From IMG/VR virus record IMGVR_UViG_3300020414_000008, positions 64,001-128,000 of that record: a stretch of DNA of 64,000 nucleotides; one strand, written 5' to 3'. Origin of the DNA: a virus. Its lineage: Duplodnaviria; Caudoviricetes. Below are positions 1 to 64,000 of the stretch, one piece after another. The position numbers and the translations under genes were made by a program. Below the pieces are notes generated by a model, which ran no database searches, was not told the DNA's origin, and saw only the letters and a list, made by a program, of their open reading frames with translations. Positions within the stretch are counted from its first letter, which is position 1. Every line of letters begins with the position of its first letter.

Positions 1-2234
1 ATATAGAGGTAGAAATGCTTAGTGGTCTTCCTGACATTGATAAAGCAGATAACGAAATTACTGCGATTGCAGGACATGATAGTGTTACAAATGATTATTT
101 TGTTTACGTTGTTAATAAAGGTGAGAAGATTAATAAAACAATCAAAGGTGCACAGGTAGAATCATTTGACTCAGAAGATGAACTACTTACAGCATTCTTA
201 AACAAGTGGCAAGAAATAAATCCATCAATTGTAACAGGATGGAATATTGATTATTTTGATGTCACATACTTGTACAACAGATTAAAGAATAGATTTGGTG
301 AAAGATTAGCAAACAAACTATCACCGATTGGTAAAGTTCATTGGAACAAATATCGTAAAAGATACATTATCGCAGGTGTATCAGCATTAGATTATCTTGC
401 GTTATACAAATGTTACACATACACTGAACTTCCAAACTATAGATTAGACACGGTAGCAACAACTGAATTGGGTAGAGGAAAGATTGAGTATGAAGGAAAC
501 CTTGACCAACTATTCAGAGATGATATAGAGAAGTTTATTGAGTATAACTTAGTTGATGTAGAGTTGGTTGTTGATATGGATAAGAAACTTCAGTTTATTG
601 ATTTAGCAAGAGCAATATGTCATACAGGTCATGTGTTCTATGAAGATTACTTATTTTCATCAAAATGGTTAGAGGGTGCAATGTTGACATTCCTTAGAAG
701 GAGTGGTAGAGTCGCACCAAATAAAGCAAGACGAGTTCCAAGAAACGAAGATGGTTCAGATGGTGAATCTAAGTTTACAGGAGCGTATGTAAAAGAACCA
801 AAGCCAGGATTGTATAAATGGGTTTATGATTTAGATTTGACTTCACTATATCCATCAATCATTATGAGTATCAATATTTCACCTGAGACAAAGATTGGTA
901 AGTTGAAAGATTATTCTGCTGAAGACCATATGAAAGGTAGATTAGAAACTTATACTATTATGGACGTTGATGGAAATGAGTTTCCTACTTTACCAAAAGA
1001 TAAGTTCAAAGCATTTATAGATAAAAACAAATATTCAGTCGCATCAAACGGAGTCCTTTATAGAACAGATAAAGTTGGTATTATTCCTGAAATATTAAAT
1101 GTTTGGTTTAACAAAAGAGTTGAATACAAAGATTTGATGAAAAAGTATGGTAAAGAAGGTAATGACGAACAATACAAGTTTTACGGTAAACGACAGTTAG
1201 TACAAAAGATTATGTTAAACTCTTTGTATGGAGTTTTAGGATTACCATCATTCAGATTCTATGATATTGACAATGCAGAAGCAACTACGATTACAGGTCA
1301 AACTGTAATTAAAACAACTGAGTTGATTGCAAATCAATACTACTCAAAAGTGATAGGAAAAGAGGCAGACTATAACGTGTATACTGATACTGATTCTGTA
1401 TTCTATCAAGCAGCACCGTTGGTAAAAGCACGTAATCCTGAACTCAATGAAGAGTCGGATGAAGAAATGATTCCTGCGATTCTATCCGCAGCAAAAGAGG
1501 TAGAACAACACATTAATGGAATGTACGATGTTATGGCAAAAAAGTTATTTAACATTGATACACATAGATTTGATATCAAACAAGAAACAATCGCAAAGGG
1601 TGGTTTTTGGGTATCAAAGAAACGATACGCTCAATGGATTATCAACGACAATACTGTTGATTGTGATAAATTGGACGTAAAAGGATTGGATGTAAAACGT
1701 AGTTCGTTTCCAACTTACTTTAAAGAAGTTATGAAAACAGTTCTTTTAGATATTCTAAAATCAACTGATAAAACAGAGATAGACCAAAAAATATTAGATT
1801 ACAAAGATGGTATGGTCGATAGGAACTTTATAGACATTGCAAAAAATACGTCAGTAAAAGAACTGTCAAAATATATGACAAAGAGTCAGGTGTTGGGTGA
1901 GTTCAAAAAAGGAACTCCTGCTCACGTTAAATCTGCATTGACATATAATCAATTACTTGCGTTCTATAAAGTACCTTACAAATATGAACCAATGAGAGAC
2001 GGTGACAAGGTTAAGTGGGTTTATTTAAAAAACAATCCACTTGGATTAGATTCAACCGCGTTAAAAGGTCATAACGACCCACCACAGATTCTAAAGTTTG
2101 TTGAACAATATATTGACTATGATAAAATATGGGAAAAGGAGTTAGAAAACAAACTTGGAGATTTCTATGAAGCGATGGATTGGGAAAAACCTAATTCTAA
2201 TTTACAGAAAGCATCACAATTTTTTGGATTTTAA
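1..2234 (+). CDS. polB: Family B DNA polymerase (T4 gp43-like), 5'-truncated by the window edge
   Basis: Motifs GWNIDYFD (ExoII), YNLVD (ExoIII), DLDLTSLYPS, KIMLNSLYG, YTDTDS. Frame is open upstream of ATG 15 (reads IEVE, consistent with ExoI DIE), so the true start lies before the window. Confidence 0.97.
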   Translation, partial: IEVEMLSGLPDIDKADNEITAIAGHDSVTNDYFVYVVNKGEKINKTIKGAQVESFDSEDELLTAFLNKWQEINPSIVTGWNIDYFDVTYLYNRLKNRFGERLANKLSPIGKVHWNKYRKRYIIAGVSALDYLALYKCYTYTELPNYRLDTVATTELGRGKIEYEGNLDQLFRDDIEKFIEYNLVDVELVVDMDKKLQFIDLARAICHTGHVFYEDYLFSSKWLEGAMLTFLRRSGRVAPNKARRVPRNEDGSDGESKFTGAYVKEPKPGLYKWVYDLDLTSLYPSIIMSINISPETKIGKLKDYSAEDHMKGRLETYTIMDVDGNEFPTLPKDKFKAFIDKNKYSVASNGVLYRTDKVGIIPEILNVWFNKRVEYKDLMKKYGKEGNDEQYKFYGKRQLVQKIMLNSLYGVLGLPSFRFYDIDNAEATTITGQTVIKTTELIANQYYSKVIGKEADYNVYTDTDSVFYQAAPLVKARNPELNEESDEEMIPAILSAAKEVEQHINGMYDVMAKKLFNIDTHRFDIKQETIAKGGFWVSKKRYAQWIINDNTVDCDKLDVKGLDVKRSSFPTYFKEVMKTVLLDILKSTDKTEIDQKILDYKDGMVDRNFIDIAKNTSVKELSKYMTKSQVLGEFKKGTPAHVKSALTYNQLLAFYKVPYKYEPMRDGDKVKWVYLKNNPLGLDSTALKGHNDPPQILKFVEQYIDYDKIWEKELENKLGDFYEAMDWEKPNSNLQKASQFFGF

Positions 2235-2258
2235 ATATTAATTAATTAGGAATATATT

Positions 2259-2882
2259 ATGTTAGATGTATCAACACATAAAAATGTAGAAAATGTTATC
2301 AGATATTTTCTTTTATACTTACCACCAAGAGGAGCAGAATCCATATTAGACGTGGGTGGTGGGTGTACAGCACCTTACAAAGGTGTTCTACAAACAAGAT
2401 GTGAGGAATACAGAAATCTTGATATAAGAAGTGGCCCAGGCGTTGATTATGTTCAAGATATTGTAGAGGGAACTGACTTTGAAGACAAACAGTGGGATTG
2501 GACATGGTGTTCAGAAACACTTGAACACATTCCACAAAAGTATATGAAGACATTTGTTGATGAAGTTTGTCGTATAAGTAAGAACGTAGTTTGGACGTTC
2601 CCGTTACCACACTCTGAGCCGTTTCCTTTAGACCCTGGCCATAGTGAAGTAATTGTAGATATGGAATCATATTCAAAAGACTTTCATGTATTTGATAAAA
2701 CTACCAAATCAGGTAGGGGTATTTGGATTTTCGCAAGAAAAGACAGAAAGGTAGAAGTAACCAATAAAGGTATCATTCAAGAAGGATACTCCGCTGATAA
2801 CTTATCGTTTGATGTGGTTAACAATAAAAAACGTCTAAAAGCAAATCCTGTCACTGTAAATAAATTTTTTAGTTTTGATTAG
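2259..2882 (+). CDS. Class I SAM-dependent methyltransferase
   Basis: ILDVGGG motif I, acidic LDI, and WTWCSETLEHI post-II motif typical of Methyltransf_11/23. Confidence 0.8.
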   Translation: MLDVSTHKNVENVIRYFLLYLPPRGAESILDVGGGCTAPYKGVLQTRCEEYRNLDIRSGPGVDYVQDIVEGTDFEDKQWDWTWCSETLEHIPQKYMKTFVDEVCRISKNVVWTFPLPHSEPFPLDPGHSEVIVDMESYSKDFHVFDKTTKSGRGIWIFARKDRKVEVTNKGIIQEGYSADNLSFDVVNNKKRLKANPVTVNKFFSFD

Positions 2883-2910
2883 GAATTGTCAATTAAATTT
2901 TGTATATTAG
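2879..2910 (+). promoter_or_regulatory. Bacteroidota-like promoter TTAG-N20-TATATTAG upstream of the clamp gene
   Basis: Same spacing as the recurrent TTTG-N20-TATMTTWR element. Confidence 0.6.
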
Positions 2911-2930
2911 TAACAAACTTAAAATAAATT

Positions 2931-3626
2931 ATGAAGAAAAACTCGTTTGAAGGTTTCATTTCCCGATATAATCTCGGTGGTGAAGTCGAATCGGTTAAGA
3001 TTAACTCAACCGATGAAGGTATGTCTGTAAGTTTTATTTCAGACGACAAGACACTCTTAGGGAGTGTTCAAAGTGAAAACAAAGAATTCCCAAATGGAGA
3101 GTTCGGTATTTACACAACATCACAACTTAAAGGGTTGTTAGGTGTTTTAGATTCTTCTATTGATATTACTGAAGGTGAAGCATCTTTAGTATTCTCAGAC
3201 AAGAAGACATCAGTTAATTATATGTTAGCAGATTTATCTGTTATTCCTGTAGTTCCTGATTTAAAACAACTACCTGACTTTAATGGTGAAATTACATTAG
3301 ATGATGAATTTATTTCAACATTCGTAAAGTCAAAAGGAGCGTTAAGTGAATCAGATACATTTACTTTCTCTTGTAAGGGTAACAAAGGTTCTGTTGTGTT
3401 AGGTTATCAAAAAATTAATTCTAATAGAATTTCTATGAATGTAAACTGTAAATGTGATGGTGACATCGAACCAATCTCATTCTCAGCAAAATACTTAAAA
3501 GAAATTCTTAATGCAAACAAAGGTGCAAAATCATCTTCTCTAAAAGTTTCAAGTCAAGGACTTGCATTCGCAACATTTGAAAAAGATGGTTTCACTTCTA
3601 ACTACTACTTAGTAGAAATAAAGTAA
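2931..3626 (+). CDS. Sliding clamp (T4 gp45-like)
   Basis: 231 aa acidic protein with EFGIY..QL motif and terminal NYYLV strand; lies between polymerase and clamp loader. Confidence 0.8.
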   Translation: MKKNSFEGFISRYNLGGEVESVKINSTDEGMSVSFISDDKTLLGSVQSENKEFPNGEFGIYTTSQLKGLLGVLDSSIDITEGEASLVFSDKKTSVNYMLADLSVIPVVPDLKQLPDFNGEITLDDEFISTFVKSKGALSESDTFTFSCKGNKGSVVLGYQKINSNRISMNVNCKCDGDIEPISFSAKYLKEILNANKGAKSSSLKVSSQGLAFATFEKDGFTSNYYLVEIK

Positions 3627-3635
3627 GGAGCAAAT

Positions 3636-5126
3636 ATGACTAAAGATTACAACCATCCACTGTACGGTAGACGAGTTCTACACATCATGTCACCTGTTAG
3701 GTGGAGTGGTCCTAAATTTCAACATCACGGTGATTCTAACTATAAAGTTATGGTTAAGACTATCAAGTTTTTACCAATGTGTCACCATACAATATTGGTC
3801 CCTACCAATAACACGATTCCTGATTTAGGTCCAAACGTAACATTAGTACCATTTGATTATACTCAATCTGTTTTATCAAATAGAGCATACTTTAACGGTA
3901 AACTCTTAAACAAACTTACAGATTGGAGAGGTCAAGATTTTGACTTTATATTTAATCACCAACCTGAACTTTTATATAATGTTGTAAATTCAATCATGTC
4001 TTCAAGATATGGTCTTACAGTAGAATGTTTCAATTTCTTCCATTGGGTTGACTGTACAAAGAGTAGAGTTACAGATGGATACCCTGAAGGATTCTATAGA
4101 CAACTTGAAGCAATTAATTGGTCTTACAAATCATATTTCCACTGTCCTGTATCAAAAGATTATATGAAATCTAATTGGGACAAAAAGGACTATATAGTTC
4201 AAGGTATCAATGACGAAGTCATGGATGAAAAGATTAACTACTTTCCATTAGGAGTAGGACAGTTCCCTGATTCGGAACCATTCCCTAATCCTGCACGAGG
4301 TAAAAAGATATTGTTATTCAATCATAGATGGAACAATTCAACAGGTATCAATAAACTTATTGAATATACTGAAGACCTTGATAGGGATGAGTGGTTAGTT
4401 TGGGTTACTGATGAAAATGCAAAAAAACCTCAAGCAGGTAAACCTGCACCAAAATGGATGTATGTTAAGAATTTACCAAGTGGTGGAGCATATCGTAATT
4501 TGATTGAACAGTCTCATGCCACTTTGTGTTTTGTTGACAACTACATGACTTGGAACTTATCAGTACAAGACGCAGTTAGGTTGAAGAAACCAAGTTTAGC
4601 GTTCAAACACCCAACATATGAATATGTCTTGGGTAAAGATTATCCATTATACTTCTCAGATAAAGAGGAGTTCTTAGATGTAATAAATAAAATTCCTGAA
4701 GGTAAGAAATTTGATTGGGAATTACCACCACATGATGAAGACTTTAAAAATAATCTTGTTGGTGATTTAATACATTGTTTAGAAAACAGTAAGAAGAAAC
4801 ATACATCCAAAACCAAATACGGTGTGGAGTGGTTATATCATATCTTACAGGGTAATGGATATAAAAAGAACATCTTGTATAATAGTCACCCGTCATTACA
4901 TAAAAGTAATGCGTGGGAAGGTATTAGACAGTGGTGTTTAGAAAGAGGTGTAAAAGATACACCGAATGAAGTTTATACTAAACTTTGGATTCCTGAAGAA
5001 AACATCGATGATATTAAGAAAATTATTGATGAAGCAGGAAACGTAGATTACAAAGGTGACCCATTAGATGAGTCTAAGAGAGACCCTAAATGGTCACAAA
5101 ACTTTACATCAAATAAATTCTTTTAA
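3636..5126 (+). CDS. GT-B fold glycosyltransferase-like protein, possibly acting on nucleic acid
   Basis: FDFIFNHQPE, ILLFNHRW (similar to the HRW motif of DUF3524/GTDC1-type GTs), W.LSVQDA..LKKP donor-binding-like segment. Confidence 0.55.
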   Translation: MTKDYNHPLYGRRVLHIMSPVRWSGPKFQHHGDSNYKVMVKTIKFLPMCHHTILVPTNNTIPDLGPNVTLVPFDYTQSVLSNRAYFNGKLLNKLTDWRGQDFDFIFNHQPELLYNVVNSIMSSRYGLTVECFNFFHWVDCTKSRVTDGYPEGFYRQLEAINWSYKSYFHCPVSKDYMKSNWDKKDYIVQGINDEVMDEKINYFPLGVGQFPDSEPFPNPARGKKILLFNHRWNNSTGINKLIEYTEDLDRDEWLVWVTDENAKKPQAGKPAPKWMYVKNLPSGGAYRNLIEQSHATLCFVDNYMTWNLSVQDAVRLKKPSLAFKHPTYEYVLGKDYPLYFSDKEEFLDVINKIPEGKKFDWELPPHDEDFKNNLVGDLIHCLENSKKKHTSKTKYGVEWLYHILQGNGYKKNILYNSHPSLHKSNAWEGIRQWCLERGVKDTPNEVYTKLWIPEENIDDIKKIIDEAGNVDYKGDPLDESKRDPKWSQNFTSNKFF

Positions 5127-5127
5127 T

Positions 5128-6048
5128 ATGAGTAATTCACTATGGGTTGAAAAATACAGACCCGATACATTAGAGGGATATGTTGGTAATGAACATATCT
5201 TAGAAAAAGTAAAAATATACATTGAGAATGAGGATGTACCACACTTGTTACTTTATGGAGTAGCAGGTACAGGTAAGACTACCCTCGCAAAGATAATCAC
5301 TAATCAGATTGATTGTGATGTTATGTACATAAACGCCTCTGATGAAAACTCTGTTGACGCAGTTCGTGATAAGATTCGTGGATTCGCATCATCAATGGGT
5401 TTCAGAAAGTGGAAGGTTATCATATTAGATGAAGCAGATTATTTGACACCAAACGCACAAGCAGCACTTAGAAACTTAATGGAAACTTTTTCAAAGTCTA
5501 CAAGATTTATTTTAACTTGTAACTATGTAGAAAAAGTTATTGACCCGATTCAATCTCGTTGTCAGACATTCGCAATAACACCACCTTCAAAGAAGGAAGT
5601 AGCGAAAAGATTGTTTGATATATTAAACGAGGAAGAGGTTAAGTTTCAAAAAGAAGACCTTGCAGTATTAGTGAATGGTGGGTATCCTGACATTCGTAGA
5701 GTTCTAAATGCAGCACAGAGACAAGTTGTCAAAGGTGAATTGAAAATAGATACAACATCTACAGTTCAAGCAAACTATGTTGACAATGTAATTGAAGTGA
5801 TGAAATCAGGTGGTGAGATGAAAAAACAATTCAATCAAATCAGACAGATTATTGCTGATTCAAAAGTGAAAGATTTTCAACCACTATACAGAGCACTATA
5901 TGATGAAGTAGATGAATACGCATCGGGTAAAGTTGGACAGACTATTTTAAACATCGCAGATGGTCAGTACAAAGATTCAATGGTTGTTGATAAAGAAATC
6001 AACATTATGGCGATGATTTTAAATATTTTAGTAACAATAGGAAAGTAG
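5128..6048 (+). CDS. Clamp loader AAA+ subunit (RFC small / gp44-like)
   Basis: LWVEKYRP, Walker A GVAGTGKT, DEAD, SRC motif; probable start ATG 5128. Confidence 0.96.
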   Translation: MSNSLWVEKYRPDTLEGYVGNEHILEKVKIYIENEDVPHLLLYGVAGTGKTTLAKIITNQIDCDVMYINASDENSVDAVRDKIRGFASSMGFRKWKVIILDEADYLTPNAQAALRNLMETFSKSTRFILTCNYVEKVIDPIQSRCQTFAITPPSKKEVAKRLFDILNEEEVKFQKEDLAVLVNGGYPDIRRVLNAAQRQVVKGELKIDTTSTVQANYVDNVIEVMKSGGEMKKQFNQIRQIIADSKVKDFQPLYRALYDEVDEYASGKVGQTILNIADGQYKDSMVVDKEINIMAMILNILVTIGK

Positions 6049-6050
6049 TT

Positions 6051-6329
6051 ATGGCAAAAAAAGGAAAAGTTGTAGACTTAGGGGGACAGCAGAATAAACA
6101 ACAGGTAGGTCTAAAATTAGACCCAAGAAAGTTACCTACTGTAGATTGTCCCGAATGTGGTGGTATCTTCTTTGACGAAGTAACAATGTATAAAGAAGTA
6201 CCAGCAGTACAATCACCAAACGGTGTAGCATCGATGTTACCAATACCCGTTGTATTATGTAACAACTGTGGTACAGTTCATCCAAAATTTACACCAAAAG
6301 AACTGATTAATGGTGAAAAAGAAGACTAA
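6051..6329 (+). CDS. Small zinc-ribbon protein
   Basis: CPECG...CNNCG. Confidence 0.7.
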   Translation: MAKKGKVVDLGGQQNKQQVGLKLDPRKLPTVDCPECGGIFFDEVTMYKEVPAVQSPNGVASMLPIPVVLCNNCGTVHPKFTPKELINGEKED

Positions 6330-6747
6330 AACAATATTTGAACATATTTCGGGAATCAAAGAGAAAAAGGTTCCTTGGAATACTCTATCCGATATGGATA
6401 AGAAAACATTCTCACCATTTATAGTAAATAGATGGTTGTCAATGAATCTTAATCTTATTGAGTTGGTAAACGAGTTACAAAAACATACCATAGGTCAACT
6501 CAAACCCCGAGATGTGTACAAATTATATTTTGACGTTCTTCCACAGAAAAAGACATGGGATAAGTACATAAAAGGTAAAAAAGAAAGTAAGTACAATGAA
6601 AATGTCTTAAAGTACTTGTCAAAATACTATGAAGTATCTCAGAGAGAAGTCATAGGATATCTTGACATACTAACAAAAGATGAAATTACCGAAATAATAA
6701 AAAAATACGGTATAGAAGATAAAGAAATAAAGAAATGGCTGAAGTAA
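6310..6747 (+). CDS. Clamp loader small subunit (gp62-like)
   Basis: FSPFIVNRWLSM...VNE motif, YYEVSQRE; adjacent to the gp44-like gene. Confidence 0.75.
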   Translation: MVKKKTKTIFEHISGIKEKKVPWNTLSDMDKKTFSPFIVNRWLSMNLNLIELVNELQKHTIGQLKPRDVYKLYFDVLPQKKTWDKYIKGKKESKYNENVLKYLSKYYEVSQREVIGYLDILTKDEITEIIKKYGIEDKEIKKWLK

Positions 6748-7145
6748 TAAAAGAAAGAAAAAACAAAGTTAAGTGGAATGGTGAAAAACAAGTGAAGAGA
6801 AATGTAGAGGAATCCGCAATAGAATATTGTGAAAGACTATATCCAAACACGACAACTGAGTTTAAAAAGATTCAAGAAGAAATGTATGAAACATTCTGTA
6901 AAAAACAAAGAAATTACGGACCCGATAACATTTCAGTTGGTTCTAACTTAGAAACTGATGATGAAATAAAGATATCACTAACAGGTTTATGGTTCAGAAT
7001 GAATGATAAAATCCAAAGACTAAAACAATTAGTAGTTTTAGGTCAACCTGATGAAGTTGGTGAAAACATCCAAGATACATACGAAGATATGAGTGTTTAT
7101 GGAGTTATAGCACAGATAGTCCAAAGAAAGAAGTGGGCTAAGTAA
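6735..7145 (+). CDS. DUF1599 / nucleotide-modification-associated domain 1-like protein
   Basis: KKQRNYG...RMNDKIQRL...DTYEDMSVYGVI pattern. Confidence 0.7.
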   Translation: MAEVIKERKNKVKWNGEKQVKRNVEESAIEYCERLYPNTTTEFKKIQEEMYETFCKKQRNYGPDNISVGSNLETDDEIKISLTGLWFRMNDKIQRLKQLVVLGQPDEVGENIQDTYEDMSVYGVIAQIVQRKKWAK

Positions 7146-7147
7146 AA

Positions 7148-7204
7148 TTTAACAATTATTTAACATAAAAGATTTGGTAATTCCAAGTCTTTTTCTTATC
7201 TTTA
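7148..7204 (+). promoter_or_regulatory. Promoter with tandem TTTAACA repeats (TTTAACA-N4-TTTAACA-N7-TTTG-N20-TATCTTTA)
   Basis: One of six copies with identical geometry. Confidence 0.75.
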
Positions 7205-7209
7205 TGTAG

Positions 7210-8151
7210 ATGAAAAAATCAATGGTATCCAATATATTCAATTTTCCCGTACACAAAGAAGGGAAAGATGATAAGAAGGTTTCCTATTCACAGTATACAA
7301 TGTGGGCAAACTGTCCTAAACAGTGGAAACTAACCTATATGGATGGTCACAAAGACTTCGACCCATCCATACACTTATTATTCGGTACCGCAATGCATGA
7401 GACTATACAATCTTGGTTACAAGTTATGTATAATGACTCTGCAACAAAAGCAAATGAAATGGACCTTAATGGACTCTTGTTAGAAGAAATGACTAAAGAG
7501 TACAAAAAGACCATGGCAATATACGGAATTAAGTTTACCAATCGTAGTGAAATGAATGAGTTCTACGATGATGGTATACAAATACTCGATTTCTTGAAAA
7601 AGAATCGGTCTGCATACTTTTCAACTCGTAATATGAAACTTGTTGGTGTAGAATTACCTATTTATTATCCCGTATCAGATGATAGTCAAATCATGATGAA
7701 AGGTTTCCTTGACTTGGTATTTGAAGACAGTGATGGAAATATTGAAATATGGGATATCAAAACATCAACAAAAGGTTGGAACAAGTGGCAGAAAGCGGAT
7801 AAAACAAAAACCGCACAATTAGTTTTATACAAAAAGTTTTTCTCAGAACAATATGGTTATCCATTAGATAGAATACAAGTAAGGTATTTTATTGTAAAAA
7901 GAAAGTTGTGGGAAGAGGCAATGTTTGCACAAAAGAGGGTACAAGAGTTTGTACCACCTCACGGTAAACCTACCTTAAATAAAATAGTAAAGAATTTTAA
8001 CCAATTTATTGAAAGTAGTTTTAACGATGATGGAACATACAATACAGTTGGTGAGTTCCCTGCATTAGCAGGTAAGAACAACAAGAACTGTAGATGGTGT
8101 CCTTTCAAAGATAGTGAATTGTGTAACAAAAAGGAACGTATAAAATCTTAA
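7210..8151 (+). CDS. PD-(D/E)XK exonuclease (RecB/Cas4-like)
   Basis: SYSQ..CP, FGTAMHE, GFLDLV, DIKTS, QLVLY, C-terminal CRWCPF..C. Confidence 0.88.
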   Translation: MKKSMVSNIFNFPVHKEGKDDKKVSYSQYTMWANCPKQWKLTYMDGHKDFDPSIHLLFGTAMHETIQSWLQVMYNDSATKANEMDLNGLLLEEMTKEYKKTMAIYGIKFTNRSEMNEFYDDGIQILDFLKKNRSAYFSTRNMKLVGVELPIYYPVSDDSQIMMKGFLDLVFEDSDGNIEIWDIKTSTKGWNKWQKADKTKTAQLVLYKKFFSEQYGYPLDRIQVRYFIVKRKLWEEAMFAQKRVQEFVPPHGKPTLNKIVKNFNQFIESSFNDDGTYNTVGEFPALAGKNNKNCRWCPFKDSELCNKKERIKS

Positions 8152-8152
8152 T

Positions 8153-8683
8153 ATGAGAACTTTATTTATATGGGTTTCTTTACTTTTAGTTAGTTCAAGT
8201 AAAGTAGAAAATCCAAGGGTAGAACCAATTACGGTTCTTGAACCTAAACCAATAAAAGAACTAACGGTGGAAACAACACCAATGATTCTAAAAATACCTG
8301 ATAGAGATATTTCAGACTTAGTAGGAGCGATGATACAGGTAGAATCACAAGGAGACCCAAGTGCATTTGCTAAAGGAGAGAATGCAGCAGGTATCTTACA
8401 AATAAGACCAATAATGGTCAATGAAGTAAATAGACTACTTCATAAATTTGATTCTGAAAAATTCTATACATTAGATGACAGATGGGATGAGAAGAAGTCT
8501 ATAGAAATGTTTTATATAATTTACAATTATTACCACAAAGATAGTTCATATGAAGAAATTGCAAGGTGTTGGAATGGTGGTCCGAAAGGATTACAGAAAA
8601 AACAAACTAAAAGGTATTGGAAAAAGGTACAAAAAGAATTGGTCAAGTATGAGAGTAGCGTTGATAGGTCACGAGACGTATGA
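8153..8683 (+). CDS. Lytic transglycosylase/SLT-like protein with N-terminal hydrophobic anchor
   Basis: IQVES.G, AAGILQI, WNGGP. Confidence 0.8.
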   Translation: MRTLFIWVSLLLVSSSKVENPRVEPITVLEPKPIKELTVETTPMILKIPDRDISDLVGAMIQVESQGDPSAFAKGENAAGILQIRPIMVNEVNRLLHKFDSEKFYTLDDRWDEKKSIEMFYIIYNYYHKDSSYEEIARCWNGGPKGLQKKQTKRYWKKVQKELVKYESSVDRSRDV

Positions 8684-9044
8684 AAATAGAGGAGAAATAA
8701 AAGAGTTAATCTTTAACTTAAAGAAAAAGTTTGGTGACGACCTAATCATAGTTACACGAGGTAAAAAAAATGGTATTGAAAAGTGGGTTAGAAAGTACTC
8801 GTTAGAAATGAGTGTAAAGTATATCGAATATAATCCTGCACATACATCTGTAACGTTGTATAGTGGAATGGAAGATGACTATTACGATAAACCATATCAC
8901 CCAACACAACCACTTCACCAATATGATTGTATCGTACATAACTCAGATAAGATAGTTTATTTTGGGGAGATACAAAGGAATGAATTTAATCATTTCAACA
9001 GATTGTTAAATAGATGGAAAAAGAAAGCAAGTTTCGTACAATGA
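8649..9044 (+). CDS. SLOG/DUF2493-like protein
   Basis: MRVALIG...IVTRG..NGIE...IVHNSDKIVYF. Confidence 0.55.
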   Translation: MRVALIGHETYENRGEIKELIFNLKKKFGDDLIIVTRGKKNGIEKWVRKYSLEMSVKYIEYNPAHTSVTLYSGMEDDYYDKPYHPTQPLHQYDCIVHNSDKIVYFGEIQRNEFNHFNRLLNRWKKKASFVQ

Positions 9045-9385
9045 ATGAAATAGAATATAGACCTTGGGGTAGATACGAGGTATTGTTAGATGACCCCACT
9101 ACAAAAGTAAAAAGAATTACAGTAGAACCTCACAGAAAGTTGTCGTACCAATATCACCACAAAAGACAGGAATGTTGGACCGTGATAAAGGGTGAGTTGA
9201 CAATTGTTTTAGATGACGAAAAAGTATTCAGAAAGTATGGTGAGACCATCAGAATACCATTAGGAGCAAAACACAGAGCATGGAATGAGACAGATGAACC
9301 CGTTGAGTTTATAGAAGTTCAAACAGGTACATATTTTGGTGAAGATGATATTGTTAGAATTTCTGATGAATATAATAGGATTTAA
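9041..9385 (+). CDS. Cupin, mannose-6-phosphate isomerase type II C-terminal domain
   Basis: RPWG, LSYQYHHKRQECW, IEVQTGTYFGEDDIVR. Confidence 0.9.
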   Translation: MNEIEYRPWGRYEVLLDDPTTKVKRITVEPHRKLSYQYHHKRQECWTVIKGELTIVLDDEKVFRKYGETIRIPLGAKHRAWNETDEPVEFIEVQTGTYFGEDDIVRISDEYNRI

Positions 9386-9434
9386 TTAATTTTTTTTGTA
9401 TATTTATAGTTAAATAAAAAAGAAGAAGTTACAC

Positions 9435-10859
9435 ATGAGTATAGAACTACCAAAACTAAAGAAGGTATCTAAGGACAAAGTAAAGAAACCAAAGATACTT
9501 TTACTTTCCGATGATTTACGATTACATAGTGGAATCGCAACACAATCAAAAGAAATTGTATTGTCAACAGTACACAAATATGATTGGGTACAGTTGGGTG
9601 CAGCATTAAAACACCCTGAATCAGGTAAAACACTTATCTTAGACGCCGATGTTCAAAAAGAAACAGGAGTCAAAGACGCAAGTGTAAAAATATATTGTAA
9701 TACAGGTTACGGTAATCCCGATATACTAAGACAATTAATAAACATAGAAAAACCTGACGCAATCTTACACTTTACAGACCCAAGATTTTGGAGATGGTTG
9801 TATGAGATGGAAAATGAAATTAGACAGATTTGTCCAATCATGTATTACAACATTTGGGATTCACTTCCTGACCCACTATGGAACGCACCATTTTACGCAA
9901 GTTGTGACTTACTATTAGGTATATCAAAACAAACCTATGGTATCAATAAAAGAACACTTGAAAAAACAGGGATGTCAAAAGAAGATTGGAATCACAAGTA
10001 TATTCCTCACGGTGTAACTAAACTATTTAAACCATTATCGGATATGGACCCAAAATTAGTTGAGTTCAAACAGAAGTTTAAATTAGACAAATACGACTTT
10101 ATTGTAGGTTGGAATAACAGAAACATTCGTAGAAAAGTGCCAGGTGATGTAGTTGAAGCATTTAGTAGATTCGCAGAAATGAATCCTGATAAAAAAATGT
10201 TATTGTTTTTACATACCTCTCCGAGTGACCCGAATGGTACAGACATTCCTGAGGTTATCAAACATTGTGGTAAATTTGGTGAATACAAGTTTACACAATC
10301 AGGACCGAAGACACAAGCATTTCCAACAGACGTATTAAACTTATATTACAATTCATGTGATGTAGTTTTAAATGTCGCATCTAATGAAGGGTTTGGATTA
10401 GGTTCTTGTGAAGCAATGAGAGCAGGTACTCCAATCATCGTAAATGTCACAGGTGGACTACAAGACCAATGTGGATTCAGAAAAGATGGTAAACTACTTA
10501 CAGCAGAAGATTATGTTGAAATAGGTTCACTTCATCAGTGGAGAAAATGGAAAGGTAAATTAGAACATGGTGAGTGGGTTAAACCTGTATGGCCAACAAA
10601 TTTATCATTACAGGGGTCACCTGTTACTCCTTATATCTATGATGATAGATGTGATGCTATCGATATCGCGGAAAACCTTAATGAGTTTTTCAAAATGGGT
10701 AGAGAAGAATGTGAAAGAGTTGGTATGTTAGGTCATGAGTTTGTAGTAGGTGAAGGTGATATGGCATCAGAAACAATGGGTGAAAAGTTTATTGAAGCAA
10801 TTGATACTTGTTTTGAAAATTGGAAACCAAGAAAAAGATTTGACTTATGGAAAGTATAA
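9435..10859 (+). CDS. GT4 family glycosyltransferase
   Basis: NRNIRRK, NEGFGLGSCEA..AGTPII. Confidence 0.9.
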   Translation: MSIELPKLKKVSKDKVKKPKILLLSDDLRLHSGIATQSKEIVLSTVHKYDWVQLGAALKHPESGKTLILDADVQKETGVKDASVKIYCNTGYGNPDILRQLINIEKPDAILHFTDPRFWRWLYEMENEIRQICPIMYYNIWDSLPDPLWNAPFYASCDLLLGISKQTYGINKRTLEKTGMSKEDWNHKYIPHGVTKLFKPLSDMDPKLVEFKQKFKLDKYDFIVGWNNRNIRRKVPGDVVEAFSRFAEMNPDKKMLLFLHTSPSDPNGTDIPEVIKHCGKFGEYKFTQSGPKTQAFPTDVLNLYYNSCDVVLNVASNEGFGLGSCEAMRAGTPIIVNVTGGLQDQCGFRKDGKLLTAEDYVEIGSLHQWRKWKGKLEHGEWVKPVWPTNLSLQGSPVTPYIYDDRCDAIDIAENLNEFFKMGREECERVGMLGHEFVVGEGDMASETMGEKFIEAIDTCFENWKPRKRFDLWKV

Positions 10860-12139
10860 AAAAGTTATGTGTAGTTAGTTGTCCAATCGCCACAAGAAGT
10901 GGTTATGGGGCAAGAAGTAGAGATTTTGTAAGAGCACTTATTGAACAAAAAGGTGATGAGTGGGATATCAAAATCCTTTCTCAAAGATGGGGTGATTTGA
11001 GTATGAACGCATTGACTCCCGATGATAAAGATTTGACTTCAAGGATGATTAATAAGTTAGAACAGAAACCTGATGTATGGTTTCAGATAACTATTCCAAA
11101 TGAGTTTACTCCTGTTGGTCATTTTAATGTTGGTGTATCCGCAGTTATTGAAACATCAGACGCAACTGCAGAATTTATCGAGGGTTGTAATAGAATGGAC
11201 TTGACTATAGTATCATCAGAACATTCAAAGAAGACTCTATCAGCAGTATATGATAAACTAAACGAACAAACAAAAGAAAAAGTAGGTGAACTAAAAATAG
11301 AAAAACCTGTTGAAGTTTTGTTTGAAGGATATGACACGAAAATATATGACCATAAAAAACCAATATCAAAAACAATAGAAAAAACATTATCAGAGATTCC
11401 TGAACAATTTTGTTTCTTATTTGTAGGACATTGGTTACAGGGTGATTTAGGTGAGGACAGAAAAGGTATCGCAGCATTAGTACACTCATTTTTGACGACA
11501 TTTAAGACAAATAGTTTTAATAAAAAATCACAACCAGCATTGATACTAAAAACATCTGTTGGTAAATCATCTATAACAAGTGTTCACGATGTAAAAAAGA
11601 AAATTGAAAAAATCAAAGAAATGGATGGTATGAATGGAATACTTCCAAACATATACATTCTTGATGGTGATATGACAGATGAAGAAATGAATTCATTGTA
11701 TAATCATCCTAAAGTAAAATCTCATATATCATTTACTCATGGTGAGGGATTTGGTAGACCATTACTTGAAGCATGTGTTAGTGGTAAACCTATTATCGCA
11801 TCAGGGTGGAGTGGTCACTTAGACTTTTTACATCCTCAATACAACTTTTTACTTGGTGGTGAATTAGTAGAAATCCATCCATCAGCCAGAAATAAGTGGT
11901 TCCAAGAAGGGAGTAAATGGTTTAAAGTAAATTATTCTCAAGGTTCAGGTACTATGAAAGCGGTATTTGATAAGTATAAGAAAGCATTAGAACAGTCCCG
12001 AAAGAATAGACAGTATGTAAAGAGTAATTTTACAAAAGAACATATGTCAACTAAATTGGGTGAAATATTCGACCAATATAAAGTAGGTGAAGGACCACAA
12101 CAAGTTACTTTAAAATTACCTAAGTTGAAGAAGAAATAA
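10847..12139 (+). CDS. GT4 family glycosyltransferase
   Basis: SGYG, HGEGFGRPLLEA..GKPIIASGWSGHLDF. Confidence 0.9.
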   Translation: MESIKKLCVVSCPIATRSGYGARSRDFVRALIEQKGDEWDIKILSQRWGDLSMNALTPDDKDLTSRMINKLEQKPDVWFQITIPNEFTPVGHFNVGVSAVIETSDATAEFIEGCNRMDLTIVSSEHSKKTLSAVYDKLNEQTKEKVGELKIEKPVEVLFEGYDTKIYDHKKPISKTIEKTLSEIPEQFCFLFVGHWLQGDLGEDRKGIAALVHSFLTTFKTNSFNKKSQPALILKTSVGKSSITSVHDVKKKIEKIKEMDGMNGILPNIYILDGDMTDEEMNSLYNHPKVKSHISFTHGEGFGRPLLEACVSGKPIIASGWSGHLDFLHPQYNFLLGGELVEIHPSARNKWFQEGSKWFKVNYSQGSGTMKAVFDKYKKALEQSRKNRQYVKSNFTKEHMSTKLGEIFDQYKVGEGPQQVTLKLPKLKKK

Positions 12140-12654
12140 TGACAGACTTTACAAGTAGACATAGAAGTAATATGAAAGACCCGACTAAGATTAGTAAATC
12201 TAAGTTGGAAAGAGGAATGGTTGCAAAAATCAGATACAAAAAGGTAGATGGTAAACAACGAGATTACTTTGTGTTTGTTTTACAACCTGATTTTAAATTA
12301 AAATTCCATTGTTTAGATTTGAAACATTGTTCACCACAGAGTTTTATCAAATTAGCAGAAGATTTAGATGAGGTGTTTAGTACAACAAAGGGGATTAGAA
12401 AATTAGATTTAACTAAATTAAGAATCGAAGAAAACTCTAAACAGTTTTATACGGGAGTTATTAGAAGTAAAAAACTTCAAGTAGGTTACAGAACTTTAGT
12501 TGAAAAAAATGTAGGTTCAGTTTTGGTCTATAATTACGATTATGGTAACTATGACAAAGTTCCACCAGCAACAGTAAGAAGACAACAAGAACAAGTAAGA
12601 AAAGATGACACGGATTTGGAGACAACACAAGATACTCCACCCGTAGGACTATAA
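12139..12654 (+). CDS. Hypothetical basic protein
   Basis: 171-aa ORF coupled to its neighbours; only faint resemblance to gp2-like DNA end protectors. Confidence 0.5.
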   Translation: MTDFTSRHRSNMKDPTKISKSKLERGMVAKIRYKKVDGKQRDYFVFVLQPDFKLKFHCLDLKHCSPQSFIKLAEDLDEVFSTTKGIRKLDLTKLRIEENSKQFYTGVIRSKKLQVGYRTLVEKNVGSVLVYNYDYGNYDKVPPATVRRQQEQVRKDDTDLETTQDTPPVGL

Positions 12655-12663
12655 AATTAAATT

Positions 12664-13287
12664 ATGAAAATTAGTTACGCAATAACAGTATGTAATGAGT
12701 TTGTAGAATTACAATCACTTTTACCTCACATCTTAAAATACAAAAGAAGAGAAGATGAGGTTGTAATATTATTTGACGAATCAAAAGGTGATGAGGGGAT
12801 AGAGGAGTTTTTAAGAGCGAAATCTGTCAACAACGCATTCGCATGGCATAAAGATAAATTTGATGGTCACTTCGGTGATTGGAAAAACAAGTTGACTGAT
12901 TTATGTAACGGTGATTACATTTTTCAGATTGACGCAGACGAAATACCAAGTAAGGTATTATTACAGAGTATACCCGATATTCTAACAATGAACAACGTTG
13001 ATGTAGTTCTTGTTCCAAGAATAAATACGGTAGAAGGTTTGACCCAAGAACATATCCAAAAGTGGGGATGGAGAGTTGATGAAAAAGGTTGGATTAATTG
13101 GCCAGACCCTCAGTGGAGAATATATAGAAAATCAGATACCATTCGTTGGGTAAACAAGGTACACGAGAAAATCGAAGGATACGAGACTATCTCTAACTTA
13201 CCTTCTTTAGAAGAGTTCGCATTGTTACACCCAAAAGATATCAAAAGACAAGAAAAACAAAATGAGTATTACGATACCCTTGTGTAA
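12664..13287 (+). CDS. GT2 family glycosyltransferase
   Basis: ISYAITVCNE, FQIDADE, W..KVHE. Confidence 0.88.
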   Translation: MKISYAITVCNEFVELQSLLPHILKYKRREDEVVILFDESKGDEGIEEFLRAKSVNNAFAWHKDKFDGHFGDWKNKLTDLCNGDYIFQIDADEIPSKVLLQSIPDILTMNNVDVVLVPRINTVEGLTQEHIQKWGWRVDEKGWINWPDPQWRIYRKSDTIRWVNKVHEKIEGYETISNLPSLEEFALLHPKDIKRQEKQNEYYDTLV

Positions 13288-13338
13288 TCGCGTTTTTGGA
13301 AACGATATGTGTGTCAAAAGAAAATTTAACAATTTCCT

Positions 13339-15036
13339 ATGTTATTAGATTGTACATTAAGAGACGGTGGTTACTATACTAATTGGGACTTTGATACCCA
13401 AATGGTCAAAGACCTTATTAGCGCATGTGATTTATCGGGGGTTGACGTAATCGAGTTAGGTTACAAGTCGCCAGTAAAGGGTGGTAAGTATCGTAAATGT
13501 AACGATAGGTTTATTTGGGACGTATTAGATTATAGACTTCCCGTAAACGTAAAACTTGCGTTTATGATTGACGCGAAAGATTTCATCAAAGATGGTGGAG
13601 TAGACTTTTCATTGATTGACGATTGTATAAATCCGTTTGGTGATTCACCATTTGAGATTTGTAGACTTGCAATCAAACATTCCGAGATTGAATTATCAAA
13701 ACAAATCGGTGAATACATAAACAAAAAAGGATATCGATTAGTAATCAATCTTATGGGTATCTCGTTATTGAGTGATTCTGAAATAAAAGAATTTGGAACA
13801 CTAAACGAGTTAAAACCTGAAGCATTATATTTTGCGGATTCCTACGGAAATCTTACACCTGATAGAACAACTGAATTAGTAAAGTTGTTTAGTGAGTTTG
13901 GTTGTGAGGTCGGGGTTCACACACACGACAATCTTGGTCTTGCTTTTGCAAACTGTTTATCGGCAGAGAAAGAAGGAGCAACTTGGATTGATGGGACTCT
14001 TCTTGGAATGGGTAGAGGTGTCGGGAATGTCAAAACAGAACAACTCGTCACATATTATCAGTACGGTGAGGGAAACAAAACGTATAACTGTAAACCTCTT
14101 CAAGAGGTGATTAGAAAGTGGATGACCCCGTTGATGGAAACACACAAGTGGGGATTCACACACAATTATATGGTTAGTGGATTAAAACACATCCACCCAC
14201 TGTATCCACAGAATCTACAACAGTCACATCTGAACCCTAATAGAATCGAAGATATTTTATTGGACATACCTGATTCCCTTAGGTTTGATTCTGAAAAGAT
14301 TGAAGAGGTGATTGAACCAAAAGTTGCGGTGGTTATACCTGCGAGATACAAATCAAGTAGATTTCCTGGCAAACCACTCGCCAAGATTCTTGGGACCGAG
14401 ATGATTATTTGGGTCGCCGGGATTGCAGAAAATGCTGTTGGTAAAGACAATGTTTATATCGCAACAGAAAATGAAGAAATTGTAGACTTAGTAAAAAGTC
14501 ACGGATACAAAGTAGTGTTAACATCAGACTCTTGTCCGACAGGAACAGACAGAGTAGCAGAAGCAGCATTAGAGATTGACGCAGATTTTATTATCAATAT
14601 CCAAGGTGATGAACCAATGTTAAATTCTAATGACATACAAAAGGTGATAGACAAAATGATAGAGAATCCAAATCATGTCATAAATTGTATGGCACCTTTG
14701 AACAAACACGAAAATGTAGAAGATAAGAAAATACCAAAAGTAATAACAAATCTAAAAGACGAGTTAATTTGGTGTTCAAGAAACCCACTTCCTGGCTTAA
14801 AGGAAGGTCTTCCAACTAATCCAATGAAACAAGTTTGTATCTATGGATTCAATAGAGACCACTTAAAAGCATTTTGGAGTTATGGAAAGAAAACCCCACT
14901 TGAGTTTCAAGAAGATATCGAGATTGATAGATTCATAGAAATGGGGTATAAAATTAAAATGGTTAGATTGGATGGAAGTACAGTAGCAGTTGACTATCCT
15001 GAAGATATAGAATTAGTAGAGAAATTATTAGCATGA
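13339..15036 (+). CDS. Fusion of a DRE-TIM (HMGL-like) pyruvate aldolase and a KdsB-like ulosonate cytidylyltransferase
   Basis: N-terminal LDCTLRDGG, ADSYG, HTHDN, GMGRG.GN; C-terminal IPARYKSSRFPGKPLA, TGTDR, NIQGDEP, VDYPED. Confidence 0.9.
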   Translation: MLLDCTLRDGGYYTNWDFDTQMVKDLISACDLSGVDVIELGYKSPVKGGKYRKCNDRFIWDVLDYRLPVNVKLAFMIDAKDFIKDGGVDFSLIDDCINPFGDSPFEICRLAIKHSEIELSKQIGEYINKKGYRLVINLMGISLLSDSEIKEFGTLNELKPEALYFADSYGNLTPDRTTELVKLFSEFGCEVGVHTHDNLGLAFANCLSAEKEGATWIDGTLLGMGRGVGNVKTEQLVTYYQYGEGNKTYNCKPLQEVIRKWMTPLMETHKWGFTHNYMVSGLKHIHPLYPQNLQQSHLNPNRIEDILLDIPDSLRFDSEKIEEVIEPKVAVVIPARYKSSRFPGKPLAKILGTEMIIWVAGIAENAVGKDNVYIATENEEIVDLVKSHGYKVVLTSDSCPTGTDRVAEAALEIDADFIINIQGDEPMLNSNDIQKVIDKMIENPNHVINCMAPLNKHENVEDKKIPKVITNLKDELIWCSRNPLPGLKEGLPTNPMKQVCIYGFNRDHLKAFWSYGKKTPLEFQEDIEIDRFIEMGYKIKMVRLDGSTVAVDYPEDIELVEKLLA

Positions 15037-15716
15037 ACGGAATTAGAATAGTACACGCAGGTGGTGTTGGTGATGGACTAATGATGTCATCAGTCATAAA
15101 AGAAAAATACTGTAAAGAATACGACATGGTCTACTTAGACGTTCAAAAAGGTAGACTTAATTGGTTGTTTAAAAAACTGTATAATGATACACCAAACATT
15201 CAGTTTGGTACAGGAGCAAAAGATAACACTATTAAATTAGGTTTTGCATCTGCGGTAGAGGGTCCAAAGTGGAGAGAGTTGTCTTGGAATCGAGACCTTG
15301 AAGAAGAGGATAGATTGTATCAGGATTTAGTAAATGAGGTTGGTGAGGATTATATCATAGTCCACGAAAGAGGTCAAGATAATGTTTTCAGGAAGATGTA
15401 TCCTATAAACAGAAACTACTTTGAGAATGACCAACTACCTGTAATCAATGTTCACGCAAGGGAAGGACATATATTAGATTACAGTAAAGTACTACAAAAC
15501 GCAAAAGAGATTCATGTTTACGAGGGAAGTTTTATGAACCTTGCTGATGCAGTCGTAGATGGGTCTAAAGTGCCTTTGTATGGTCATTTGTATTGTAAAC
15601 AACACTACTTTGACCCACATTTGGTACACAATCAAATCATACAATATATAAAAGCCGGAAAATGGCACAAAAACAATTGGAATTATTTATGGGAAATATC
15701 GGAAACACTAATATGA
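15033..15716 (+). CDS. Hypothetical protein, possible GT-B glycosyltransferase
   Basis: GGVGDGL start and SFMNLAD segment resemble GT9-like proteins; inside the glycan cluster. Confidence 0.5.
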   Translation: MNGIRIVHAGGVGDGLMMSSVIKEKYCKEYDMVYLDVQKGRLNWLFKKLYNDTPNIQFGTGAKDNTIKLGFASAVEGPKWRELSWNRDLEEEDRLYQDLVNEVGEDYIIVHERGQDNVFRKMYPINRNYFENDQLPVINVHAREGHILDYSKVLQNAKEIHVYEGSFMNLADAVVDGSKVPLYGHLYCKQHYFDPHLVHNQIIQYIKAGKWHKNNWNYLWEISETLI

Positions 15717-16516
15717 AATTAGGAGTTATAGGAATAGGAGCAGTTGGTTCTGCGATATCAAAGGGATTTGAATACATCGGACACGAAGTTGTCGGATATG
15801 ATATCAAAATACCTGAGACTTCAATAGAAGATACATTAGATACAGAAATTAACTTTATCACAGTTGGAACTCCTACAGGTCCAAATCAAGAATGTGATTT
15901 AACAGCAGTAAATTCTGTGATAGAACAACTTAGTAAATTAGAATATAAAGGTCTTGTTGCACTTAAGAGTACAATAGAACCTGGCACTACACAAAGATTG
16001 ATGAGTGAATATCCAAATCTTAATATGTGTTTTGTACCTGAGTTCCTGAGAGAAAGATGTGCATATGAAGACTTCGTATACAATAACAATATCTTAGTTG
16101 TTGGTACTGATAGTGATGAAAACTATGATTTGATTGTAAAAGCACACGGTTCACTACCATTCCATAAAGTTAAGATGTCAATCATAGAATCAGAACTTAT
16201 GAAGTATTTTTCAAATACATACAAGGCGATGAGAATCACATTTGCAAATTCATTCCATAAAGTAGCAGAACATTTTGGTGCAAACTACGATGCAATCAAA
16301 GACGCGTTTTTATTCCACGGTGTCGGTGAAGGTCACTACTTAAATGTAAATAAAGAGTTTGGTGGTTATGGTGGAATGTGTCTTCCTAAAGATACAAAAG
16401 CAATGAAAGTACTCTGTAAGAAATATAACATTGACGTGGATATTTTCAGATTCATTGATGAGGAAAATGATAAGTTTGTAAAAACAGTACCAAAAGGAAT
16501 GAGATACGACATATGA
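15713..16516 (+). CDS. ugd: UDP-glucose/GDP-mannose dehydrogenase family
   Basis: GIGAVG, VGTP, KSTI.PG, PEFLRE, KYFSN, GYGGMCLPKD. Confidence 0.92.
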   Translation: MKLGVIGIGAVGSAISKGFEYIGHEVVGYDIKIPETSIEDTLDTEINFITVGTPTGPNQECDLTAVNSVIEQLSKLEYKGLVALKSTIEPGTTQRLMSEYPNLNMCFVPEFLRERCAYEDFVYNNNILVVGTDSDENYDLIVKAHGSLPFHKVKMSIIESELMKYFSNTYKAMRITFANSFHKVAEHFGANYDAIKDAFLFHGVGEGHYLNVNKEFGGYGGMCLPKDTKAMKVLCKKYNIDVDIFRFIDEENDKFVKTVPKGMRYDI

Positions 16517-17448
16517 AAATATTAGTAACAGGAGCAGCAGGATTTTTAGGTTCACATCTTTGTGATTCATTATTAGATGGTGGTCACGAAGTCGTTGGAG
16601 TAGATAACTTTTTCAGAGGAAAGGTAAGTAACTTACCAACTCATGAAAACTTTACATTCAAAGAGTTAGACTTAGTTTATAGTGAACCAATAAAAGAATT
16701 TATGTTAGAACATCAGTTCGATGTAGTTGTTCACTACGCAGCAATAAATGGAACAAGATATTTTTATGATATTCCATTTAAAGTCTGTAATCATAATATC
16801 TTAATGACTCAGAATGTATTGAACGCATGTACACCTTCAGTAACAAAAGTAGTATACGCGTCATCATCTGAAATTTATGGACCATCACCAATTGTTCCAA
16901 CTGAAGAAACAGAACCTATGATTTTACATCCATCTGCAAATAGAGACTCTTACGCGTCTTCAAAAGGTATGGGTGAGTTCTTAGTAAGATTATGGGCAGA
17001 TGAAAAAAGAAAAGAGTATTTGATAGTTAGACCTTTTAACACTTATGGTCCAAGAATGGCAACAGGTGGTTATGGTCAAGTGATTCCTGAGTTTATTGAA
17101 AGAATCAAATCAGATGAGGACTTTTACTTATATGGTGATGGAAATCAAACAAGGTCTTTTTGTTATGTTACAGACCATGCTAATATTGTTTCTGATTTAA
17201 TTTTGAAAACATCTAACGAAATAGTAAATGTTGGATTTGATGAAGAGATTACTATTCATGATTTGGCGATGGTTATACATCAAATAATGGATAAAGAATT
17301 TAAAGTAGAGTATAAACCTGCGTGGTCTAACGATACAAAATGGAGAAAACCATCACTTTCTAAGTTAAAAAGTTGTATAGGTTATGAAAATTTTGTATGT
17401 TTAGAAGACGGAATAAATAAAATGTTAAAATATGGCGATAGAAATTAA
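16513..17448 (+). CDS. NAD-dependent epimerase/decarboxylase (UDP-glucuronate decarboxylase-like)
   Basis: TGAAGFLGSHL, SSSEIYG, YASSK, FNTYGPRM, GDGNQTRSFCYV. Confidence 0.9.
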   Translation: MKILVTGAAGFLGSHLCDSLLDGGHEVVGVDNFFRGKVSNLPTHENFTFKELDLVYSEPIKEFMLEHQFDVVVHYAAINGTRYFYDIPFKVCNHNILMTQNVLNACTPSVTKVVYASSSEIYGPSPIVPTEETEPMILHPSANRDSYASSKGMGEFLVRLWADEKRKEYLIVRPFNTYGPRMATGGYGQVIPEFIERIKSDEDFYLYGDGNQTRSFCYVTDHANIVSDLILKTSNEIVNVGFDEEITIHDLAMVIHQIMDKEFKVEYKPAWSNDTKWRKPSLSKLKSCIGYENFVCLEDGINKMLKYGDRN

Positions 17449-17824
17449 AACACCGATTGGTGACGCATTCGATAAGTTATCAATCCTTGAAATAAAACTT
17501 GAAAATGTAAAAGATGAAGTTCAAAGAGAAAATATTCAAAATGAACTTAATTATTTACAAGACAAATTGAAACCATTTTGGGATAATGGTGGAGACGAAC
17601 TAAAAGAAATCTACAGTAGACTCAAAAAGACAAACGGTCAAATGTGGGTTATTGAAGATTCTGTTAGGTTATTAGAAAAAGATAAATTGTTTAATGAAGA
17701 ATTCATTGAATACGCAAGAGCGGTTTATTACACAAATGATAGAAGAGCAGCAGAGAAGAAAGAAATAAATCATTTACTGAATTCAGAATTCTTCGAGGAG
17801 AAGATATACCAAAAATATGATTAA
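17432..17824 (+). CDS. DUF6165-like protein
   Basis: GD..DKLSILEIK, W.IED, ARAVY.TND.R..K..IN, EEK.Y. Confidence 0.75.
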   Translation: MAIEIKTPIGDAFDKLSILEIKLENVKDEVQRENIQNELNYLQDKLKPFWDNGGDELKEIYSRLKKTNGQMWVIEDSVRLLEKDKLFNEEFIEYARAVYYTNDRRAAEKKEINHLLNSEFFEEKIYQKYD

Positions 17825-18503
17825 TTTTAGTGAAGGAAATTCTACCGACTATCCATTTCCTATTATAGAAGTGGAAAACTGTTTTGATGAAGAAACACTT
17901 GAGAACCTTATACAAGAGTTCCCTGATGTATCTTCAGAAGGAACCGTTATGGGTGGTAGAAAAAAGATGAATTCAGGTAGTCCTAAGTTTGACGAGTGGT
18001 TACAAACTGCACCTACTTGGAAAAAGTTTTACGAATATCTAAATGATGATGAAGTATTCCATAGTTTTGTAAACTATTATGATAATGAGTTGAAAGATTG
18101 GGATAGTGTTATTACAACTGATAGTTCGTTAAAGACAGATAGTTTCTTACACATCGATTGGTCCTCTGCGACTGATGGTTATGTTAGAGAAATACATAGA
18201 GATACAAATAAAAGGATTTGGAACTTTCTAATATTCTTTAATGATAAAGATTGGGAAGGTGGTGACTTCTTGATTCATTCATCTGATAATCTAAATAAAT
18301 TAGACCAACAGATATGGGACTTAAACGCATTACCTGTACACAAAACAGTCGAAGCGAAGAAGAATAAAGGAGTATTCTTTTTGTCAACACCCGATTCTTA
18401 TCATTCAGTATCTAAACAGTTTAACACAAACTCACCAAGAAAGTTTATATATGGTTCTTACTCATATAGAGATGGTGATGTATTTAATAAGAGACATCGA
18501 TAA
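17817..18503 (+). CDS. 2OG-Fe(II) oxygenase
   Basis: HRD, WEGGDF, SYHSV, RKFIY. Confidence 0.8.
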   Translation: MINFSEGNSTDYPFPIIEVENCFDEETLENLIQEFPDVSSEGTVMGGRKKMNSGSPKFDEWLQTAPTWKKFYEYLNDDEVFHSFVNYYDNELKDWDSVITTDSSLKTDSFLHIDWSSATDGYVREIHRDTNKRIWNFLIFFNDKDWEGGDFLIHSSDNLNKLDQQIWDLNALPVHKTVEAKKNKGVFFLSTPDSYHSVSKQFNTNSPRKFIYGSYSYRDGDVFNKRHR

Positions 18504-18799
18504 TGTATAGACCATTACCTAAAGGTTTAAACATTATGAAAAGTAACATAGATGGAATGGGTTTATTCGCAACAATGGATATTCCATCTGATTATGACTT
18601 TGGTATAAGTCATGTCCCAAACTCTAAGTTTGAGAACGGATACATTAGAACACCCTTAGGTGGATTTATCAATCATAGTGATAATCCAAATTGTAAAGTG
18701 GTGACGGATGTAGACGGTAATTACAGATTAGTGTCAACTCAGTTTCTTTCGATTGGAGACGAGATTACACTAAAATATAATTTATATAAAATAAAATGA
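18503..18799 (+). CDS. Minimal SET-domain protein
   Basis: G.GLFA, FINHSDNPNC, GDEITLKY. Confidence 0.88.
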   Translation: MYRPLPKGLNIMKSNIDGMGLFATMDIPSDYDFGISHVPNSKFENGYIRTPLGGFINHSDNPNCKVVTDVDGNYRLVSTQFLSIGDEITLKYNLYKIK

Positions 18800-19197
18800 A
18801 CATAGACGAATATGACAAAATGCAACACCACGAAAACAACTATCAAGTTGCGATAGACTTTGATGGTGTTGTCCATGGTAATTCAAAAGGATTCCATGAT
18901 GGAACTGTATACGACCCACCTATTGAGGGTTCTTTAGACGCAATCAAGTGGTTTAAGTCTCAAGGGTACGATATAGTTTTATTTACCGCAAAAGTAAAAC
19001 CCGATAGACCACTTGTAAATGGTAAAACAGGTGAAGAGTTGATTTGGGAGTGGTTAACTAAATATGAGATTGATACTTATATAAAAGAAATAACTTGTGA
19101 AAAACCAAGAGCAATCTGTTACATAGATGACAGAGGTATCAGGTTTGAATCATGGGAACAGACGTTAAAACAATTTAATGAAATCACAAACAAGTAA
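18796..19197 (+). CDS. HAD-family phosphatase
   Basis: IDFDGV, FTA, KP.A..YIDDR. Confidence 0.85.
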   Translation: MNIDEYDKMQHHENNYQVAIDFDGVVHGNSKGFHDGTVYDPPIEGSLDAIKWFKSQGYDIVLFTAKVKPDRPLVNGKTGEELIWEWLTKYEIDTYIKEITCEKPRAICYIDDRGIRFESWEQTLKQFNEITNK

Positions 19198-19999
19198 GTT
19201 ACGAGAAGAACTTCTAAAATTAGAAGAACCTGAAGACAGACTAAAAGTATTAAAGAATCAGTATGAAGGTGAAACTGCATATATAATCGCAGGTGGACCG
19301 TCATTGAACAGATATACGAAAGAAGAACTTAGAGATTTTCTAAGAGATAAGTTATGTTTACCAATCAAACAATCATATAACTTTCTAAAAGAAGTAGCAG
19401 ACTTCCATTTACTAAATTGGTGTAACTTTGCACCGTATGATTGGTCAAATAATAAATCAATCATAACGTGGGCAATATTTGAACAGTTCCATCCTCAAAT
19501 GATATTTGAAAATAATTTAGAGAATGATTTATTCATTCCTATATTTAGAAACAATCCAAATACAGGTGGTGGAGTTGGTCCTAATAAAATGATTCACTCA
19601 TTATCAGAACGAGAGGATTGGGACACTATGAAGTTAGACCACCCCGAATATGGATTTAACCAACCTTGGGGGCCTGGTATTATGTACGAAATGGCACTTC
19701 CATTAGCAATGTATTTAGGTTGTAAAAAAATAGTAACTATTGGTTGGGATATTGGTGATTTATCATCGTTTGACAAAGGAACTGAAGACGATACACAAAG
19801 AGTATTTCAAGAACACTTTTATGGTGATGAACACGAAAAGATTGTATATGCAAAAACATCAATGGGTCCAAGAGAAATACTATCAGTAGCAAAAGCAACA
19901 AAAGGTATTTACTATTGGATGAAAGAACAAGGTGTTGAATGGGAAATAAATTCAGATAGAAATCCTGGCTACGAAGGAATTCCAAGAGTAGAGATATGA
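19178..19999 (+). CDS. Maf/DUF115 (MAF_flag10)-like transferase
   Basis: AYIIAGGPSL, A.YLGCKKIVTIGWD. Confidence 0.7.
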   Translation: MKSQTSKLREELLKLEEPEDRLKVLKNQYEGETAYIIAGGPSLNRYTKEELRDFLRDKLCLPIKQSYNFLKEVADFHLLNWCNFAPYDWSNNKSIITWAIFEQFHPQMIFENNLENDLFIPIFRNNPNTGGGVGPNKMIHSLSEREDWDTMKLDHPEYGFNQPWGPGIMYEMALPLAMYLGCKKIVTIGWDIGDLSSFDKGTEDDTQRVFQEHFYGDEHEKIVYAKTSMGPREILSVAKATKGIYYWMKEQGVEWEINSDRNPGYEGIPRVEI

Positions 20000-20940
20000 T
20001 AGCAACAGGTTGTTTAGTACAATGGTATGAGATTGATATGTTTGAGGAATATGTAGATTCTCTTAAACTATCAATTGGTAATCAAAAAGATAAAGTACTG
20101 ATTGATTTATGTTTAGTAACAAATCAGGAATTAGAAAAATCCACCAAGGATTTGTACGACATAAAAAAGGAATTCATAAGAGTCTGTGATAGTTTAGAAA
20201 GTAATGGGTATGAGTTGGACTATGATATAACTCAAGACTTATATACAATCGCAGATTACAGAAGAGATTTTAACGAAAAGTATTGTGAACTTGTAGATGT
20301 ATTGTTTTGGGGTGAATCTGATATGTTAGTACCATCACAGGCGATTGAAACTATTTTATCATTACATGAGGCAGTAAAAGAACAAACACCAAAATGGTTA
20401 GGGTTCTTCGCTACTTGTAAAATGTGGGACGATTCATGGAAACCATTAGAACATCCAAAACTCACTGATTTACCAAGAGACGCACACGCGTGGTATGGAA
20501 CGAGATGTTATATGGATTATGATAAAATGGAAGAGATAAACTCTGATACTGAATCACCACATATAGAATCAACTTACAACTATAAATTCAATGGTTGTGG
20601 GTTAGTAATGTCATCAGAACTTGTAAGAAGTGGAGTAAATATACCAAAATGTGTATTTTTTACCCATGAAGACACAGCATTGATGAATAAAATGTTAACT
20701 TTATTTGGAAATAACCAAATTCCTTTGTATATTGTAAAGAATATATTGTTAGTTCATAATAGAGAACACCCAAGAAAGAGAAAATATGTACAGGATGAAG
20801 TCGGGAGTGATATTAATGAACAAAGAAAATCAAATGATTGGTATAAAGTAGCGAGTGAAATGTCAAAGTTGAACGCGTATAACTTTATGAAACAAGGAAG
20901 AAACTTTAATTGGAAAGACGTATGGAAAGAAGTCCTGTAA
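19996..20940 (+). CDS. GT-A-like glycosyltransferase
   Basis: WGESDM (DxD-like), HEDTA, VHNREHP; inside the GT cluster. Confidence 0.6.
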   Translation: MIATGCLVQWYEIDMFEEYVDSLKLSIGNQKDKVLIDLCLVTNQELEKSTKDLYDIKKEFIRVCDSLESNGYELDYDITQDLYTIADYRRDFNEKYCELVDVLFWGESDMLVPSQAIETILSLHEAVKEQTPKWLGFFATCKMWDDSWKPLEHPKLTDLPRDAHAWYGTRCYMDYDKMEEINSDTESPHIESTYNYKFNGCGLVMSSELVRSGVNIPKCVFFTHEDTALMNKMLTLFGNNQIPLYIVKNILLVHNREHPRKRKYVQDEVGSDINEQRKSNDWYKVASEMSKLNAYNFMKQGRNFNWKDVWKEVL

Positions 20941-21821
20941 CAACTTGTATATCTACAAACAATAATCTTGATTATGTAAAACTTGCTTACGAATCCGTAA
21001 GAAAGAATGCATATTACAAGGACCAACCGATTGTGATTCACGCAGAGAATTGTACTGATGGTACAGATGAGTGGTTACTTAATCTAATGCAAGAGGATAA
21101 GAATCTAAAAGGTTTTATAGAACATAACGATACACCAAGAGGAATTGGTGGTGGTATGGACTTTTGTGTTGACAAATCAGAAACCGAGTATGTAAATATA
21201 ATCCACTCTGATATGTGGATATCACCAAATCAAGATTTAGAGTTACAAAAGATTGTAGAAGAGGGTGATGGGGTTGATAGAATTATTGCGTCATCATTTA
21301 GAATCCAACCTAAGATATTTCCAAATGACCCTGATTATAGGCCAGGAACTGTATTTGTATCAACTGATGAGTTTGGTGAATTCCATCATAACTTTGATAA
21401 GGAGTGGTTTGATGATTGGTCTCAGAAACTTTCATCAATGGATGAGACTCGTGTAAGAAAAGGTGGTGGTGCAGGATTCTTCTGTAAAAAAGAAGACTAT
21501 GTTTGGATTGGTGGTAACGACCCACTATTCGCACCCGCGTCATACGATGATATGGATTTGTTTATTAGAATGCAATTAGAAGGGTACAAGTTTATTATGT
21601 CATCTAAGTCAGTTGTATATCATTTTTCAGCAAGAGGTTCTCATTTTAGAGATGAAGCAAAAGATATATTGAATTCCAAATCAAAAAGACAACAAGAATC
21701 AGAATCAAACAACGCAAGAAAGTTTATTAATAAGTGGGGTAGATTACCTGAACACGATGACCAAACTTTTGTAAAACCAATAGAAGGAACAAGTAACCCA
21801 AATAGGATACCATTATTATGA
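20922..21821 (+). CDS. GT2 family glycosyltransferase
   Basis: CTDGT, HSDM, IGGND..F, DDMDL, VYHF. Confidence 0.85.
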   Translation: MERSPVTTCISTNNNLDYVKLAYESVRKNAYYKDQPIVIHAENCTDGTDEWLLNLMQEDKNLKGFIEHNDTPRGIGGGMDFCVDKSETEYVNIIHSDMWISPNQDLELQKIVEEGDGVDRIIASSFRIQPKIFPNDPDYRPGTVFVSTDEFGEFHHNFDKEWFDDWSQKLSSMDETRVRKGGGAGFFCKKEDYVWIGGNDPLFAPASYDDMDLFIRMQLEGYKFIMSSKSVVYHFSARGSHFRDEAKDILNSKSKRQQESESNNARKFINKWGRLPEHDDQTFVKPIEGTSNPNRIPLL

Positions 21822-22690
21822 GAATATTAGTTACAGGTGGAGCAGGATTTGTTGGTACAAATCTAATTAAAAGATTAGTTACAAACGGACATGACGTAGT
21901 ATCAGTCGATGACTATTCTACAGGAGATAAAGAAAATCATGTAGAAGGTTGTAAATATGTAGAAATGTCTGTTGTAGACTTTGACAGGTATCACGAACTT
22001 GAGTTTTCAGAGTTTGATTTAATTTATCATTTAGCAGGTTTGTCAAGAATCCAACCATCTTTTAAGAATCCAACACATACATTCAATGTAAACACAGGTG
22101 GTACTCAGAAGATTTTGGAGTTCGCAAGAAAGACAAATACAAAAGTAATTTACGCAGGTTCATCTTCAAAACATCATGACCCATATCAATCACCATATGC
22201 AACTTGTAAGTATCTTGGTGAAGAGATTTGTAAAATGTACAAAAGAACTTACAATATGGATATTGAGATTTGTAGATTCTATAATGTTTATGGACCACAT
22301 GAAGTTATCGAAGGTGATTGGGCAGCCGTGATTGGTATTTGGAGAAGACAAATTAGAGATAACCAACCGATTACAATTGTTGGTGATGGTGAACAAAGAA
22401 GAGACTTTACTCATGTACACGATATTGTTGACGCATTATTAGAACTACAAACTGTAAAAACTTCATTAGACATATTAGACGCGTGGGAATTAGGAACGGG
22501 TATGAATTACTCAATCAATCAGGTAGCAGATATGTTTGTAAAATATAGTGGATGTAAAAAAGAATACATTGATGACCAATATGGAAATTACAGAGAAACA
22601 CTCAGAGAGTCTGATGAAGCATTGAAATTATTAAAATGGTTTCCAAAAGATAGATTAGAAAGTTATATAAAAGGATTATATGAAGTTTGA
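21818..22690 (+). CDS. NAD-dependent sugar epimerase/dehydratase
   Basis: TGGAGFVG, YATCK, FYNVYGP, GDGEQRRDF. Confidence 0.9.
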   Translation: MRILVTGGAGFVGTNLIKRLVTNGHDVVSVDDYSTGDKENHVEGCKYVEMSVVDFDRYHELEFSEFDLIYHLAGLSRIQPSFKNPTHTFNVNTGGTQKILEFARKTNTKVIYAGSSSKHHDPYQSPYATCKYLGEEICKMYKRTYNMDIEICRFYNVYGPHEVIEGDWAAVIGIWRRQIRDNQPITIVGDGEQRRDFTHVHDIVDALLELQTVKTSLDILDAWELGTGMNYSINQVADMFVKYSGCKKEYIDDQYGNYRETLRESDEALKLLKWFPKDRLESYIKGLYEV

Positions 22691-23504
22691 AATTAGTGGT
22701 GAATTTGGTTACGAGTTGTTCGCAGGATTACCTTTAGTAAATTGGTATAAAGAACAGGGACATGATGTTGAAGTCATATCATCTAAAGGTTCCTCTATAT
22801 TATATCCAAATATAAAAGTAACTGAAAAATATAGTAATAGACATAGTTTTTTTCAATTAGACATTGATGGTGAATCTTACTACAGACCACATAATCATGT
22901 AGCAGGTGTTTTTTCAAAACCTGTTGTTGGTGATAAACTAATGTGGGAAGACAAATGGTCACCACCTGATTTGAAATCATATTATTTAGAACAATTCCAA
23001 ATAAAAACAGATAAACCATTTTTAGTCGTTTCAAATAAAATTCAAAATGAATGGGGACGTGGTCCTGTAAACTATCTTAGTGTCGATGTACTAAGACAGA
23101 TATTTGAATTATGTAAAGATAAATTTAATATTGTTTACAATAGACCAAATGTAAACGACATAGTAAATGATGATACACTACAAGAGAAATTCGGAGATAG
23201 AGAATTGGTAAGAGAGATGAGTATTCCGACCATGCAAAATTACGCAGAAGAATATGACTTAGATTACAACACCACACAAATGGCAGTAATGTCAAATTGT
23301 AATCACTTTATATCAACTCAAGGTGGTAACTCTGCCTTGAGTGCGTATTTTGGTGGAAGAGGTATTATTTATGGTGTCGAGGGTTACGAGGTAAAACATT
23401 ACGCATATAGAAGATTCTTCCCTAAACTATCAAGTCAGGCAATATGGCCTGTACAAACATACGATGATTTAATCAGTAAAGTAAAAAGTAGTATATTATG
23501 TTAA
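22680..23504 (+). CDS. Hypothetical glycan-pathway protein
   Basis: GEFGYEL, FISTQGG; inside the glycan cluster. Confidence 0.5.
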   Translation: MKFEISGEFGYELFAGLPLVNWYKEQGHDVEVISSKGSSILYPNIKVTEKYSNRHSFFQLDIDGESYYRPHNHVAGVFSKPVVGDKLMWEDKWSPPDLKSYYLEQFQIKTDKPFLVVSNKIQNEWGRGPVNYLSVDVLRQIFELCKDKFNIVYNRPNVNDIVNDDTLQEKFGDRELVREMSIPTMQNYAEEYDLDYNTTQMAVMSNCNHFISTQGGNSALSAYFGGRGIIYGVEGYEVKHYAYRRFFPKLSSQAIWPVQTYDDLISKVKSSILC

Positions 23505-24676
23505 GTAAAAAAGATATTAGTTTTATTCAACCATCAAGAGATAATTTAAAGTATCTTAAATGGTCATATGAATCAATTAGAAAAAATGGTGGTCCTGAAC
23601 CACATATTTGTGTAGCAGATGATTTCAGTTCTGATGGAACTTGGGAATGGTGTCAAGAAAGAATGAAAGAAGACCCAAACTTCAAAGCAATTAGAAACGA
23701 AGGACCAACAAGATTAGGACATACAATCTTATATGATAGATTGATTAATGAAGTAGCAACTACAAAAGTGGTTGGAATCTATCACGCAGATATGTATCTT
23801 TGTCCAGGCGCATTAGAATCATTGATAAAGAATCTAAAACCAAAAACAGTAGTATCTTGGACTCGTATCGAACCACCATTACATCCTGATGGTCCTGAAA
23901 AGATTCTTTGGGATGGTAAAACTGAACCCGAGGATTTCTTAGAAGAAGAACTTCTTGTAGAGATTCCTAAGTTTGCAAACAAAGATAAAATTACAAAAGG
24001 TATATTCGCACCTTGGTTTTTATATAAAGAAGACTTTACATCAATCGGTGGACACGACCCTTTGTATGCACCACAATCAAAAGAGGACTCTGATATATTT
24101 AACAGATTTTTACTAAATGGATATGATTTGATTCAAGTTTGGGACGGGTTTGTATATCACATGACTTGTAGAGGGTCAAGATTCAATCCAACATTAACTG
24201 AAGTAGGTAAAGAATCAGATGAATGGTTAAAACAAAATCAGAGGTCAACAAGGAATTTTATCAGAAAATGGGGTCATTTTGTAAAACATGATGAATTTAT
24301 GTTACCTCAAATTCCACATAAATACGATATTCAGTTTAATGTAGAGAACTGTAATTCACAAATGTTAAATATTTTAGAACCTTGGTGTGATAGAATTGTT
24401 ACAGATTTACCAAAAGATATCATTGAGAGTTATATAAAATTGGAACAACCAAATACTCAGTTTGATTTAACTAAAAGAATAAATGTAGATATTGATTCAG
24501 ATATTGAGATAAGTTTTGACGCAAATAGACTTTCAAATCAATCATTTACATACATCCAAAAGTGGGCAGAAATCTTTGATTCTAACGAAATTGAAATCGG
24601 AGAGTTTGAATTAGACATATTTAATATAAAGGTTAATAAAATAAAATACTACGAAAGTGAGTTGATAAATCTATGA
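23498..24676 (+). CDS. GT2 family glycosyltransferase
   Basis: DDFSSDGT, HADM, IGGHD, EDSD, VYH; paralogous to 20922. Confidence 0.85.
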   Translation: MLSKKDISFIQPSRDNLKYLKWSYESIRKNGGPEPHICVADDFSSDGTWEWCQERMKEDPNFKAIRNEGPTRLGHTILYDRLINEVATTKVVGIYHADMYLCPGALESLIKNLKPKTVVSWTRIEPPLHPDGPEKILWDGKTEPEDFLEEELLVEIPKFANKDKITKGIFAPWFLYKEDFTSIGGHDPLYAPQSKEDSDIFNRFLLNGYDLIQVWDGFVYHMTCRGSRFNPTLTEVGKESDEWLKQNQRSTRNFIRKWGHFVKHDEFMLPQIPHKYDIQFNVENCNSQMLNILEPWCDRIVTDLPKDIIESYIKLEQPNTQFDLTKRINVDIDSDIEISFDANRLSNQSFTYIQKWAEIFDSNEIEIGEFELDIFNIKVNKIKYYESELINL

Positions 24677-24918
24677 GATACTTCATACTACTGCCAGAGG
24701 ATTCAGAAGAAGATGTTGACTATTCAACAAACATCTTAGGTGAGATTTCATTCAAAAACTTTTGGACTGAAGAGGGATTTGAAATCCTTATTAGATTGGT
24801 AGAAAAGTATCCTGACACTTTAGAACAAGTGACAATAAAAGACGAACAAAACAAAAATTATTCTGTAGAACAATTCTTAGATAAAATCAAAAATTTAAAG
24901 GTAATTAAAAATGGGTAA
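24673..24918 (+). CDS. Hypothetical acidic protein
   Basis: ORF coupled by ATGA overlap. Confidence 0.6.
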   Translation: MRYFILLPEDSEEDVDYSTNILGEISFKNFWTEEGFEILIRLVEKYPDTLEQVTIKDEQNKNYSVEQFLDKIKNLKVIKNG

Positions 24919-25111
24919 GATTGATATTCGAAGTATTGACTTCGATGATGACGAATATTATGAAAACGAACACTATGAAAACATTAAAAGAAAACGTAGG
25001 AAAAAAAATAATAATGACAAAGACTTTCTCGAATTTCAGGGGGAGTCTCGTAGAGGGAGAGAAAGTGACTCTTATATCACTCAACGAACAAAAGGGCGAA
25101 GTAGACGTTAA
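24911..25111 (+). CDS. Small acidic/basic protein
   Basis: Start overlaps the upstream stop; overlaps a second ORF in another frame. Confidence 0.45.
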   Translation: MGKIDIRSIDFDDDEYYENEHYENIKRKRRKKNNNDKDFLEFQGESRRGRESDSYITQRTKGRSRR

Positions 25112-25166
25112 TGACCCTTTTGGTACTAAATGGACCATTCCTTTAGAATTTGTCCATATTTATTAG
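24960..25166 (+). CDS. Small SH3-like beta protein
   Basis: GEKVTLISL...VDVNDPFGTKWTIPLEFV. Confidence 0.45.
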   Translation: MKTNTMKTLKENVGKKIIMTKTFSNFRGSLVEGEKVTLISLNEQKGEVDVNDPFGTKWTIPLEFVHIY

Positions 25167-25178
25167 TAAGGAGATTTT

Positions 25179-25499
25179 ATGCCGTCAACAAGTAAACAAC
25201 AACAAAAGTACATGGGTCTTGTATACGCCTTGAAAAAAGGTGATGTAAAACCATCAGATGTTTCTAAAGATGTTAGAGATACGGCGAAAAGAATGTCCAA
25301 AGCAGATATTAAAAAATACGCTTCAACTAAACATAAAGGACTTCCAAGTAAAAAAGAATCCTTGTATAAACAGTTAGAAGAACTCATCAAAAAGATTGAT
25401 GAGACTTGGTCAGATAAGTATAAAAAATCAATCGACTGTAACAATCCAAAAGGGTTTTCTCAGAAAGCACATTGTGCAGGTCGTAAAAAAAGGAAATAG
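25179..25499 (+). CDS. DUF3008-like basic protein with C-terminal WSxKYKKSIDCNNPKGFSQKAHC module
   Basis: S.QQQK.MG...A..MS...KYAST.HKGLP; AGGAG RBS. Confidence 0.7.
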   Translation: MPSTSKQQQKYMGLVYALKKGDVKPSDVSKDVRDTAKRMSKADIKKYASTKHKGLPSKKESLYKQLEELIKKIDETWSDKYKKSIDCNNPKGFSQKAHCAGRKKRK

Positions 25500-25500
25500 A

Positions 25501-26382
25501 ATGTTACTAAAAATAGGTTCAAGAGGTAATGAAGTTAAAGAATTACAAGAATTCCTCGGTATTGGAGCAGATGGAATCTTTGGTAAAGGAACTGCAGCAG
25601 CAGTTAAAGAGTTCCAAAAAGTCAACGGTTTGGGTGCTGATGGTATTGTGGGTCCTGCCACTTGGGATTGTATGGGTCTTGCTACTACTGATAATTCAGA
25701 GAAGACGTACACAACGGAAAATGGATTAGTAATACACAGACACTTTTTACCTGAAGGTGAATACAAAAGTGGAATTACAAAAAAAGAATATTGTTTCATA
25801 CATCATACAGCAGGATGGCAGAATCCTTACAACTGTATAGATAATTGGGGACGAGATAGTAGAGGTGCAGTTTGTACAGAGTTTGTATTAGGTGGACCAT
25901 CTATTAAAGGTAATAATGATACACATGATGGTGAGATGGTTCAGGCGTTTCCTGACGGTCACTACGGATGGCACTTAGGTAAGAATGGGTCACAACATAT
26001 GCATACTCATTCTGTAGGTGTTGAAGTTTGTAACTTTGGTTGGATTAAGAATGGTAAGACATATGCGGGTACAACAGCAGCAGAAGACCAACTTGTAAAG
26101 TTAGACAAACCATTTAGAGGATTTGATGTGTGGCATAGATACTCAGATAAACAAATTGAGTCTTTAAGACTTTGGATTCTGTACATCGCAGAGAGAGATG
26201 GAATTGATGTAAGAAAAGGTTTACCTGAGTTAATAAAAGAAAAAGGTGCAGACGCATTTGAATTTAATGAAGACGCATACTATGGACGAGTAAAAGGACT
26301 ATGGACACATACCAATACTCGTAAAGATAAGTTCGATATGTTCCCGCAAGAGGAATTATTGGATATGTTAATTAGTTTGTAG
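25501..26382 (+). CDS. Endolysin-like: peptidoglycan-binding domain plus N-acetylmuramoyl-L-alanine amidase
   Basis: ADGIFG/ADGIVGPATW PG_binding_1 repeats; IHHTAG, WHLG, GVEVCN, TH..TRKDKFD. Confidence 0.88.
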   Translation: MLLKIGSRGNEVKELQEFLGIGADGIFGKGTAAAVKEFQKVNGLGADGIVGPATWDCMGLATTDNSEKTYTTENGLVIHRHFLPEGEYKSGITKKEYCFIHHTAGWQNPYNCIDNWGRDSRGAVCTEFVLGGPSIKGNNDTHDGEMVQAFPDGHYGWHLGKNGSQHMHTHSVGVEVCNFGWIKNGKTYAGTTAAEDQLVKLDKPFRGFDVWHRYSDKQIESLRLWILYIAERDGIDVRKGLPELIKEKGADAFEFNEDAYYGRVKGLWTHTNTRKDKFDMFPQEELLDMLISL

Positions 26383-26431
26383 ATTTACAGACTATTTATA
26401 TTAGTAACAAGTTTTAGAAAAAGGTTATACT

Positions 26432-26680
26432 ATGATAAACTATATTAGGAGAAAATGGATGGCATTTAAAGACATTTTTAAAGATGACAATGATATCAAC
26501 GAAAAAAACGTAATTGGATTCATGTCGTTCGCAGTGATGACGTTATTCGCATTCTTTGACCTTGCAACAGGTTACTTTGGAAAAGACTTAGTAATCAATG
26601 AGTTCATATACAATTCTTTTGTATTTGTAACATTAGGTTGTTTTGGTATCGCCGGGTTAGAGAAGTTCGCAAAAAAGTAG
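26432..26680 (+). CDS. Small two-TM membrane protein (holin candidate)
   Basis: Two hydrophobic segments; directly after the amidase. Confidence 0.55.
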   Translation: MINYIRRKWMAFKDIFKDDNDINEKNVIGFMSFAVMTLFAFFDLATGYFGKDLVINEFIYNSFVFVTLGCFGIAGLEKFAKK

Positions 26681-26697
26681 AGAAGGATTAAGACCAA

Positions 26698-27945
26698 ATG
26701 AAAAATTTATTATCAATTTTGATGATTATCTTGATGATTGTACCAATGGGTGTCAATGCACAAGACGAAAAGAAAAAAGACAATGTATTTAAACAATTCT
26801 ATGATAACTTCTTCAAATACGCAACAGTATATGGAGCAGGTGATTATAGAGCACCTTACGAAAGTTCGGATAAAAAATACCTAATTAGAACTCCCGATGG
26901 AGCAGGTATTTATGATGTACCTGAAGTAGTAGACGTTACGGAATACTTCCCATCAGATTACAGAATCGGATTTGGTATTCGTAAATTAGGTCGTTTTGGA
27001 TACGAAAGAAAGCCAGGTAACTTTTGGACAGGTGACCAAAACTTAGAAAGACAAAACGCACTAATCGCACCAACTTCAGCAGTTCAAGGTTGGGAATACT
27101 TATTCCACTTTGAGAAGGAACGAAGAAGAGGTGAAGAGTGGGAAAACCTAAGATACTTCCTTAGACATACAGGTAAATACCATATTGTAAAACTTGAACA
27201 AAGATATCAAGGTGCATTTGACTTTAACTATAGTGCAGCAGAAGTAAGAGGAAGATTACCAATCGGTAAAAAGTTCTCTATATCAGCGGGAGCAGCATTT
27301 AGAACTCACGAAAGAGTTTATGGTGTTAATCCATATGAAATTTGGGTTAGTGCTTTAAATGATGATGGTACACAACAAAATTATTGGTATGAATTAGCAT
27401 ACGAGTATGGATATCAAGACGCATATTATACTACAACTATTGATAATCCAATTACAGGTGAAACACAAAACATAGGTGGTTATTTTTGGTGGGACCCTGA
27501 AGGAAGAAGAGTCGCTTCTTCGGATTTACAATTTAGAGACGGACCTTACAAACAACTAATTTCAAGATATAATCAAGAAATATTAGGTAACACTGCAGAA
27601 TTTGGATTGTTATCGCCAGTTGTCGGTTTCGATTTCTACCACTACAAGTCAAACTTTTGGTTACACCTATACGGTTCAGCATTTTTACCATATCACAAGT
27701 ATGTAATGGGTGATACAGATGAACAAGGAAGAGTTCCTCTATCTTACCTATACAGAAACGATTGGGACCAATATGGATTAGCAGACGCAGCAAAAGGTGA
27801 GCAGTGGTGGGATTATCAAGCAGGTGCAAACTTTGGATGGAAAATCGGAAAATCAATCGGGTTATTCGCAGAAGGTGAATATACTCAAATGTGGGATTCT
27901 AAATTTTTCATTACAACATTTGGTATAAACTATACATTCAGATAA
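26698..27945 (+). CDS. Secreted outer-membrane beta-barrel-like protein
   Basis: Signal peptide (..GVNA|QD), alternating aromatic strands, C-terminal FGINYTFR beta-signal-like end. Confidence 0.65.
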   Translation: MKNLLSILMIILMIVPMGVNAQDEKKKDNVFKQFYDNFFKYATVYGAGDYRAPYESSDKKYLIRTPDGAGIYDVPEVVDVTEYFPSDYRIGFGIRKLGRFGYERKPGNFWTGDQNLERQNALIAPTSAVQGWEYLFHFEKERRRGEEWENLRYFLRHTGKYHIVKLEQRYQGAFDFNYSAAEVRGRLPIGKKFSISAGAAFRTHERVYGVNPYEIWVSALNDDGTQQNYWYELAYEYGYQDAYYTTTIDNPITGETQNIGGYFWWDPEGRRVASSDLQFRDGPYKQLISRYNQEILGNTAEFGLLSPVVGFDFYHYKSNFWLHLYGSAFLPYHKYVMGDTDEQGRVPLSYLYRNDWDQYGLADAAKGEQWWDYQAGANFGWKIGKSIGLFAEGEYTQMWDSKFFITTFGINYTFR

Positions 27946-27964
27946 GATATAAGAGAGATTTGTT

Positions 27965-28252
27965 ATGGCAAAGCAGGTATCAGAAGAAACTAAAATTACC
28001 CTCGATTTAAAAACAATCGGGGTAATTCTGTTTTTTGTAGCAACGGTTGTCGGAATGTGGTTTACTCTTCAAGGTGACATCCAAGAAGCGAAAGAACTAC
28101 CCGCGCCTGTGATTGATAGGACTGAGTATGATTTAAAGGACGAATTAATTCGCCAGACAATTTTAGATACTCAAGACGATGTAGACGATATCAAGGATAA
28201 ACTTGATAAAATTGATGAACGACTCTACGAATTACAACAAAGTCGTAGATAA
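27965..28252 (+). CDS. Single-TM coiled-coil protein
   Basis: N-terminal TM then heptad repeats; paralog of 30054. Confidence 0.65.
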   Translation: MAKQVSEETKITLDLKTIGVILFFVATVVGMWFTLQGDIQEAKELPAPVIDRTEYDLKDELIRQTILDTQDDVDDIKDKLDKIDERLYELQQSRR

Positions 28253-28265
28253 AACAGGTTTCAGT

Positions 28266-28670
28266 ATGAAAAAATTGTTATTTTTAGTGATGTTACTTAT
28301 TAGTGGTAACTCATTTGGACAAGATTGGATAACAGATTCCAACATGGAAGATAAGATTCACGAAAAGTCCGCATTTGGTGACGATGAGATGTCAATCGTT
28401 GTAGTTGAGTTTTGGGCAAAGTTTAATGAACAGAACGCATTCCAAGATTGGGATAAAGTTGAAGGAATAACTCACTACTACAGAATTGATATTGCAAATG
28501 CACCAAACATGAAAAAAGAATATAGAATACGAATGGCACCGACCATTATAGTATTCAAAGACGGTATAAAAGAAGAAGTGTATAAAGCAGGATTAGATTT
28601 AGAATGTCCTGTTGACTTACAAGAGTTACAAGAACACATCGATGAACTCAAGTCCGCTTCACAGTTTTAG
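28266..28670 (+). CDS. Secreted thioredoxin-fold protein lacking CxxC
   Basis: Signal peptide; VVVEFWAKFN in place of WxxWCxxC; PTIIVFKDG. Confidence 0.7.
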   Translation: MKKLLFLVMLLISGNSFGQDWITDSNMEDKIHEKSAFGDDEMSIVVVEFWAKFNEQNAFQDWDKVEGITHYYRIDIANAPNMKKEYRIRMAPTIIVFKDGIKEEVYKAGLDLECPVDLQELQEHIDELKSASQF

Positions 28671-28687
28671 AAAGGTTGTATTAACAG

Positions 28688-28831
28688 ATGGCAAAGAGAC
28701 AAGGATTAGGGTCTTCAACTTATTACGATAAACCAAGAAAGAAGCGCCCTGGAATTCACTCTAAGACAAAAACGTCAAGGAGTAAACATAGTAAACACTA
28801 TAAAAAACCATATAGAGGCCAAGGGAGATGA
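28688..28831 (+). CDS. 47-aa highly basic peptide (ends KKPYRGQGR), absent from the ORF track
   Basis: MAKRQGLGSSTYYDKPRKKRPGIHSKTKTSRSKHSKHYKKPYRGQGR; ATGA overlap with the next gene. Confidence 0.65.
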   Translation: MAKRQGLGSSTYYDKPRKKRPGIHSKTKTSRSKHSKHYKKPYRGQGR

Positions 28832-29475
28832 AATTAAGTGATATACTCAGTTTAAAATCCATGAGATTCATGGACGAACCAAGAGAGAAGGATATAAAAG
28901 TCATTAGACAAAAACCAAACCTTCTTCAAGGATTCCCTATTGAGTATTTCAAAGGTAACCCACCACCTCAGAATGATTCATCAAAAGTAAAGATAGAATT
29001 AAGGAAGTTAAGTGACCTTCCTCACGATATAGATTTTGTAAAAGAGATGGATGACATCTCTAAAGTATTTAAAAACTACTGCGATATACAAGGATTAGAT
29101 TTTCCCGAATCCTTGGTAGACCAACTATTAGAAGACAGTAGAATATTCACAAGAACACTAAAGATTCACTATAATAGACCAAGACCATATCAGGTTGCTG
29201 ACCATCCGTTAGTAAACATAGATATTGGAAAAGAGGCGTACATGGAGTCAATGAACACTCCATCGTATCCAAGTGGTCATTCCTGTCAGGGAATACTTAT
29301 AGCGAAAGTAATGTCAGATATGTACCCTGACCACGAGTATAATTTTATGAGTTTGGGTAGAGATATTTCAAGAAGTAGAAATATAGGAAGAGCACATTAC
29401 GAAACCGATTCAAAGTTCGGTATGAAGTTAGGATATTCAATGTATGATTATCTAAAGAAAATGAAAAGGTTATGA
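28828..29475 (+). CDS. PAP2 / acid phosphatase-haloperoxidase superfamily protein
   Basis: K..YNRPRP, PSYPSGH, SR..GRAHY.TD. Confidence 0.88.
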   Translation: MKLSDILSLKSMRFMDEPREKDIKVIRQKPNLLQGFPIEYFKGNPPPQNDSSKVKIELRKLSDLPHDIDFVKEMDDISKVFKNYCDIQGLDFPESLVDQLLEDSRIFTRTLKIHYNRPRPYQVADHPLVNIDIGKEAYMESMNTPSYPSGHSCQGILIAKVMSDMYPDHEYNFMSLGRDISRSRNIGRAHYETDSKFGMKLGYSMYDYLKKMKRL

Positions 29476-29500
29476 TATTTATATCGTAGGAGAAATTAGT

Positions 29501-30043
29501 ATGAAAAAATTATTAGTATTTTTAAGTGTTTTGTCATTTTTATTTATTTCCTGTGAAAAGGAAGAGATATTAGAACCTGTATTAGAGATTTCACTTGACG
29601 GTGAGTCTTTTGACCCAAATGAAAGATACGCACAAATCAAATCATTTGGTGGTGTAAAATACGATGGTGATATTATCAAAAAGATATTTATCCTTTATCT
29701 ACAAGTAGATGATGGAGAACCAAGATTGGACAGACAACACTTTGCATTATACGTCTTAGATTCAGACGGTGACGATAATGGAGCGTTGTTAGACATTGGA
29801 ACCTATACTTGGGAAAACCCTGATAACAAATATGCAGGAGTTGAGATTCCAGGCGACCAAGAATATGTTGTTTGGAATAATGTTCAAGTCATGGATGTAC
29901 ATGACGGACTAATTTGTTTAGACGCCGAAGGTGAATTTTACAATCCATATATTCAAAGAAATATGACTGTGGATTTAAGATTAGAAAACTATCCAATTGG
30001 ATTGGATATAAACGCAACACCTTATGGTTACTTATTAGATTAA
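29501..30043 (+). CDS. Lipoprotein, unknown function
   Basis: MKK plus hydrophobic stretch plus FISC lipobox. Confidence 0.7.
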   Translation: MKKLLVFLSVLSFLFISCEKEEILEPVLEISLDGESFDPNERYAQIKSFGGVKYDGDIIKKIFILYLQVDDGEPRLDRQHFALYVLDSDGDDNGALLDIGTYTWENPDNKYAGVEIPGDQEYVVWNNVQVMDVHDGLICLDAEGEFYNPYIQRNMTVDLRLENYPIGLDINATPYGYLLD

Positions 30044-30053
30044 GGAGTAACAG

Positions 30054-30386
30054 ATGGAAGAACAGGAAAATGTATTAGGTGAAAAGTCTAAGGTACAATT
30101 AGACATTAAAGCATTGATAGGGATGGTATTAGGTATCATCTCTATCGCAGGTGTTTGGTTTAGTTTAACAGCAGAGATTTCTCAATTACAATTAGATGTA
30201 ATTAGAATGCAAGATGATGTTGAATTAAATCACGAGTTCAGAGTAAAGTGGCCACGAGGTGAGATGGGTGCATTACCTGATGACGCAAAACAAGACCTTA
30301 GAATCGAATACTTACAAAAAGAAGTAGACGAACTAAGAAAAACAGTAAAAGAATTAGAAATCGAGAATGCTAAAATGGGTAAATGA
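30054..30386 (+). CDS. Single-TM coiled-coil protein
   Basis: Paralog of 27965 (LD.K.....WF.L..[DE]I). Confidence 0.65.
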   Translation: MEEQENVLGEKSKVQLDIKALIGMVLGIISIAGVWFSLTAEISQLQLDVIRMQDDVELNHEFRVKWPRGEMGALPDDAKQDLRIEYLQKEVDELRKTVKELEIENAKMGK

Positions 30387-30553
30387 TGAGAAAGAAAATG
30401 ATAGCATTATCGTTAAGTTCAATACTAATGTTTGGTTGTGGTGTGACTAAACCAATGTCACCCGTAACAGAACAAGAACATCATGAAAATGTATTAAATG
30501 GTGTTTTATTTGGATTGATAACTTACGCGATATTTAGTAGTATAAAATTATGA
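30383..30553 (+). CDS. 56-aa lipoprotein with C-terminal TM helix, absent from the ORF track
   Basis: MMRKKMIALSLSSILMFGC...VLNGVLFGLITYAIFSSIKL; ATGA overlaps at both ends. Confidence 0.6.
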   Translation: MMRKKMIALSLSSILMFGCGVTKPMSPVTEQEHHENVLNGVLFGLITYAIFSSIKL

Positions 30554-30930
30554 TAAAATTAAAAGAAATATTGAACGAAGGAAAGAAATCACTAAATGAG
30601 ATGGTACACTTTTATGGAAAAGCAAAAGTTGTACTTCAATCAAATGCAAAAGATGCCAAATTACCATCTCAACAAGTTGAGTTTAGATTTAATTATTCAA
30701 AACCTGATTTCTTAGGTAAAGGTCCAACTTTAACCTGTATTCCTGCAAGTTCAAAAGATTTAGATAAGATTGATACTTTAGGTAGTATATCAAAAGATGA
30801 TATTTGTAAACAATTAGCAGAGTTCGCATCGAAGAAAACAAAACAAACATTTGTTCCCATTGAATACAGACATCTTGACCAATATGCAATTGCGCTAGAT
30901 ATAGAACCTATTTTAAAGAAAATCAAATAA
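30550..30930 (+). CDS. Hypothetical protein with MIKLKEILNE leader (head-internal candidate)
   Basis: ILNE/SLNE motifs resembling prohead protease sites. Confidence 0.6.
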   Translation: MIKLKEILNEGKKSLNEMVHFYGKAKVVLQSNAKDAKLPSQQVEFRFNYSKPDFLGKGPTLTCIPASSKDLDKIDTLGSISKDDICKQLAEFASKKTKQTFVPIEYRHLDQYAIALDIEPILKKIK

Positions 30931-30953
30931 TCAATAAAAAGGAAAGAGGAGAT

Positions 30954-31316
30954 ATGTTTAAGGATAAAGAGTTAAGAGGATATATAGGAGCAGCCACAGT
31001 ATTCATACTTGTGATGGGACTTTTATTGTTTTTAGCATTTTTTGAGATACCTGAAACTAATAACGATATATTCAAAGTAATTGTCGGTATGTTAGTTGGT
31101 TCATTATCAGTTGTTATCTACACTTTTATAGGTAAGAATCCTGAAGAGGTAGAAGCGTTAAAAGCGAAGAATGAAGCGTTGGAAGACAAAGTATCTGCAA
31201 TGGTTGTCGAAAAAGACAAGTTAGAGAAACTATTGAGAGACATTCAAACTGAAGTTATAGATAAGTTATCTATTACAGGTGAGAAGTTTAAGTTTCAAAA
31301 CACAACTAAAAAATAA
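30954..31316 (+). CDS. Two-TM protein with coiled-coil tail
   Basis: Two hydrophobic helices then heptads; AGGAG RBS. Confidence 0.65.
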   Translation: MFKDKELRGYIGAATVFILVMGLLLFLAFFEIPETNNDIFKVIVGMLVGSLSVVIYTFIGKNPEEVEALKAKNEALEDKVSAMVVEKDKLEKLLRDIQTEVIDKLSITGEKFKFQNTTKK

Positions 31317-31319
31317 AAA

Positions 31320-32402
31320 ATGAGTGACAGAGTAGCAAGAAAAAAAGGACAACATAGAGGGTCATCCTCTCATTCAGATTTGTATACGGATGAAAATCCA
31401 AAAGGTACAATTCATGGATTAAAGTTTGCTACTCAAAAAGACGCAGCGGCCTCTGTAAATAAAATAAGGTCAAGTGGTAAAAGTCACGCACATAAAATAC
31501 AAGCTGCTATCGCAATGGAACAAAGAGCGAAAGCAGCTGGTAAAGTGTCAGCAGCAGGTGAATATAGAAAATTCATAAATATGATGAAAAAGAAGACTAA
31601 AAAAATGAACGAGAACATAGTATTACCTATAAAGGTTGGGGATACGATTTTGACAGGTAGGTTCAAAAACAAAAGAACTACCGTTAAATCAATCGGTAAG
31701 GACGATTATGGTATGCCAACAATCAATGGTAGGAAAGTAGTCAACTTTAGAATCGTAAAAGAATCTGTAGAAGTAGAGTTCCCTGAAGATATGCCACAAG
31801 ATGAATCAATAAATGAACAAAGACCAATACCTATGGACACTCCAAATGAGTTCGTATACATGGATTTCAAAAAATGGGTGTACAAGAACAGGAAAAAGGT
31901 CAAGAACATGATGTTGAAACAAAAAGGTGATTCGACTAAAATGTTTTTAATATTATCAGCGTTGTGGTATAAATGGGCAACAAAAAGTGCACCAAACTTT
32001 ACTTCTATAAAAGATAAAAAGAAATTTGGTAGAGCGTTAATGGTTTTGATGGTAGATGACAATTTGATATTTGACAAAGACACATACAAGAAAACTAATA
32101 GAATCACTCAAGTCAAAGAAATCAACTATGACAATCTTGGAAACAAATGTCCAGGCCCTGTAACATTAGATGGTAGATGTTTACATGGTAGAAATACTTA
32201 CCAAAAAGAAGGTGAAGAGATAAACGAGATTGGTATCTTCAAAATCAGTCAGTTTACAAAAGGAATCATTCCACAGGGAAGATTAGATACACATACACCT
32301 CAAAAGAAAAAAGAAGCAATAAAACTTATCAAGAACTTCCATAGTATGTTAAATGCGTTTTGGAGAGAAAACGACATTCCTTTTAGAGCAAGATTAAAAT
32401 AA
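31320..32402 (+). CDS. Modular basic protein (possible processed virion-internal polyprotein)
   Basis: Modules separated by MNE, VKE, INE motifs. Confidence 0.6.
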   Translation: MSDRVARKKGQHRGSSSHSDLYTDENPKGTIHGLKFATQKDAAASVNKIRSSGKSHAHKIQAAIAMEQRAKAAGKVSAAGEYRKFINMMKKKTKKMNENIVLPIKVGDTILTGRFKNKRTTVKSIGKDDYGMPTINGRKVVNFRIVKESVEVEFPEDMPQDESINEQRPIPMDTPNEFVYMDFKKWVYKNRKKVKNMMLKQKGDSTKMFLILSALWYKWATKSAPNFTSIKDKKKFGRALMVLMVDDNLIFDKDTYKKTNRITQVKEINYDNLGNKCPGPVTLDGRCLHGRNTYQKEGEEINEIGIFKISQFTKGIIPQGRLDTHTPQKKKEAIKLIKNFHSMLNAFWRENDIPFRARLK

Positions 32403-32403
32403 A

Positions 32404-32435
32404 TTTGGAATTCTCATAAATTTTTTGTATATTTA
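32404..32435 (+). promoter_or_regulatory. Promoter TTTG-N20-TATATTTA
   Basis: Recurrent geometry. Confidence 0.65.
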
Positions 32436-32451
32436 TACTAAAGGATAAATT

Positions 32452-33021
32452 ATGGGTAGAATATTAAGAGTTTTTGATTTCGATGATACACTTGCAAAAA
32501 GTGTAGCATATATCTATGTAAAAGGTAAAGACGGAAAAGAAATAACTTTGTCACCTGCACAATATGCAAAATATAAACCCAAAAGAGGTGATGAGTTTGA
32601 TTTCAGAGATTTTAACAGTATGTTGAACAAACCGAGAGTAATTAAGAAAAACTTCAAATTACTTCAACAGATGTTAAAGAACCCCAATAAAAAAGTTACG
32701 ATACTTACTGCAAGAGCATTAGGATTCCCAATCAGAAAGTTTTTTAAAGATGAATATGGATTAGATGTATATCCTGTCACATTAGCAAGTAACAATCCAA
32801 AAGATAAAGCAGATTGGATTGAAAAACATATTGCAAAAGGTTACACTGATATCGCATTTATGGATGACTCACTTAAAAATGTAAGAGCAGTACAACAGTT
32901 ACAGAGAAAATATCCTGACGTAAGAATCAAGTCTGTACTTGCTGTTGAACATTTATCACCGAGTCAAAGAAAGAATTTGATAGAAAATCATATAGAAGAG
33001 TTGTCTAAGACATATTTATAG
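32452..33021 (+). CDS. HAD-superfamily protein
   Basis: VFDFDDTL, ILTAR, FMDDS.KN. Confidence 0.8.
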   Translation: MGRILRVFDFDDTLAKSVAYIYVKGKDGKEITLSPAQYAKYKPKRGDEFDFRDFNSMLNKPRVIKKNFKLLQQMLKNPNKKVTILTARALGFPIRKFFKDEYGLDVYPVTLASNNPKDKADWIEKHIAKGYTDIAFMDDSLKNVRAVQQLQRKYPDVRIKSVLAVEHLSPSQRKNLIENHIEELSKTYL

Positions 33022-33037
33022 AGAAATAGGATATACA

Positions 33038-33421
33038 ATGGCAGCTACAAACAAAGACATTTTAGAGAACATTCTACAAGAATTGTCGTCTATGAAAACT
33101 AAACTCCCAAATGGCGAGTTAAAAAGAATGGAGACAACGATTATAGAGATGAAGGAAAATTACACAGACATCAAAGAAGATTTATCTGATATTAAATACA
33201 CATTACTAAATCCTGAGAATGGTGTAATAGTCAGAGTAAATAAAAACACTGAAGTAAGAGAAGAAATGGAAGAAGTTCCTGACAGAGTTTTAGAGTTAGA
33301 AAACGAGTTAGAAAAACTTCAAGAATGGAAATCAACTGTCTCGAGAGCACTTTGGGTACTATTTAGTGGACTAATTGGTCTTTTAGGGTGGATTTTTTCC
33401 GAAGCAATAGGTAAAATTTAG
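33038..33421 (+). CDS. Coiled-coil protein with C-terminal TM anchor
   Basis: Heptads then ALWVLFSGLIGLLGWIF. Confidence 0.65.
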   Translation: MAATNKDILENILQELSSMKTKLPNGELKRMETTIIEMKENYTDIKEDLSDIKYTLLNPENGVIVRVNKNTEVREEMEEVPDRVLELENELEKLQEWKSTVSRALWVLFSGLIGLLGWIFSEAIGKI

Positions 33422-33447
33422 TTTTATTAACTTTCCAAATTATATTT

Positions 33448-33657
33448 ATGGATAACTATGTAGACAAAGCGATAGATGAGGTTTACGACATACTGTTGTA
33501 CAACCCAACTTATATTGACAAGTCTACTAAAAAAAGAGTATTAAAGAAGATGATGGACCACTATCTCGAAGTAGAAGAATACGAGAAGTGTAAGCATGTT
33601 CAAGAACTCATGGATATGTTGGAGAGAACAAATGAAAATAGTAGTAAAAAGTCTTGA
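33448..33657 (+). CDS. Small protein with UVR-like EEYEKC motif
   Basis: YLEVEEYEKCKHVQEL. Confidence 0.55.
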   Translation: MDNYVDKAIDEVYDILLYNPTYIDKSTKKRVLKKMMDHYLEVEEYEKCKHVQELMDMLERTNENSSKKS

Positions 33658-33832
33658 TAATTTATTATCGAGTACTAAAGAATTAGGTAACAAAATTTTA
33701 TATGTAGTAACAGATGAGCCAGGTGGGACCAAAGTAGCAGCAGAGATTTGTCACGAAGTCGAGGTTCCAATTTACATCACAAAGTTTAAAAACAAGTACG
33801 ATATAGAAGAAGTAATTTATTACGATTTATGA
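33632..33832 (+). CDS. Hypothetical protein
   Basis: Coupled ORF. Confidence 0.5.
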   Translation: MKIVVKSLDNLLSSTKELGNKILYVVTDEPGGTKVAAEICHEVEVPIYITKFKNKYDIEEVIYYDL

Positions 33833-34080
33833 CATACGGGGAAAGAAAAAAAACCTTATATTTATTAAATGATAACGTGAATAGTTTTATGGATGTCATA
33901 AATGTTTTGAAAAAATATATGTCATATCCAACTACTCAGGGTCAGTCAATAGCAAATATAGTTCATACAACAGGTCGTTGTAATATATTTACAGGTGATG
34001 AATTAATCGTTGACCATTATTATGAACTATTTATTAAAAACGGATTTAATGTGGAAGTAGATTACTATGAAGAAGACTAA
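33829..34080 (+). CDS. clpS: ClpS-like Clp protease adaptor
   Basis: LLNDNVNSF..VI.VL...A.IVHTTG.C. Confidence 0.75.
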   Translation: MTYGERKKTLYLLNDNVNSFMDVINVLKKYMSYPTTQGQSIANIVHTTGRCNIFTGDELIVDHYYELFIKNGFNVEVDYYEED

Positions 34081-34249
34081 CATACCATCAAAAGGTTTAG
34101 GTGACACCATAGCTAAAATCACATCAGCAACTAAATTAGATAGGTTGGCTGAGAAAATCGCAGAAGTCGCAGGAGCAGATGATTGCGGATGTGACAAAAG
34201 ACGTGAAAAATTAAATAGGATGTTTCCGTACAACGGAGTTAAAAAATGA
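34067..34249 (+). CDS. Small phage protein (GLGDTI...CGC..RREKLN)
   Basis: Motif pattern; coupled ORF. Confidence 0.65.
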   Translation: MKKTNIPSKGLGDTIAKITSATKLDRLAEKIAEVAGADDCGCDKRREKLNRMFPYNGVKK

Positions 34250-35160
34250 GTTGGAATATAAAAGATTTCATATTAGAAGTAATTAACGAAGAACAACTTG
34301 ACGAAAAGTTAATGGTTTACAATAACAGAAAACCATACGGTCAGGTAGTATTCTTAGCAGGTGGAGCAGGTTCAGGTAAAGGATTCGCATCAAATCACTT
34401 TTTAGATAAAGAAATGTTCAAGGTTCGTGATGTCGATAAAATGAAAAAACAATTACAGATTCTAAATAGAATGGGTAAAATCGATATAGATGGAATCATA
34501 AAGAAGTTTGGTAAAAACATACCAGCAAAAGAAATAGAAAATATTAGAAGTATTCAATCACAAGGATTTCAATTAAGAAACTTACAACTGAAACAACCTA
34601 ACCACGTTAGAGCATTACATCAGTTAGTAAAAGCAATGGGTATCAAAGATAGTTCATTAGAAAAACTATTTGTAGGTAAAGATAATCCTGAGACACTTCC
34701 TAATATTATGTTTGATATTACAGCAAAAGATGTTTCAGATATTACGAAGGTAGTTCCTATGTTAAAGAAGGCAGGATACCAATCTAAAAATGTTCACTTA
34801 ACGTGGATTCTTACTAACTTCGTAACTGCAATGGAAAACAACAAACAAAGAGAGAGAATGGTACCTGAGGATATTTTATTAAAAACTCACGAAGGTGCAG
34901 CAAACACTGTTTGGGGATTGATAACAAAAGCAATGCCAAAGGGTGTAAACGGTAGAGTAGACGTAATTCTAAACAATCCAAAACATACAGTCAAATATAA
35001 AGACAAAGACGGAAACGAGGTTGAAGGAATTGCAAAAGGATTTTTATCTCTACCCGTGAAGAAAGAAGGTGGGAGTATATTACCTGAGAAAGTTTGGAAG
35101 GAAAAACTTTTCAATTGGGTGAAAAATAACGCTCCTGATAGTATAACAAAGTATATGTAA
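34246..35160 (+). CDS. P-loop kinase (zeta-toxin/AAA_33-like)
   Basis: FLAGGAGSGKG, DVD, FDIT, N..RERMVP. Confidence 0.75.
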   Translation: MSWNIKDFILEVINEEQLDEKLMVYNNRKPYGQVVFLAGGAGSGKGFASNHFLDKEMFKVRDVDKMKKQLQILNRMGKIDIDGIIKKFGKNIPAKEIENIRSIQSQGFQLRNLQLKQPNHVRALHQLVKAMGIKDSSLEKLFVGKDNPETLPNIMFDITAKDVSDITKVVPMLKKAGYQSKNVHLTWILTNFVTAMENNKQRERMVPEDILLKTHEGAANTVWGLITKAMPKGVNGRVDVILNNPKHTVKYKDKDGNEVEGIAKGFLSLPVKKEGGSILPEKVWKEKLFNWVKNNAPDSITKYM

Positions 35161-35167
35161 AACGTAA

Positions 35168-35314
35168 ATGAGCAACATTAAAAATCAAGACAACGGAAAT
35201 ACACAACTAAATCAAGTCCGTAACGATTTCAACGACAGAGTAGCAGGTAAAAAGTTCTTAGGAGCGACTCCAAGAGTACATTGGAATCAATCGAGAAGAT
35301 TTAGAACGATTTAG
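35168..35314 (+). CDS. 48-aa hypothetical protein, absent from the ORF track
   Basis: MSNIKNQDNGNTQLN...RRFRTI fills the gap between genes. Confidence 0.5.
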   Translation: MSNIKNQDNGNTQLNQVRNDFNDRVAGKKFLGATPRVHWNQSRRFRTI

Positions 35315-35329
35315 ATTTAGAAAGTAGTT

Positions 35330-35914
35330 ATGAGAGTAAACGCATTTATCATAGATGAGTTCTATAGTAATGTCGATGAAGTAAGACAGTTTGCATTAGA
35401 ACAAGATTTCAGTGTACGAGGAAACTATCCAGGCCCTCGAACCAAATCATTTTTAAACGATTCAGTAAAACAAGTAATTAATGATGTTATCTCACCAAGA
35501 TGGGGTAATGTTATATTTTGGGGTGACGAAGAATATACAGGTTCGTACCAATTTACAACATCAAGAGATAGAAGTTGGATTCACTGTGACCAAACAACAA
35601 GATGGGCAGGTGTTTGTTTTTTAACACCAAATGCACCACTCAGTTCGGGAACAGGTATTTTTAAACACAAACCTACAGGATTAATAGAATGTCCTCGATT
35701 AGAAAATGGTGAAACAGACCGTGAGTTATTAGATAAAATATATAAAGATTCACAAGATTATACAAAATGGGAACTTGTAGATAAATTTGCGAATATATAT
35801 AATAGACTGATAATTTATAGAGGTGATTTCTTTCATCAATCATTAGATTATTTTGGTCAAGATAAATATGATGGAAGGTTGTTCCAAACATTCTTTTTTA
35901 ATACGGAGAAATAA
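35330..35914 (+). CDS. DUF6445-like / 2OG-Fe(II) oxygenase fold
   Basis: GNYPGPRT, WIHCD, NRLIIY, RLFQTFF. Confidence 0.75.
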   Translation: MRVNAFIIDEFYSNVDEVRQFALEQDFSVRGNYPGPRTKSFLNDSVKQVINDVISPRWGNVIFWGDEEYTGSYQFTTSRDRSWIHCDQTTRWAGVCFLTPNAPLSSGTGIFKHKPTGLIECPRLENGETDRELLDKIYKDSQDYTKWELVDKFANIYNRLIIYRGDFFHQSLDYFGQDKYDGRLFQTFFFNTEK

Positions 35915-36447
35915 TGGATAGAATAGTTCAAGAGGTTTTATTTACAGATAGTGAATGTCAAAGTCTAATAGATGGTGTAACTGAATGGAATTCAGCAACG
36001 TTAGTCCAAAAAGGACAGGGTACTGAAATCAACTACGGATACTCAGATGATTCACATAGAAAAGCATCTGAAGGTAAGTATGAACTTTCTGATTCATTAA
36101 AGACGATGTTACTAAATAAAATAGGAAAGTGGAACATTCAAGGTCTACTAAGTACAGCAAGAATCAATAAGTACGAAACAGGTAACTATTTTAAAAAACA
36201 CGTTGATAAAACCAAAAGACTATACTCAGATAGATTAAAGACTCTAATTATTAATCTTTCAAACCCAAGTGATTTTGAGGGTGGGGGATTAACACTGTAT
36301 CACGGGACTGAACAAACTGTTATGAATACAACAAGAGGAAACGTCATAATATTTGATTCAGATATAAAACACGAGGCACATACCGTAACATCGGGTGTAC
36401 GATATACATTTACAACTTGGTTAACTTCTCATCACATTACTCTATGA
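35914..36447 (+). CDS. 2OG-Fe(II) oxygenase (prolyl-hydroxylase-like)
   Basis: HVD, FEGGGL, HEA..VTSGVRY. Confidence 0.88.
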   Translation: MDRIVQEVLFTDSECQSLIDGVTEWNSATLVQKGQGTEINYGYSDDSHRKASEGKYELSDSLKTMLLNKIGKWNIQGLLSTARINKYETGNYFKKHVDKTKRLYSDRLKTLIINLSNPSDFEGGGLTLYHGTEQTVMNTTRGNVIIFDSDIKHEAHTVTSGVRYTFTTWLTSHHITL

Positions 36448-37091
36448 TAGACCCACTCAAAAGAGGTGCAAATATAAGTCACAAATATAAATTCGTTTGG
36501 ACCGCACCTGCTAAAGTAGCATCAAGGTCGGTAAAAGATGTTTTTAGAAAGTATTGTAATTTGAATCCTGATTGGCCCTCTGATGAACATACATCTGATT
36601 TTACTCATGTAAACAATTGGCCTGAATTAGCAGGTAAAGATTATATGCATATTGCAAGTATTAGACATCCATATTATAGGTGGTTAAGTTATTGGAAGTA
36701 TGGATATGGTGGTGAACTTCACGAAATGATAGACCCAAAAAATGGACCAATTGAATGTTTACAAAATATGTCACAGGATTGGATAAATGGTTGGGGACTT
36801 TGGAATCTAATAAATAATACATCAAAACAAATAGATTTTCTAATTAGAGCGGAAAATCTTGAAGTATCTTTAAAAAAACTTTGGTTTATCCCTGAAGATG
36901 TTGTGGTACCAACTGTTGGTAAAACTTATACACCACCGATTCCATTCGATGAAGAACACCTCAGACAAGTATGTTATGATAGATTTCTTGATGACTACAT
37001 AAACTTTGGATACATGAAAGATGAAAAACATTATCAGTGGGAACCACCCAATGAGATATCAAATCCACAATTTAAACACAGAAAAATTTAA
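36444..37091 (+). CDS. Sulfotransferase-2-like protein
   Basis: PAKVASRS (5'-PSB-like), IRHPY.R.LSYW (3'-PB-like), D...FGY. Confidence 0.7.
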   Translation: MIDPLKRGANISHKYKFVWTAPAKVASRSVKDVFRKYCNLNPDWPSDEHTSDFTHVNNWPELAGKDYMHIASIRHPYYRWLSYWKYGYGGELHEMIDPKNGPIECLQNMSQDWINGWGLWNLINNTSKQIDFLIRAENLEVSLKKLWFIPEDVVVPTVGKTYTPPIPFDEEHLRQVCYDRFLDDYINFGYMKDEKHYQWEPPNEISNPQFKHRKI

Positions 37092-37143
37092 CATAAATTT
37101 AACATTAAAAATTTGGAATTGTCACAAATTATGACGATATTAG
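37087..37143 (+). promoter_or_regulatory. Promoter with tandem TTTAACA repeats
   Basis: TTTAACA at 37087 and 37098, TTTG at 37112, GATATTAG at 37136. Confidence 0.75.
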
Positions 37144-37162
37144 TAGTGTAAGATTAAGAGAT

Positions 37163-37549
37163 ATGAAAAAATCAAAAGTTCAAGAAATAATTAACGAGGT
37201 TCTTCCAAAGATAGAGAACCATTATGGATTCTCAAAGTTCCAAGAGTGTACTCCTTATGTTGAGTTACACAAAAACATTTACGAAAAGTATAGTGGTGAA
37301 GAAGGTTCTGATGGTGAGGAGAGTGGATGTCACGCTGAGTATTGTAGTGATATGAATGAGATTACTGTTTACTATCCTAATATGAAAAGTAAGAAGATGG
37401 TTATTCAGACTTTGATTCACGAATACATTCACTACTTACAATCACCGATTTGGTTCAAAAGATATTACAATATGGGTCACGATTATGTATCTCACCCATA
37501 TGAAAAAGAAGCAATAAGTTACGAAAAAGATTACATAAAGTTTATATAG
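37163..37549 (+). CDS. Zincin-like metallopeptidase
   Basis: TLIHEYIHYLQ...PYEKEA. Confidence 0.75.
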   Translation: MKKSKVQEIINEVLPKIENHYGFSKFQECTPYVELHKNIYEKYSGEEGSDGEESGCHAEYCSDMNEITVYYPNMKSKKMVIQTLIHEYIHYLQSPIWFKRYYNMGHDYVSHPYEKEAISYEKDYIKFI

Positions 37550-37917
37550 TGACAGACTTTCAAAAGGTTTCTAAGTACGTCAAGGACGATTTAGGAATAG
37601 ATGTTAAAATGGGTCAGATAACCGCGTTTATGGGACATAAGAACAAAACTATCTTTATTCACCATAATCATAATCTGAAAAAGAACGGTCTTTATACGTT
37701 ACTACACGAAGTTGGACATGCTTATCAAAATAAATATGAAAACTATTTTAAAGAAATTGATGAGGATAAATCCCCAAAAAAGTTTAATATGTACAAATTC
37801 ATAAATGAGGTGAATGCGTGGGACAAAGGATTGGATATTGCAAATAAACTTGGAATAAAAGTGGACGCTAACGAATATAATAAGGTTAAAGAAGAGTCTT
37901 TGTTAACATATTTTTAA
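37549..37917 (+). CDS. Zincin-like metallopeptidase (HEVGH)
   Basis: LLHEVGH...NEVNAW. Confidence 0.7.
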   Translation: MTDFQKVSKYVKDDLGIDVKMGQITAFMGHKNKTIFIHHNHNLKKNGLYTLLHEVGHAYQNKYENYFKEIDEDKSPKKFNMYKFINEVNAWDKGLDIANKLGIKVDANEYNKVKEESLLTYF

Positions 37918-37980
37918 CAAAAATTTAACAATTATTTAACATTAAAAATTTGGAATTGTCAAGAATATTCACGATATTAG
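37902..37980 (+). promoter_or_regulatory. Promoter with four 11-bp-period TTAACA repeats
   Basis: Repeats at 37902, 37913, 37924, 37935; TTTG at 37949; GATATTAG at 37973. Confidence 0.78.
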
Positions 37981-38020
37981 TAGTGTAAGAATGAGTAATA
38001 AGAGTTTAAAAATAAAAAAT

Positions 38021-38602
38021 ATGAGTAAAAAAATCAAATTAACAATCCAAGGTGTAAACTACGAGTTACCAAAATCAGCAGTGGTATTCAAGGGTTCTTC
38101 TCAGTGGGAAGATGAAACATACATCCAAATGAGAGCAAAGTATTGTTCTTCAATAATCAAACAATATGTTAAGAAAAACTTTCCCTTATTGAATGTATGG
38201 GCAACTTCTTCAGTATACAGTGGTGGTTCTTCTTGTGACATCTACGTTTCTAACCAAGATGGTTCATCAGTAGATAAAGATATTTACGAACAAATAGAGA
38301 ACTTCTCTCAACTGTTCAAAGGTGGTAGTTTCAATGGTATGGAAGATATCTATGAATACAGAACTGACGACCCAACTACTGATAACGGTACTCCAATGAA
38401 GTACTTCCCTTCTTATGTATTTGTAAACAATAAACCAAAGTGGGGTACAGTTGAGTATTGGATGAATGAGTGGAACGAATTGAAAGACCATTACAAAAAC
38501 AAAACAGAGTTCCTACTTAAAAATAAAACTTATATGACCGATAAAGAATACAAAAATATATGTAACGTTTTAAATCCATTAGGTCATCTAAACGGTAAGT
38601 AA
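38021..38602 (+). CDS. LPD29-like (large polyvalent protein domain) early protein
   Basis: K.FP......S..YSGGSS..I, FNGMEDIYEY, YVFVN. Confidence 0.6.
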   Translation: MSKKIKLTIQGVNYELPKSAVVFKGSSQWEDETYIQMRAKYCSSIIKQYVKKNFPLLNVWATSSVYSGGSSCDIYVSNQDGSSVDKDIYEQIENFSQLFKGGSFNGMEDIYEYRTDDPTTDNGTPMKYFPSYVFVNNKPKWGTVEYWMNEWNELKDHYKNKTEFLLKNKTYMTDKEYKNICNVLNPLGHLNGK

Positions 38603-38623
38603 AAGAAACGCAAGTCTTTTCCT

Positions 38624-38677
38624 AAGGTGGTTAGACTTAAGGGACAAAAACCTGTGAAACAAACCACCTTTTTTTTT
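38624..38677 (+). terminator. Intrinsic terminator-like hairpin with large loop
   Basis: AAGGTGGTT / AACCACCTT stem followed by a T-run. Confidence 0.6.
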
Positions 38678-38691
38678 AAAAATTGAATATT

Positions 38692-38892
38692 ATGAAAAAT
38701 TATCAAATTGTATTAACATCATTAGTTTCCTTCTTTATTTCGTACACCGTGTTATTCGGAATAGCACAAAAGTACATTCACTTTCAGAGTGAGTTAAATG
38801 AGATAGGAGTTTTTAGTATTTCATCTACGATGGGGTTTGTTGCCTTGTTTGGGTTAGATTGGAAAGGTTTGTATAATTGGTTAAAAAATTAA
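38692..38892 (+). CDS. Two-TM small membrane protein
   Basis: Hydrophobic segments. Confidence 0.55.
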   Translation: MKNYQIVLTSLVSFFISYTVLFGIAQKYIHFQSELNEIGVFSISSTMGFVALFGLDWKGLYNWLKN

Positions 38893-38896
38893 AATT

Positions 38897-39022
38897 ATGT
38901 ATGTATCAGAATGTTGTGGGTCATCCCCATGGTTAGGAGACATCGACTACGGTAGGTGTTCAGATTGTAAAGAATGTTGTGAATTCTATAATGAAGATGA
39001 AAATGAAGAAATGGCAGTATAG
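38897..39022 (+). CDS. 41-aa Cys-rich peptide (SECCG...CSDCKECC), absent from the ORF track
   Basis: A-rich leader, Zn-finger-like Cys pattern. Confidence 0.55.
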   Translation: MYVSECCGSSPWLGDIDYGRCSDCKECCEFYNEDENEEMAV

Positions 39023-39191
39023 AGAAATGGGTAGTCGTAATAAGAAGACAGGTAAGTTGTCTTATTACAATGTAACTGTTGTAGATTACCACATATCAGA
39101 TTGTGAGTGTATGGCACGACAGTTCCGACCTTATTCACCGTGTAAACATATGAAAAGACTACACGAAAAATTAGGTCACCTATCAATTTGA
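39003..39191 (+). CDS. SWIM zinc-finger protein
   Basis: CEC.........CKH. Confidence 0.7.
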   Translation: MKKWQYREMGSRNKKTGKLSYYNVTVVDYHISDCECMARQFRPYSPCKHMKRLHEKLGHLSI

Positions 39192-39234
39192 TTAAATTTA
39201 AAATCATATTTATATAAAATAAAGAAAGTTATAT

Positions 39235-39879
39235 ATGGACGTACAAATTCCTAAAATCATTCATCAGTTATGGTTGGGTGATAATGAAATGCCTGAACAC
39301 TGTCAACAGTTTGTTCAGGAAATGATAGATTTACACCCTGATTATACTCACTATCTTTGGGGTAATGAAGTATTTGAAGAGAAATACAAAGACGATGAAT
39401 ATCTTCAGAACTATACAAAAGACCCCGAGTTATACAAATGGGCATTTATTTGTGATAGGATAAGACTTTTACTACTTAGGGACCACGGTGGAATTTATGT
39501 TGATGTAGACGCAAAACCTGTTCAGTCTTTTAATGTAGTCTTAGATAAATTAAGTCCACAACATACGTTTGTTTCAGGAATGAAACCTTCACAAGAAAAT
39601 AATACATTGGTAGATTGTACAGTTTATATGGCAGCACCAAATTCAAGAATGGTAAATGAGTGTCTATCTACATATGACAATCTATATTGGGCAAATGGTT
39701 GTAGAATGTTTAATGATAAAATCATAGAAACAATGGACACCGATGTTCAATTACTTGGTTACGAATACTTCTATGACCAAAAAATAGGTCCGAAGACAAT
39801 TATACTACACGATATTGAAGATACAAGATTATTGAGTTGGACTGATAATCCTGAAGCGAAAAAACCTCACAATTGGTAG
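39235..39879 (+). CDS. GT32 / Gly_transf_sug (DXD) glycosyltransferase
   Basis: IPKIIHQLW, DRIRL..L..HGGIYVDVD. Confidence 0.88.
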   Translation: MDVQIPKIIHQLWLGDNEMPEHCQQFVQEMIDLHPDYTHYLWGNEVFEEKYKDDEYLQNYTKDPELYKWAFICDRIRLLLLRDHGGIYVDVDAKPVQSFNVVLDKLSPQHTFVSGMKPSQENNTLVDCTVYMAAPNSRMVNECLSTYDNLYWANGCRMFNDKIIETMDTDVQLLGYEYFYDQKIGPKTIILHDIEDTRLLSWTDNPEAKKPHNW

Positions 39880-40572
39880 ATGACAAACGGTTACGAACTT
39901 ATTGATAATTTTCTGACAAAAGATGAACACGAGTATTACTTAAATGTATGTAAAGAAACATATGAAGGTACTCACGGTAAACAACACCCACATTTCTCGT
40001 GGAATGGTGAAGACAATCTCAATAAGATAAACGGTGCGTGTAATTACCAACCAAAGTTTTTAGAAATCGCATCACATCCAACTTTGGTCAAAAAAGCAAA
40101 AGAGATATTAAATACTGAAGATACTATTGACGTGTACATCAGTAAGTTCTTCCCAATGAAACCAAAAGTTGGAATGTCAACATTTATGCACCAAGACAAT
40201 TATTATTTCAAAGGTGACAGTAGTAAGATTGTCAGTTGTGCAATATACTTAGAAGATACATCAAAAGAAAATGGATGTTTGAGACTTGTAGAAAATTCAC
40301 ATAAACACGGTATTTTACCACATGATGTGAGTAGTGAAGTTGACCCATGGATTAGATGGATTAGTGAATCAAGTCTACAAAAGTTTAACATAATAGATTT
40401 AGAAAGACCTGCACCATACGCAACTTTCTTTGATATAAACTTAGTTCACGGTTGTTATCCAAATGTATCTGATAGAACAAGATTTAGTTTAGCATGGGAA
40501 TATATTCCAACATCAGAAACAGGACCATTTGTTACAGATGAACCGTGGTGTGATAGAAATACAGTAGGATGA
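39880..40572 (+). CDS. Phytanoyl-CoA dioxygenase (PhyH) family
   Basis: HQDN.Y, ENGCL..V..SH, VHG...N.SDRTR. Confidence 0.88.
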   Translation: MTNGYELIDNFLTKDEHEYYLNVCKETYEGTHGKQHPHFSWNGEDNLNKINGACNYQPKFLEIASHPTLVKKAKEILNTEDTIDVYISKFFPMKPKVGMSTFMHQDNYYFKGDSSKIVSCAIYLEDTSKENGCLRLVENSHKHGILPHDVSSEVDPWIRWISESSLQKFNIIDLERPAPYATFFDINLVHGCYPNVSDRTRFSLAWEYIPTSETGPFVTDEPWCDRNTVG

Positions 40573-41135
40573 AAATATTATTAACAGGACACGGAAGATG
40601 TGGTAGTACTTCTCTTCATTACGGACTTTCAGACGTTATGAATCATAAAATGGTGTTAGAACCATTTAATAGAGAATTATGGAAAAGTTACTACAAAACA
40701 AACCCACCATTTCAAAAAGGTGATGAGATTGGTGAGAATGTTATATTTAAAACATTATCAGGTCACAGTCCTGATTGGATTGAAAAAAACTATAGTAAGT
40801 TTGATAGAACTATAATATTGATGAGGGATAATTTGAGAGATACTGTATTAAGTCATCAGAACGCAATAGTTCACGGATATTTGAATGAGTACAAAGGAAC
40901 TGAAAATATAACCAAAAAATCTTTGGAGTATGTTTTTAACAATTACAAGTGGTTAATAGATTTCCATAAAAAAACTGTTACATCAAGATTGGTTTGGTAT
41001 AATGACATTTACACAACGGATTTTAATAAATCGAAAGACACAATACGGTCATTAGATTTGAACTTATCAGAAGAACAACTAAGTATGTTGTATGAAAAGT
41101 ATTTGAATCCAAGATTTAGATTAAGAAAAAATTAA
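40569..41135 (+). CDS. Sulfotransferase-like P-loop protein
   Basis: GHGRCGSTSL, EPFN, LMRDN...VLS. Confidence 0.65.
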   Translation: MKILLTGHGRCGSTSLHYGLSDVMNHKMVLEPFNRELWKSYYKTNPPFQKGDEIGENVIFKTLSGHSPDWIEKNYSKFDRTIILMRDNLRDTVLSHQNAIVHGYLNEYKGTENITKKSLEYVFNNYKWLIDFHKKTVTSRLVWYNDIYTTDFNKSKDTIRSLDLNLSEEQLSMLYEKYLNPRFRLRKN

Positions 41136-41187
41136 CAATAATTTAACATTAGAAATTTGGAAATGTAGGTAAAAATACCTATATTTA
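41131..41187 (+). promoter_or_regulatory. Promoter with tandem TTAACA repeats
   Basis: ATTAACA at 41131, TTTAACA at 41142, TTTG at 41156, TATATTTA at 41180. Confidence 0.75.
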
Positions 41188-41207
41188 CTATGTAAATAAG
41201 TAATGAT

Positions 41208-41561
41208 ATGACAAATAAAACTATTTTCACAGACATCGATGGGACTTTGGTTCACCAAGTGAACTTTGAAGACCTTGACCCGTTTAACAGTGTTGCATTG
41301 CCAGGAGTTGTAGATAAAATGGTTGGTTGGTTCAAAAAAGGATACCACATCGTATTAACTACTGCAAGACCTGAGTCTTTGAGACACGAGACAATTCAAG
41401 AAATGGACATCTTAGGAATACCATTCCATCAATTAGTGATGGGAATCGGTAGAGCCGAAAGAATCCTAATCAACAACAATAGTGATAAAAAACCTAATGA
41501 AGTAAGAGCAGAAGGTATAATTGTTCAGAAAAATGGTGGTTTTAATGACGTAAATCTATAG
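41208..41561 (+). CDS. HAD-family phosphatase-like protein
   Basis: DIDGTL, LTTARP, LVMG. Confidence 0.75.
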   Translation: MTNKTIFTDIDGTLVHQVNFEDLDPFNSVALPGVVDKMVGWFKKGYHIVLTTARPESLRHETIQEMDILGIPFHQLVMGIGRAERILINNNSDKKPNEVRAEGIIVQKNGGFNDVNL

Positions 41562-41563
41562 TT

Positions 41564-41764
41564 ATGATATATTTAAGAGAGGAGTGGATTAACCACCCGA
41601 AACTTAAACGGTTCAGTAGAATCAGTTGTACTGACTCTAAATGTGAGTGTGGTTCCAAGAATACAGCATATCTTTGGGAACACGATTCATGTGTTAGGGG
41701 AAGGATAGACACTGAAGTCTGTTTGGACTGTGACGGTATCAAAAGTTTTGATATCGTAAGATAG
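41564..41764 (+). CDS. Small Cys-containing protein
   Basis: CECG...CLDC. Confidence 0.5.
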   Translation: MIYLREEWINHPKLKRFSRISCTDSKCECGSKNTAYLWEHDSCVRGRIDTEVCLDCDGIKSFDIVR

Positions 41765-41773
41765 GAGACTTAG

Positions 41774-42007
41774 ATGACTGAACAAGATTTAATGGACCTT
41801 GGTTTTAAAAGGTTCGATGAGGTAGAAGGGGTAGATGAATTCTGTTATTACTCACTAACAATCGGTGGACTTGAATTTATTTCAAATGATTCCGAAGATT
41901 GGGTAGATGAAGACGTATCAGTAGAAATCGCAGACAGTGAGATTGTATTTAACGAGTTTGAGGACTTAAGTGAAGTCATCAACATTTTAAGAAAAAACGA
42001 ACTGTAA
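41774..42007 (+). CDS. Small acidic hypothetical protein
   Basis: AGGAG RBS. Confidence 0.55.
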   Translation: MTEQDLMDLGFKRFDEVEGVDEFCYYSLTIGGLEFISNDSEDWVDEDVSVEIADSEIVFNEFEDLSEVINILRKNEL

Positions 42008-42009
42008 AG

Positions 42010-42041
42010 TTTGGATATTAATGCAAATTTTTGTATATTAG
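42010..42041 (+). promoter_or_regulatory. Promoter TTTG-N20-TATATTAG upstream of groES
   Basis: Recurrent geometry. Confidence 0.7.
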
Positions 42042-42063
42042 TACAAATAAAAAGGAAAAAGTT

Positions 42064-42345
42064 ATGAATTATGAACCATTGAATGACTATGTGTTAGTCA
42101 AGGTAATCAAAGAAGACGAAAAAACTAAAGGTGGATTATACAAACCTGAATCCAACAAAGAACAACTGAAAGGTGAAGTAATCGCAGTTGGTGATGGTAT
42201 CTTTACATCCACAGGTAAAAAGATTCCGATGAAATTAAATATCGGTGACACCGTAATCGTTCCTAATACAGGAATCCAACTTAGATTAGAAGGTGAAAAG
42301 TATAATTTATACAGAGAACAAGAAATACTAATCAGATTATCATGA
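42064..42345 (+). CDS. groES: Co-chaperonin GroES
   Basis: PLNDYVLV, KTKGGL, GEVIAVG.G, GDTV. Confidence 0.93.
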   Translation: MNYEPLNDYVLVKVIKEDEKTKGGLYKPESNKEQLKGEVIAVGDGIFTSTGKKIPMKLNIGDTVIVPNTGIQLRLEGEKYNLYREQEILIRLS

Positions 42346-42501
42346 GTGCAACAAAAAGGTGGATAGAGGACCTTCAGATGGCGGGACAAGACCCACTATC
42401 AAATGATAAACATCTTGACGATGAGTATCACTATAAAGAGTGGTGTCACTATTCAGGATTACCTAATGTATTAGCATATGAAAATCACAAAAACAAATTA
42501 G

Positions 42502-42849
42502 ATGAACATTAAGTATTTACTCTTAGGTGGATTTTTATTTTTATTAGGACACCTTGGAGTTTTCCATCAATTGAATGGACAGTTCAAGTGGGAATGGTTT
42601 AAAAATAACCCACATATATTAGCACTTGCAGGAATACCAATATCACTTCTTTATATCTACGGAACAAAGTTCGCAGTTCAAGGATTTGATGGACTATTAT
42701 GGCCAACAAGATTCCTTGGATTTGGTATTGGAATGATGGTTTATGCATGGGGTGTGTCTTATTACTTTAATCAAGGATTCACACCAAAAGTTGTTGTATC
42801 ACTAATCTTAGCATTTACATTGTTAAGTATTCAAGTATTGTGGAAATGA
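42502..42849 (+). CDS. Four-TM membrane protein
   Basis: Four hydrophobic segments, SMR/EamA-like size. Confidence 0.6.
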   Translation: MNIKYLLLGGFLFLLGHLGVFHQLNGQFKWEWFKNNPHILALAGIPISLLYIYGTKFAVQGFDGLLWPTRFLGFGIGMMVYAWGVSYYFNQGFTPKVVVSLILAFTLLSIQVLWK

Positions 42850-43076
42850 TTTTTTGGACGAATGGACTTATAGAAACTGAACTAACAAGACACTTCCATT
42901 TTGTAAGAAGTGCAAAAGAAATTCTTTATTCGAATCCAAAACACATACGAGGTATTTGGTCGTATAAAGACAAGAAGAGACTGTATGATTTAGAGGAAAA
43001 AGTACAGAAAAAAAGATTAACACTATCTCACAGAGATTTCCAATTTTTAGAGAGTATAGTGGAAAAATATGGGTAA
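42846..43076 (+). CDS. Hypothetical protein
   Basis: Coupled ORF. Confidence 0.5.
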   Translation: MIFWTNGLIETELTRHFHFVRSAKEILYSNPKHIRGIWSYKDKKRLYDLEEKVQKKRLTLSHRDFQFLESIVEKYG

Positions 43077-43093
43077 CCCATATTTATATATAA

Positions 43094-43702
43094 ATGAAGG
43101 ATATGAAAAAAGGTTTTAAATTACCAAATGGATATGTTTTAGGGAAAGGTAGAACTCCCTTGAACTTAACTGAAAGTCAGATTCGTTATGCGATGAAGAA
43201 CTCGAAGTCAAATTCAGGTGCAGCTAGATTCCTTAATGTATCACTAACCACATATCAAAAGTATTCAAAATCTTACATAGACGAAGAAACAGGAAAAACT
43301 CTTTGGGACTTACATAAGAATCAGAGAGGTAAGGGTGTAAAGAAACCATATAATGTAACTCAGGGTAAATACGCGTTGAATGACATTTTAGATGGTAAAC
43401 ATCCTAAGTATCCTGTTTTTTTATTGAAGAAAAGATTAATTAACAACTCACATAAACCTGAGTTAGAATTTCCACATGAATGTCACAGTTGTGGATACAA
43501 AGAGAAAAGATTGACAGATGGTTCTATTCCTTTGATTCTTGACCATATTGATGACGATTGGACAAATCACAAAAGAGAAAACATTAGATTTTTATGTTAC
43601 AATTGTTTTCATAATCAAAGAGGTAATATCAGAGGTAAACAACCACAGTGGAGAGCAGAACAAATAAAACAAGCAAAATTAAAACAAAAAAAAGGTAAAT
43701 AA
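43094..43702 (+). CDS. HTH plus HNH endonuclease-like protein
   Basis: AARFLNVSLTTY HTH; CHSC...LDHID..WTN...NIRFLCYNCFH. Confidence 0.78.
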   Translation: MKDMKKGFKLPNGYVLGKGRTPLNLTESQIRYAMKNSKSNSGAARFLNVSLTTYQKYSKSYIDEETGKTLWDLHKNQRGKGVKKPYNVTQGKYALNDILDGKHPKYPVFLLKKRLINNSHKPELEFPHECHSCGYKEKRLTDGSIPLILDHIDDDWTNHKRENIRFLCYNCFHNQRGNIRGKQPQWRAEQIKQAKLKQKKGK

Positions 43703-45300
<1,598 letters not shown>

Positions 45301-45301
<1 letters not shown>

Positions 45302-45951
45302 TGAGCAAAAAACTGAAACTGTTGAAACTAAAATCTGAAGTATTAAAACTTGAGAGAGAATTGGTTGAAGAAGAGTTTCAGACCTATTGTAAGGATTTTG
45401 ACAAATATTTTAAAAAGTTTTATGACAATCCTAAAAAAAAGAAATCAAAACCAACAATAGATGACCCAACAATACACTATGAAAATGCAAAACGAGAAAG
45501 AAAACAAAGGGAAGAGGAAATCGATAGACAGAGAACTCTTCTTAAGAATGCGCCGACAAAGGTCAAGAATCTATACAAGAGACTTGCGACTAAAGCACAT
45601 CCTGACGTAGGTGGTGATAACGAGACCTTTCAAAAGGTGATTCAGGCATATGAAACTCAAAATCTAATGAAAATGTTAGAATTCGCAGGTGATTTGGGAG
45701 TTTCTTACAAGTTGGATAAAAGTGATGAACAATTACTACAAGACAACTTAGACAAGATAACCGAGGATATCAAGAAGTTAAAAGGTAGTATCGGTTGGTT
45801 GTGGGGTACAGGTGATAAAGAGGCGAGGTTGTTCTGTATACAAAGAGTTATAGATGAGACAGGACATACACCAAGTCAAGATGACCTACCAAAAGATTTA
45901 AGAAAAAAGAAAAAGAAGTTATTAGGACAACGTGGGAAAGAAAAAGAGTAA
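45301..45951 (+). CDS. J-domain-containing protein
   Basis: YKRLATKAHPDVGGD..F..V..AYE. Confidence 0.8.
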
Positions 45952-46414
45952 AATAGTAGGATGTACAGCAGGTAATTTTGATTTGATTCATCCTGGCTAT
46001 ATATACACCTTTCAAGAGGCGAAAAGACACTGTGACCATTTCATAGTGTTTTTACAAAGAGACCCGTCACTTCATAGGAAGTCAAAATATAAACCCGTGA
46101 TTCCATTGTACGAAAGATATCGTACATTGATGGCAATCCAATATATTGATGAGGTTTATGTTTATCAGACGGAAGAAGAACTTTACGAATTGATTAAGTT
46201 TTTCAAACCCGATATAAGAATCTTAGGTGAGGATTATATCGGAAAATCATTTACAGGTGATGACTTACCACCAAAGATTGTGTTCACAACAAGAGCACAT
46301 GGTTGGTCAACAACTAAAATGAAAGATATGATTGCAATGCAAACAATCAAACAGAATCCTGAGATTCAGGACTCTGCTCAGTACTTTGAACGTAAATTAG
46401 AAATGGATGACTAA
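45932..46414 (+). CDS. TagD-like cytidylyltransferase
   Basis: AGNFDLIHPGY, ER, LGEDY, R.HGWSTT. Confidence 0.85.
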   Translation: MGKKKSKIVGCTAGNFDLIHPGYIYTFQEAKRHCDHFIVFLQRDPSLHRKSKYKPVIPLYERYRTLMAIQYIDEVYVYQTEEELYELIKFFKPDIRILGEDYIGKSFTGDDLPPKIVFTTRAHGWSTTKMKDMIAMQTIKQNPEIQDSAQYFERKLEMDD

Positions 46415-46576
46415 ATATATAATAGAAATAACACCAATAGTAACGGATGAAACAAGAACAGGTGGTCGAAATGATTCACCATATATGACAACAATCGAAA
46501 CAGATGATATCGAATGGAGTATGGGACAGTATCAGAGAAACAGAACTCCGTTTAGTTGGAAAATCGTAAACGAAGA

Positions 46577-47161
46577 GTGAAGAAAGAAAAGAAAATACTA
46601 ATAGTAATAGGACACCCCGATACTAAATCATTTTGTTACAATGGGATATTCAAAACCATTGTTGACGAAGTGGACAAGAAATCAGAAGACTTTAAAATCA
46701 TAGACTTATATAGAGATAGTTTCAGAAGACCAAGAACGGATTTAATTGAATCATACAAAAAAATGGTAACTTGGTCAACTCATATTTATTTCATATCACC
46801 TGTTTGGTGGTTCAGACTAACTCCAAGAATGGAAATATTCTTTGACGAGGTCTTAACGCCTGGATTCGCATATAATTTCAAAAATATCACGAAACTATAC
46901 GCATATCCACAACCACACTTAAGTGATAAAAAAGTTAGGACATATATAACTCATGGAGCACCAATGTTACCCGTTGTGACATTATACTTAAATTCAGTTA
47001 AGTTAAGATTGGTATTGGGTGTATTTACATTTGTATTTGGATGGAAAATCAGTAGATGGTTAAAAACAAAACAATTTTGGTCAGTCCCGTTTGTATCAGA
47101 CAAGAAACGAAAAAAGTATTTGGAAGTGGTCAAGAGAGACATGAAAAAAGATTTGAGATGA
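46577..47161 (+). CDS. Flavodoxin-like NAD(P)H:quinone oxidoreductase
   Basis: ILIVIGHP..KSF, DLY, PVWW, PGFAY. Confidence 0.85.
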   Translation: MKKEKKILIVIGHPDTKSFCYNGIFKTIVDEVDKKSEDFKIIDLYRDSFRRPRTDLIESYKKMVTWSTHIYFISPVWWFRLTPRMEIFFDEVLTPGFAYNFKNITKLYAYPQPHLSDKKVRTYITHGAPMLPVVTLYLNSVKLRLVLGVFTFVFGWKISRWLKTKQFWSVPFVSDKKRKKYLEVVKRDMKKDLR

Positions 47162-47260
47162 AAAAAATAAAGAAATTCTTCAAAGATATATGGTTAGGTA
47201 TTAAGATATCAAATGAATACTATCTTAGTGGAAAGTGTAACCATGGTAAATTTTAAAATT

Positions 47261-47896
47261 ATGAAAAACAGATTAGATAATATAGACAAGTTATTAATGT
47301 TCGCATTATTGTATTTCCTATTTATGGGATTCGCAATGACAGTGAACGCACAAATCAAACACTATGACGGTGAGTTATATCATGTGGTTTATAGTGAGGA
47401 TTATGAACAACCTCTTCAAGTGACATATACAGTGATGTGTCCAACAGGTGAAATCAGTAGAAGTGGAATGGACTTTTGGAAACCAAAAGGATGGAAAACT
47501 TCAGACAATGATGACTACAAAGCAAATGTATATGATAAAGGTCATATGGCACCAGCAGCGGCATTTAATTGTTTTGATAAAGAAACTTTGAGAGAAACGT
47601 TCAACTATCTGAATTGTGCACTTCAACATGAATCACTAAACAGAGGACCGTGGAAAGAACTCGAAAGATTTGAACGAGACTTATCCAAAGTATTTGAAAC
47701 AGTAAAAGTAAATGTAACGGTACATTTTGACAATGAACCCGAGTATGTAGCAGGTGGAGCACTTATACCAAGTGGATTCACAAAACAAATATGGGCAGGT
47801 GAACACGAGTGGACATTTTACTTTGATAATATAAATTTAAAAGGTAGAGATTGGTCAGACTTTCAGATACCTAATATAAGACAGATAAACGACTAA
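47261..47896 (+). CDS. Secreted/anchored DNA/RNA non-specific endonuclease
   Basis: YDKGHMAPAA, N..LQ..LNRG.W..LE, IP..F.K; N-terminal hydrophobic signal. Confidence 0.9.
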   Translation: MKNRLDNIDKLLMFALLYFLFMGFAMTVNAQIKHYDGELYHVVYSEDYEQPLQVTYTVMCPTGEISRSGMDFWKPKGWKTSDNDDYKANVYDKGHMAPAAAFNCFDKETLRETFNYLNCALQHESLNRGPWKELERFERDLSKVFETVKVNVTVHFDNEPEYVAGGALIPSGFTKQIWAGEHEWTFYFDNINLKGRDWSDFQIPNIRQIND

Positions 47897-48037
47897 TGTT
47901 TGACGAAACTTTTGTAACGAGAGTACTTTGGAATACCAATACAGAGAAAATGATAAAAGCAACAGAAATGATTTGCAAGATGTCACATAAGTATGATATT
48001 CCCGTTGACTATAAACACCTCGGAATAATAGAGGACG

Positions 48038-48448
48038 ATGTACAAGATGAAGATAGTAGTTGGGGCATTAGTTGACGAAGATACTGTTCTAATTGGAAAA
48101 AGATTATCCACGGATTCGGTTTGTCCTGATTTGTGGGAACTGCCAGGTGGTAAGATTGAGGAAGGTGAAACTCCGTATGACGCGATAATTCGTGAATGGA
48201 AAGAGGAGTTGGATATAGACATAAATGTATATTATTCAATACCCGAAAGAGAAGAAGACGGAGTAGAGTTTTATCCATATATAATCAAATATAAGAGTGG
48301 TAAACCTAAACTCAATGCACATCAGAGTGTGAAATGGATTACGTTAAATGATATAAACAAATATCAGTTCACTCCATTAAGTAAAAAAACACTATATATA
48401 ATAAAGGGTAGTTACGATTTATTTTTAACCAAAAAAGAGCAGGAGTAA
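48038..48448 (+). CDS. NUDIX hydrolase (MutT-like)
   Basis: WELPGGKIEEGETPYDAIIREWKEELDI Nudix box. Confidence 0.92.
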   Translation: MYKMKIVVGALVDEDTVLIGKRLSTDSVCPDLWELPGGKIEEGETPYDAIIREWKEELDIDINVYYSIPEREEDGVEFYPYIIKYKSGKPKLNAHQSVKWITLNDINKYQFTPLSKKTLYIIKGSYDLFLTKKEQE

Positions 48449-48452
48449 AAAG

Positions 48453-48641
48453 GTGATTAAGAAGTTCATCAAAAAAACAGTAGGAAACAAAACAAAGTTA
48501 TCAGAAGTATCAAGTTCAATCGCGGAATCCGTGTTAGATGGTAATTGGTTATCGTTCAATTGTGAAAGACCGTATATACAATTTACGGAAGAGGATATGA
48601 AAGATATAACCGATGAGTTAACCTCACGAACCGACCAATGA
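48453..48641 (+). CDS. Hypothetical protein
   Basis: ORF track; AGGAG upstream. Confidence 0.4.
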   Translation: MIKKFIKKTVGNKTKLSEVSSSIAESVLDGNWLSFNCERPYIQFTEEDMKDITDELTSRTDQ

Positions 48642-48739
48642 TACATCGACCCGCGGGAAGGGACGATTTCGTGTGTCTAAGAAAAATTTTGAGATAAACC
48701 CAAAATTGTTTCTATACGCGCATATAAATTAAAAGAGTT

Positions 48740-48943
48740 ATGAAGACCATTATAGTACACAAACCCAAAAGATGTAGAAACCCAAGGATTGAAGTATTCG
48801 ATGACCACATTGATAAAGTAAACAATGTGCGCTCAAAGAAGTATATTCCCGAGGGGACGGATATCCTTCAAATGGGTATGGGTGGTGAAAATCTCTTCAA
48901 CACATATATAAAGAAATATAAAATCGATTCAACATGGAAATAA
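48740..48943 (+). CDS. Hypothetical protein
   Basis: ORF with A-rich leader. Confidence 0.5.
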   Translation: MKTIIVHKPKRCRNPRIEVFDDHIDKVNNVRSKKYIPEGTDILQMGMGGENLFNTYIKKYKIDSTWK

Positions 48944-49293
48944 AATCAATTAAAAAATTATCTAACGGTGATATCGAAATCACCAACGATAAAGGGTCAA
49001 TTACGGTATCCACAACAAATCCCGTATATGAGGGATTAAGACTTCAATTTAATTCGTTGGGTATAAACACGGTGAATTGGGTCGGGAATCAGAGTAAATA
49101 CAGTCCACTAAGAGAAACCGAAGAAACTCTACTATATGACGTAGAGGAAGGACAAATGAAAATTCCTTTCCCTAACGTGGATTATACGTCTTACCCCAAA
49201 AAAGAACTCGTATTCATTGGTTCAGAAGGACAGTATTGGACACAAAACTCTACTGAACCACCTGTATACTTTAATGAGGAGTGGAACAAATGA
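48934..49293 (+). CDS. Hypothetical protein
   Basis: Coupled ORF. Confidence 0.5.
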   Translation: MEIKSIKKLSNGDIEITNDKGSITVSTTNPVYEGLRLQFNSLGINTVNWVGNQSKYSPLRETEETLLYDVEEGQMKIPFPNVDYTSYPKKELVFIGSEGQYWTQNSTEPPVYFNEEWNK

Positions 49294-49511
49294 GAAAGAT
49301 AACTGTAGACCTACACGGTATAAGGCATGGTAACGTAGAAAAACTCTTAGAAAAACGTCTCCTGAACGGTAAAAAAGACTACCTAAGAACAGAGATAATT
49401 ACAGGAAACTCTGAGAGGATGAGAGAGATAGTACACGACTTCTTAGACGAACACGATTTTAAGTACGTTGTTACAGAGTACAATATGGGTAGAACGGTCA
49501 TCATAGGGTAG
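49290..49511 (+). CDS. Stand-alone Smr-domain protein
   Basis: VDLHG...EIITGNS...N.G. Confidence 0.78.
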   Translation: MRKITVDLHGIRHGNVEKLLEKRLLNGKKDYLRTEIITGNSERMREIVHDFLDEHDFKYVVTEYNMGRTVIIG

Positions 49512-50260
49512 AACAACCCTGAACAACCTCTATAGGTAAGACAAAATAAATCTACCTTAATTCACCCGCCAAGATTCATCCAAGTCTATTTATCCTTATA
49601 TGGTACTAATCAAAGTAATCTTAATGTTCTGCGTATTCATTTTCCTCATGAATCGTTGGTTCAAGTATTTGGACCGTTAAAAAACCCTCAAAAAACCCCC
49701 TTTTATCCCACTTTTTACCACTTTATGGTAAACTCTCACCAAATAATTCCTTAATAAAAGAGAGAAATATTTAATTAGAGAAGCTAAGGCTTCCCTACTT
49801 ATCCAATGAAAAGGGGTCGCTAATACACTTTTACCACAATAAACACAAACACTTTCCTATAAAACACCCATGCAACGAGTTTAACAGTAATAAAAGGGTG
49901 CTCTTGTCCGTGTTTCTGCGTTTTCCAATTTTTTTGCTATAGCGAAACCTTTTGCGCATTGTTAATAACCTGTTGATAACTTTTTTTTAGGTCGTTTTGT
50001 CAGTCTGAGTACCCTTGTAACACGGGTGTAGAGGTGTTACAAACGTAACAACAGAGGGGCGCCGGGGGTTCTGTAGAGGTATTTGTAACACATACCCCGA
50101 AAATGAGTAGTCGCTGAGTAGTGACAGGGTGTCATGTTGATAACTTTGTTGATAAAAAAGTGTTTATTTCCTTGTTTTTTTCATTTATTTTTCGTATATT
50201 AGTGGGGGGCATTGACCTACTTTTCACCACGGATGCGCAATAACCCGACATATATGGGTA
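49512..50260. other. Long non-coding region with paired DnaA-box-like 9-mers and inverted repeats (origin or genome-end candidate)
   Basis: No credible ORF; TGTT(A/G)ATAA pairs at 49960/49971 and 50135/50147; TTGTAACAC/GTGTTACAA inverted repeat 50015-50042; TGACA-N3-TGTCA 50122-50134. Confidence 0.5.
50171..50202 (+). promoter_or_regulatory. Promoter CTTG-N20-TATATTAG
   Basis: Recurrent geometry; no ORF follows directly. Confidence 0.55.
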
Positions 50261-50263
50261 AAA

Positions 50264-50320
50264 TTTAACAATTATTTAACATTGGCGATTTGGAAATGAA
50301 CGCAGAATTCCTTATCTTTA
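50264..50320 (+). promoter_or_regulatory. Promoter with tandem TTTAACA repeats driving the ncRNA candidate
   Basis: TTTAACA at 50264 and 50275, TTTG at 50289, TATCTTTA at 50313. Confidence 0.75.
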
Positions 50321-50326
50321 CTATGT

Positions 50327-50695
50327 AAAGAGAGAGATATATGGGATAACTGTGGTGGAAACCGCGAAGTGAAGTAAAAATAAAATAGGTCAAAACAGCA
50401 AGTACTATACGCAAGTAGGTATATAGAGAGAGAATAGAGTAGTATAGGTATAGGTAGGTACAGCGCATAGATTAACCTGAAACAACCCCGAACCCCGTAA
50501 GTCGTTATAGGCGATGAAAGACACTCGCGCAGGGGGTGGGGGTATTTTCACGGAAACCAAGCGCAGCAGCAGGCATGAACCGCCTGTAGTCCGTCTTGCT
50601 GTCGAGGTCGGCAAAATGACCTTGGGGAAAGTCCCCTCTAAGGTCTGATTTACAGAGGGGCGCTAAAATTCATTTACCTCATTATGGGTATGGAT
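50327..50695 (+). ncRNA. Unnamed structured RNA candidate (about 370 nt)
   Basis: GC-rich ORF-free tract behind a promoter; GNRA-capped hairpins and long-range helices (see findings). Confidence 0.6.
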
Positions 50696-50721
50696 ATTGT
50701 TTAACTATTAAATTTAATTAT

Positions 50722-50904
50722 ATGCTGAAAGGTATCGGAGTGACTTGGACACCTAAATCCAAGAAAGTAAAGTTTGTAAAACAGAATGGTCAAGTGGTTA
50801 ACAGGGATGAATTAGTTGAAGCTCTTAATTACTGTCAATGGAGATTTGGTTATAGACATAAGGATTATTCTCAGGATGGTAGTACTCTTACTGTAGGTAT
50901 GTAG
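50722..50904 (+). CDS. Hypothetical protein
   Basis: ORF with AT-rich leader. Confidence 0.5.
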   Translation: MLKGIGVTWTPKSKKVKFVKQNGQVVNRDELVEALNYCQWRFGYRHKDYSQDGSTLTVGM

Positions 50905-50939
50905 TATTATATCTATACTTATATATAGAAAGGTTTATT

Positions 50940-51863
50940 ATGAGGTATTTTTATTTTAGTTTAGTTTTGTTTATTTCCCTGCTTTTTTCAGGGTGTGGTA
51001 GTCAGTGGTATGTGAGTACTACAAATCATGACCCTATGTATGACAGGTATATAGAGGTAGACAGTTCAGTTAAGATAGATACTATTAATTCTTTATTTCA
51101 TCTCAAGAGAAAACTCCGAACAGACTTCTCTTTCAGATGGGACTTCGCTCAGTATGCGATGACAAGACCCTATTCGTGGTATTTCAACAATCCAAGACTC
51201 GATGGTATATGGAGACCTTACAACAGATTTGATGTATGGTTTAACTCCCATCAGTTTTGGTACGATTGGGCATGGAACTATCCTTGGTATGGATACGACC
51301 ATCCATGGTGGGTTAGAAATCATAGATACTATAATTGGTATTATCCACATCCACAAGGTTGGTATGGTTGGAATCACTATCAGTACAGTTGGTACAATGA
51401 ACCTCTGATAGCAAGTAATAACAATTATTCTTTTGTAGTTGGTAGAAGGGGAAGTAGGTATAATGATTTTCTTAATGGTAACTCTAATATAGAACAAGAT
51501 ACTAATCGAAGAAGAGGTAACAGAGTATATCCTAATAAACCTAATAACAACAATACTATTAACAATGTTATCAGATGGAGTAATGATAATAATATTCGTA
51601 TTAATGTCAACTCAAATCCAAACCGTGTAGATAGTAATAATAATGTTGTTGTCCCAATCAAACCAAATAACAACATCAACAATTGGAATTCCAAACCAAG
51701 AGTACCAAACAACAACTTCAATAACGGAAGACCACCTGTTAATAACTTTAACAGTAACCCACCTGTTAACATCAGAAGTGGTGGTAACGTAGGTGGTAGT
51801 AGTAGAGGAAGTTCGTCAGGCGGTAGTTCTAGCTCATCAGTAGGTAGAAGAGGTGGAAACTAA
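50940..51863 (+). CDS. Bacteroidota-type lipoprotein with W/Y-rich core and N/G/S/R low-complexity tail
   Basis: FSGC lipobox; composition. Confidence 0.75.
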   Translation: MRYFYFSLVLFISLLFSGCGSQWYVSTTNHDPMYDRYIEVDSSVKIDTINSLFHLKRKLRTDFSFRWDFAQYAMTRPYSWYFNNPRLDGIWRPYNRFDVWFNSHQFWYDWAWNYPWYGYDHPWWVRNHRYYNWYYPHPQGWYGWNHYQYSWYNEPLIASNNNYSFVVGRRGSRYNDFLNGNSNIEQDTNRRRGNRVYPNKPNNNNTINNVIRWSNDNNIRINVNSNPNRVDSNNNVVVPIKPNNNINNWNSKPRVPNNNFNNGRPPVNNFNSNPPVNIRSGGNVGGSSRGSSSGGSSSSSVGRRGGN

Positions 51864-51864
51864 T

Positions 51865-51942
51865 TGTTAATAACTTGTTGATAAATTTAACATAAATTTA
51901 ACATTAAACATTTGGAAAAGTCATTTACTTTCACTATCTTTA
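51865..51942 (+). promoter_or_regulatory. DnaA-box-like pair followed by a TTTAACA-repeat promoter
   Basis: TGTTAATAA at 51865, TGTTGATAA at 51876, TTTAACA at 51886 and 51897, TTTG at 51911, TATCTTTA at 51935. Confidence 0.75.
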
Positions 51943-51965
51943 CTATGTAATAATGATTAATAGTA

Positions 51966-52151
51966 ATGATAAATAAAAATTATATGATGTATACAAAGTA
52001 CTCCCTCGATTGTTCTTATTTCGTAAATGAGTTCAAATCAATAAACGAATTAGTTGACTATGTAGTTGACAACGGGATGGACCCAAACTATGAGATTACT
52101 GCTAACGGTAATCCTACAGGTGAAATGGTAATCGATTTAATTCAATTTTAA
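51966..52151 (+). CDS. Small early hypothetical protein
   Basis: First ORF behind the promoter. Confidence 0.55.
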   Translation: MINKNYMMYTKYSLDCSYFVNEFKSINELVDYVVDNGMDPNYEITANGNPTGEMVIDLIQF

Positions 52152-52152
52152 T

Positions 52153-52371
52153 ATGAGACAATTTAGTATAGGACAAAAAGTAATGTTCGAAGATAAGTGG
52201 GGTAGACTTAATGATGGTATTATCTCAGAGTTAAACAAACCATTCCCAACTGTAAATGACGATGGTGATGTAGTTGATATGTATCTCACAGTAGTACAAT
52301 CGGATATGGGACTTGGTGGTGAACCATCAAATGTAGCAATTAGTAATGAACAAATATTAACAGTAGTATGA
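52153..52371 (+). CDS. Small SH3-like hypothetical protein
   Basis: FSIGQKVMF...G.I. Confidence 0.55.
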   Translation: MRQFSIGQKVMFEDKWGRLNDGIISELNKPFPTVNDDGDVVDMYLTVVQSDMGLGGEPSNVAISNEQILTVV

Positions 52372-52565
52372 TAAACTTAAGTATTAGTGACCCAATAGAT
52401 GGGAACAATAAGATAGGTGAACTTCGTAACCATATAGGTAAAGACTATTATGGGAACAACAAACTCCTATCTGTAAGTAAGGATGGTAACGTATGTATCG
52501 TTCTTCGTGATGGTAAGAAAGTTAGTGAACCAAGTTGGATAACTTGGAATCGATTCTTTTATTAA
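52368..52565 (+). CDS. Hypothetical protein
   Basis: Coupled ORF. Confidence 0.5.
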   Translation: MINLSISDPIDGNNKIGELRNHIGKDYYGNNKLLSVSKDGNVCIVLRDGKKVSEPSWITWNRFFY

Positions 52566-52576
52566 AATTAAAAATT

Positions 52577-52750
52577 ATGATTAAGACAATTAAAAATTAT
52601 GTATTGACCAAACTCTTTGCCGAATGGGTAAAAGAGGAACAAGATGTTTCGAAACTCGTAATGGTGAAACAACTGATTCAAAAACATCAAGATGAGTTAA
52701 CGGGATACAAACCTGTTATCGGTTTCAAACAACATAGGATTGACGGGTAA
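52577..52750 (+). CDS. Hypothetical protein
   Basis: A-rich leader; ends VIGFKQ. Confidence 0.5.
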   Translation: MIKTIKNYVLTKLFAEWVKEEQDVSKLVMVKQLIQKHQDELTGYKPVIGFKQHRIDG

Positions 52751-52762
52751 CAGATAAACGAT

Positions 52763-53230
52763 ATGAATAAAACAGTTACAAAGATTAAAAGTCTGTTGAA
52801 ACAGGCTCAAGACCTCGCTCAAGATGAGTTGGGACTTGAAAACATTTTCTACAATGAACGATTTGTCGAACTTATGATTGCAAATGAATTGGGTCATGAG
52901 TACGGTAACAACACACAGGGTGGTGACGCATGGGACCCTGTCAAAAAGAAACCTGTCGAGTATAAAGCAATAAACTTGAGGAGTAAAGGTAAAGGTACAT
53001 TTCAGTTTCATTGGTTATCAGAGAACAAGATTAACCAATATAGTCAAACTGAAGATATGTACTTTTGTATTAGGGATGGTGTTCAAATCAAAGAGATATA
53101 CAGAGTACCAACCAAAACAGTTATACCTTACCTAAAGGAAAAGTCAACAGGTGGTAAGAGTATCCACGGACATTGGGGTACTAACAAAGATAAATTAATT
53201 AATGAGTTGAACGCAACTAAAGTTATATGA
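52763..53230 (+). CDS. PvuII-like type II restriction endonuclease
   Basis: 155 aa; QDLA..LG.ENIF, GGDAWD, EYKAIN, IRDG.QIKEIYRV parallel PvuII QDLA..HGINDIF, GNDAVD, ELKSIN, YRGIAIEAIYRL (compared from memory). Confidence 0.7.
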   Translation: MNKTVTKIKSLLKQAQDLAQDELGLENIFYNERFVELMIANELGHEYGNNTQGGDAWDPVKKKPVEYKAINLRSKGKGTFQFHWLSENKINQYSQTEDMYFCIRDGVQIKEIYRVPTKTVIPYLKEKSTGGKSIHGHWGTNKDKLINELNATKVI

Positions 53231-53364
53231 TAAAGGTAGTAATAGGAACATTAGTCGTTATATGGTTGTGGATTGTATATGAAATGCATATCGCACCCGA
53301 GGTTGATGAACACGGTAATAGAATACCCGATGACAAAAAGAGAAAAGGTAAAACTCGTAAATAG
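53227..53364 (+). CDS. 45-aa single-TM peptide, absent from the ORF track
   Basis: MIKVVIGTLVVIWLWIVYEM...; ATGA overlap. Confidence 0.5.
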   Translation: MIKVVIGTLVVIWLWIVYEMHIAPEVDEHGNRIPDDKKRKGKTRK

Positions 53365-53875
53365 GTTACGGAAAACAAAAAGGAACTTTAAAGAAAGTTC
53401 TGACTTCCAAGAATTCTTAATAGATTGTTATCTATTTCTTGGTCCATCTGCATACGGTAGTCGTATTGAGAAAAGGTGGATAAAAGAAATGGGTTACAAA
53501 AAAATGTCTACATATAATCGTGGAGATTATATGGATGGTGACGAGTATGTGGAGTTCAAAGCATCGTATGAATCATTCGATAGATATACATTCTTACACA
53601 TAAGACCACATGAAGATGTTGACAGGTATGACCTATTTACAGTAGATAAAAAATTTAAACACAACGTATATAGTATACCAAAAGAAAAAATAGGAGACTT
53701 CATTTACAACAAAAAATTATTGAGTGGTGTTTGTAATGGAACTTCTGAAGCAAACGAAAACAATCAAACGGTTGAATACAGGTTCACTATCAAGAAAAAC
53801 CAATTGGAATTGTTGGAACCCTATTTAACTACAGGAAAAAAAATGAAAAAAACATACGAAAAGTTTTGGAAATAA
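53330..53875 (+). CDS. PD-(D/E)XK restriction-endonuclease-like protein
   Basis: YG..IEK, RGD......VEFKAS, F.HIRP; start uncertain. Confidence 0.6.
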   Translation: MTKREKVKLVNRLRKTKRNFKESSDFQEFLIDCYLFLGPSAYGSRIEKRWIKEMGYKKMSTYNRGDYMDGDEYVEFKASYESFDRYTFLHIRPHEDVDRYDLFTVDKKFKHNVYSIPKEKIGDFIYNKKLLSGVCNGTSEANENNQTVEYRFTIKKNQLELLEPYLTTGKKMKKTYEKFWK

Positions 53876-54067
53876 CAAATAAATTTCGTATATTATGTCT
53901 AAACAATTAAATATGAAAGACGTGCTAATACACTTATTGACTGCTGTTAAACTTGATTTTAAACGTAGGTGTGAACAAAACACCGATGAAGAATCACGAG
54001 ATACATACGGTAAGTGGCACGGAATCATTGAAGATATGATTAACACAATAGAATCAGGTGGAGTAAA

Positions 54068-54865
54068 ATGAATAGAGTAGATAGTCAATACCAAGATATC
54101 ATTCACAACATTTTAGAGTTCGGTGAAGAACGTCAGGACCGAACAGGTACAGGAACGTTATCGTTTTTTGGTGGTTCCTTCAGACATTGTATGTGTGATG
54201 GGTTCCCTGTACTTACCACTAAGAAGATGCCTTTGAAAACTGTTGCTACAGAACTCAAATGGTTTCTGAAAGGTCGTACCGATATCCAATACTTGTGGGA
54301 TAATAACTGTCATATATGGGATGGTGACTACAAGAAGAGTGGAAGGACCGATGGAGAACTTGGACCAATCTATGGAAAACAATGGAGAGATTGGAACGGT
54401 ATAGACCAACTGACAGAGTTATTATATACGTTAAAAGAAAACCCACATGGAAGGCGACATCTTGTCAACGCTTGGAATGTAGAGGACCTACATCTTATGA
54501 CACTACCACCTTGTCATTACGGATTCCAATGTTACGTTAGTAACGACAACAAGTTATCTCTCTTATGGAACCAAAGAAGCGTTGATGCTTTCCTTGGGTT
54601 ACCTTTTAACATTTCTTCTTATGGTATGTTATTGATGATACTATGTAAAGAAACAGGATATGAGCCAGGTAATCTGATTGGTAACTTCGGTGATGTACAC
54701 CTGTACAAGAACCACTTACCACAAGCAAAAGAAATCGTAAAACGAGTTGGATATGAATTACCTACTATGGATATCACAAGTTCAGATATCCTCAACGGTG
54801 AGTTTGAATTCAAACTAAATAATTATCAATCACACAAAACACTAAAAGCAAAATTAAGTAACTAA
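54068..54865 (+). CDS. thyA: Thymidylate synthase
   Basis: DRTGTGT, ELKWFL.G, LGPIYGKQWR, LPPCH, QRSVD.FLGLPFN, GDVHLY.NH. Confidence 0.97.
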   Translation: MNRVDSQYQDIIHNILEFGEERQDRTGTGTLSFFGGSFRHCMCDGFPVLTTKKMPLKTVATELKWFLKGRTDIQYLWDNNCHIWDGDYKKSGRTDGELGPIYGKQWRDWNGIDQLTELLYTLKENPHGRRHLVNAWNVEDLHLMTLPPCHYGFQCYVSNDNKLSLLWNQRSVDAFLGLPFNISSYGMLLMILCKETGYEPGNLIGNFGDVHLYKNHLPQAKEIVKRVGYELPTMDITSSDILNGEFEFKLNNYQSHKTLKAKLSN

Positions 54866-54866
54866 T

Positions 54867-55085
54867 ATGGATTTAGATAAAATGTTACCACAAGAGAATC
54901 AAGAGATGGATGTAAACTATACTCTTGATTTTACAGATGGAGTTTCCCAATACCTAAAAGGGAACAAAAGATTAGAAGGTGAATCTTATAGTGACTATAG
55001 GATTCGACTCAAGAACGAGAAGAAGATTTTAAAATTGTACCTAAGGGGAAGACCTGTACAAGAAGAACCTAATTACGATTATTAA
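54867..55085 (+). CDS. Hypothetical protein
   Basis: RLEGESYSDYRIR motif. Confidence 0.55.
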   Translation: MDLDKMLPQENQEMDVNYTLDFTDGVSQYLKGNKRLEGESYSDYRIRLKNEKKILKLYLRGRPVQEEPNYDY

Positions 55086-55417
55086 TATGATACACAGAGC
55101 ACCGATGACAGAAGAAGATATGAAATACAGACAGGGTCGTAGTAAACGACAATACAACAATAGTTACTTCGGAATAAAAGCATCCGCAGTACTACTTGGA
55201 ATTACCCTGTTAGGTTATTTACTTTTTAAATACTTTGAATCATGAGTATATCAAACGAAGAACACATTGAAGAAATCTTATACGAAGCACACGCTTACGG
55301 ATTCAGAGAAGAGTTGTTTAAGTTAGTAAAGGATTACGAAATGGAATATCCAAAGATGAGTCAGTTGGATAGATATCAAAAAGGTTATGAAAAATTAATT
55401 ACAAAATATAATGAACT

Positions 55418-55615
55418 ATGAAAACAATTAAATTATTTTGGGACACATATTACCCAATCATTTTAGCATTCGTATCATTCCTTTATTCAGTATCACTATG
55501 GTTTAGTGGTCAGAAGTTAGAAGGAATTTTTGTTGGTATATGGGTACCATCTATCCTAGCGTTCTCAATCGCTATAAGACAAAGGAGAAACGATTTATTA
55601 AAAAATAAGAAATGA
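55418..55615 (+). CDS. Small two-TM membrane protein
   Basis: GIFVGIWVPSIL. Confidence 0.65.
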   Translation: MKTIKLFWDTYYPIILAFVSFLYSVSLWFSGQKLEGIFVGIWVPSILAFSIAIRQRRNDLLKNKK

Positions 55616-55824
55616 GTTCACCAGCACCATTAGGAATGTTCATCATAGGATTCATAATCTTCGCACTTTATATGTGGGGATTGTTGACTATGATATACAG
55701 GGGACATAAACAACAAAGAGAGGAGTTTAAGAATGACCCTGAGATACAAGAGTATTATAGAAAGTTAGAAGTTAAAGACCGAAGAAAGAAAAGAGTTAAA
55801 AAAAATGAAAGACAAAAAGTATAA
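55612..55824 (+). CDS. Single-TM protein
   Basis: Hydrophobic N-terminus, basic tail. Confidence 0.55.
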   Translation: MSSPAPLGMFIIGFIIFALYMWGLLTMIYRGHKQQREEFKNDPEIQEYYRKLEVKDRRKKRVKKNERQKV

Positions 55825-56275
55825 AGTTATGTTAGTCAGTGGTGGGTTTGACCCTGTCCACAAAGGTCACCTCGAGATGATTGAAAAAGCACAAGAGATG
55901 GCAGAAGAAGTTTGGGTAATCCTTAATAATGATTTTTGGTTAAAACAAAAGAAAGGTAAACCCTTTATGAAAGAAAGAGAAAGGGAATATATCATGTCCC
56001 GTGTTAAGGGTGTAACAAAAACATTTGTATGTAACCCAAGAAGTGCAACTGATAAAACAGTTTGTGATGGAATCTATTCTGCTGTTAACACATTCCGTAG
56101 AGAGTATGATGAACCACTATCTATGGCTTTCGGTAACGGTGGTGATAGAGGTAAAGGAAATATTCCTGAGGAAGACTATTGTAATTCTATGGGAGTAGAT
56201 ATGGTATGGGGATTAGGTGACAAAGTACAATCGTCAAGTTGGTTAATCGAAAAAGCGTTAAATAGTGCAGTATAA
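55805..56275 (+). CDS. Cytidylyltransferase-like (HxGH) nucleotidyltransferase
   Basis: SGGFDPVHKGH, F.NGGDR, K.QSSS. Confidence 0.88.
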   Translation: MKDKKYKVMLVSGGFDPVHKGHLEMIEKAQEMAEEVWVILNNDFWLKQKKGKPFMKEREREYIMSRVKGVTKTFVCNPRSATDKTVCDGIYSAVNTFRREYDEPLSMAFGNGGDRGKGNIPEEDYCNSMGVDMVWGLGDKVQSSSWLIEKALNSAV

Positions 56276-56424
56276 GGAACAAGAACATATCGTAAAGAAT
56301 CTCAAACAGATTGCAGAACTGTGTGAGTCGGATTGTCCTATGATGGCAGCTGAGAGATTGAAATGGTTAATCGATGAGATAGAATTAAGACCACTAATAA
56401 AACCTTGGTGGAAATTTTGGTAAT

Positions 56425-56997
56425 ATGAAAACGTTTATAGAAATAGGTTCGTGTGATTTCAATACATTGAATCACTTACACTATGATGGATGGAGAGGAG
56501 TAATAGTAGAACCTGTTATTGAGTACTTAGATAATTTAGAGAAACATCCAAGTATTAACTATGTAAACGCCGCAGTAGATACACAAGATGGTGAACGTGA
56601 GTTGTGGATGTGTCCACAAGAATATCAAAAGGTGAGTAGAGATTATAGAGGGATGTCTTCTTTTCATAGAGACATTCATCACGGTAGTGTGGTAGGAGAG
56701 CAAGTATTGAATGACAAAGGTAAACCTGTTCATACGGAATCACGAAGTGTGAAGACAATAACATGGAATACGTTAGTAGAAACATTTAATATAAATGAAG
56801 TAGACTATTTAAAGATAGATACGGAAGGACACGATTGGGAGATACTAAAGAGTATTGACCTAAACAAGATTAAACCAAAAGTAATTAAGATAGAACATAA
56901 ACATAGTGGTAAGTGGAGAGAGATTAATACTTACTTGATGGAGCACGGATATCACACCGAGACGTTCTATTATGATATAATGGGATTTGTAAAATGA
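56425..56997 (+). CDS. FkbM-family methyltransferase
   Basis: FIEIG, GWRG..VEP, LKIDTEGHD..IL. Confidence 0.88.
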   Translation: MKTFIEIGSCDFNTLNHLHYDGWRGVIVEPVIEYLDNLEKHPSINYVNAAVDTQDGERELWMCPQEYQKVSRDYRGMSSFHRDIHHGSVVGEQVLNDKGKPVHTESRSVKTITWNTLVETFNINEVDYLKIDTEGHDWEILKSIDLNKIKPKVIKIEHKHSGKWREINTYLMEHGYHTETFYYDIMGFVK

Positions 56998-57287
56998 AAG
57001 ACACAAATTTTGCGGACATGAATTATTTCTACGGAGTCATCCAATTCATCAGGGGGGAACAAGTAGAAGAACGACCCTTCAAAGTATCAGACGATAATCT
57101 ACGGTCATACTACTTAGACTATCCTAAGGTATACAGTAATGAGACTAAGTTCCATAGGTTAGAAGAAAAAGAATTAAGTGAAATAATTAAAGAGTGGTTC
57201 GTTAACTCTCAGGATTGTCCACCCGATATGTGGGACAGAGAAAGAATAGAGTTCATGACACACTCAGAGTATAAGAACAAACTATGA
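56994..57287 (+). CDS. Hypothetical protein
   Basis: Coupled ORF. Confidence 0.5.
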   Translation: MKDTNFADMNYFYGVIQFIRGEQVEERPFKVSDDNLRSYYLDYPKVYSNETKFHRLEEKELSEIIKEWFVNSQDCPPDMWDRERIEFMTHSEYKNKL

Positions 57288-57502
57288 CAGTATTTCAATA
57301 TATATCATTATACATTATGTTAGGTTGTGTAAACAATCTAATCATTATGTTAATACTTGACTATGTAGATAGGAAGGGTGGGTTGACGGAAAGGTTTCAC
57401 CCCACAACCGAACAAGTTGTTTGGGGATTGATTCTCTGGCCCGTAACGGGTTGGATATTTTGGTCCGAGTTTTTCAAGACATGGTGGAAGAATAACCAAT
57501 GA
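57284..57502 (+). CDS. Small membrane protein
   Basis: Two hydrophobic segments, LWP motif. Confidence 0.55.
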   Translation: MTVFQYISLYIMLGCVNNLIIMLILDYVDRKGGLTERFHPTTEQVVWGLILWPVTGWIFWSEFFKTWWKNNQ

Positions 57503-57574
57503 TAAGCAGTAAGCAAATAAGCAGTAAGAAACGCAAGTTTCTAAACACACACGAAATTTTTTTAAATTACACAT

Positions 57575-57898
57575 ATGAAATATAAAAAACTGAATAAGAA
57601 ACGCGCCCTCGAAAAGATAGGTGGAACGTCCCTGAAGGATAGATTAAATGGATGGTCTTACAAACAATTAGTTCAAGCGTTTGGTGACCCAACATTTCCC
57701 GAAACTAATGGTGATGGGAAGATTAATAAAGAATGGGTGTTCGAAAGAAACGATGGTGAGATATTCACCGTGTACGATTGGAAGAAGGGTGATAGTGATT
57801 TCACCACGAACTTTAATACTACTTGGAACATTGGTAGTAAAGTATACGCGGGTGAATTTGTCACTGAGATGATAACCCAATTAAAGAAAAAGAATTAA
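57575..57898 (+). CDS. Hypothetical phage protein (FGDP...DGK...EW...FTVYDWK...WNIG)
   Basis: Motif-rich ORF. Confidence 0.65.
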   Translation: MKYKKLNKKRALEKIGGTSLKDRLNGWSYKQLVQAFGDPTFPETNGDGKINKEWVFERNDGEIFTVYDWKKGDSDFTTNFNTTWNIGSKVYAGEFVTEMITQLKKKN

Positions 57899-58057
57899 TG
57901 AATAGATTAACAAAACACATTGAAGAATGGATTGAAGGTAAATCATACGAAGACTTAGTTAATGAGTTAGTAGATTTAAAAGTTCACGGAGAGAATACTC
58001 AAGAGAACAAACTTTGGATTCAAAAGATTCAACAACGACTATCTGATATATCAAGTA

Positions 58058-59533
58058 GTGACTAAAAAGATAAACAAAATATTTGTACTATCCGTAAAAG
58101 GAAACTACAATGATATTGGAAATCGATTAGACGAATTAGACCTATCTTACGAGGTACCCTATGAAGTTGTCGATGGTATCATTGGTAGAGAAACCGATAT
58201 GGAATACTCCGAGTACCCATGGACATTAACTGAAATGAATCCATGGAACGAGTGGTGGGAACGTCCAATGTTAGATGGTGAAGTTGGATGTGCATTAGGT
58301 CACTACAATATGTGGAAACAGGCGTATGAAGAGGGACATGAAGTATGTATGTTCTTAGAAGAAGACTTCAAAGGTGTCAAGTCACTATTCGACCTCGGTA
58401 TGATTCCCAACGATATTGATGGTTTATATTTAGGTAGAAGACGAGTACCAAATCACGAATGGTTATATGATGGACCTGAACAAAACTATAACGACAATTG
58501 GGTACATCCACAATACAGTTACAACGCTCACGCATACATACTAACAAGAGAAGGATTAAGAAAACTATTGTATGATTATGATTTCATAAACAATCTAATG
58601 CCACTCGATGAGTTTTTGATATCAACAATAAATCTACATCCACGAAAAGATATCAGGGAGTTTATCAAACCAACACTAAAGTTTATTGCTCCACCAACCA
58701 ATGAAGACAATTGGATAAACCAAACATCCGTTGATATCGAATCGGGTAATGAATATGGTACCTCACTAACTGAGGATATAACACGATTAGAACGAAGTAT
58801 TAAATTTGATATGGTTTATGTCATTACATTAGATACAAGTAACGAGAACGTAGAAAGATTAATCAACAGAGTAAAAGAATTAGGTTTACCAAATGATGTT
58901 CCAATAAGAATATGGAGAGGGACAAATGGTAAGGAAGAGTTTGATACGATTGAAAAGAGAGAACAAATGGGTATCAAGTTCTATGATGATTGGAAGATAG
59001 AAAGTGGTAACAATTGGTGGACAAGACCTGTAACTGTTGGTGAAGCAGGTGGTGTACATTCTCATATTAGAATATGGGAAGACGTAGTTGAAAGAGAATA
59101 TAATAACGTATTAATATTAGAAGATGATTTTAATCCAACACAAAGGTTTCATTGGAATACCTTTGATGAATTAAAAGATTACGATTGGGATTTAGTATTC
59201 CTATCAAGACTTTTGATTGAAGGAAAGGATACTAATGTAGGATTAGAGAATTGGGTCAAACCAAGTTATTCATATCAAACCCATTGTTATGTTTTAAACT
59301 ATGAAGGAGCAAAGAAATTAGTAGAAACAAATGTACCAACACTAAAACAAAATATAATAGTATCAGATGAGTTCTTACCTGCCACATACACAACTCATCC
59401 AAGAGAAGACATTAGGAAAATGTTTATTCAAAACATGAATGTCTTAGCTCTTAAATCAAACCCTGTTATCCAAGACAGGTATGAAGCGGCAAACAATTCA
59501 CAGACATCCCCAATCGAGGGAATAGATTTCTAA
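58058..59533 (+). CDS. Tandem double GT25 glycosyltransferase (COLGALT-like)
   Basis: Two repeats of GE.G...H..W, LE[ED]DF, YSY..H.Y.L..G..KL, DEFL, HPR.DIR. Confidence 0.88.
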   Translation: MTKKINKIFVLSVKGNYNDIGNRLDELDLSYEVPYEVVDGIIGRETDMEYSEYPWTLTEMNPWNEWWERPMLDGEVGCALGHYNMWKQAYEEGHEVCMFLEEDFKGVKSLFDLGMIPNDIDGLYLGRRRVPNHEWLYDGPEQNYNDNWVHPQYSYNAHAYILTREGLRKLLYDYDFINNLMPLDEFLISTINLHPRKDIREFIKPTLKFIAPPTNEDNWINQTSVDIESGNEYGTSLTEDITRLERSIKFDMVYVITLDTSNENVERLINRVKELGLPNDVPIRIWRGTNGKEEFDTIEKREQMGIKFYDDWKIESGNNWWTRPVTVGEAGGVHSHIRIWEDVVEREYNNVLILEDDFNPTQRFHWNTFDELKDYDWDLVFLSRLLIEGKDTNVGLENWVKPSYSYQTHCYVLNYEGAKKLVETNVPTLKQNIIVSDEFLPATYTTHPREDIRKMFIQNMNVLALKSNPVIQDRYEAANNSQTSPIEGIDF

Positions 59534-59538
59534 GGAAT

Positions 59539-59612
59539 GGACCCGTAGCTCAGTTGGATAGAGCATCTGCCTTCTAAGCAGACGGTCACAGGTTCGAATC
59601 CTGTCGGGTTCA
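59539..59612 (+). tRNA. tRNA-Arg(UCU)
   Basis: Acceptor GGACCCG/CGGGTTC, anticodon loop CTTCTAA, TTCGAAT T-loop; CCA not encoded. Confidence 0.96.
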
Positions 59613-59671
59613 CAATTTATTAAATATATTTTAATATTTATATAATAGTTAACTAAATAAAAACAATTGTT

Positions 59672-59941
59672 ATGAGTAAAGTTTCAAGAAGATTATACCA
59701 AGCCGTAGAGGCAAAGTATACAGCAGATATCATGGACGCAAAAGCAAGACTATCAGTCTACTTTGAGAATCCTGTAGCTATTGGGGAACACCCACAACAC
59801 ACAGAAGAAATCGACAAACTTATCGGACAACTTGAAAGTGCAACAGGAAAGTTAGAAACACTTTCTGAGTACTTTGGAAAAGAATACGGTCACGATATCC
59901 CTGTATCTGAATCAGACGAAAAAGAAATCTTAAAAGGATAA
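59672..59941 (+). CDS. Phage protein with PVAIGEHPQ motif
   Basis: Helical hairpin protein; motif recalled from T4-like phages. Confidence 0.7.
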   Translation: MSKVSRRLYQAVEAKYTADIMDAKARLSVYFENPVAIGEHPQHTEEIDKLIGQLESATGKLETLSEYFGKEYGHDIPVSESDEKEILKG

Positions 59942-59948
59942 ATTCGTA

Positions 59949-60022
59949 GGGGATATAGCTCAGATGGCTAGAGCACTACGCTTGCACCGTAGGGGTCGTG
60001 AGTTCGAGTCTCACTATCTCCA
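59949..60022 (+). tRNA. tRNA-Ala(UGC)
   Basis: Acceptor GGGGATA/TATCTCC with G3:U70, anticodon loop CTTGCAC. Confidence 0.96.
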
Positions 60023-60100
60023 CTATGTTTGTTTGTTTTTGTACATACTTATTATTGATATAAGTGTCTATATAAAAACGTTTTAAAAGGAGAAAGTATT

Positions 60101-60730
60101 ATGTCAATCGCAAATCAATTTAAAGGACTACCAATCGAAGAACTAATCGTTGGTCCACTAACAGGTGTGGCAAAAGGTCAGGCGCAACTAAATGATATTA
60201 CTTGGAAGTACATCTCTGAGGTTGCATTTGAGCCACCTTCAGGAAGTAGTACCCATCGTAAATCAAGAAAAATCGATGTTGAACTAAACAGGTATATAAA
60301 GGACTCGGAAACAGGTGAATTAAAGTTACAACAAATTCAATCTATGATTCCTATGTTACCGTTAGTACCACTACCAACATTAGCAGTTACATCTGCAGAT
60401 GTTGATTTTACTATGGAAGTTCATGAATCAACCTTGTCTAAGAATACAAGTGATTCATCATTCGAAACATCAGTTCAGGCTTCAGGTGGATTTTGGGGAG
60501 TTAAGTTTAAAGCCTCTATGACAGGTAAAGTAGCAACTCATAAAGAGAATACAAGAAAAACTGACAACTCAGCTAAGTACAATGTTAAAGTACACGCAGA
60601 ACAACTACCACAAACTGAAGGTATGGGTAAACTAAACGATATGTTACACATGATGATGGAACCAACTGTAGTAGGTATGGAAGACCCAACAACAGGAGTA
60701 GCGACACCATCAACAGGTTCAGCAGGATAG
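60101..60730 (+). CDS. DUF2589-like protein
   Basis: F.GLP..LI.GPL..A..Q..L, P.L.LVP.P.L, F.MEV, TDNSAKY.V.V.A, P.EG..KL.D. Confidence 0.75.
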   Translation: MSIANQFKGLPIEELIVGPLTGVAKGQAQLNDITWKYISEVAFEPPSGSSTHRKSRKIDVELNRYIKDSETGELKLQQIQSMIPMLPLVPLPTLAVTSADVDFTMEVHESTLSKNTSDSSFETSVQASGGFWGVKFKASMTGKVATHKENTRKTDNSAKYNVKVHAEQLPQTEGMGKLNDMLHMMMEPTVVGMEDPTTGVATPSTGSAG

Positions 60731-60741
60731 TCCATAACTAA

Positions 60742-60773
60742 TTTGGAAAATTGAAATATTTTTTGTATATTAG
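60742..60773 (+). promoter_or_regulatory. Promoter TTTG-N20-TATATTAG
   Basis: Recurrent geometry. Confidence 0.7.
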
Positions 60774-60805
60774 TAAGAAGTAAAAAAATAAGTTATAGTT
60801 AAAGC

Positions 60806-61315
60806 ATGGCTAAGGTTAATTTAGAAGAACTACTTGGTGGTCTACAAGAGGCCTCACAAGTAGTTCTTTCTATACAAGAAAGACAACACATCAATACCAT
60901 CTCAAAGTATTTTGATAAAGATGGTACACCAATCACTCAAAAGTTTAGAATCGGTGACAGGGATATAGAGATACCACTCTACATTCTTGCGGACCATTCA
61001 TCTGTTGGGTTAGATAAGTTGGATATTGAGTTCCAAGCAAGACTATTGCCAGGAAATACAACTAAACCATCAGCACTCAAAAAGAATTTATTACCTATCT
61101 TTCAAAGACAAAAACAAAAAGGTAATGACAAGTACAAACATCAGATTAGTAATATCTCAGTTGATGGTAACAGTCCTGACAAGGAAGGTGTTGCTAAAAT
61201 CAGTATACATTTTAAGAAAGATAATAAACCCGAGGCGGTTTCTCGATTAGTAGATATGTTAATAGCGAAAATGGATGACCCGACTCATAAAGTTATAGAG
61301 AATGGCGATTCCTGA
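60806..61315 (+). CDS. Second, shorter DUF2589-like protein
   Basis: LEELL.GLQ.A, IPLY.L...S..LD.L.IEF, I.F.....PEA.SRLVD. Confidence 0.6.
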   Translation: MAKVNLEELLGGLQEASQVVLSIQERQHINTISKYFDKDGTPITQKFRIGDRDIEIPLYILADHSSVGLDKLDIEFQARLLPGNTTKPSALKKNLLPIFQRQKQKGNDKYKHQISNISVDGNSPDKEGVAKISIHFKKDNKPEAVSRLVDMLIAKMDDPTHKVIENGDS

Positions 61316-61583
61316 GTTAGAATTACCAAATAGTAAGAAAGGGAAACCTATGGAAAAAGAGCAAGATACTACTAACACAAAGGTAAGTAGTAACGGTAAA
61401 CAAAGATTACGAATTAGTATGTTTGTAATCTCATGTTTTGCTTTTACATTGGTTTGGATATTCTTATCAATGCACTTTGACAAAGGTCTTAACGCAGAAT
61501 GGAAAGAACTTCTATTATTGTTGTTAGGTGCATTAATCGGAAACTTCAACCAAGTAATTAATTATTGGTTCAAAGATAAGTAG
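61302..61583 (+). CDS. Two-TM membrane protein
   Basis: WKELLLLLLGALIG...VINYWF. Confidence 0.65.
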   Translation: MAIPELELPNSKKGKPMEKEQDTTNTKVSSNGKQRLRISMFVISCFAFTLVWIFLSMHFDKGLNAEWKELLLLLLGALIGNFNQVINYWFKDK

Positions 61584-61584
61584 T

Positions 61585-61788
61585 ATGCCTTTACCATGTC
61601 CGAGTTGTACTACACCGTTAGATTTAACTTTAGAATTTATTCTAAAGAATCCTGTATCGGTTTGTCCACATTGTCAAACTGTAATGAACTTCAATGTAGA
61701 TAAAAGTATACAGAAAGAGTATAATCAGGCGTTACAAAACATAGAGGACGTGAAAAAGAAATACAGTAAGATAGCTAAGTTTAAATAA
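61585..61788 (+). CDS. Zinc-ribbon protein
   Basis: CPSC...CPHC plus C-terminal helix. Confidence 0.7.
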   Translation: MPLPCPSCTTPLDLTLEFILKNPVSVCPHCQTVMNFNVDKSIQKEYNQALQNIEDVKKKYSKIAKFK

Positions 61789-61789
61789 T

Positions 61790-61861
61790 GCTCGGTTCGT
61801 CTAACGGTTAGGACTTCAGGTTTTCATCCTGGCAATAGGGGTTCGATTCCCCTACCGAGTA
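61790..61861 (+). tRNA. tRNA-Glu(UUC)
   Basis: Acceptor GCTCGGT/ACCGAGT, anticodon loop TTTTCAT, TTCGATT T-loop. Confidence 0.95.
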
Positions 61862-61873
61862 CAAATAAATGTT

Positions 61874-62500
61874 ATGTTAAGATACGATATAATAAACAAA
61901 GTAATAGAAGTAAATGGGTTTACAAAGTACCTTGAGATTGGTGTATGTAATCCTGTAGATTGTTTTGATAAAGTTAATTGTGAACTCAAACATGGTGTCG
62001 ACCCTGGCTATGAGTTTGAAGAAAACCCTGTTACATACCAAATGGAGTCCGATACGTTCTTTGAGTATTTAAGTGAACATGACCCTAATAGAAAGTATGA
62101 TGTAATCTTTATCGATGGTCTACATAAATCATATCAAGTTAAAAAGGATATAGAAAATTCTTTAAGAGTTTTAAGTCCAAACGGATATATTTTATTACAC
62201 GATTGTAATCCACCAACCTCACATATGGCAAGAGAAAACTACAGAACTGAATACGGGTATGAACCGTGGAATGGAACTGTATGGAAGGCGATATACAATC
62301 TAAGAACAACAAGAAAAGACTTACACGTTTGTGTTGTTGATACCGATTGGGGTATCGGTGTTGTAAAACGTAACGACCTCTTTGATACTAAACTTGTGTG
62401 GAATCATAATGAGTTTTATGAGTTTAATATCATGGACGCAAACAGAGAAGAAGATTTAGGTTTAATTACTATAGAACAATTTTTACAAGATGTGGGATGA
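61874..62500 (+). CDS. Class I SAM methyltransferase (Methyltransf_24-like)
   Basis: YLEIGV, GVDP, DVIFIDGLH, G.ILLHD. Confidence 0.88.
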   Translation: MLRYDIINKVIEVNGFTKYLEIGVCNPVDCFDKVNCELKHGVDPGYEFEENPVTYQMESDTFFEYLSEHDPNRKYDVIFIDGLHKSYQVKKDIENSLRVLSPNGYILLHDCNPPTSHMARENYRTEYGYEPWNGTVWKAIYNLRTTRKDLHVCVVDTDWGIGVVKRNDLFDTKLVWNHNEFYEFNIMDANREEDLGLITIEQFLQDVG

Positions 62501-62771
62501 ACCATATTCACCATGGAATATAAAAAGGGATTCTGAAAAAATCCTTATATTGTGGAGTCTCATTGAGAACTCTAAGACAATGACACAGAGACAAAGAGGG
62601 GATGTGTGGGCAGTGTTACAGGGTATAATAGCATACACTGACAAAGGTATGAACTTAGAACCCCATCATCGTAAGTATTTAAGAGAACAATGGGACAGAG
62701 CATGGAACTCCCAAAAAGATAATAAAGTAAAACAAGATATAGCAGAGTGGCTAAATGAACTACCTTTTTAA
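62490..62771 (+). CDS. Hypothetical protein
   Basis: Coupled ORF ending ELPF. Confidence 0.5.
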   Translation: MWDEPYSPWNIKRDSEKILILWSLIENSKTMTQRQRGDVWAVLQGIIAYTDKGMNLEPHHRKYLREQWDRAWNSQKDNKVKQDIAEWLNELPF

Positions 62772-63169
62772 TGATGAAACTAATAACAACACACCCAATT
62801 AAGAAATCAGATTTAGGACTACACAACAATTTGTTTGGTGGTAAACTTTTAGCATGGATTGATGCTGCAGGAGCGGCGTTTACTACTGAGTATGTGGATA
62901 GTCCGAGACTCGTAACTGTTATGATTGATAAATGTATATTTAAGAAACCTGCTAAAGAAGGACAGTTACTAAAGATATATGGAAAGATAAAAGAAGTTGG
63001 TAAAACATCTATAACTGCATATCTTGAAGCAAGAGCACATAATGTGTATGACGGTAATCAAAAATTAATATTATCCACGTCAATAAAATTTGTTAGGATT
63101 GATGAAGGTGGTGACCCTATTCCAATCCATCAAAGAATCAAGGATAAATTTGAGAAAGAAGAAAAATGA
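62771..63169 (+). CDS. Acyl-CoA thioesterase (hotdog fold)
   Basis: NLFGGKLLAWID.A, VTV..D...FKKP, FVRIDE.G.P. Confidence 0.9.
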   Translation: MMKLITTHPIKKSDLGLHNNLFGGKLLAWIDAAGAAFTTEYVDSPRLVTVMIDKCIFKKPAKEGQLLKIYGKIKEVGKTSITAYLEARAHNVYDGNQKLILSTSIKFVRIDEGGDPIPIHQRIKDKFEKEEK

Positions 63170-63603
63170 TTTATTGGTTTTACGGACAACCTGGCGCAGG
63201 TAAGACAACACTCGGTAACGCATTAGAAGAACGTCTAAACTTCCATCACTCACACCAAAAAACAATCAGAATAGATGGTGATGAAATGAGAGAAATATTT
63301 CAGAACAAAGATTATTCTGAACAAGGTAGACGTAACAACTTAAGAAAGGTTAACGACCTTATTCGTTTCTTACATCACAAAGGATTCACAGTTATTGTAT
63401 CAGTTGTTGGTCCATATCAAGATGTAAGAGACGAGATACACGACCTCGACCCTATGATGATTTATACATACACAACTGAAATCAGGGGACGAGAACATTA
63501 TCATACTGACGACTTAGAGATTGGTAAGTATGATGTTTGGATGAACACAGACAACAGATTAATAGAGGATTGTATAAATGAAATACTCACTTTTCGTAGG
63601 TAG
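63166..63603 (+). CDS. cysC: Adenylylsulfate kinase-like
   Basis: WFYGQPGAGKTTL, IDGD..R, YS..GR..N. Confidence 0.8.
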   Translation: MIYWFYGQPGAGKTTLGNALEERLNFHHSHQKTIRIDGDEMREIFQNKDYSEQGRRNNLRKVNDLIRFLHHKGFTVIVSVVGPYQDVRDEIHDLDPMMIYTYTTEIRGREHYHTDDLEIGKYDVWMNTDNRLIEDCINEILTFRR

Positions 63604-63916
63604 ATATCAACCATGGCACAATGGACATAGATGGTTAATAGACCAAAGATTAAATGAAGGTAAGAACGTTTGTATAGCAGTTAGAGACGAACACCCTGAC
63701 GAAACCCACGAGTGGTACAGTGGAAAGATTGTACACAATATCAAAGCAGAATTAAACGATTTAGTAAACGAAGGTAGGGTGAAAGTTATAGTGATACCTG
63801 ACATTGAATCAATCAATTATGGTAGGACAGTTGGATACGAAGTAATCGAACACGAACCACCAAAAGATATCTACAACATATCAGCATCAAAGATTAGAAA
63901 GGAAATGGGAAAATAG
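63578..63916 (+). CDS. HxGH nucleotidyltransferase
   Basis: GRYQPWHNGH, ISASKIR. Confidence 0.8.
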   Translation: MKYSLFVGRYQPWHNGHRWLIDQRLNEGKNVCIAVRDEHPDETHEWYSGKIVHNIKAELNDLVNEGRVKVIVIPDIESINYGRTVGYEVIEHEPPKDIYNISASKIRKEMGK

Positions 63917-64000
63917 TATATATTTATTTCTTTATGAGAAATGAGAATGAATATAACTATCGTACCCTACAAGTTGCCCGAATCCGTACCGACTCCAAAA

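Follow-up and report, generated by a model that had tools for sequence, protein, structure and literature searches.

Aromatic C-terminal tails shared with the DNA polymerase probably hook two accessory enzymes of an uncultured marine T4-like phage to its sliding clamp

An uncultured marine T4-like phage encodes two accessory enzymes inside its DNA-replication operon, a glycosyltransferase (GT) and a small methyltransferase. Both have a short aromatic tail of the kind found on the phage's own DNA polymerase, and by analogy with T4 and RB69 these tails probably hook both enzymes to the sliding clamp on DNA that has just been copied. The operon lies at the start of the stretch of DNA that was analysed (the window, 64,000 nucleotides, positions 64,001 to 128,000 of IMG/VR record IMGVR_UViG_3300020414_000008) and comprises the following features, numbered from the first nucleotide of the window.

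1..2234, + strand: family B DNA polymerase, gp43-like (DNA_pol_B 1.4e-41; phrog_262 3.8e-182)
2199..2231, + strand: C-terminal 11 residues of the polymerase, ..NLQKASQFFGF, the presumed clamp-binding peptide
2259..2882, + strand: class-I SAM methyltransferase, 207 aa (Methyltransf_11/25 weak, at or below the cut-off; AF2 pLDDT 87.7)
2859..2879, + strand: methyltransferase tail, ..NKFFSFD (residues 199-207, pLDDT <50)
2898..2909, + strand: promoter-like motif TTTTGTATATTA, 22 nt upstream of the clamp start codon
2931..3626, + strand: gp45-type sliding clamp, 231 aa (phrog_223 processivity factor, E 9.2e-12, residues 29-227)
3636..5126, + strand: divergent GT-B (GT4-like) glycosyltransferase, 496 aa (AF2 pLDDT 91.9; fold comparison)
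5046..5123, + strand: linker and tail of the GT, residues 471-496, ending ..SNKFF (pLDDT drops to 44 in the last block)
5128..6048, + strand: gp44 clamp-loader large subunit (phrog_168 3.2e-84; AAA and Gp44_lid domains)
6051..6329, + strand: small Zn-ribbon protein (two CxxC pairs; weak Zn_ribbon_TFIIB match, 4.8e-4)
6310..6747, + strand: gp62 clamp-loader small subunit (Phage_clamp_A 7.4e-7; phrog_225 2.4e-19)
6735..7145, + strand: DUF1599-like protein (PF07659 at 23.5 bits, just below the cut-off of 25; phrog_1485 3.8e-13)
7167..7193, + strand: terminator-like hairpin at the end of the operon (11-pair stem, then a T-run)

This gene order, as set out in an earlier note made from the sequence, matches the ORF list, and translation of the window places all of the operon ORFs on the plus strand with ends as earlier described. 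The polymerase ORF (3/15-2234 in the window) is 838 aa in full (G000:63718-66234), starting 282 nt upstream of the window. The clamp gene lies between the polymerase and clamp-loader genes, and its product aligns collinearly with T4 gp45 at a weak score (hhalign, E 0.0044) and had no sequence match in the PDB. The promoter-like motif TTTTGTATATTA occurs five times within the window, against 0.16 copies expected, and is also found upstream of the clamp gene in relatives, where the position of the Zn-ribbon gene is kept too. The polymerase, clamp, gp44, Zn-ribbon, gp62 and DUF1599 genes form the backbone operon of a clade of uncultured marine T4-like phages whose nearest cultured relative is the Microcystis phage Mel-JY01, and variable slots in this operon gather accessory enzymes, here the GT4-like GT and the small SAM methyltransferase. 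ClpP genes lie within the clamp-loader operon of relatives.

Two possible associations within the operon were not borne out by comparison with relatives. The DUF1599 gene had been taken as a marker of a modification system; however, Mel-JY01 carries a 52 % identical DUF1599 gene after gp62 with neither GT nor methyltransferase, and the gene is found across lineages whatever their accessory genes, making it a core operon gene without a link to the GT. Nor are the GT and methyltransferase an obligate pair. The methyltransferase gene is an accessory one, inserted between those for the polymerase and the clamp; it is missing at this position in L001, L009, L021 and L026, and missing in relatives that are 97-98 % identical and in most lineages that have the GT.

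The three similar tails were borne out by translation (polymerase ..SQFFGF, methyltransferase ..NKFFSFD and GT ..SNKFF), as was their location outside the recognisable folds, with pLDDT <50 at GT residues 492-496 and methyltransferase residues 199-207. That of the polymerase lies beyond the phrog_262 match, which stops at residue 728 of 739, and is of the same type as the ends of the T4 (..SLDFLFG) and Mel-JY01 (..LSKFFNFK) polymerases. When the whole 180.8-kb genome was searched for C-termini made up of a polar residue, [FW][FW] and 0-3 further residues, 6 of 241 plus-strand ORFs matched, three of them neighbours in the replication operon; given the background of the other 3/238, the probability of at least three matches among eight operon genes is about 1e-4. 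The tail codons vary (TTT or TTC, with TGG also used in relatives) and the genes differ in the DNA that follows them, and the tails are therefore not a repeated DNA element; the codon variation, TGG included, indicates that selection on them acts at the protein level. Homologues of gp55 and gp33, sought in this genome as an internal positive control, were not found. The small subunit of the ribonucleotide reductase (RNR) of this phage ends ..EDWDDIF and its gp32-like protein ..AFDDLFND.

The tail is also conserved in homologues, a point that the earlier note had proposed to check. An [FW][FW] pair lies within the last six residues of 78 of the 89 distinct C-termini in the GT family (88 %, a count over related and hence non-independent rows), compared to 13 (2.1 %) of the 607 other proteins encoded on the same contigs. 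Alignments of the GT family show that the pair is kept while the linker diverges, and it persists to 40 % protein identity. Relatives of the methyltransferase have a looser version in 22 of 32 cases, with variable linkers and ends such as ..KFFKF, ..EFFE, ..KAW[LTV]F., ..NFWETN and ..KSWW. It might be argued that the likeness is due to chance or is a by-product of A+T-rich gene ends, as KFF is cheaply encoded (AAA TTT TTT) in a genome of 33 % G+C. This is scarcely credible, and is already contradicted by the tail counts and the codon variation: the pair is found at 88 % in the GT family against the 2.1 % background, many tails use TGG (WW, WF, FW) or TTC, the downstream DNA differs, and the motif outlasts divergence to 40 % identity.

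Moreover, the aromatic pair on the accessory enzymes covaries with the polymerase tail. The polymerase, GT and methyltransferase of the window's lineage end ..QFFGF, ..NKFF and ..KFFSFD; in the L015/L045 lineage, whose clamp diverges most (27-31 % identity), the corresponding ends are ..N[AS]WF on the polymerase, ..DSWF and ..[VE]SWF on two GT paralogues, and ..KAW[LTV]F on the methyltransferase. A further lineage has a GT ending ..NTWW and an unrelated 280-aa protein ending ..NEWW. The same tag was found on bona fide DNA-modifying enzymes of sister lineages, where all eight N6/N4 DNA methyltransferases with distinct tails (homologues of Pfam-confirmed N6_N4 enzymes; seven were scanned in Pfam and six match PF01555) and both Mom-family proteins carry such a tail, and most of their genes directly adjoin the polymerase gene. 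One motif profile is common to the polymerase, GT, methyltransferase and DNA-modifier sets. The GT gene itself is not always close to the clamp gene: several lineages have it outside the replication module, upstream of HD phosphohydrolase and baseplate genes.

The interpretation placed on the shared tails in the earlier note, namely that the enzymes ride the clamp, stands insofar as the tail is shared, conserved and behaves like the clamp-binding peptide of the polymerase. Direct prediction of the complex lent it weak support. Three runs with the clamp trimer and GT residues 386-496 scored 0.54, 0.57 and 0.05 (median 0.54), the best of three controls 0.00, at least 53 % of contacts are shared between the runs, and the partner pLDDT is at least 65. 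Of 80 solved complexes, 58 reach the mark used, as do 2 of 110 mismatched pairs; only seven of those 80 complexes, but both mismatches, score 0.60 or less, and the calibration is only rough here, as custom alignments and three copies of the clamp were used. The pass may also stem from likeness to known structures because a solved RB69 clamp-peptide complex exists.

Alternatively, the aromatic pair could direct its bearers to something else than the clamp, for instance to the single-strand-binding protein or to a ClpP-type protease or adaptor of the phage, or could be a signal for packaging or virion targeting, with the likeness to the polymerase tail being convergent. Acidic or aromatic C-termini serve other contacts in this phage (the RNR and gp32-like ends given above), and the ClpP genes in relatives' operons, the GT genes next to baseplate genes and the single run at 0.05 all point in this direction. 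We nevertheless consider it improbable, since the polymerase has the motif where T4 and RB69 polymerases have their clamp peptide, the WF lineage shows the motif and the polymerase tail changing jointly, and the tailed proteins are DNA enzymes whose genes adjoin those of the polymerase and clamp.

In T4, the tails of gp43, gp55 and gp33 are interchangeable clamp epitopes on divergent linkers, and the role of polymerase C-terminal tails in T4 and RB69 has been described (PMC2988020). T4 alpha-glucosyltransferase (alpha-GT) co-purifies with gp45 (PMC13216743), which confirms an interaction attributed to Sommer et al. 2004. The GT and methyltransferase each have a flexible C-terminal linker leading to a basic or polar stretch and then the aromatic pair, a motif also present on the polymerase of this phage. 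By analogy with gp43, gp55 and gp33, the aromatic tail would dock into a hydrophobic pocket on the gp45-type clamp, and the enzymes would travel on loaded clamps, acting on or near freshly replicated DNA as is thought for T4 alpha-GT. That the tailed enzymes both dock on the clamp and act on or near newly copied DNA is, on balance, the reading that we lean towards.

What the enzymes might modify was approached through their folds. The GT-B fold suggested earlier for the 496-aa protein was confirmed by a structure model, Foldseek and VIA: it has two Rossmann-like domains with a cleft between them, VIA Z scores of 20-22 to SPS, MshA, BshA and PimA over residues 10-385, and an extra helical C-terminal domain (residues ~386-470). 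SenB, the GT of phage HY126 and OtsA are the top Foldseek matches, a phage DNA arabinosyltransferase (9iqz) ranks ninth, and ESM Atlas neighbours fall in GT1/GT4 clusters. The GT's closest fold neighbours belong to GT4 and have small molecules, lipids or cell-wall precursors as substrates. T4 AGT and BGT were absent from the best 50 fold matches and the family has no PF11440 or PF09198 match in Pfam, though a distant relationship to them may exist. Assignment to GTDC1/DUF3524 (the queuosine mannosyltransferase type), also put forward earlier, was rejected given the GT4 neighbours; no DUF3524 (PF12038) match was found in 59 family members at E<=1 or in ten distant relatives. Invariant residues, among them H16, H50, H51, R83, E111, R231, W232, D259 and D312, suggest an active enzyme. 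The methyltransferase has Foldseek probability 1.0 to many class-I methyltransferases, its nearest neighbours being small-molecule methyltransferases and the RNA 2'-O-methyltransferase HEN1, and its glycine-rich SAM motif (..LDxGGG..) is invariant in the alignment; in Pfam it has no N6_N4_Mtase, N6_Mtase or DNA_methylase signature, only Methyltransf_11/25.

DNA is a plausible substrate because T4 alpha-glucosyltransferase binds gp45. Searches of the genome, which is 94 % complete, found no Tet_JBP, ThyX, C5 or N6/N4 DNA methyltransferase, dCMP/dUMP hydroxymethylase or 5hoC synthase, and the sole ThyA homologue scores as a canonical thymidylate synthase (TIGR03284, 277 bits vs a 108-bit cut-off) that matches E. 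coli-type structures. Hence, there is no sign of a hydroxylated base, of the kinds known, that a DNA GT could use as acceptor. Restriction sites are strongly avoided (observed/expected: GATC 0/671, CTAG 17/365, CCGG 13/90), which argues against blanket protective hypermodification.

It could therefore be that the tails do bind the clamp and the substrates are not DNA bases, the GT modifying a replisome-associated protein or small molecule, or being a non-catalytic clamp partner, and the methyltransferase acting on a protein, RNA primers or a metabolite. The fold neighbours of both enzymes and the lack of an acceptor-generating enzyme fit such a view, as does the extensive protein-glycosylation machinery elsewhere in the genome (phrog_2170 GTs at 9435-12139, and a UDP-galactopyranose mutase with a GT2 upstream of the polymerase gene). 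However, the other recognisable tail-bearing enzymes in sister phages are all DNA modifiers (N6/N4, Mom), with one PLP-enzyme-like protein as the sole exception, and a DNA GT, T4 alpha-GT, binds gp45. Published phage DNA GTs likewise look like LPS or teichoic-acid enzymes (10.1101/2023.12.21.572611), and 9iqz is itself among the closer matches. We regard non-DNA substrates as unlikely, though less so than a partner other than the clamp.

Among known systems, the gp43, gp55 and gp33 epitopes of T4 and RB69 resemble the tails described here in being short, hydrophobic or aromatic, at the extreme C-terminus, on a divergent flexible linker and on several unrelated proteins. They differ in that the T4 tails (..SLDFLFG and ..SLDFLYEAND) are of an acidic LDFLF type, whereas here a basic or polar stretch precedes [FW][FW] and up to three residues, and the tails are borne by a GT and a methyltransferase (by DNA methyltransferases and Mom proteins in relatives) rather than by transcription factors, with clamp binding predicted. 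T4 alpha-GT is likewise a GT-B enzyme of a T4-like phage, clamp-associated and thought to be a replication-coupled modifier. Though similar in these respects, it belongs to PF11440, depends on 5hmC and has the end ..EQFDIITK, which is unlike a polymerase tail, while the GT of this phage is GT4-like, has no Pfam or PHROG match and has no 5hmC pathway alongside.

Hypermodification clusters, as described in passages of PMC8256090, 10.1101/2023.12.21.572611 and PMC13326640, combine a C5-MT/5mYOX (TET-JBP) or a ThyA homologue with GTs that derive from LPS/teichoic-acid-type enzymes and are sometimes encoded near polymerase and clamp genes; those passages make no mention of clamp-binding tails. The HY126 arabinosyltransferase is among the top fold matches of the GT, but the present genome is without 5mYOX, C5-MT or a hydroxylating ThyA homologue. 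The GT4 retaining enzymes (SPS 6kih, MshA 3c4q, BshA 3mbo and PimA 2gej) have the same two-Rossmann GT-B fold, superposing on the phage GT with an rmsd of 3.1-4.3 Å over 320-347 residues at 8-12 % identity, and unlike them the phage GT has an extra helical domain of ~85 residues and the tail; few members of its family match the Pfam GT1/GT4 models (weakly, Glycos_transf_1 in six and Glyco_transf_4 in three of 59). In animals, DNMT1 is a DNA modifier that a short aromatic motif, the PIP box, brings to the replication clamp PCNA, though that case is eukaryotic, with an internal PIP box and with a clamp and an enzyme of other families.

The first 7145 nt of the window are occupied by a single tightly packed operon on the + strand of a viral IMG/VR genome (G000; 180,769 bp, 94% complete), of which the window covers positions 64001-128000. 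Its genes were assigned to families using Pfam and PHROGs.

1-7145, + strand: operon with genes in the order family B polymerase, 207-aa methyltransferase-like protein (2259-2882), 231-aa gp45-type clamp (2931-3626), 496-aa glycosyltransferase-like protein (GT; 3636-5126), gp44, small Zn-ribbon protein, gp62, DUF1599-like protein
7167-7193: terminator-like hairpin marking the operon end, with a PD-(D/E)XK exonuclease gene next

The clamp was identified from a match to phrog_223 (E 9e-12), its size and its gene position; its profile comparison with T4 gp45 was collinear and weak, and a PDB sequence search with the clamp profile returned no match. The earlier note had cited DUF1599 as described from phage nucleotide-modification loci, but because the Microcystis phage Mel-JY01, the nearest cultured relative, carries DUF1599 with neither the GT nor the methyltransferase, it is a core gene and no marker of modification. 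A motif, TTTYGTATATTA, which is probably a phage promoter, has five + strand copies in the window versus 0.16 expected.

2898-2909, + strand: TTTYGTATATTA
42029-42040, + strand: TTTYGTATATTA
50190-50201, + strand: TTTYGTATATTA
53884-53895, + strand: TTTYGTATATTA
60761-60772, + strand: TTTYGTATATTA

At least the copies at 2898, 42029 and 60761 lie approximately 20-35 nt 5' of a start codon, and the motif also precedes the clamp gene in relatives. Downstream of the operon, a cupin-type mannose-6-phosphate isomerase gene and two genes for tail-less phrog_2170 glycosyltransferases (window 9014-12139) form the beginning of a separate glycosylation island.

The polymerase, methyltransferase and GT end in a polar stretch followed by an aromatic pair (..SQFFGF, ..NKFFSFD and ..SNKFF, respectively), exactly as the earlier note had written them. 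Genome-wide, a polar residue followed by [FW][FW] and up to three residues ends 6 of the 241 + strand ORFs, and three of the six are neighbours in the replication operon. Among the full-length relatives of the GT, the last six residues include an [FW][FW] pair in 78 of 89 distinct C-termini versus 13 of 607 other proteins from the same contigs, a contrast that is descriptive and carries no probability as the sequences are related. The linker preceding the tail diverges freely in the GT family. The codons of the tail vary (including TGG TGG and TGG TTT) and the DNA downstream is unrelated, and hence the tail is neither a repeated DNA element nor a by-product of A+T-richness. Tails in the methyltransferase family are looser (..KFFKF, ..EFFE, ..KAWVFG, ..NFWETN and ..KSWW), and some distant members have none. 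Four small ORFs, for which no family assignment was found, also bear a tail.

Window 52368-52565: tail-bearing small ORF
Window 53279-53875: tail-bearing small ORF
G000:132647-132997: tail-bearing small ORF
G000:136625-136873: tail-bearing small ORF

When gp55, gp46, gp47, UvsW and UvsY of the cultured cyanophage Synechococcus phage S-ShM2 were used as queries, no match was found in the genome.

Tails were tabulated for approximately 90 related loci. The polymerase has a tail of the same motif type wherever its gene shares the contig, and that of Mel-JY01 ends ..LSKFFNFK. In the lineage of the window, ..FF is found on the polymerase, GT and methyltransferase, and in another (L015/L045) the polymerase and two GT paralogues end ..[AS]WF and the methyltransferase ..KAW[LTV]F., with a clamp that is the most divergent (27-31% identity versus 34-45% for other distant lineages). 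One WW lineage has a GT ending ..NTWW and, with no relation to it, a 280-aa protein ending ..NEWW; no polymerase gene was found on the five WW contigs searched. These concerted changes amount to a few clade-level events rather than to many independent ones. Relative to the window, the L022 locus (L022:9296-13667) has a GT with 97% and a clamp with 90% identity against only 63% for the polymerase, a sign of cassette exchange. In L022 a 251-aa ORF, which may be an intein or a homing endonuclease, apparently splits the gp44 gene, and elsewhere the clamp-loader operon contains inserted genes for a PfkB-family kinase and a ClpP protease (L015:10628-11413 and 12146-12718; L018:12322-12924).

The strongest comparative result for a clamp tag came from surveying other proteins that bear the tail. 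Variable genes cluster at a hot spot, the slot just 5' of the polymerase gene.

G000:60748-63477 (in the 3.3 kb before the window start): slot with genes for a GT2, a UDP-galactopyranose mutase (GLF, E 6.7e-74) and a 2OG-FeII_Oxy_3 oxygenase
L022:5099-6672: slot in a sister lineage
L037:4285-6667: slot in a sister lineage
L023:4628-6037: slot in a sister lineage

In sister lineages the slot holds two Mom genes, three N6_N4 methyltransferase genes or a second GT paralogue. The two Mom-family proteins in L002/L022 (PF25680, E 4.5e-57 and 8.9e-46) end ..KTFFDI and ..DSEFW, and the three N6_N4 DNA methyltransferases in L003/L037 (E about 1e-44) end ..KHEFF, ..KKFFEWK and ..KEFFDY. A tail of this type is present on every one of the eight distinct N6_N4-type methyltransferases found among the loci. 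Hence, the tag marks enzymes with a known DNA substrate. The 2OG-Fe(II) oxygenase, the mutase and the GT2 were left out of the system because they are tail-less and found only in the closest relatives. Only one tail-bearing protein of recognisable family falls outside the obvious DNA modifiers: a PLP-enzyme-like protein of 238 aa (PALP, E 6.6e-10; ..VLFWNVF) encoded after gp62 (L037:13200-13916, the same as L003:11166-11882). In S-ShM2, a dam DNA methyltransferase gene lies between gp44 and gp62 (L098:31010-31918); its product has no aromatic tail and the S-ShM2 polymerase ends ..LEFLFG.

The GT has 159 relatives, down to 40% identity, in a collection of 5.8 billion proteins, and an exhaustive profile search recovered 318 representative clusters (50% identity). 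Among 50,697 cultured-phage records no relative of either the GT or the methyltransferase was found. The predicted fold (pLDDT 91.9) is that of a GT-B enzyme, and with VIA-align residues 10-385 match GT4 enzymes (such as sucrose-phosphate synthase, MshA, BshA and PimA) over 320-347 residues with Z 20-22 and rmsd 3.1-4.3 A. The top Foldseek matches were SenB, OtsA and the glycosyltransferase (9iqz) of HY126, an E. coli phage reported to have DNA with arabinosylated 5-hydroxycytosine (PMC13326640). In the model, an additional helical domain spans residues 386-470, and the chain ends in a disordered stretch. The kinship with GTDC1/DUF3524 proposed previously found no support, as DUF3524 matched none of the members scanned, Glycos_transf_1/Glyco_transf_4 matched a few weakly, and the ESM Atlas neighbours are GT1/GT4 clusters. 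No meaningful match came from a PDB sequence search with the GT profile.

The GT gene is mobile. Its place is the clamp-gp44 gap in this genome and the L018 lineage; other lineages have it just 5' of the polymerase gene, and the WW and L024 lineages have it ahead of an HD phosphohydrolase gene, close to baseplate genes. Distant GT relatives in a different phage type, with RecT adjoining (L099:5830-7158 and L100:1418-2746), end ..DLFSQF, ..DLFSEL or ..EFSLF. Such endings are reminiscent of the motifs that bind the bacterial beta-clamp and may point to host-clamp tethering.

The 207-aa protein, with 38 relatives, is a class-I SAM methyltransferase (model pLDDT 87.7). In structure it is close to small-molecule methyltransferases and to the HEN1 RNA 2'-O-methyltransferase, and not to DNA methyltransferases. 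It is an accessory insertion, absent from relatives that are 97-98% identical, and in relatives that lack it the clamp promoter motif directly follows the polymerase gene. Most GT-bearing lineages have no methyltransferase, and the two enzymes are therefore not an obligate pair.

The proposal of clamp-tethered DNA modification stands in part: the shared tail is real and conserved, but a known acceptor pathway is absent. The single ThyA homologue scores as a canonical thymidylate synthase, and no ThyX, Tet_JBP, C5 or N6/N4 DNA methyltransferase was found in the 94%-complete genome. GATC is absent (671 expected), CTAG occurs 17 times (365 expected; 12 of 17 preceded by G) and CCGG 13 times (90 expected; all 13 preceded by G). 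Such avoidance would be unexpected in blanket-protected DNA and so counts against blanket protection. GATC loss is widespread in the clade; GT-bearing lineages range from none to near expectation, and Mel-JY01, which has no GT, also has no GATC. No link between GT presence and restriction-site patterns was seen across lineages, and the small methyltransferase does not track them either. As writer of the GpC-type shielding, the small methyltransferase found no support: one GCTAG-shielded lineage lacks a methyltransferase across 68.8 kb of contig and a 292-kb phage with a tail-less homologue has no shielding, a weak result given that the contigs are fragments.

A predicted complex of the clamp trimer with GT residues 386-496, made using our own alignments and three clamp copies, had a median score of 0.54 (runs 0.54, 0.57 and 0.05), and the best of three controls scored 0.00. 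Contact agreement between the runs was at least 53% and partner pLDDT at least 65. Of 80 solved complexes 58 reached the mark for such scores, as did 2 of 110 mismatched pairs, and scores of 0.60 or under include only 7 of those 80 and both mismatches; a pass could reflect likeness to the RB69 clamp-peptide complex, which has been solved. The prediction thus adds only a small, weak increment for clamp binding.

The comparative evidence places clamp-riding well above bare motif resemblance, and that the GT and methyltransferase would ride the sliding clamp is the best explanation of these sequences, one that we favour by a little. That they modify DNA is plausible by association, as DNA methyltransferases and Mom proteins bear this tag too. 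A fuller reading is that the tail is a modular clamp address, allowing this phage clade to plug any DNA-modifying enzyme onto the clamp, that the GT4-like family writes a novel DNA glycosylation not starting from 5hmC, 5hmU or 5hoC, and that the small Methyltransf_11-like enzyme represents a new class of clamp-tethered DNA methyltransferase. The acceptor might then be a base on which the non-TET 2OG-Fe(II) oxygenase, the product of a gene just 5' of that for the polymerase, has installed a hydroxyl group, and the donor might be UDP-galactofuranose supplied via the adjacent mutase. Taken whole, this is improbable.

If the tails do bind the clamp, a clade of abundant marine phages physically couples DNA modification to replication by means of a single portable peptide, shared by at least four families with no relation to one another (GT4-like GT, small SAM methyltransferase, N6/N4 methyltransferases and Mom). 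The tail would then be a simple sequence rule for spotting DNA-modifying enzymes in uncultured phages, by which a GT family with neither a Pfam model nor a cultured representative would count as a candidate for writing an unknown DNA modification. Our literature search found no paper on such tails in phage DNA methyltransferases, Mom proteins or GTs.

DNMT1-PCNA in animals is a parallel to clamp-tethered DNA modification. The T4 proteins gp43, gp55 and gp33 have C-termini that closely resemble one another, can be interchanged, bind gp45 and sit on divergent linkers (PMC2988020); the tails read from the sequence record are ..SLDFLFG and ..SLDFLYEAND. The T4 alpha-glucosyltransferase binds gp45 (Sommer et al. 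2004; pull-down confirmation is reported in PMC13216743) and is, therefore, a precedent for a clamp-associated DNA GT, a single case that would become general if the tails described here bind the clamp. New here are this family of GT4-like enzymes, the Methyltransf_11-like methyltransferase, Mom proteins as putative clients and the lack of a known precursor pathway. Though the T4 enzyme binds gp45, as the GT is proposed to do, it has no polymerase-like tail.

Follow-up and report, generated by a model that had tools for sequence, protein, structure and literature searches.

A candidate non-coding RNA gene behind an early-type promoter in a clade of uncultured marine phages

Only a few phage non-coding RNAs have, to our knowledge, an assigned function. 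Phage T4 encodes two stable RNAs of unknown function, rnaC (species 1, 139 nt) and rnaD (species 2, 119 nt), directly beside its tRNA-Arg gene, and as far as we know these neighbours of the tRNA genes are still unexplained. GOLLD, ROOL and other large bacterial and phage non-coding RNAs in Rfam, which were discovered through comparative genomics in phage or metagenome sequence, likewise have no known function and measure a few hundred nucleotides, are characterized by dense covariation over many helices. The element described here, roughly 320 conserved non-coding bases behind a promoter in a marine phage genome, resembles the latter in source, size and lack of coding content, but possesses three short covarying hairpins and has no Rfam match. 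By our comparison its nearest known parallel would be the T4 pair: the two phages share a T4-type DNA polymerase and, in three of the four types of the element (B, C and D, defined below), the element is also found by a tRNA-Arg gene. There is, however, no homology between them, since model R1, which scores the relatives of the element at 148-167 bits and detects no second copy above 11 bits, finds nothing in the T4 tRNA region. Furthermore, the element is 2-3 times longer than rnaC and rnaD, has its own promoter, lies upstream rather than downstream of the tRNAs, and lacks the tRNA-like T-arm and 3' end of rnaC, its 3' hairpin being a 4-bp stem with a 5-nt loop.

The window, by which we mean the whole 64,000-nt stretch of DNA analysed (bases 64001-128000 of a 180.8-kb IMG/VR record with a completeness estimate of 94%), carries all of its long ORFs on the + strand. 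The DNA polymerase of the phage shares 50% identity with its counterpart in Microcystis phage Mel-JY01 and about 33% with those of T4-like cyanophages. From the stop of a 76-aa Smr-like ORF (49511) to the start of a 60-aa ORF (50722) there is no + strand ORF of at least 45 aa and no ORF longer than 69 aa on either strand, and the candidate RNA occupies the last third of this interval. Unlike T4 rnaC and rnaD, the window copy is not beside tRNAs: the tRNA genes of the window lie at 59539-61862, away from the element. Between 50327 and 50721 the sole + strand ORF of at least 30 aa encodes 44 residues (50514-50648), which bears out the original prediction of some 400 nt without a + strand ORF, given one short ORF and no conserved frame. 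Indeed, no reading frame is open across the homologues, and every frame of the 3' core of the element contains stops in several types. A small protein-coding gene in the 3' core was accordingly rejected, as no frame is kept and the 44-aa ORF starts in a module specific to type A. The predicted rise in G+C content was likewise recovered, with 0.49-0.51 at 50400-50700 versus 0.29-0.38 in the flanks.

Several features of the adjoining region deserve mention in their own right. The 76-aa ORF (49281-49511, + strand), the upstream neighbour, shows a sub-threshold match to the Smr domain (20.1 bits, cut-off 25.7) and adjoins the non-coding region in all types checked; its small, nuclease-like product could be an actor on the RNA. 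A 26-aa mini-ORF on the + strand (49600-49680), below our ORF cut-off, encodes a hydrophobic peptide, MVLIKVILMFCVFIFLMNRWFKYLDR. Every relative examined preserves it at the protein level, following the pattern ...F(I/L/V)MNR.F..LD(K/R), and it is probably a real small membrane protein; the true non-coding region is therefore likely to be shorter than it appears, and the part that encloses the element spans about 1 kb (49681-50721). At 49678-49755 the window is 95% identical to L122, a relative which is otherwise diverged. The genome as a whole has a positive GC skew; the block at 49451-49950 has the most negative value of the 180-kb genome (-0.35, the rest being positive) and could correspond to a minus-strand transcript or another special element.

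A full TTTAACA-repeat promoter had been predicted ahead of the stretch and is indeed there, consisting of a doubled TTTAACA upstream element (50264-50281, + strand) followed by a core promoter, TTTGG-N19-TATCTTTA (50289-50320, + strand). Six such doubled sites occur in the window against 0.04 expected, and the core layout is found in identical form at 7173 and 51911. Among the relatives, the doubled element is kept in L119-L121 and replaced in L122; the core promoter is kept in all of them and repeated before their tRNA genes. This layout appears to be Bacteroidota-like (-33/-7), with a transcription start inferred near 50326-50330, and it is from the promoter shape alone that the host would be assigned to the Bacteroidota. 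Farther upstream, the motif TGTTRATAAC occurs five times in the window (0.93 expected), always in upstream clusters near TTTAACA-type promoters (49960-49980, 50135-50154 and 51737-51874). The second of these clusters, upstream of the element promoter on the + strand, holds TGTTGATAAC-type repeats, and two to four copies of the motif stand at corresponding places ahead of the element in the relatives; possibly, a transcription regulator binds to it. At 50010-50091, TTGTAACAC/GTGTTACAA is present three times in an inverted-repeat arrangement (arms 50010-50023/50034-50047 and 50034-50043/50082-50091), where they flank ACAGAGGGGCGC, a 12-mer found again at 50652 within the element. Direct repeats shared by the element and the upstream non-coding block were considered and discarded (E-values of 4e-4 to 0.1, partly coding, covariation inconsistent).

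Homologues of the element were retrieved from IMG/VR and marine metagenome contigs at 26 loci, representing 19 distinct sequences, always on the gene strand, in a constant neighbourhood and position, and with a single copy per locus and per genome. We distinguish four types: A (window, L158, L119, L169, L170 and L162), B (L120, L121 and L161), C (L122, L173 and L159) and D (L155, L163, L156, L154, L157, L165 and L174). Some relatives are very close to each other (window and L158, L119 and L169). A search of IMG/VR with the 14-mer TGGGGAAAGTCCCC gave mostly chance matches and one true relative, 83% identical across the whole non-coding region. The downstream 307-aa protein as query led to 31 loci, of which four (L119-L122) carry the element, and patterns built on the invariant blocks added four further IMG/VR records and 16 marine metagenome contigs. 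Neither nhmmer nor a covariance model detected a homologue in the distant phages which carry the 307-aa neighbour (L123-L148); a large 'gap' in L141 proved to be a minus-strand gene. The upstream 119-aa protein yielded no new useful locus, and blastn of 49500-51000 against 50,697 records of cultured phages gave no match. In the 185,579 species genomes of GTDB the element pattern produced one chance match only, within a Chloroflexota repeat. Across the collections searched, the element occurs in a single clade of uncultured marine phages only; their genomes measure about 175-180 kb, carry all genes on one strand and encode a T4-type DNA polymerase.

No known RNA family accounts for the stretch. 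At gathering thresholds, three tRNAs are the only Rfam 15 matches in the window, and the stretch itself has none, in agreement with the original impression that it is no recognisable tRNA, tmRNA, RNase P or intron. Permissive E-values brought up rliE (18.8 bits, where 90 are required) and RNase_MRP (9.6 bits, where 50 are required) in the region, and the relatives of types C and D gave unrelated weak matches only.

Alignment of the homologues resolves the element into parts that evolve very differently. The 5' leader (50327-50368, + strand) is 40-70 nt long and different in every type. Its GTGGT-GGAA-ACCGC hairpin (50352-50365), one of the pairings noted originally, exists in the window, but is replaced in the closest relative, L119, where the leader has a 23-nt insertion. 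The A-rich block that follows, GUGAAGUAAAAAUAAAAUAGGUC (50369-50391, + strand), is near-invariant in 14 aligned sequences. Next comes a fast-evolving, purine-rich arm with AGGUA and GAGAGA repeats (50392-50483, + strand), which has sustained indels of 12 to about 110 nt as well as replaced patches between otherwise identical sequences (window versus L158). The GC-rich insertion of about 110 nt in type C (about 5115-5205 in L122, and the corresponding stretch of L159) is full of CCAG/CTGG/GGCC words such as GCCCAG, CCTGG and CTGGC. An exact 16-nt direct repeat, AACAGCAAGTACTATA, links window positions 50394-50409 with genome positions 154357-154372, which are outside the window (E about 0.01); L170 and L162 have lost a 12-nt piece, AACAGCAAGTAC, that makes up most of the window copy.

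The middle of the element (50484-50552, + strand) is a terminator-like hairpin module, ACCCCgaACCCC ... GGGGGUGGGGGU, followed by AUUUUC, and a consensus scan flagged terminator-like sites at 50522-50540. In type A the stem comprises 5+5 bp of C-run and G-run before AUUUUC, whereas types B-D have a different hairpin apex, retain the G-run and UAUUUUC, and offer beside the U-run only ACCC/GGGU (4 bp); in L170 and L162 the U-run is down to UUU. The type A apex is 83-85% identical to a hairpin with U7 that follows an ORF in L120 (7884-7945) and to a second copy in L121 (5816-5877). Measuring about 65 nt, of which 35 form a conserved apex (GUAAGUC.UUAUAGG.GAUGAAAGA.ACUCG), the hairpin recurs at unrelated positions in the window (50484-50548), L120 and L121, with weak matches in L155 (707-763) and L156 (3753-3808; E-values of 5e-4 to 3e-3), and may be a mobile or reused terminator module.

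Beyond this module lies the conserved 3' core (50531-50682, + strand), a domain of about 150 nt which aligns across types. It contains the invariant blocks GGGUAUUU, CAGCA, GCCUGU, GGUCGG and GAAAGUCCCCUCU, an invariance that is partly by construction, as three of the blocks stood in the search patterns. The same applies to the 13-nt GAAAGUCCCCUCU itself (50627-50639, + strand), identical in all 19 distinct sequences, AAAGTCCCCTC(T) having been among those patterns. The 3' tail, AUUUACCUCAU (50672-50682, + strand), could act as a closing strand, and the element ends there or shortly before: L158, L170 and L162 have a different tail from about 50669 on, and in L161 the next promoter follows directly after the tail. 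No clear terminator marks the 3' end. The window is 60-65% identical to types B, C and D over the core. In the adjacent genes for the 60-aa and Smr-like proteins, third codon positions are 36-47% identical, as compared with 57-72% for the first and second. Core conservation is therefore at the level of first and second codon positions and well above that of third positions, from which we conclude that the core is under purifying selection and, judging from its frames, non-coding.

The evidence for structure is more limited than the original prediction of a large, heavily paired and switchable fold would suggest. Folding of 50327-50695 (+ strand) gives a minimum free energy of -97 kcal/mol, where shuffled sequences reach -92.4 +/- 5.7 (z = -0.81); the 3' core alone gives z about 0 in three types, and z ranges from -3.8 to +1.7 in nine full-length homologues, the strongest values coming from a lineage-specific GC-rich insertion. 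The pairings originally read by eye do exist where they were placed, ACCCC..ACCCC being off by one base, but most belong to a single lineage. Only type A has the long-range ACAGCAAG/CTTGCTGT pairing and AGGTCA/TGACCT, and there L170 and L162 have lost the ACAGCAAG arm; AGCGC/GCGCT fails in types B-D, and the alternative fold via 50212/50386 involves a stretch unconserved even in L119. With energies close to those of shuffled sequences, helices mostly lineage-specific and covariation in three short hairpins, the large switchable fold is not supported.

What remains is a smaller set of helices. RNAalifold predicted 24 pairs from 13 core sequences, arranged in a long-range helix, a CAG..CUG hairpin and the hairpins GUCG-AGGU-CGGC (50601-50612, + strand) and UCUG-AUUUA-CAGA (50644-50656, + strand); 98.4% of the cells in this structure pair, a share that drops to 46-62% if the partners are shifted by 1-3 columns. 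Five core pairs are compensatory, with both sides changed; all five separate type A from the rest, and they may therefore reflect a single event. The first of the two named hairpins is ACCG-GGGU-CGGU in types B-D, where one pair differs in both partners and another shows a G-C/G-U change. The second, CAGU-AUUCU-ACUG in these types, has all four pairs changed on both sides and is the only helix shared in base-pair probabilities averaged across homologues. An apical hairpin before the G-run also covaries within types B and C (GGCGAC/GUCGCC, CCGGC/GCCGG, GCCGAC/GUCGGC). Of the three short hairpins with compensatory changes, two vary at a single lineage split. Several pairs alternate between G-U and G-C or between G-U and A-U, which is compatible with the + strand alone, as such pairs would be mismatched on the opposite strand. 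A scan of all column pairs returned about ten four-pair stacks with at least two varying pairs, several of them mutually exclusive, where we estimate that roughly five would be expected by chance with two clades.

The longest helix of the fold, between the G-runs and UUUU at 50533-50548 (+ strand; RNAalifold helices 1 and 2) and 50627-50639 (G-run/GAAAGUCCCC), is paired in 96-97% of cells and never varies, hence shows no compensatory change; in L170 and L162 it loses two pairs without compensation. A helix between the A-rich 5' block and the 3' tail is paired in 81% of cells, and closing 5'/3' helices were set aside as unconvincing on that figure. The search for homologues and covariation thus succeeded in its first part, with 26 loci, and less so in its second, with three short hairpins; as all homologues come from one narrow clade, covariation has little power here. 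Nevertheless, the strand-specific G-U alternations and the covarying apical hairpin suggest that the element probably works as an RNA with a few real helices, while an ornate fold is not supported.

The neighbourhood of the element differs between types. In types B, C and D, TGTTAATAAC repeats come next, then another copy of the promoter and the genes for tRNA-Arg(UCU), tRNA-Met and tRNA-Leu, tRNA-Arg being located 80-430 nt downstream; L155 has an additional inserted ORF of 65 aa. Among the type A loci searched (window, L119, L164 and L170) there is no tRNA in the locus, and in the window the element runs into the 60-aa ORF at 50722 with no promoter between them. In L120, an insert of about 180 nt between tRNA-Arg and tRNA-Met (5274-5451) contains a T-arm-like GGTTCGATTCCTACC, is not called by ARAGORN and may be a decayed tRNA gene.

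Taken together, we consider it likely that the stretch acts as RNA, either free or as a leader. Our preferred reading, to which we would assign a probability of about 0.5, is that it is the gene for an early-expressed, stand-alone non-coding RNA of a previously undescribed family. The original alternative of a phage non-coding RNA or large switchable leader is hence kept as regards 'phage ncRNA or leader', given the 26 loci and the selected 3' half, and is unsupported as regards the large switchable fold. Speaking for an RNA gene are a promoter of a recurrent class with no conserved ORF behind it, the 19 distinct sequences with one copy at each locus, the five double-sided pair changes, the 98.4% of paired cells, the strand-specific alternations, and the position directly upstream of a promoter and tRNA-Arg(UCU)/Met/Leu in types B, C and D. 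On the other side, the folding energy is unremarkable, the compensatory pairs trace to one split while a few 4-bp helices are expected by chance, the longest helix is invariant or weakened, the closing helix reaches only 81%, and there is no clear 3' terminator. In addition, type A is devoid of the tRNA neighbourhood, and in the window the stretch may simply be the 5' UTR of the 60-aa ORF.

Under this reading, the strong early-type promoter at 50264-50320 would start transcription near 50327 and give rise to a transcript composed of the parts defined by comparison, namely a disposable leader, the A-rich block, the purine-rich arm and the selected core of about 150 nt. In the core, the invariant GAAAGUCCCCUCU lies about 80 nt downstream of the G-run and UAUUUUC and is able to pair with them; the resulting long-range helix would enclose two small hairpins and be followed by a third. 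Our committed guess is a stable small RNA acting in trans, whose invariant single-stranded and helix-flanking blocks offer a protein or another RNA a platform for binding. It would, in most relatives, be made together with the adjacent tRNA cluster and released by tRNA processing, as are rnaC and rnaD of T4. A bolder version, which we regard as a long shot, makes the RNA the representative of a trans-acting class that reprograms host translation or tRNA handling early in infection, or else a small ribozyme acting on the neighbouring tRNA transcripts. In the former case, the invariant pyrimidine block GUCCCCUCU could, for instance, mimic the anti-Shine-Dalgarno end of 16S rRNA and the many AGGU/GAGG repeats Shine-Dalgarno sites, in conjunction with the phage's own bS21 and tRNA set. 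Complementarity to antisense targets in the phage's own genome does not exceed 12 nt, which is the chance level.

The most serious competitor of a stand-alone RNA gene, though clearly less probable, is a cis-acting leader in which the terminator-like hairpin and U-tract (50484-50552) set read-through or processing into the early genes and tRNAs. Attenuation or processive antitermination would operate through alternative pairings of the G-run and U-tract with upstream C-runs, upstream GGGAAGU (types B and D) or downstream GAAAGUCCCCUCU. Such competing complementary segments do exist, the consensus scan marks sites at 50522-50540, the type A apex is homologous to the L120 hairpin with its U7 behind an ORF, and the window element directly precedes an ORF without an intervening promoter. 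In having a G+C-rich hairpin and U-run in its middle, related to the U7 hairpin of L120, the element resembles intrinsic terminators and attenuator leaders. The main objection lies in the distribution of conservation: the sensor-side part upstream of the terminator is the least conserved, whereas the most conserved 130 nt come after the U-run and so cannot influence termination. Moreover, the U-tract amounts to four U (three in L170 and L162), the hairpin beside it is poor in types B-D (4 bp, ACCC/GGGU), and a full promoter after the element in these types makes the downstream genes independent of read-through.

Improbable in our estimation is a function at the level of DNA, either as a transcription-primed replication origin or as a set of regulator or alternative-promoter sites. 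T4 origins prime replication with promoter transcripts, and the ingredients for an origin can be listed here too: an A+T-rich stretch, sites in several copies, and a promoter whose G-rich transcript has a G5-N-G5-T run favouring an R-loop. The non-coding region of about 1 kb does hold repeated TGTTRATAAC and TTGTAACAC and is A+T-rich at 50155-50200, and the block of most negative GC skew lies just upstream. Yet these repeated motifs do not fall within the conserved 3' core, the genome's cumulative GC skew does not turn at the element, and in the core compensatory changes keep hairpins while the sequence differs, which points to a nucleic-acid fold and not a protein site; the strand-specific G-U alternations also speak against it.

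That the stretch has no function of its own, being intergenic DNA similar through recent common descent or recombination, appears very unlikely. The closeness of some relatives (window/L158, L119/L169) and the mosaic patches, which suggest frequent recombination, would fit this explanation; flanking third positions, however, are near saturation (0.36-0.47), while the 3' core keeps 60-65% identity and long invariant blocks.

Finally, that the stretch is a diverged or rearranged form of a known catalytic or housekeeping RNA, RNase P/MRP in particular, is scarcely credible: models of bacterial and archaeal RNase P match neither the window nor types C and D, and an RNase P-like RNA is nearly excluded by these failures, by a helix partner on the wrong side and by the lack of CR-V. 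What the two have in common is a 9-nt GGAAAGUCC block after a hairpin (GGGGAAAGUCCCC beside a hairpin in the element) and the vicinity of tRNA genes. The RNase_MRP match (9.6 bits, E = 4.2, 50602-50716) aligns a P3-like hairpin and the GGAAAGUCC block, with ACAGA following at 50652 in the window. It falls far short, however, of the 50-bit gathering threshold, does not recur in types C and D, and covers only model positions 22-210, skipping stretches of 27-49 nt. ACAGA is the arm of a hairpin which is CAGU/ACUG in the other types, and is thus no conserved CR-V, and GAAAGU pairs upstream with AUUUUC, whereas P4 needs a CR-V downstream of the GGAAAGUCC CR-I; elements of a specificity domain were not found in the stretch.

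The family is small and well delimited, by an invariant 13-nt block and a core of 150 nt. Should the element prove to be only a leader, it would still mark the main early promoter region of this group of phages. If it is the RNA gene that we favour, a second, unrelated and selected RNA heading the tRNA cluster of abundant marine phages would offer a comparative handle on the stable RNAs of T4.

Follow-up and report, generated by a model that had tools for sequence, protein, structure and literature searches.

A paired DUF2589 cassette of a T4-type phage is the phage version of a widespread, functionally uncharacterised module

What is the role of a phage cassette in which two neighbouring genes encode members of the same family, DUF2589, which is widespread, occurs in many large phages as well, and has neither a function nor a fold assigned to it? 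The cassette lies in a virus record of 180,769 bp (IMG/VR IMGVR_UViG_3300020414_000008, estimated to be ~94% complete), of which bases 64001-128000 form the window, i.e., the whole stretch of 64,000 nucleotides analysed here (G+C 34.6%). The major capsid protein of the record is of the T4 type (PF07068, E 9e-77). The cultured phages with the closest capsid are Microcystis phage Mel-JY01 (60%) and the Flavobacterium 'immuto' phages (56%), and marine metagenomes of several studies contain DNA near-identical to the record.

The cassette comprises four genes on the plus strand: protein A, a hairpin-bearing DUF2589 protein of 209 aa (60101-60730); protein B, a hairpin-less paralogue of 169 aa (60806-61315); protein C, a small membrane protein of 93 aa (61302-61583); and protein D, of 67 aa, with the pattern CPxC…CPxC (61585-61788). 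A first-pass annotation, made from the sequence alone, had placed it exactly between two tRNA genes, and the ARAGORN predictions and open reading frame coordinates bear this out: tRNA-Ala (TGC) lies to the left (59949-60023, plus strand) and tRNA-Glu (TTC) to the right (61790-61862, plus strand), the latter beginning two bases past the stop codon of D. No meaning of these flanks found support: L009, a contig 96% identical, is the only other one that has them. They are a peculiarity of one lineage. We considered them as a signal of integration or mobility and ruled this out, since the other loci lack such flanks.

A conserved three-gene core in phages

The assignment of A and B to DUF2589 was confirmed with the HMM profile of the family (PF11655, Pfam gathering cut-off of 23 bits). 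A matches it with 94.4 bits (E 1.1e-26, model positions 1-151 of 154) and B with 41.7 bits (E 1.9e-10, model positions 2-152 of 154). Pairwise BLAST detects similarity between the two proteins only at the C-terminal motif, and the profile-profile alignment by hhalign covers both proteins entirely (98% probability, E 1e-13, 14% identity). Judged by these alignments, A and B are diverged paralogues, homologous from end to end. We found 1222 homologues of A, and our searches for the family gave 1010 representative clusters at 50% identity. Its longer members (300-440 aa) showed no second Pfam domain. PHROGs and NCBIfam hold no family for A or B, and the literature, in which DUF2589 gets passing mention only, gives no function for any of its members. 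A tblastn search with A in 50,697 deposited phage genomes returned no match, and no cultured phage with the module was found among them. The feature is real and non-random, and its family is known but functionally uncharacterised: the cassette represents, in phages, a widespread, uncharacterised DUF2589 module.

The composition of this module is best seen across loci. With A as query, viral contigs yielded 80 loci, many of which lie on contigs of 250-480 kb, and together with loci from metagenome assemblies these make up a set of 88. A hairpin-bearing and a hairpin-less DUF2589 gene stand side by side in 86 of the 88, and A, B and D occur together in 85, the other three being interrupted by contig ends. 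The genes that co-occur elsewhere are A, B and D, not all four. Genes similar to C were identified with tblastn in 17 of the 88 loci, a count that includes L001 and L002, which are DNA of this very genome, and the near-identical L009; in the remaining ones the C-like gene lies about 1 kb away from A-B-D. Other small membrane proteins adjoin the core in only a subset of loci. C is accessory and stands outside the conserved core.

The core itself varies in arrangement, with at least four gene orders (A-B-D, D-A-B, B-D-A, A-B-x-D), and the maintenance of co-occurrence despite such rearrangement argues that A, B and D form a functional unit. The neighbours of the module also vary with the phage lineage and include a DNA ligase, a patatin-like phospholipase together with a non-specific nuclease, and the gp23 capsid gene, which the module directly follows in L063-type phages.

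The third member of the unit was rightly recognised as a zinc ribbon: D carries two CPxC pairs, and all four cysteines are invariant in the alignment. Its C-terminal helix is basic, conserved, and ends in KF(G/K); the hydropathy script finds no hydrophobic helix in it. The family of D is a small one, its profile search having given 212 proteins. The best 120 of these 212 are 67-98 aa long, nearly all 67-69 aa, and the sole organism name among the same 120 is uncultured Caudovirales phage. In phages it is D that consistently joins A and B as the third member. The description of C as a protein with two transmembrane segments stands in part. The hydropathy script recognises a single clear hydrophobic helix (residues 35-60); the second (about 66-90) is only marginal, as judged from window values calculated separately by hand. 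Among PHROGs, C has a weak match to phrog_1544.

We also analysed the upstream regions of the genes. The motifs reported before A and B are present at the positions claimed, ATACTTAT starting at 60045 and TTTG-N20-TATATTAG at 60742. The region upstream of A (60045-60077, plus strand) contains, in addition to ATACTTAT, the element TATATAAAA at 60069. B is preceded by a promoter-like site matching the consensus TTTGGAA-N17-TATATT(AG) (60742-60773, plus strand), of which the phage genome has about 14-18 near-identical sites on the plus strand. A genome-wide survey of upstream regions revealed that CATATTTATATA precedes many genes of the structural region and is probably the late promoter of the phage; the region upstream of A matches it only partially, via TATATAAAA. 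Since the upstream motifs of A and B are unlike, A and B-C-D may have separate expression signals, the class and timing of which we infer. A scan of the region for σ70-type promoters gave nothing above the shuffled expectation. Contigs from marine metatranscriptomes of several studies extend over portions of A, B and C, and one RNA-library contig (60660-61043, no mismatch) bridges the A-B junction; such contigs can derive from DNA and are therefore no proof of transcription. The open reading frame at 59672, just upstream of A, has a full copy of CATATTTATATA.

Predicted fold and loops of the DUF2589 pair

The first-pass annotation had drawn attention to a Ser/Thr-rich amphipathic hairpin in A. 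The peptide is present, and the pattern is conserved in 71 diverse homologues of A (26-88% identity), from which we computed column statistics. The loop that contains it (residues 109-153, at 60425-60559) is composed of a Ser/Thr tract (109-120), an amphipathic strand (121-128), a tip (129-133), and a further amphipathic strand (134-146). Serine and threonine account for 35-63% of residues per column in the tract, and the mean hydropathy shows a strict alternation of apolar and polar along both strands. The tip shows a succession of Gly (39%), Gly (69%), aromatic (86%) and Gly (57%), and G142 is conserved in 92% of the homologues. The hairpin is short, with about 8 + 11 alternating residues, and its apolar residues are mainly small (Ala, Val).

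The AlphaFold2 model of A, built with the 71 diverse homologues, has a mean pLDDT of 73.8. It consists of a long N-terminal helix (12-42), four long strands (57-67, 74-84, 94-108, 155-168) and a C-terminal helix (174-185). The hairpin region (residues 110-153) has a pLDDT below 50 in this monomer model. The hydropathy script identifies no hydrophobic helix in either A or B, and neither has an evident signal peptide. The model of B is of low confidence (pLDDT 54) and presents its secondary-structure elements in the same order as A. The prediction of a complex between A and B scored 0.17 where the mark is 0.32, a result that speaks neither for nor against binding.

At the loop equivalent to the hairpin of A, B carries a cationic segment, in agreement with the earlier description of a basic insert in its place (residues 82-113, at 61049-61144, with the motif LKKNLLPIFQRQKQKG in the alignment). 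In jumbo phages of the L016/L018 type, a PG_binding_1 domain takes up exactly this loop of the B protein (30 bits in that of L016, at 4694-5407, Pfam cut-off 23). This insertion puts the loop face of the A/B pair near the cell wall at some stage. A C-terminal extension of B in L007 and L043 resembles a peptidoglycan-binding domain by eye and was discarded, as it has no Pfam match.

We searched for structures similar to these proteins by sequence and by fold. Among solved structures, neither A nor its profile has a sequence match, and B matches only 3co5, at chance level (E 2.1). When the model of A was compared with the PDB using Foldseek the best match had an E of 0.07, and a wide VIA-align search gave at best a Z of 3.9 to any solved chain; neither set of matches includes an aerolysin-type chain. 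Fold searches in BFVD and the ESM Atlas returned DUF2589 relatives only. As modelled, the DUF2589 fold resembles no solved structure and no predicted one outside DUF2589.

These results do not uphold the kinship with aerolysin-type and MACPF proteins that the hairpin had evoked. There is no Pfam match to these families; for the MACPF domain in particular, A and B have none at E ≤ 1, and A, with its 209 aa, is too small to contain the domain. The likeness to proteins of the aerolysin/ETX-MTX2 type is that of an amphipathic β-hairpin beside a Ser/Thr-rich tract. In contrast to them, A has no similarity in sequence or fold and no evident secretion signal, is much smaller, has a core of helices and four strands, and is always paired with a hairpin-less paralogue. 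The analogy is limited to the pattern of the hairpin.

DUF2589 operons of bacteria and archaea

A scan of prokaryotes with one genome per species identified 384 places with a relative of A, of which we analysed 80 (bacterial loci). Genes were classed as A-type when they have the signature ENTRxTDxSAKY. With this definition, 62 of the 80 loci contain a single A-type and a single B-type gene, and most of the others have extra B-type copies. Like the phage module, the bacterial and archaeal pairs unite one hairpin-bearing and one hairpin-less protein. The third partner differs. Where phages have the 67-aa zinc ribbon D, a conserved protein of ~88 aa adjoins A in 62 of the 80 bacterial loci, usually directly downstream. 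This is the partner in Proteobacteria, and it belongs to no Pfam family; Firmicutes have a different one, of ~75 aa.

The proteobacterial operon goes on to encode a third B-like protein and, besides an exported protein, a wall hydrolase; in Pseudomonas it also has a membrane protein of 57 aa and an exported one of 128 aa. Wall hydrolases are present in at least 34 of the 80 loci, a proportion that overstates the number of independent associations because the loci are phylogenetically clustered. They are of three unrelated kinds: GH19 (19 loci), GH108 with PG_binding_3 (10 loci), and a PG_binding_1 protein (5 loci). Three representative hydrolases lack an N-terminal leader, as judged by eye. 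Three non-homologous hydrolases and the PG_binding_1 insertion in phage B proteins make four separate links to peptidoglycan. The phage module differs from these operons in having no adjacent wall hydrolase. Clusters of DUF2589 genes occur also in Archaeoglobus, which has no murein, with AF0414-0417 forming a multi-paralogue cluster (PMC3949148). A gene with an EndoU toxin domain follows the operon of Pseudomonas; its product bears a signal peptide of its own, and it may be unconnected with the operon.

Possible roles of the module

The reading we favour, tentatively and at somewhat short of an even chance, is that A, B and D constitute an envelope-breaching or lysis-associated module. An envelope role, with lysis among the options, had been proposed from the sequence, and it fits both the PG_binding_1 domain in the loop of B and the signal-less hydrolases beside bacterial A/B pairs. 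A and B would be soluble proteins that probably act as a hetero-oligomer. The hairpin of A, with its Gly-aromatic-Gly tip, would enter the lipid bilayer, and the cationic amphipathic segment in the loop of B would target the wall or the membrane surface. In phages, D would be the obligate zinc-ribbon partner and perhaps serve as assembly factor or brake; C would be an optional membrane helper. The module would work on the host envelope from inside and permeabilise or destabilise the membrane next to the wall at lysis; alternatively, it might let signal-less wall hydrolases reach the wall. The latter would be its function in bacteria, and lysis or a related late step its function in the phage.

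Holin-endolysin(-spanin) cassettes of phages, and type 10 secretion, a domesticated version of them found for example in Yersinia entomophaga (PMC10847048), pair a signal-less hydrolase with small envelope-active proteins, as do the bacterial DUF2589 operons. The link to peptidoglycan is shared with lysis cassettes through the peptidoglycan-binding domain fused into the B protein of some phages. A and B differ from holins in having no transmembrane helix; C has one, and lies outside the conserved core. We recognised no spanin-like pair. The only recognisable wall hydrolase of the phage, a protein with PG_binding_1 and Amidase_2 domains, is encoded at 25396-26382 of the window, 35 kb from the module. 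The phage genome has no match to the T4 lysozyme (PF00959). It has none to the T4 holin either (PF11031), a search in which the control gave no match as well, so that this negative carries no weight.

Several of the observations above speak against the envelope reading. A and B have no hydrophobic helix, membrane anchor or evident signal peptide, the hairpin is short and its apolar residues are mostly small, and the fold is unlike that of any pore-former. The candidate endolysin of the phage is distant, the module stands beside unrelated genes in other phages, and DUF2589 is found in Archaeoglobus in spite of its lack of murein (PMC3949148).

Some of these same observations are compatible with A and B building an assembly away from membranes, such as a filament, tube, cage or virion-associated structure, in which the hairpin would serve for β-augmentation between subunits and D as assembly chaperone. 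Multi-paralogue clusters, as in the bacterial loci and in AF0414-0417 of Archaeoglobus (PMC3949148), are typical of heteromeric structures. The low pLDDT of the hairpin in the monomer is expected if it becomes ordered only in the oligomer, and both the lack of hydrophobic helices and the position directly after gp23 in L063-type phages are consistent with such an assembly. However, the fold has no likeness among the known folds of tubes, sheaths or capsids, the bacterial operons are devoid of other virion genes, and the PG-binding insertion and hydrolase neighbours would be left unexplained unless the assembly were anchored to the wall. We regard this explanation as unlikely. It seems to us quite improbable that the module is instead a moron-type set of genes for competition, i.e., for superinfection exclusion, anti-phage defence or counter-defence, which would block incoming DNA at the envelope or kill a cell that is infected a second time. 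It does lie in a genome region that is accessory and rich in tRNAs, its position and gene order differ among related phages, and abortive-infection systems commonly use pore-forming effectors (bioRxiv 10.1101/2025.11.14.688446). Yet PADLOC has no model that matches A, B or C (D has only weak matches at the level of a zinc ribbon, E about 1e-3), there is no sensor or protease partner nearby, and it is wall hydrolases, not known defence genes, that accompany the bacterial copies. The conservation of the module at 58-70% identity in many large phages suggests a core role rather than one in an arms race.

The association with hydrolases could also mean that the DUF2589 complex is itself the cargo, a toxin akin to a bacteriocin-like pore-former that is released by the neighbouring hydrolase machinery, similar to type 10 secretion, and acts on other cells. 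The bacterial operons do have the make-up of a release cassette, in that along with A and B they encode a signal-less hydrolase, an exported protein and a small membrane protein, and the EndoU gene follows that of Pseudomonas. But a released toxin has little obvious benefit for a lytic phage, no hydrolase adjoins the phage module, and the EndoU protein, having its own signal peptide, may have no relation to the operon; we hold this to be very improbable.

If the module does breach the envelope, how would soluble proteins do so? Pepco proteins (Trypco1/2), which are small and soluble, open β-barrel pores from within the cell (bioRxiv 10.1101/2025.11.14.688446). We use them and the bacterial gasdermins as a working analogy: like them, a DUF2589 protein is small, soluble and β-rich and could pierce the inner membrane from the cytoplasmic side. 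The DUF2589 module differs from them in its predicted fold, in being a heteromeric pair of paralogues, and in lacking an evident protease partner or cleavable tail. There is no Pfam match to Trypco or gasdermin at E ≤ 1, and the cassette encodes no protease. The formation of a β-barrel pore by the DUF2589 pair is possible. Its most far-reaching form, doubtful in our estimation, would make A and B a new class of hetero-oligomeric pore that passes from soluble to membrane-inserted through a β-hairpin, opens the cytoplasmic membrane from inside without a transmembrane-helix holin, and frees signal-less hydrolases. Such a mechanism would be common to bacteria, archaea and tailed phages, with the zinc-ribbon protein timing or chaperoning assembly in the latter.

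Should the pair breach membranes, lysis or the release of proteins would have a route that needs no holin, and the pair would supply a lysis component so far missing in T4-like and jumbo phages that infect marine and freshwater hosts. As found in phages, the module is compact, with three small genes, and has a natural variant that carries the peptidoglycan-binding insertion.

Promoter-like motifs of the phage

The motif CATATTTATATA is repeated 15-35 nt 5' of many genes of the structural region and is probably the late promoter of this phage. The late promoter motif of T4 is TATAAATA, of which CATATTTATATA is probably a variant form. One of its many genome-wide sites lies in the window at 59629-59641; other examples are found 5' of the genome ORFs at 188, 1232, 28680, 34901, 103235, and 143499. 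A second promoter-like class, TTTGGA(A/T)-N17-(TG)TATATTAG, is highly uniform between sites and occurs on the + strand at window position 60742 and at about 14-18 other sites of the genome.

Endolysin candidate and other genes of the window

The sole recognisable endolysin candidate that we found in the phage is 328 aa long and combines a PG_binding_1 with an Amidase_2 domain (window 25396-26382). The phage also encodes a GroEL-type chaperonin (43706-45301; Cpn60_TCP1, E 4e-68) and a large set of sugar-modifying genes (9435-24676 and 58058-59533). Among the latter are family 1 and family 2 glycosyltransferases and a double GT25 protein. The set also includes a 565-aa protein in which HMGL-like and cytidylyltransferase domains are fused, perhaps pointing to a nonulosonic-acid-type pathway.

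Surroundings of DUF2589 genes in other loci

The neighbours of the module, i.e., the DUF2589 paralogues A and B with the zinc-ribbon protein D, were recorded in other phage loci. In L018 (2325-3946), whose B bears the PG_binding_1 insertion, a patatin-like phospholipase is encoded immediately 5' of the module, together with an Endonuclease_NS protein. In one phage lineage (L007/L008, 896-3107), genes for two HATPase_c proteins and one receiver-domain protein lie 5' of it and make up a two-component-like set carried by the phage. Directly 3' of the D-A-B module, two phage contigs carry tmRNA genes (L070, 5221-5614; L071, 5163-5568). L005 and L006 are copies, about 650 kb apart, of one 12.6-kb region including the A-B-x-D module on a single contig (JGI Ga0620986_00085, 816,658 bp), which could mean either that a genome of megaphage size was assembled as a concatemer or that the contig contains a large duplication.

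In a bacterial locus from a Pseudomonas putida-group genome (L173, 10868-11760), the DUF2589-GH19 operon is followed by a gene whose product has a signal peptide and an EndoU_bacteria toxin domain, and by an 88-aa gene, possibly an immunity gene.
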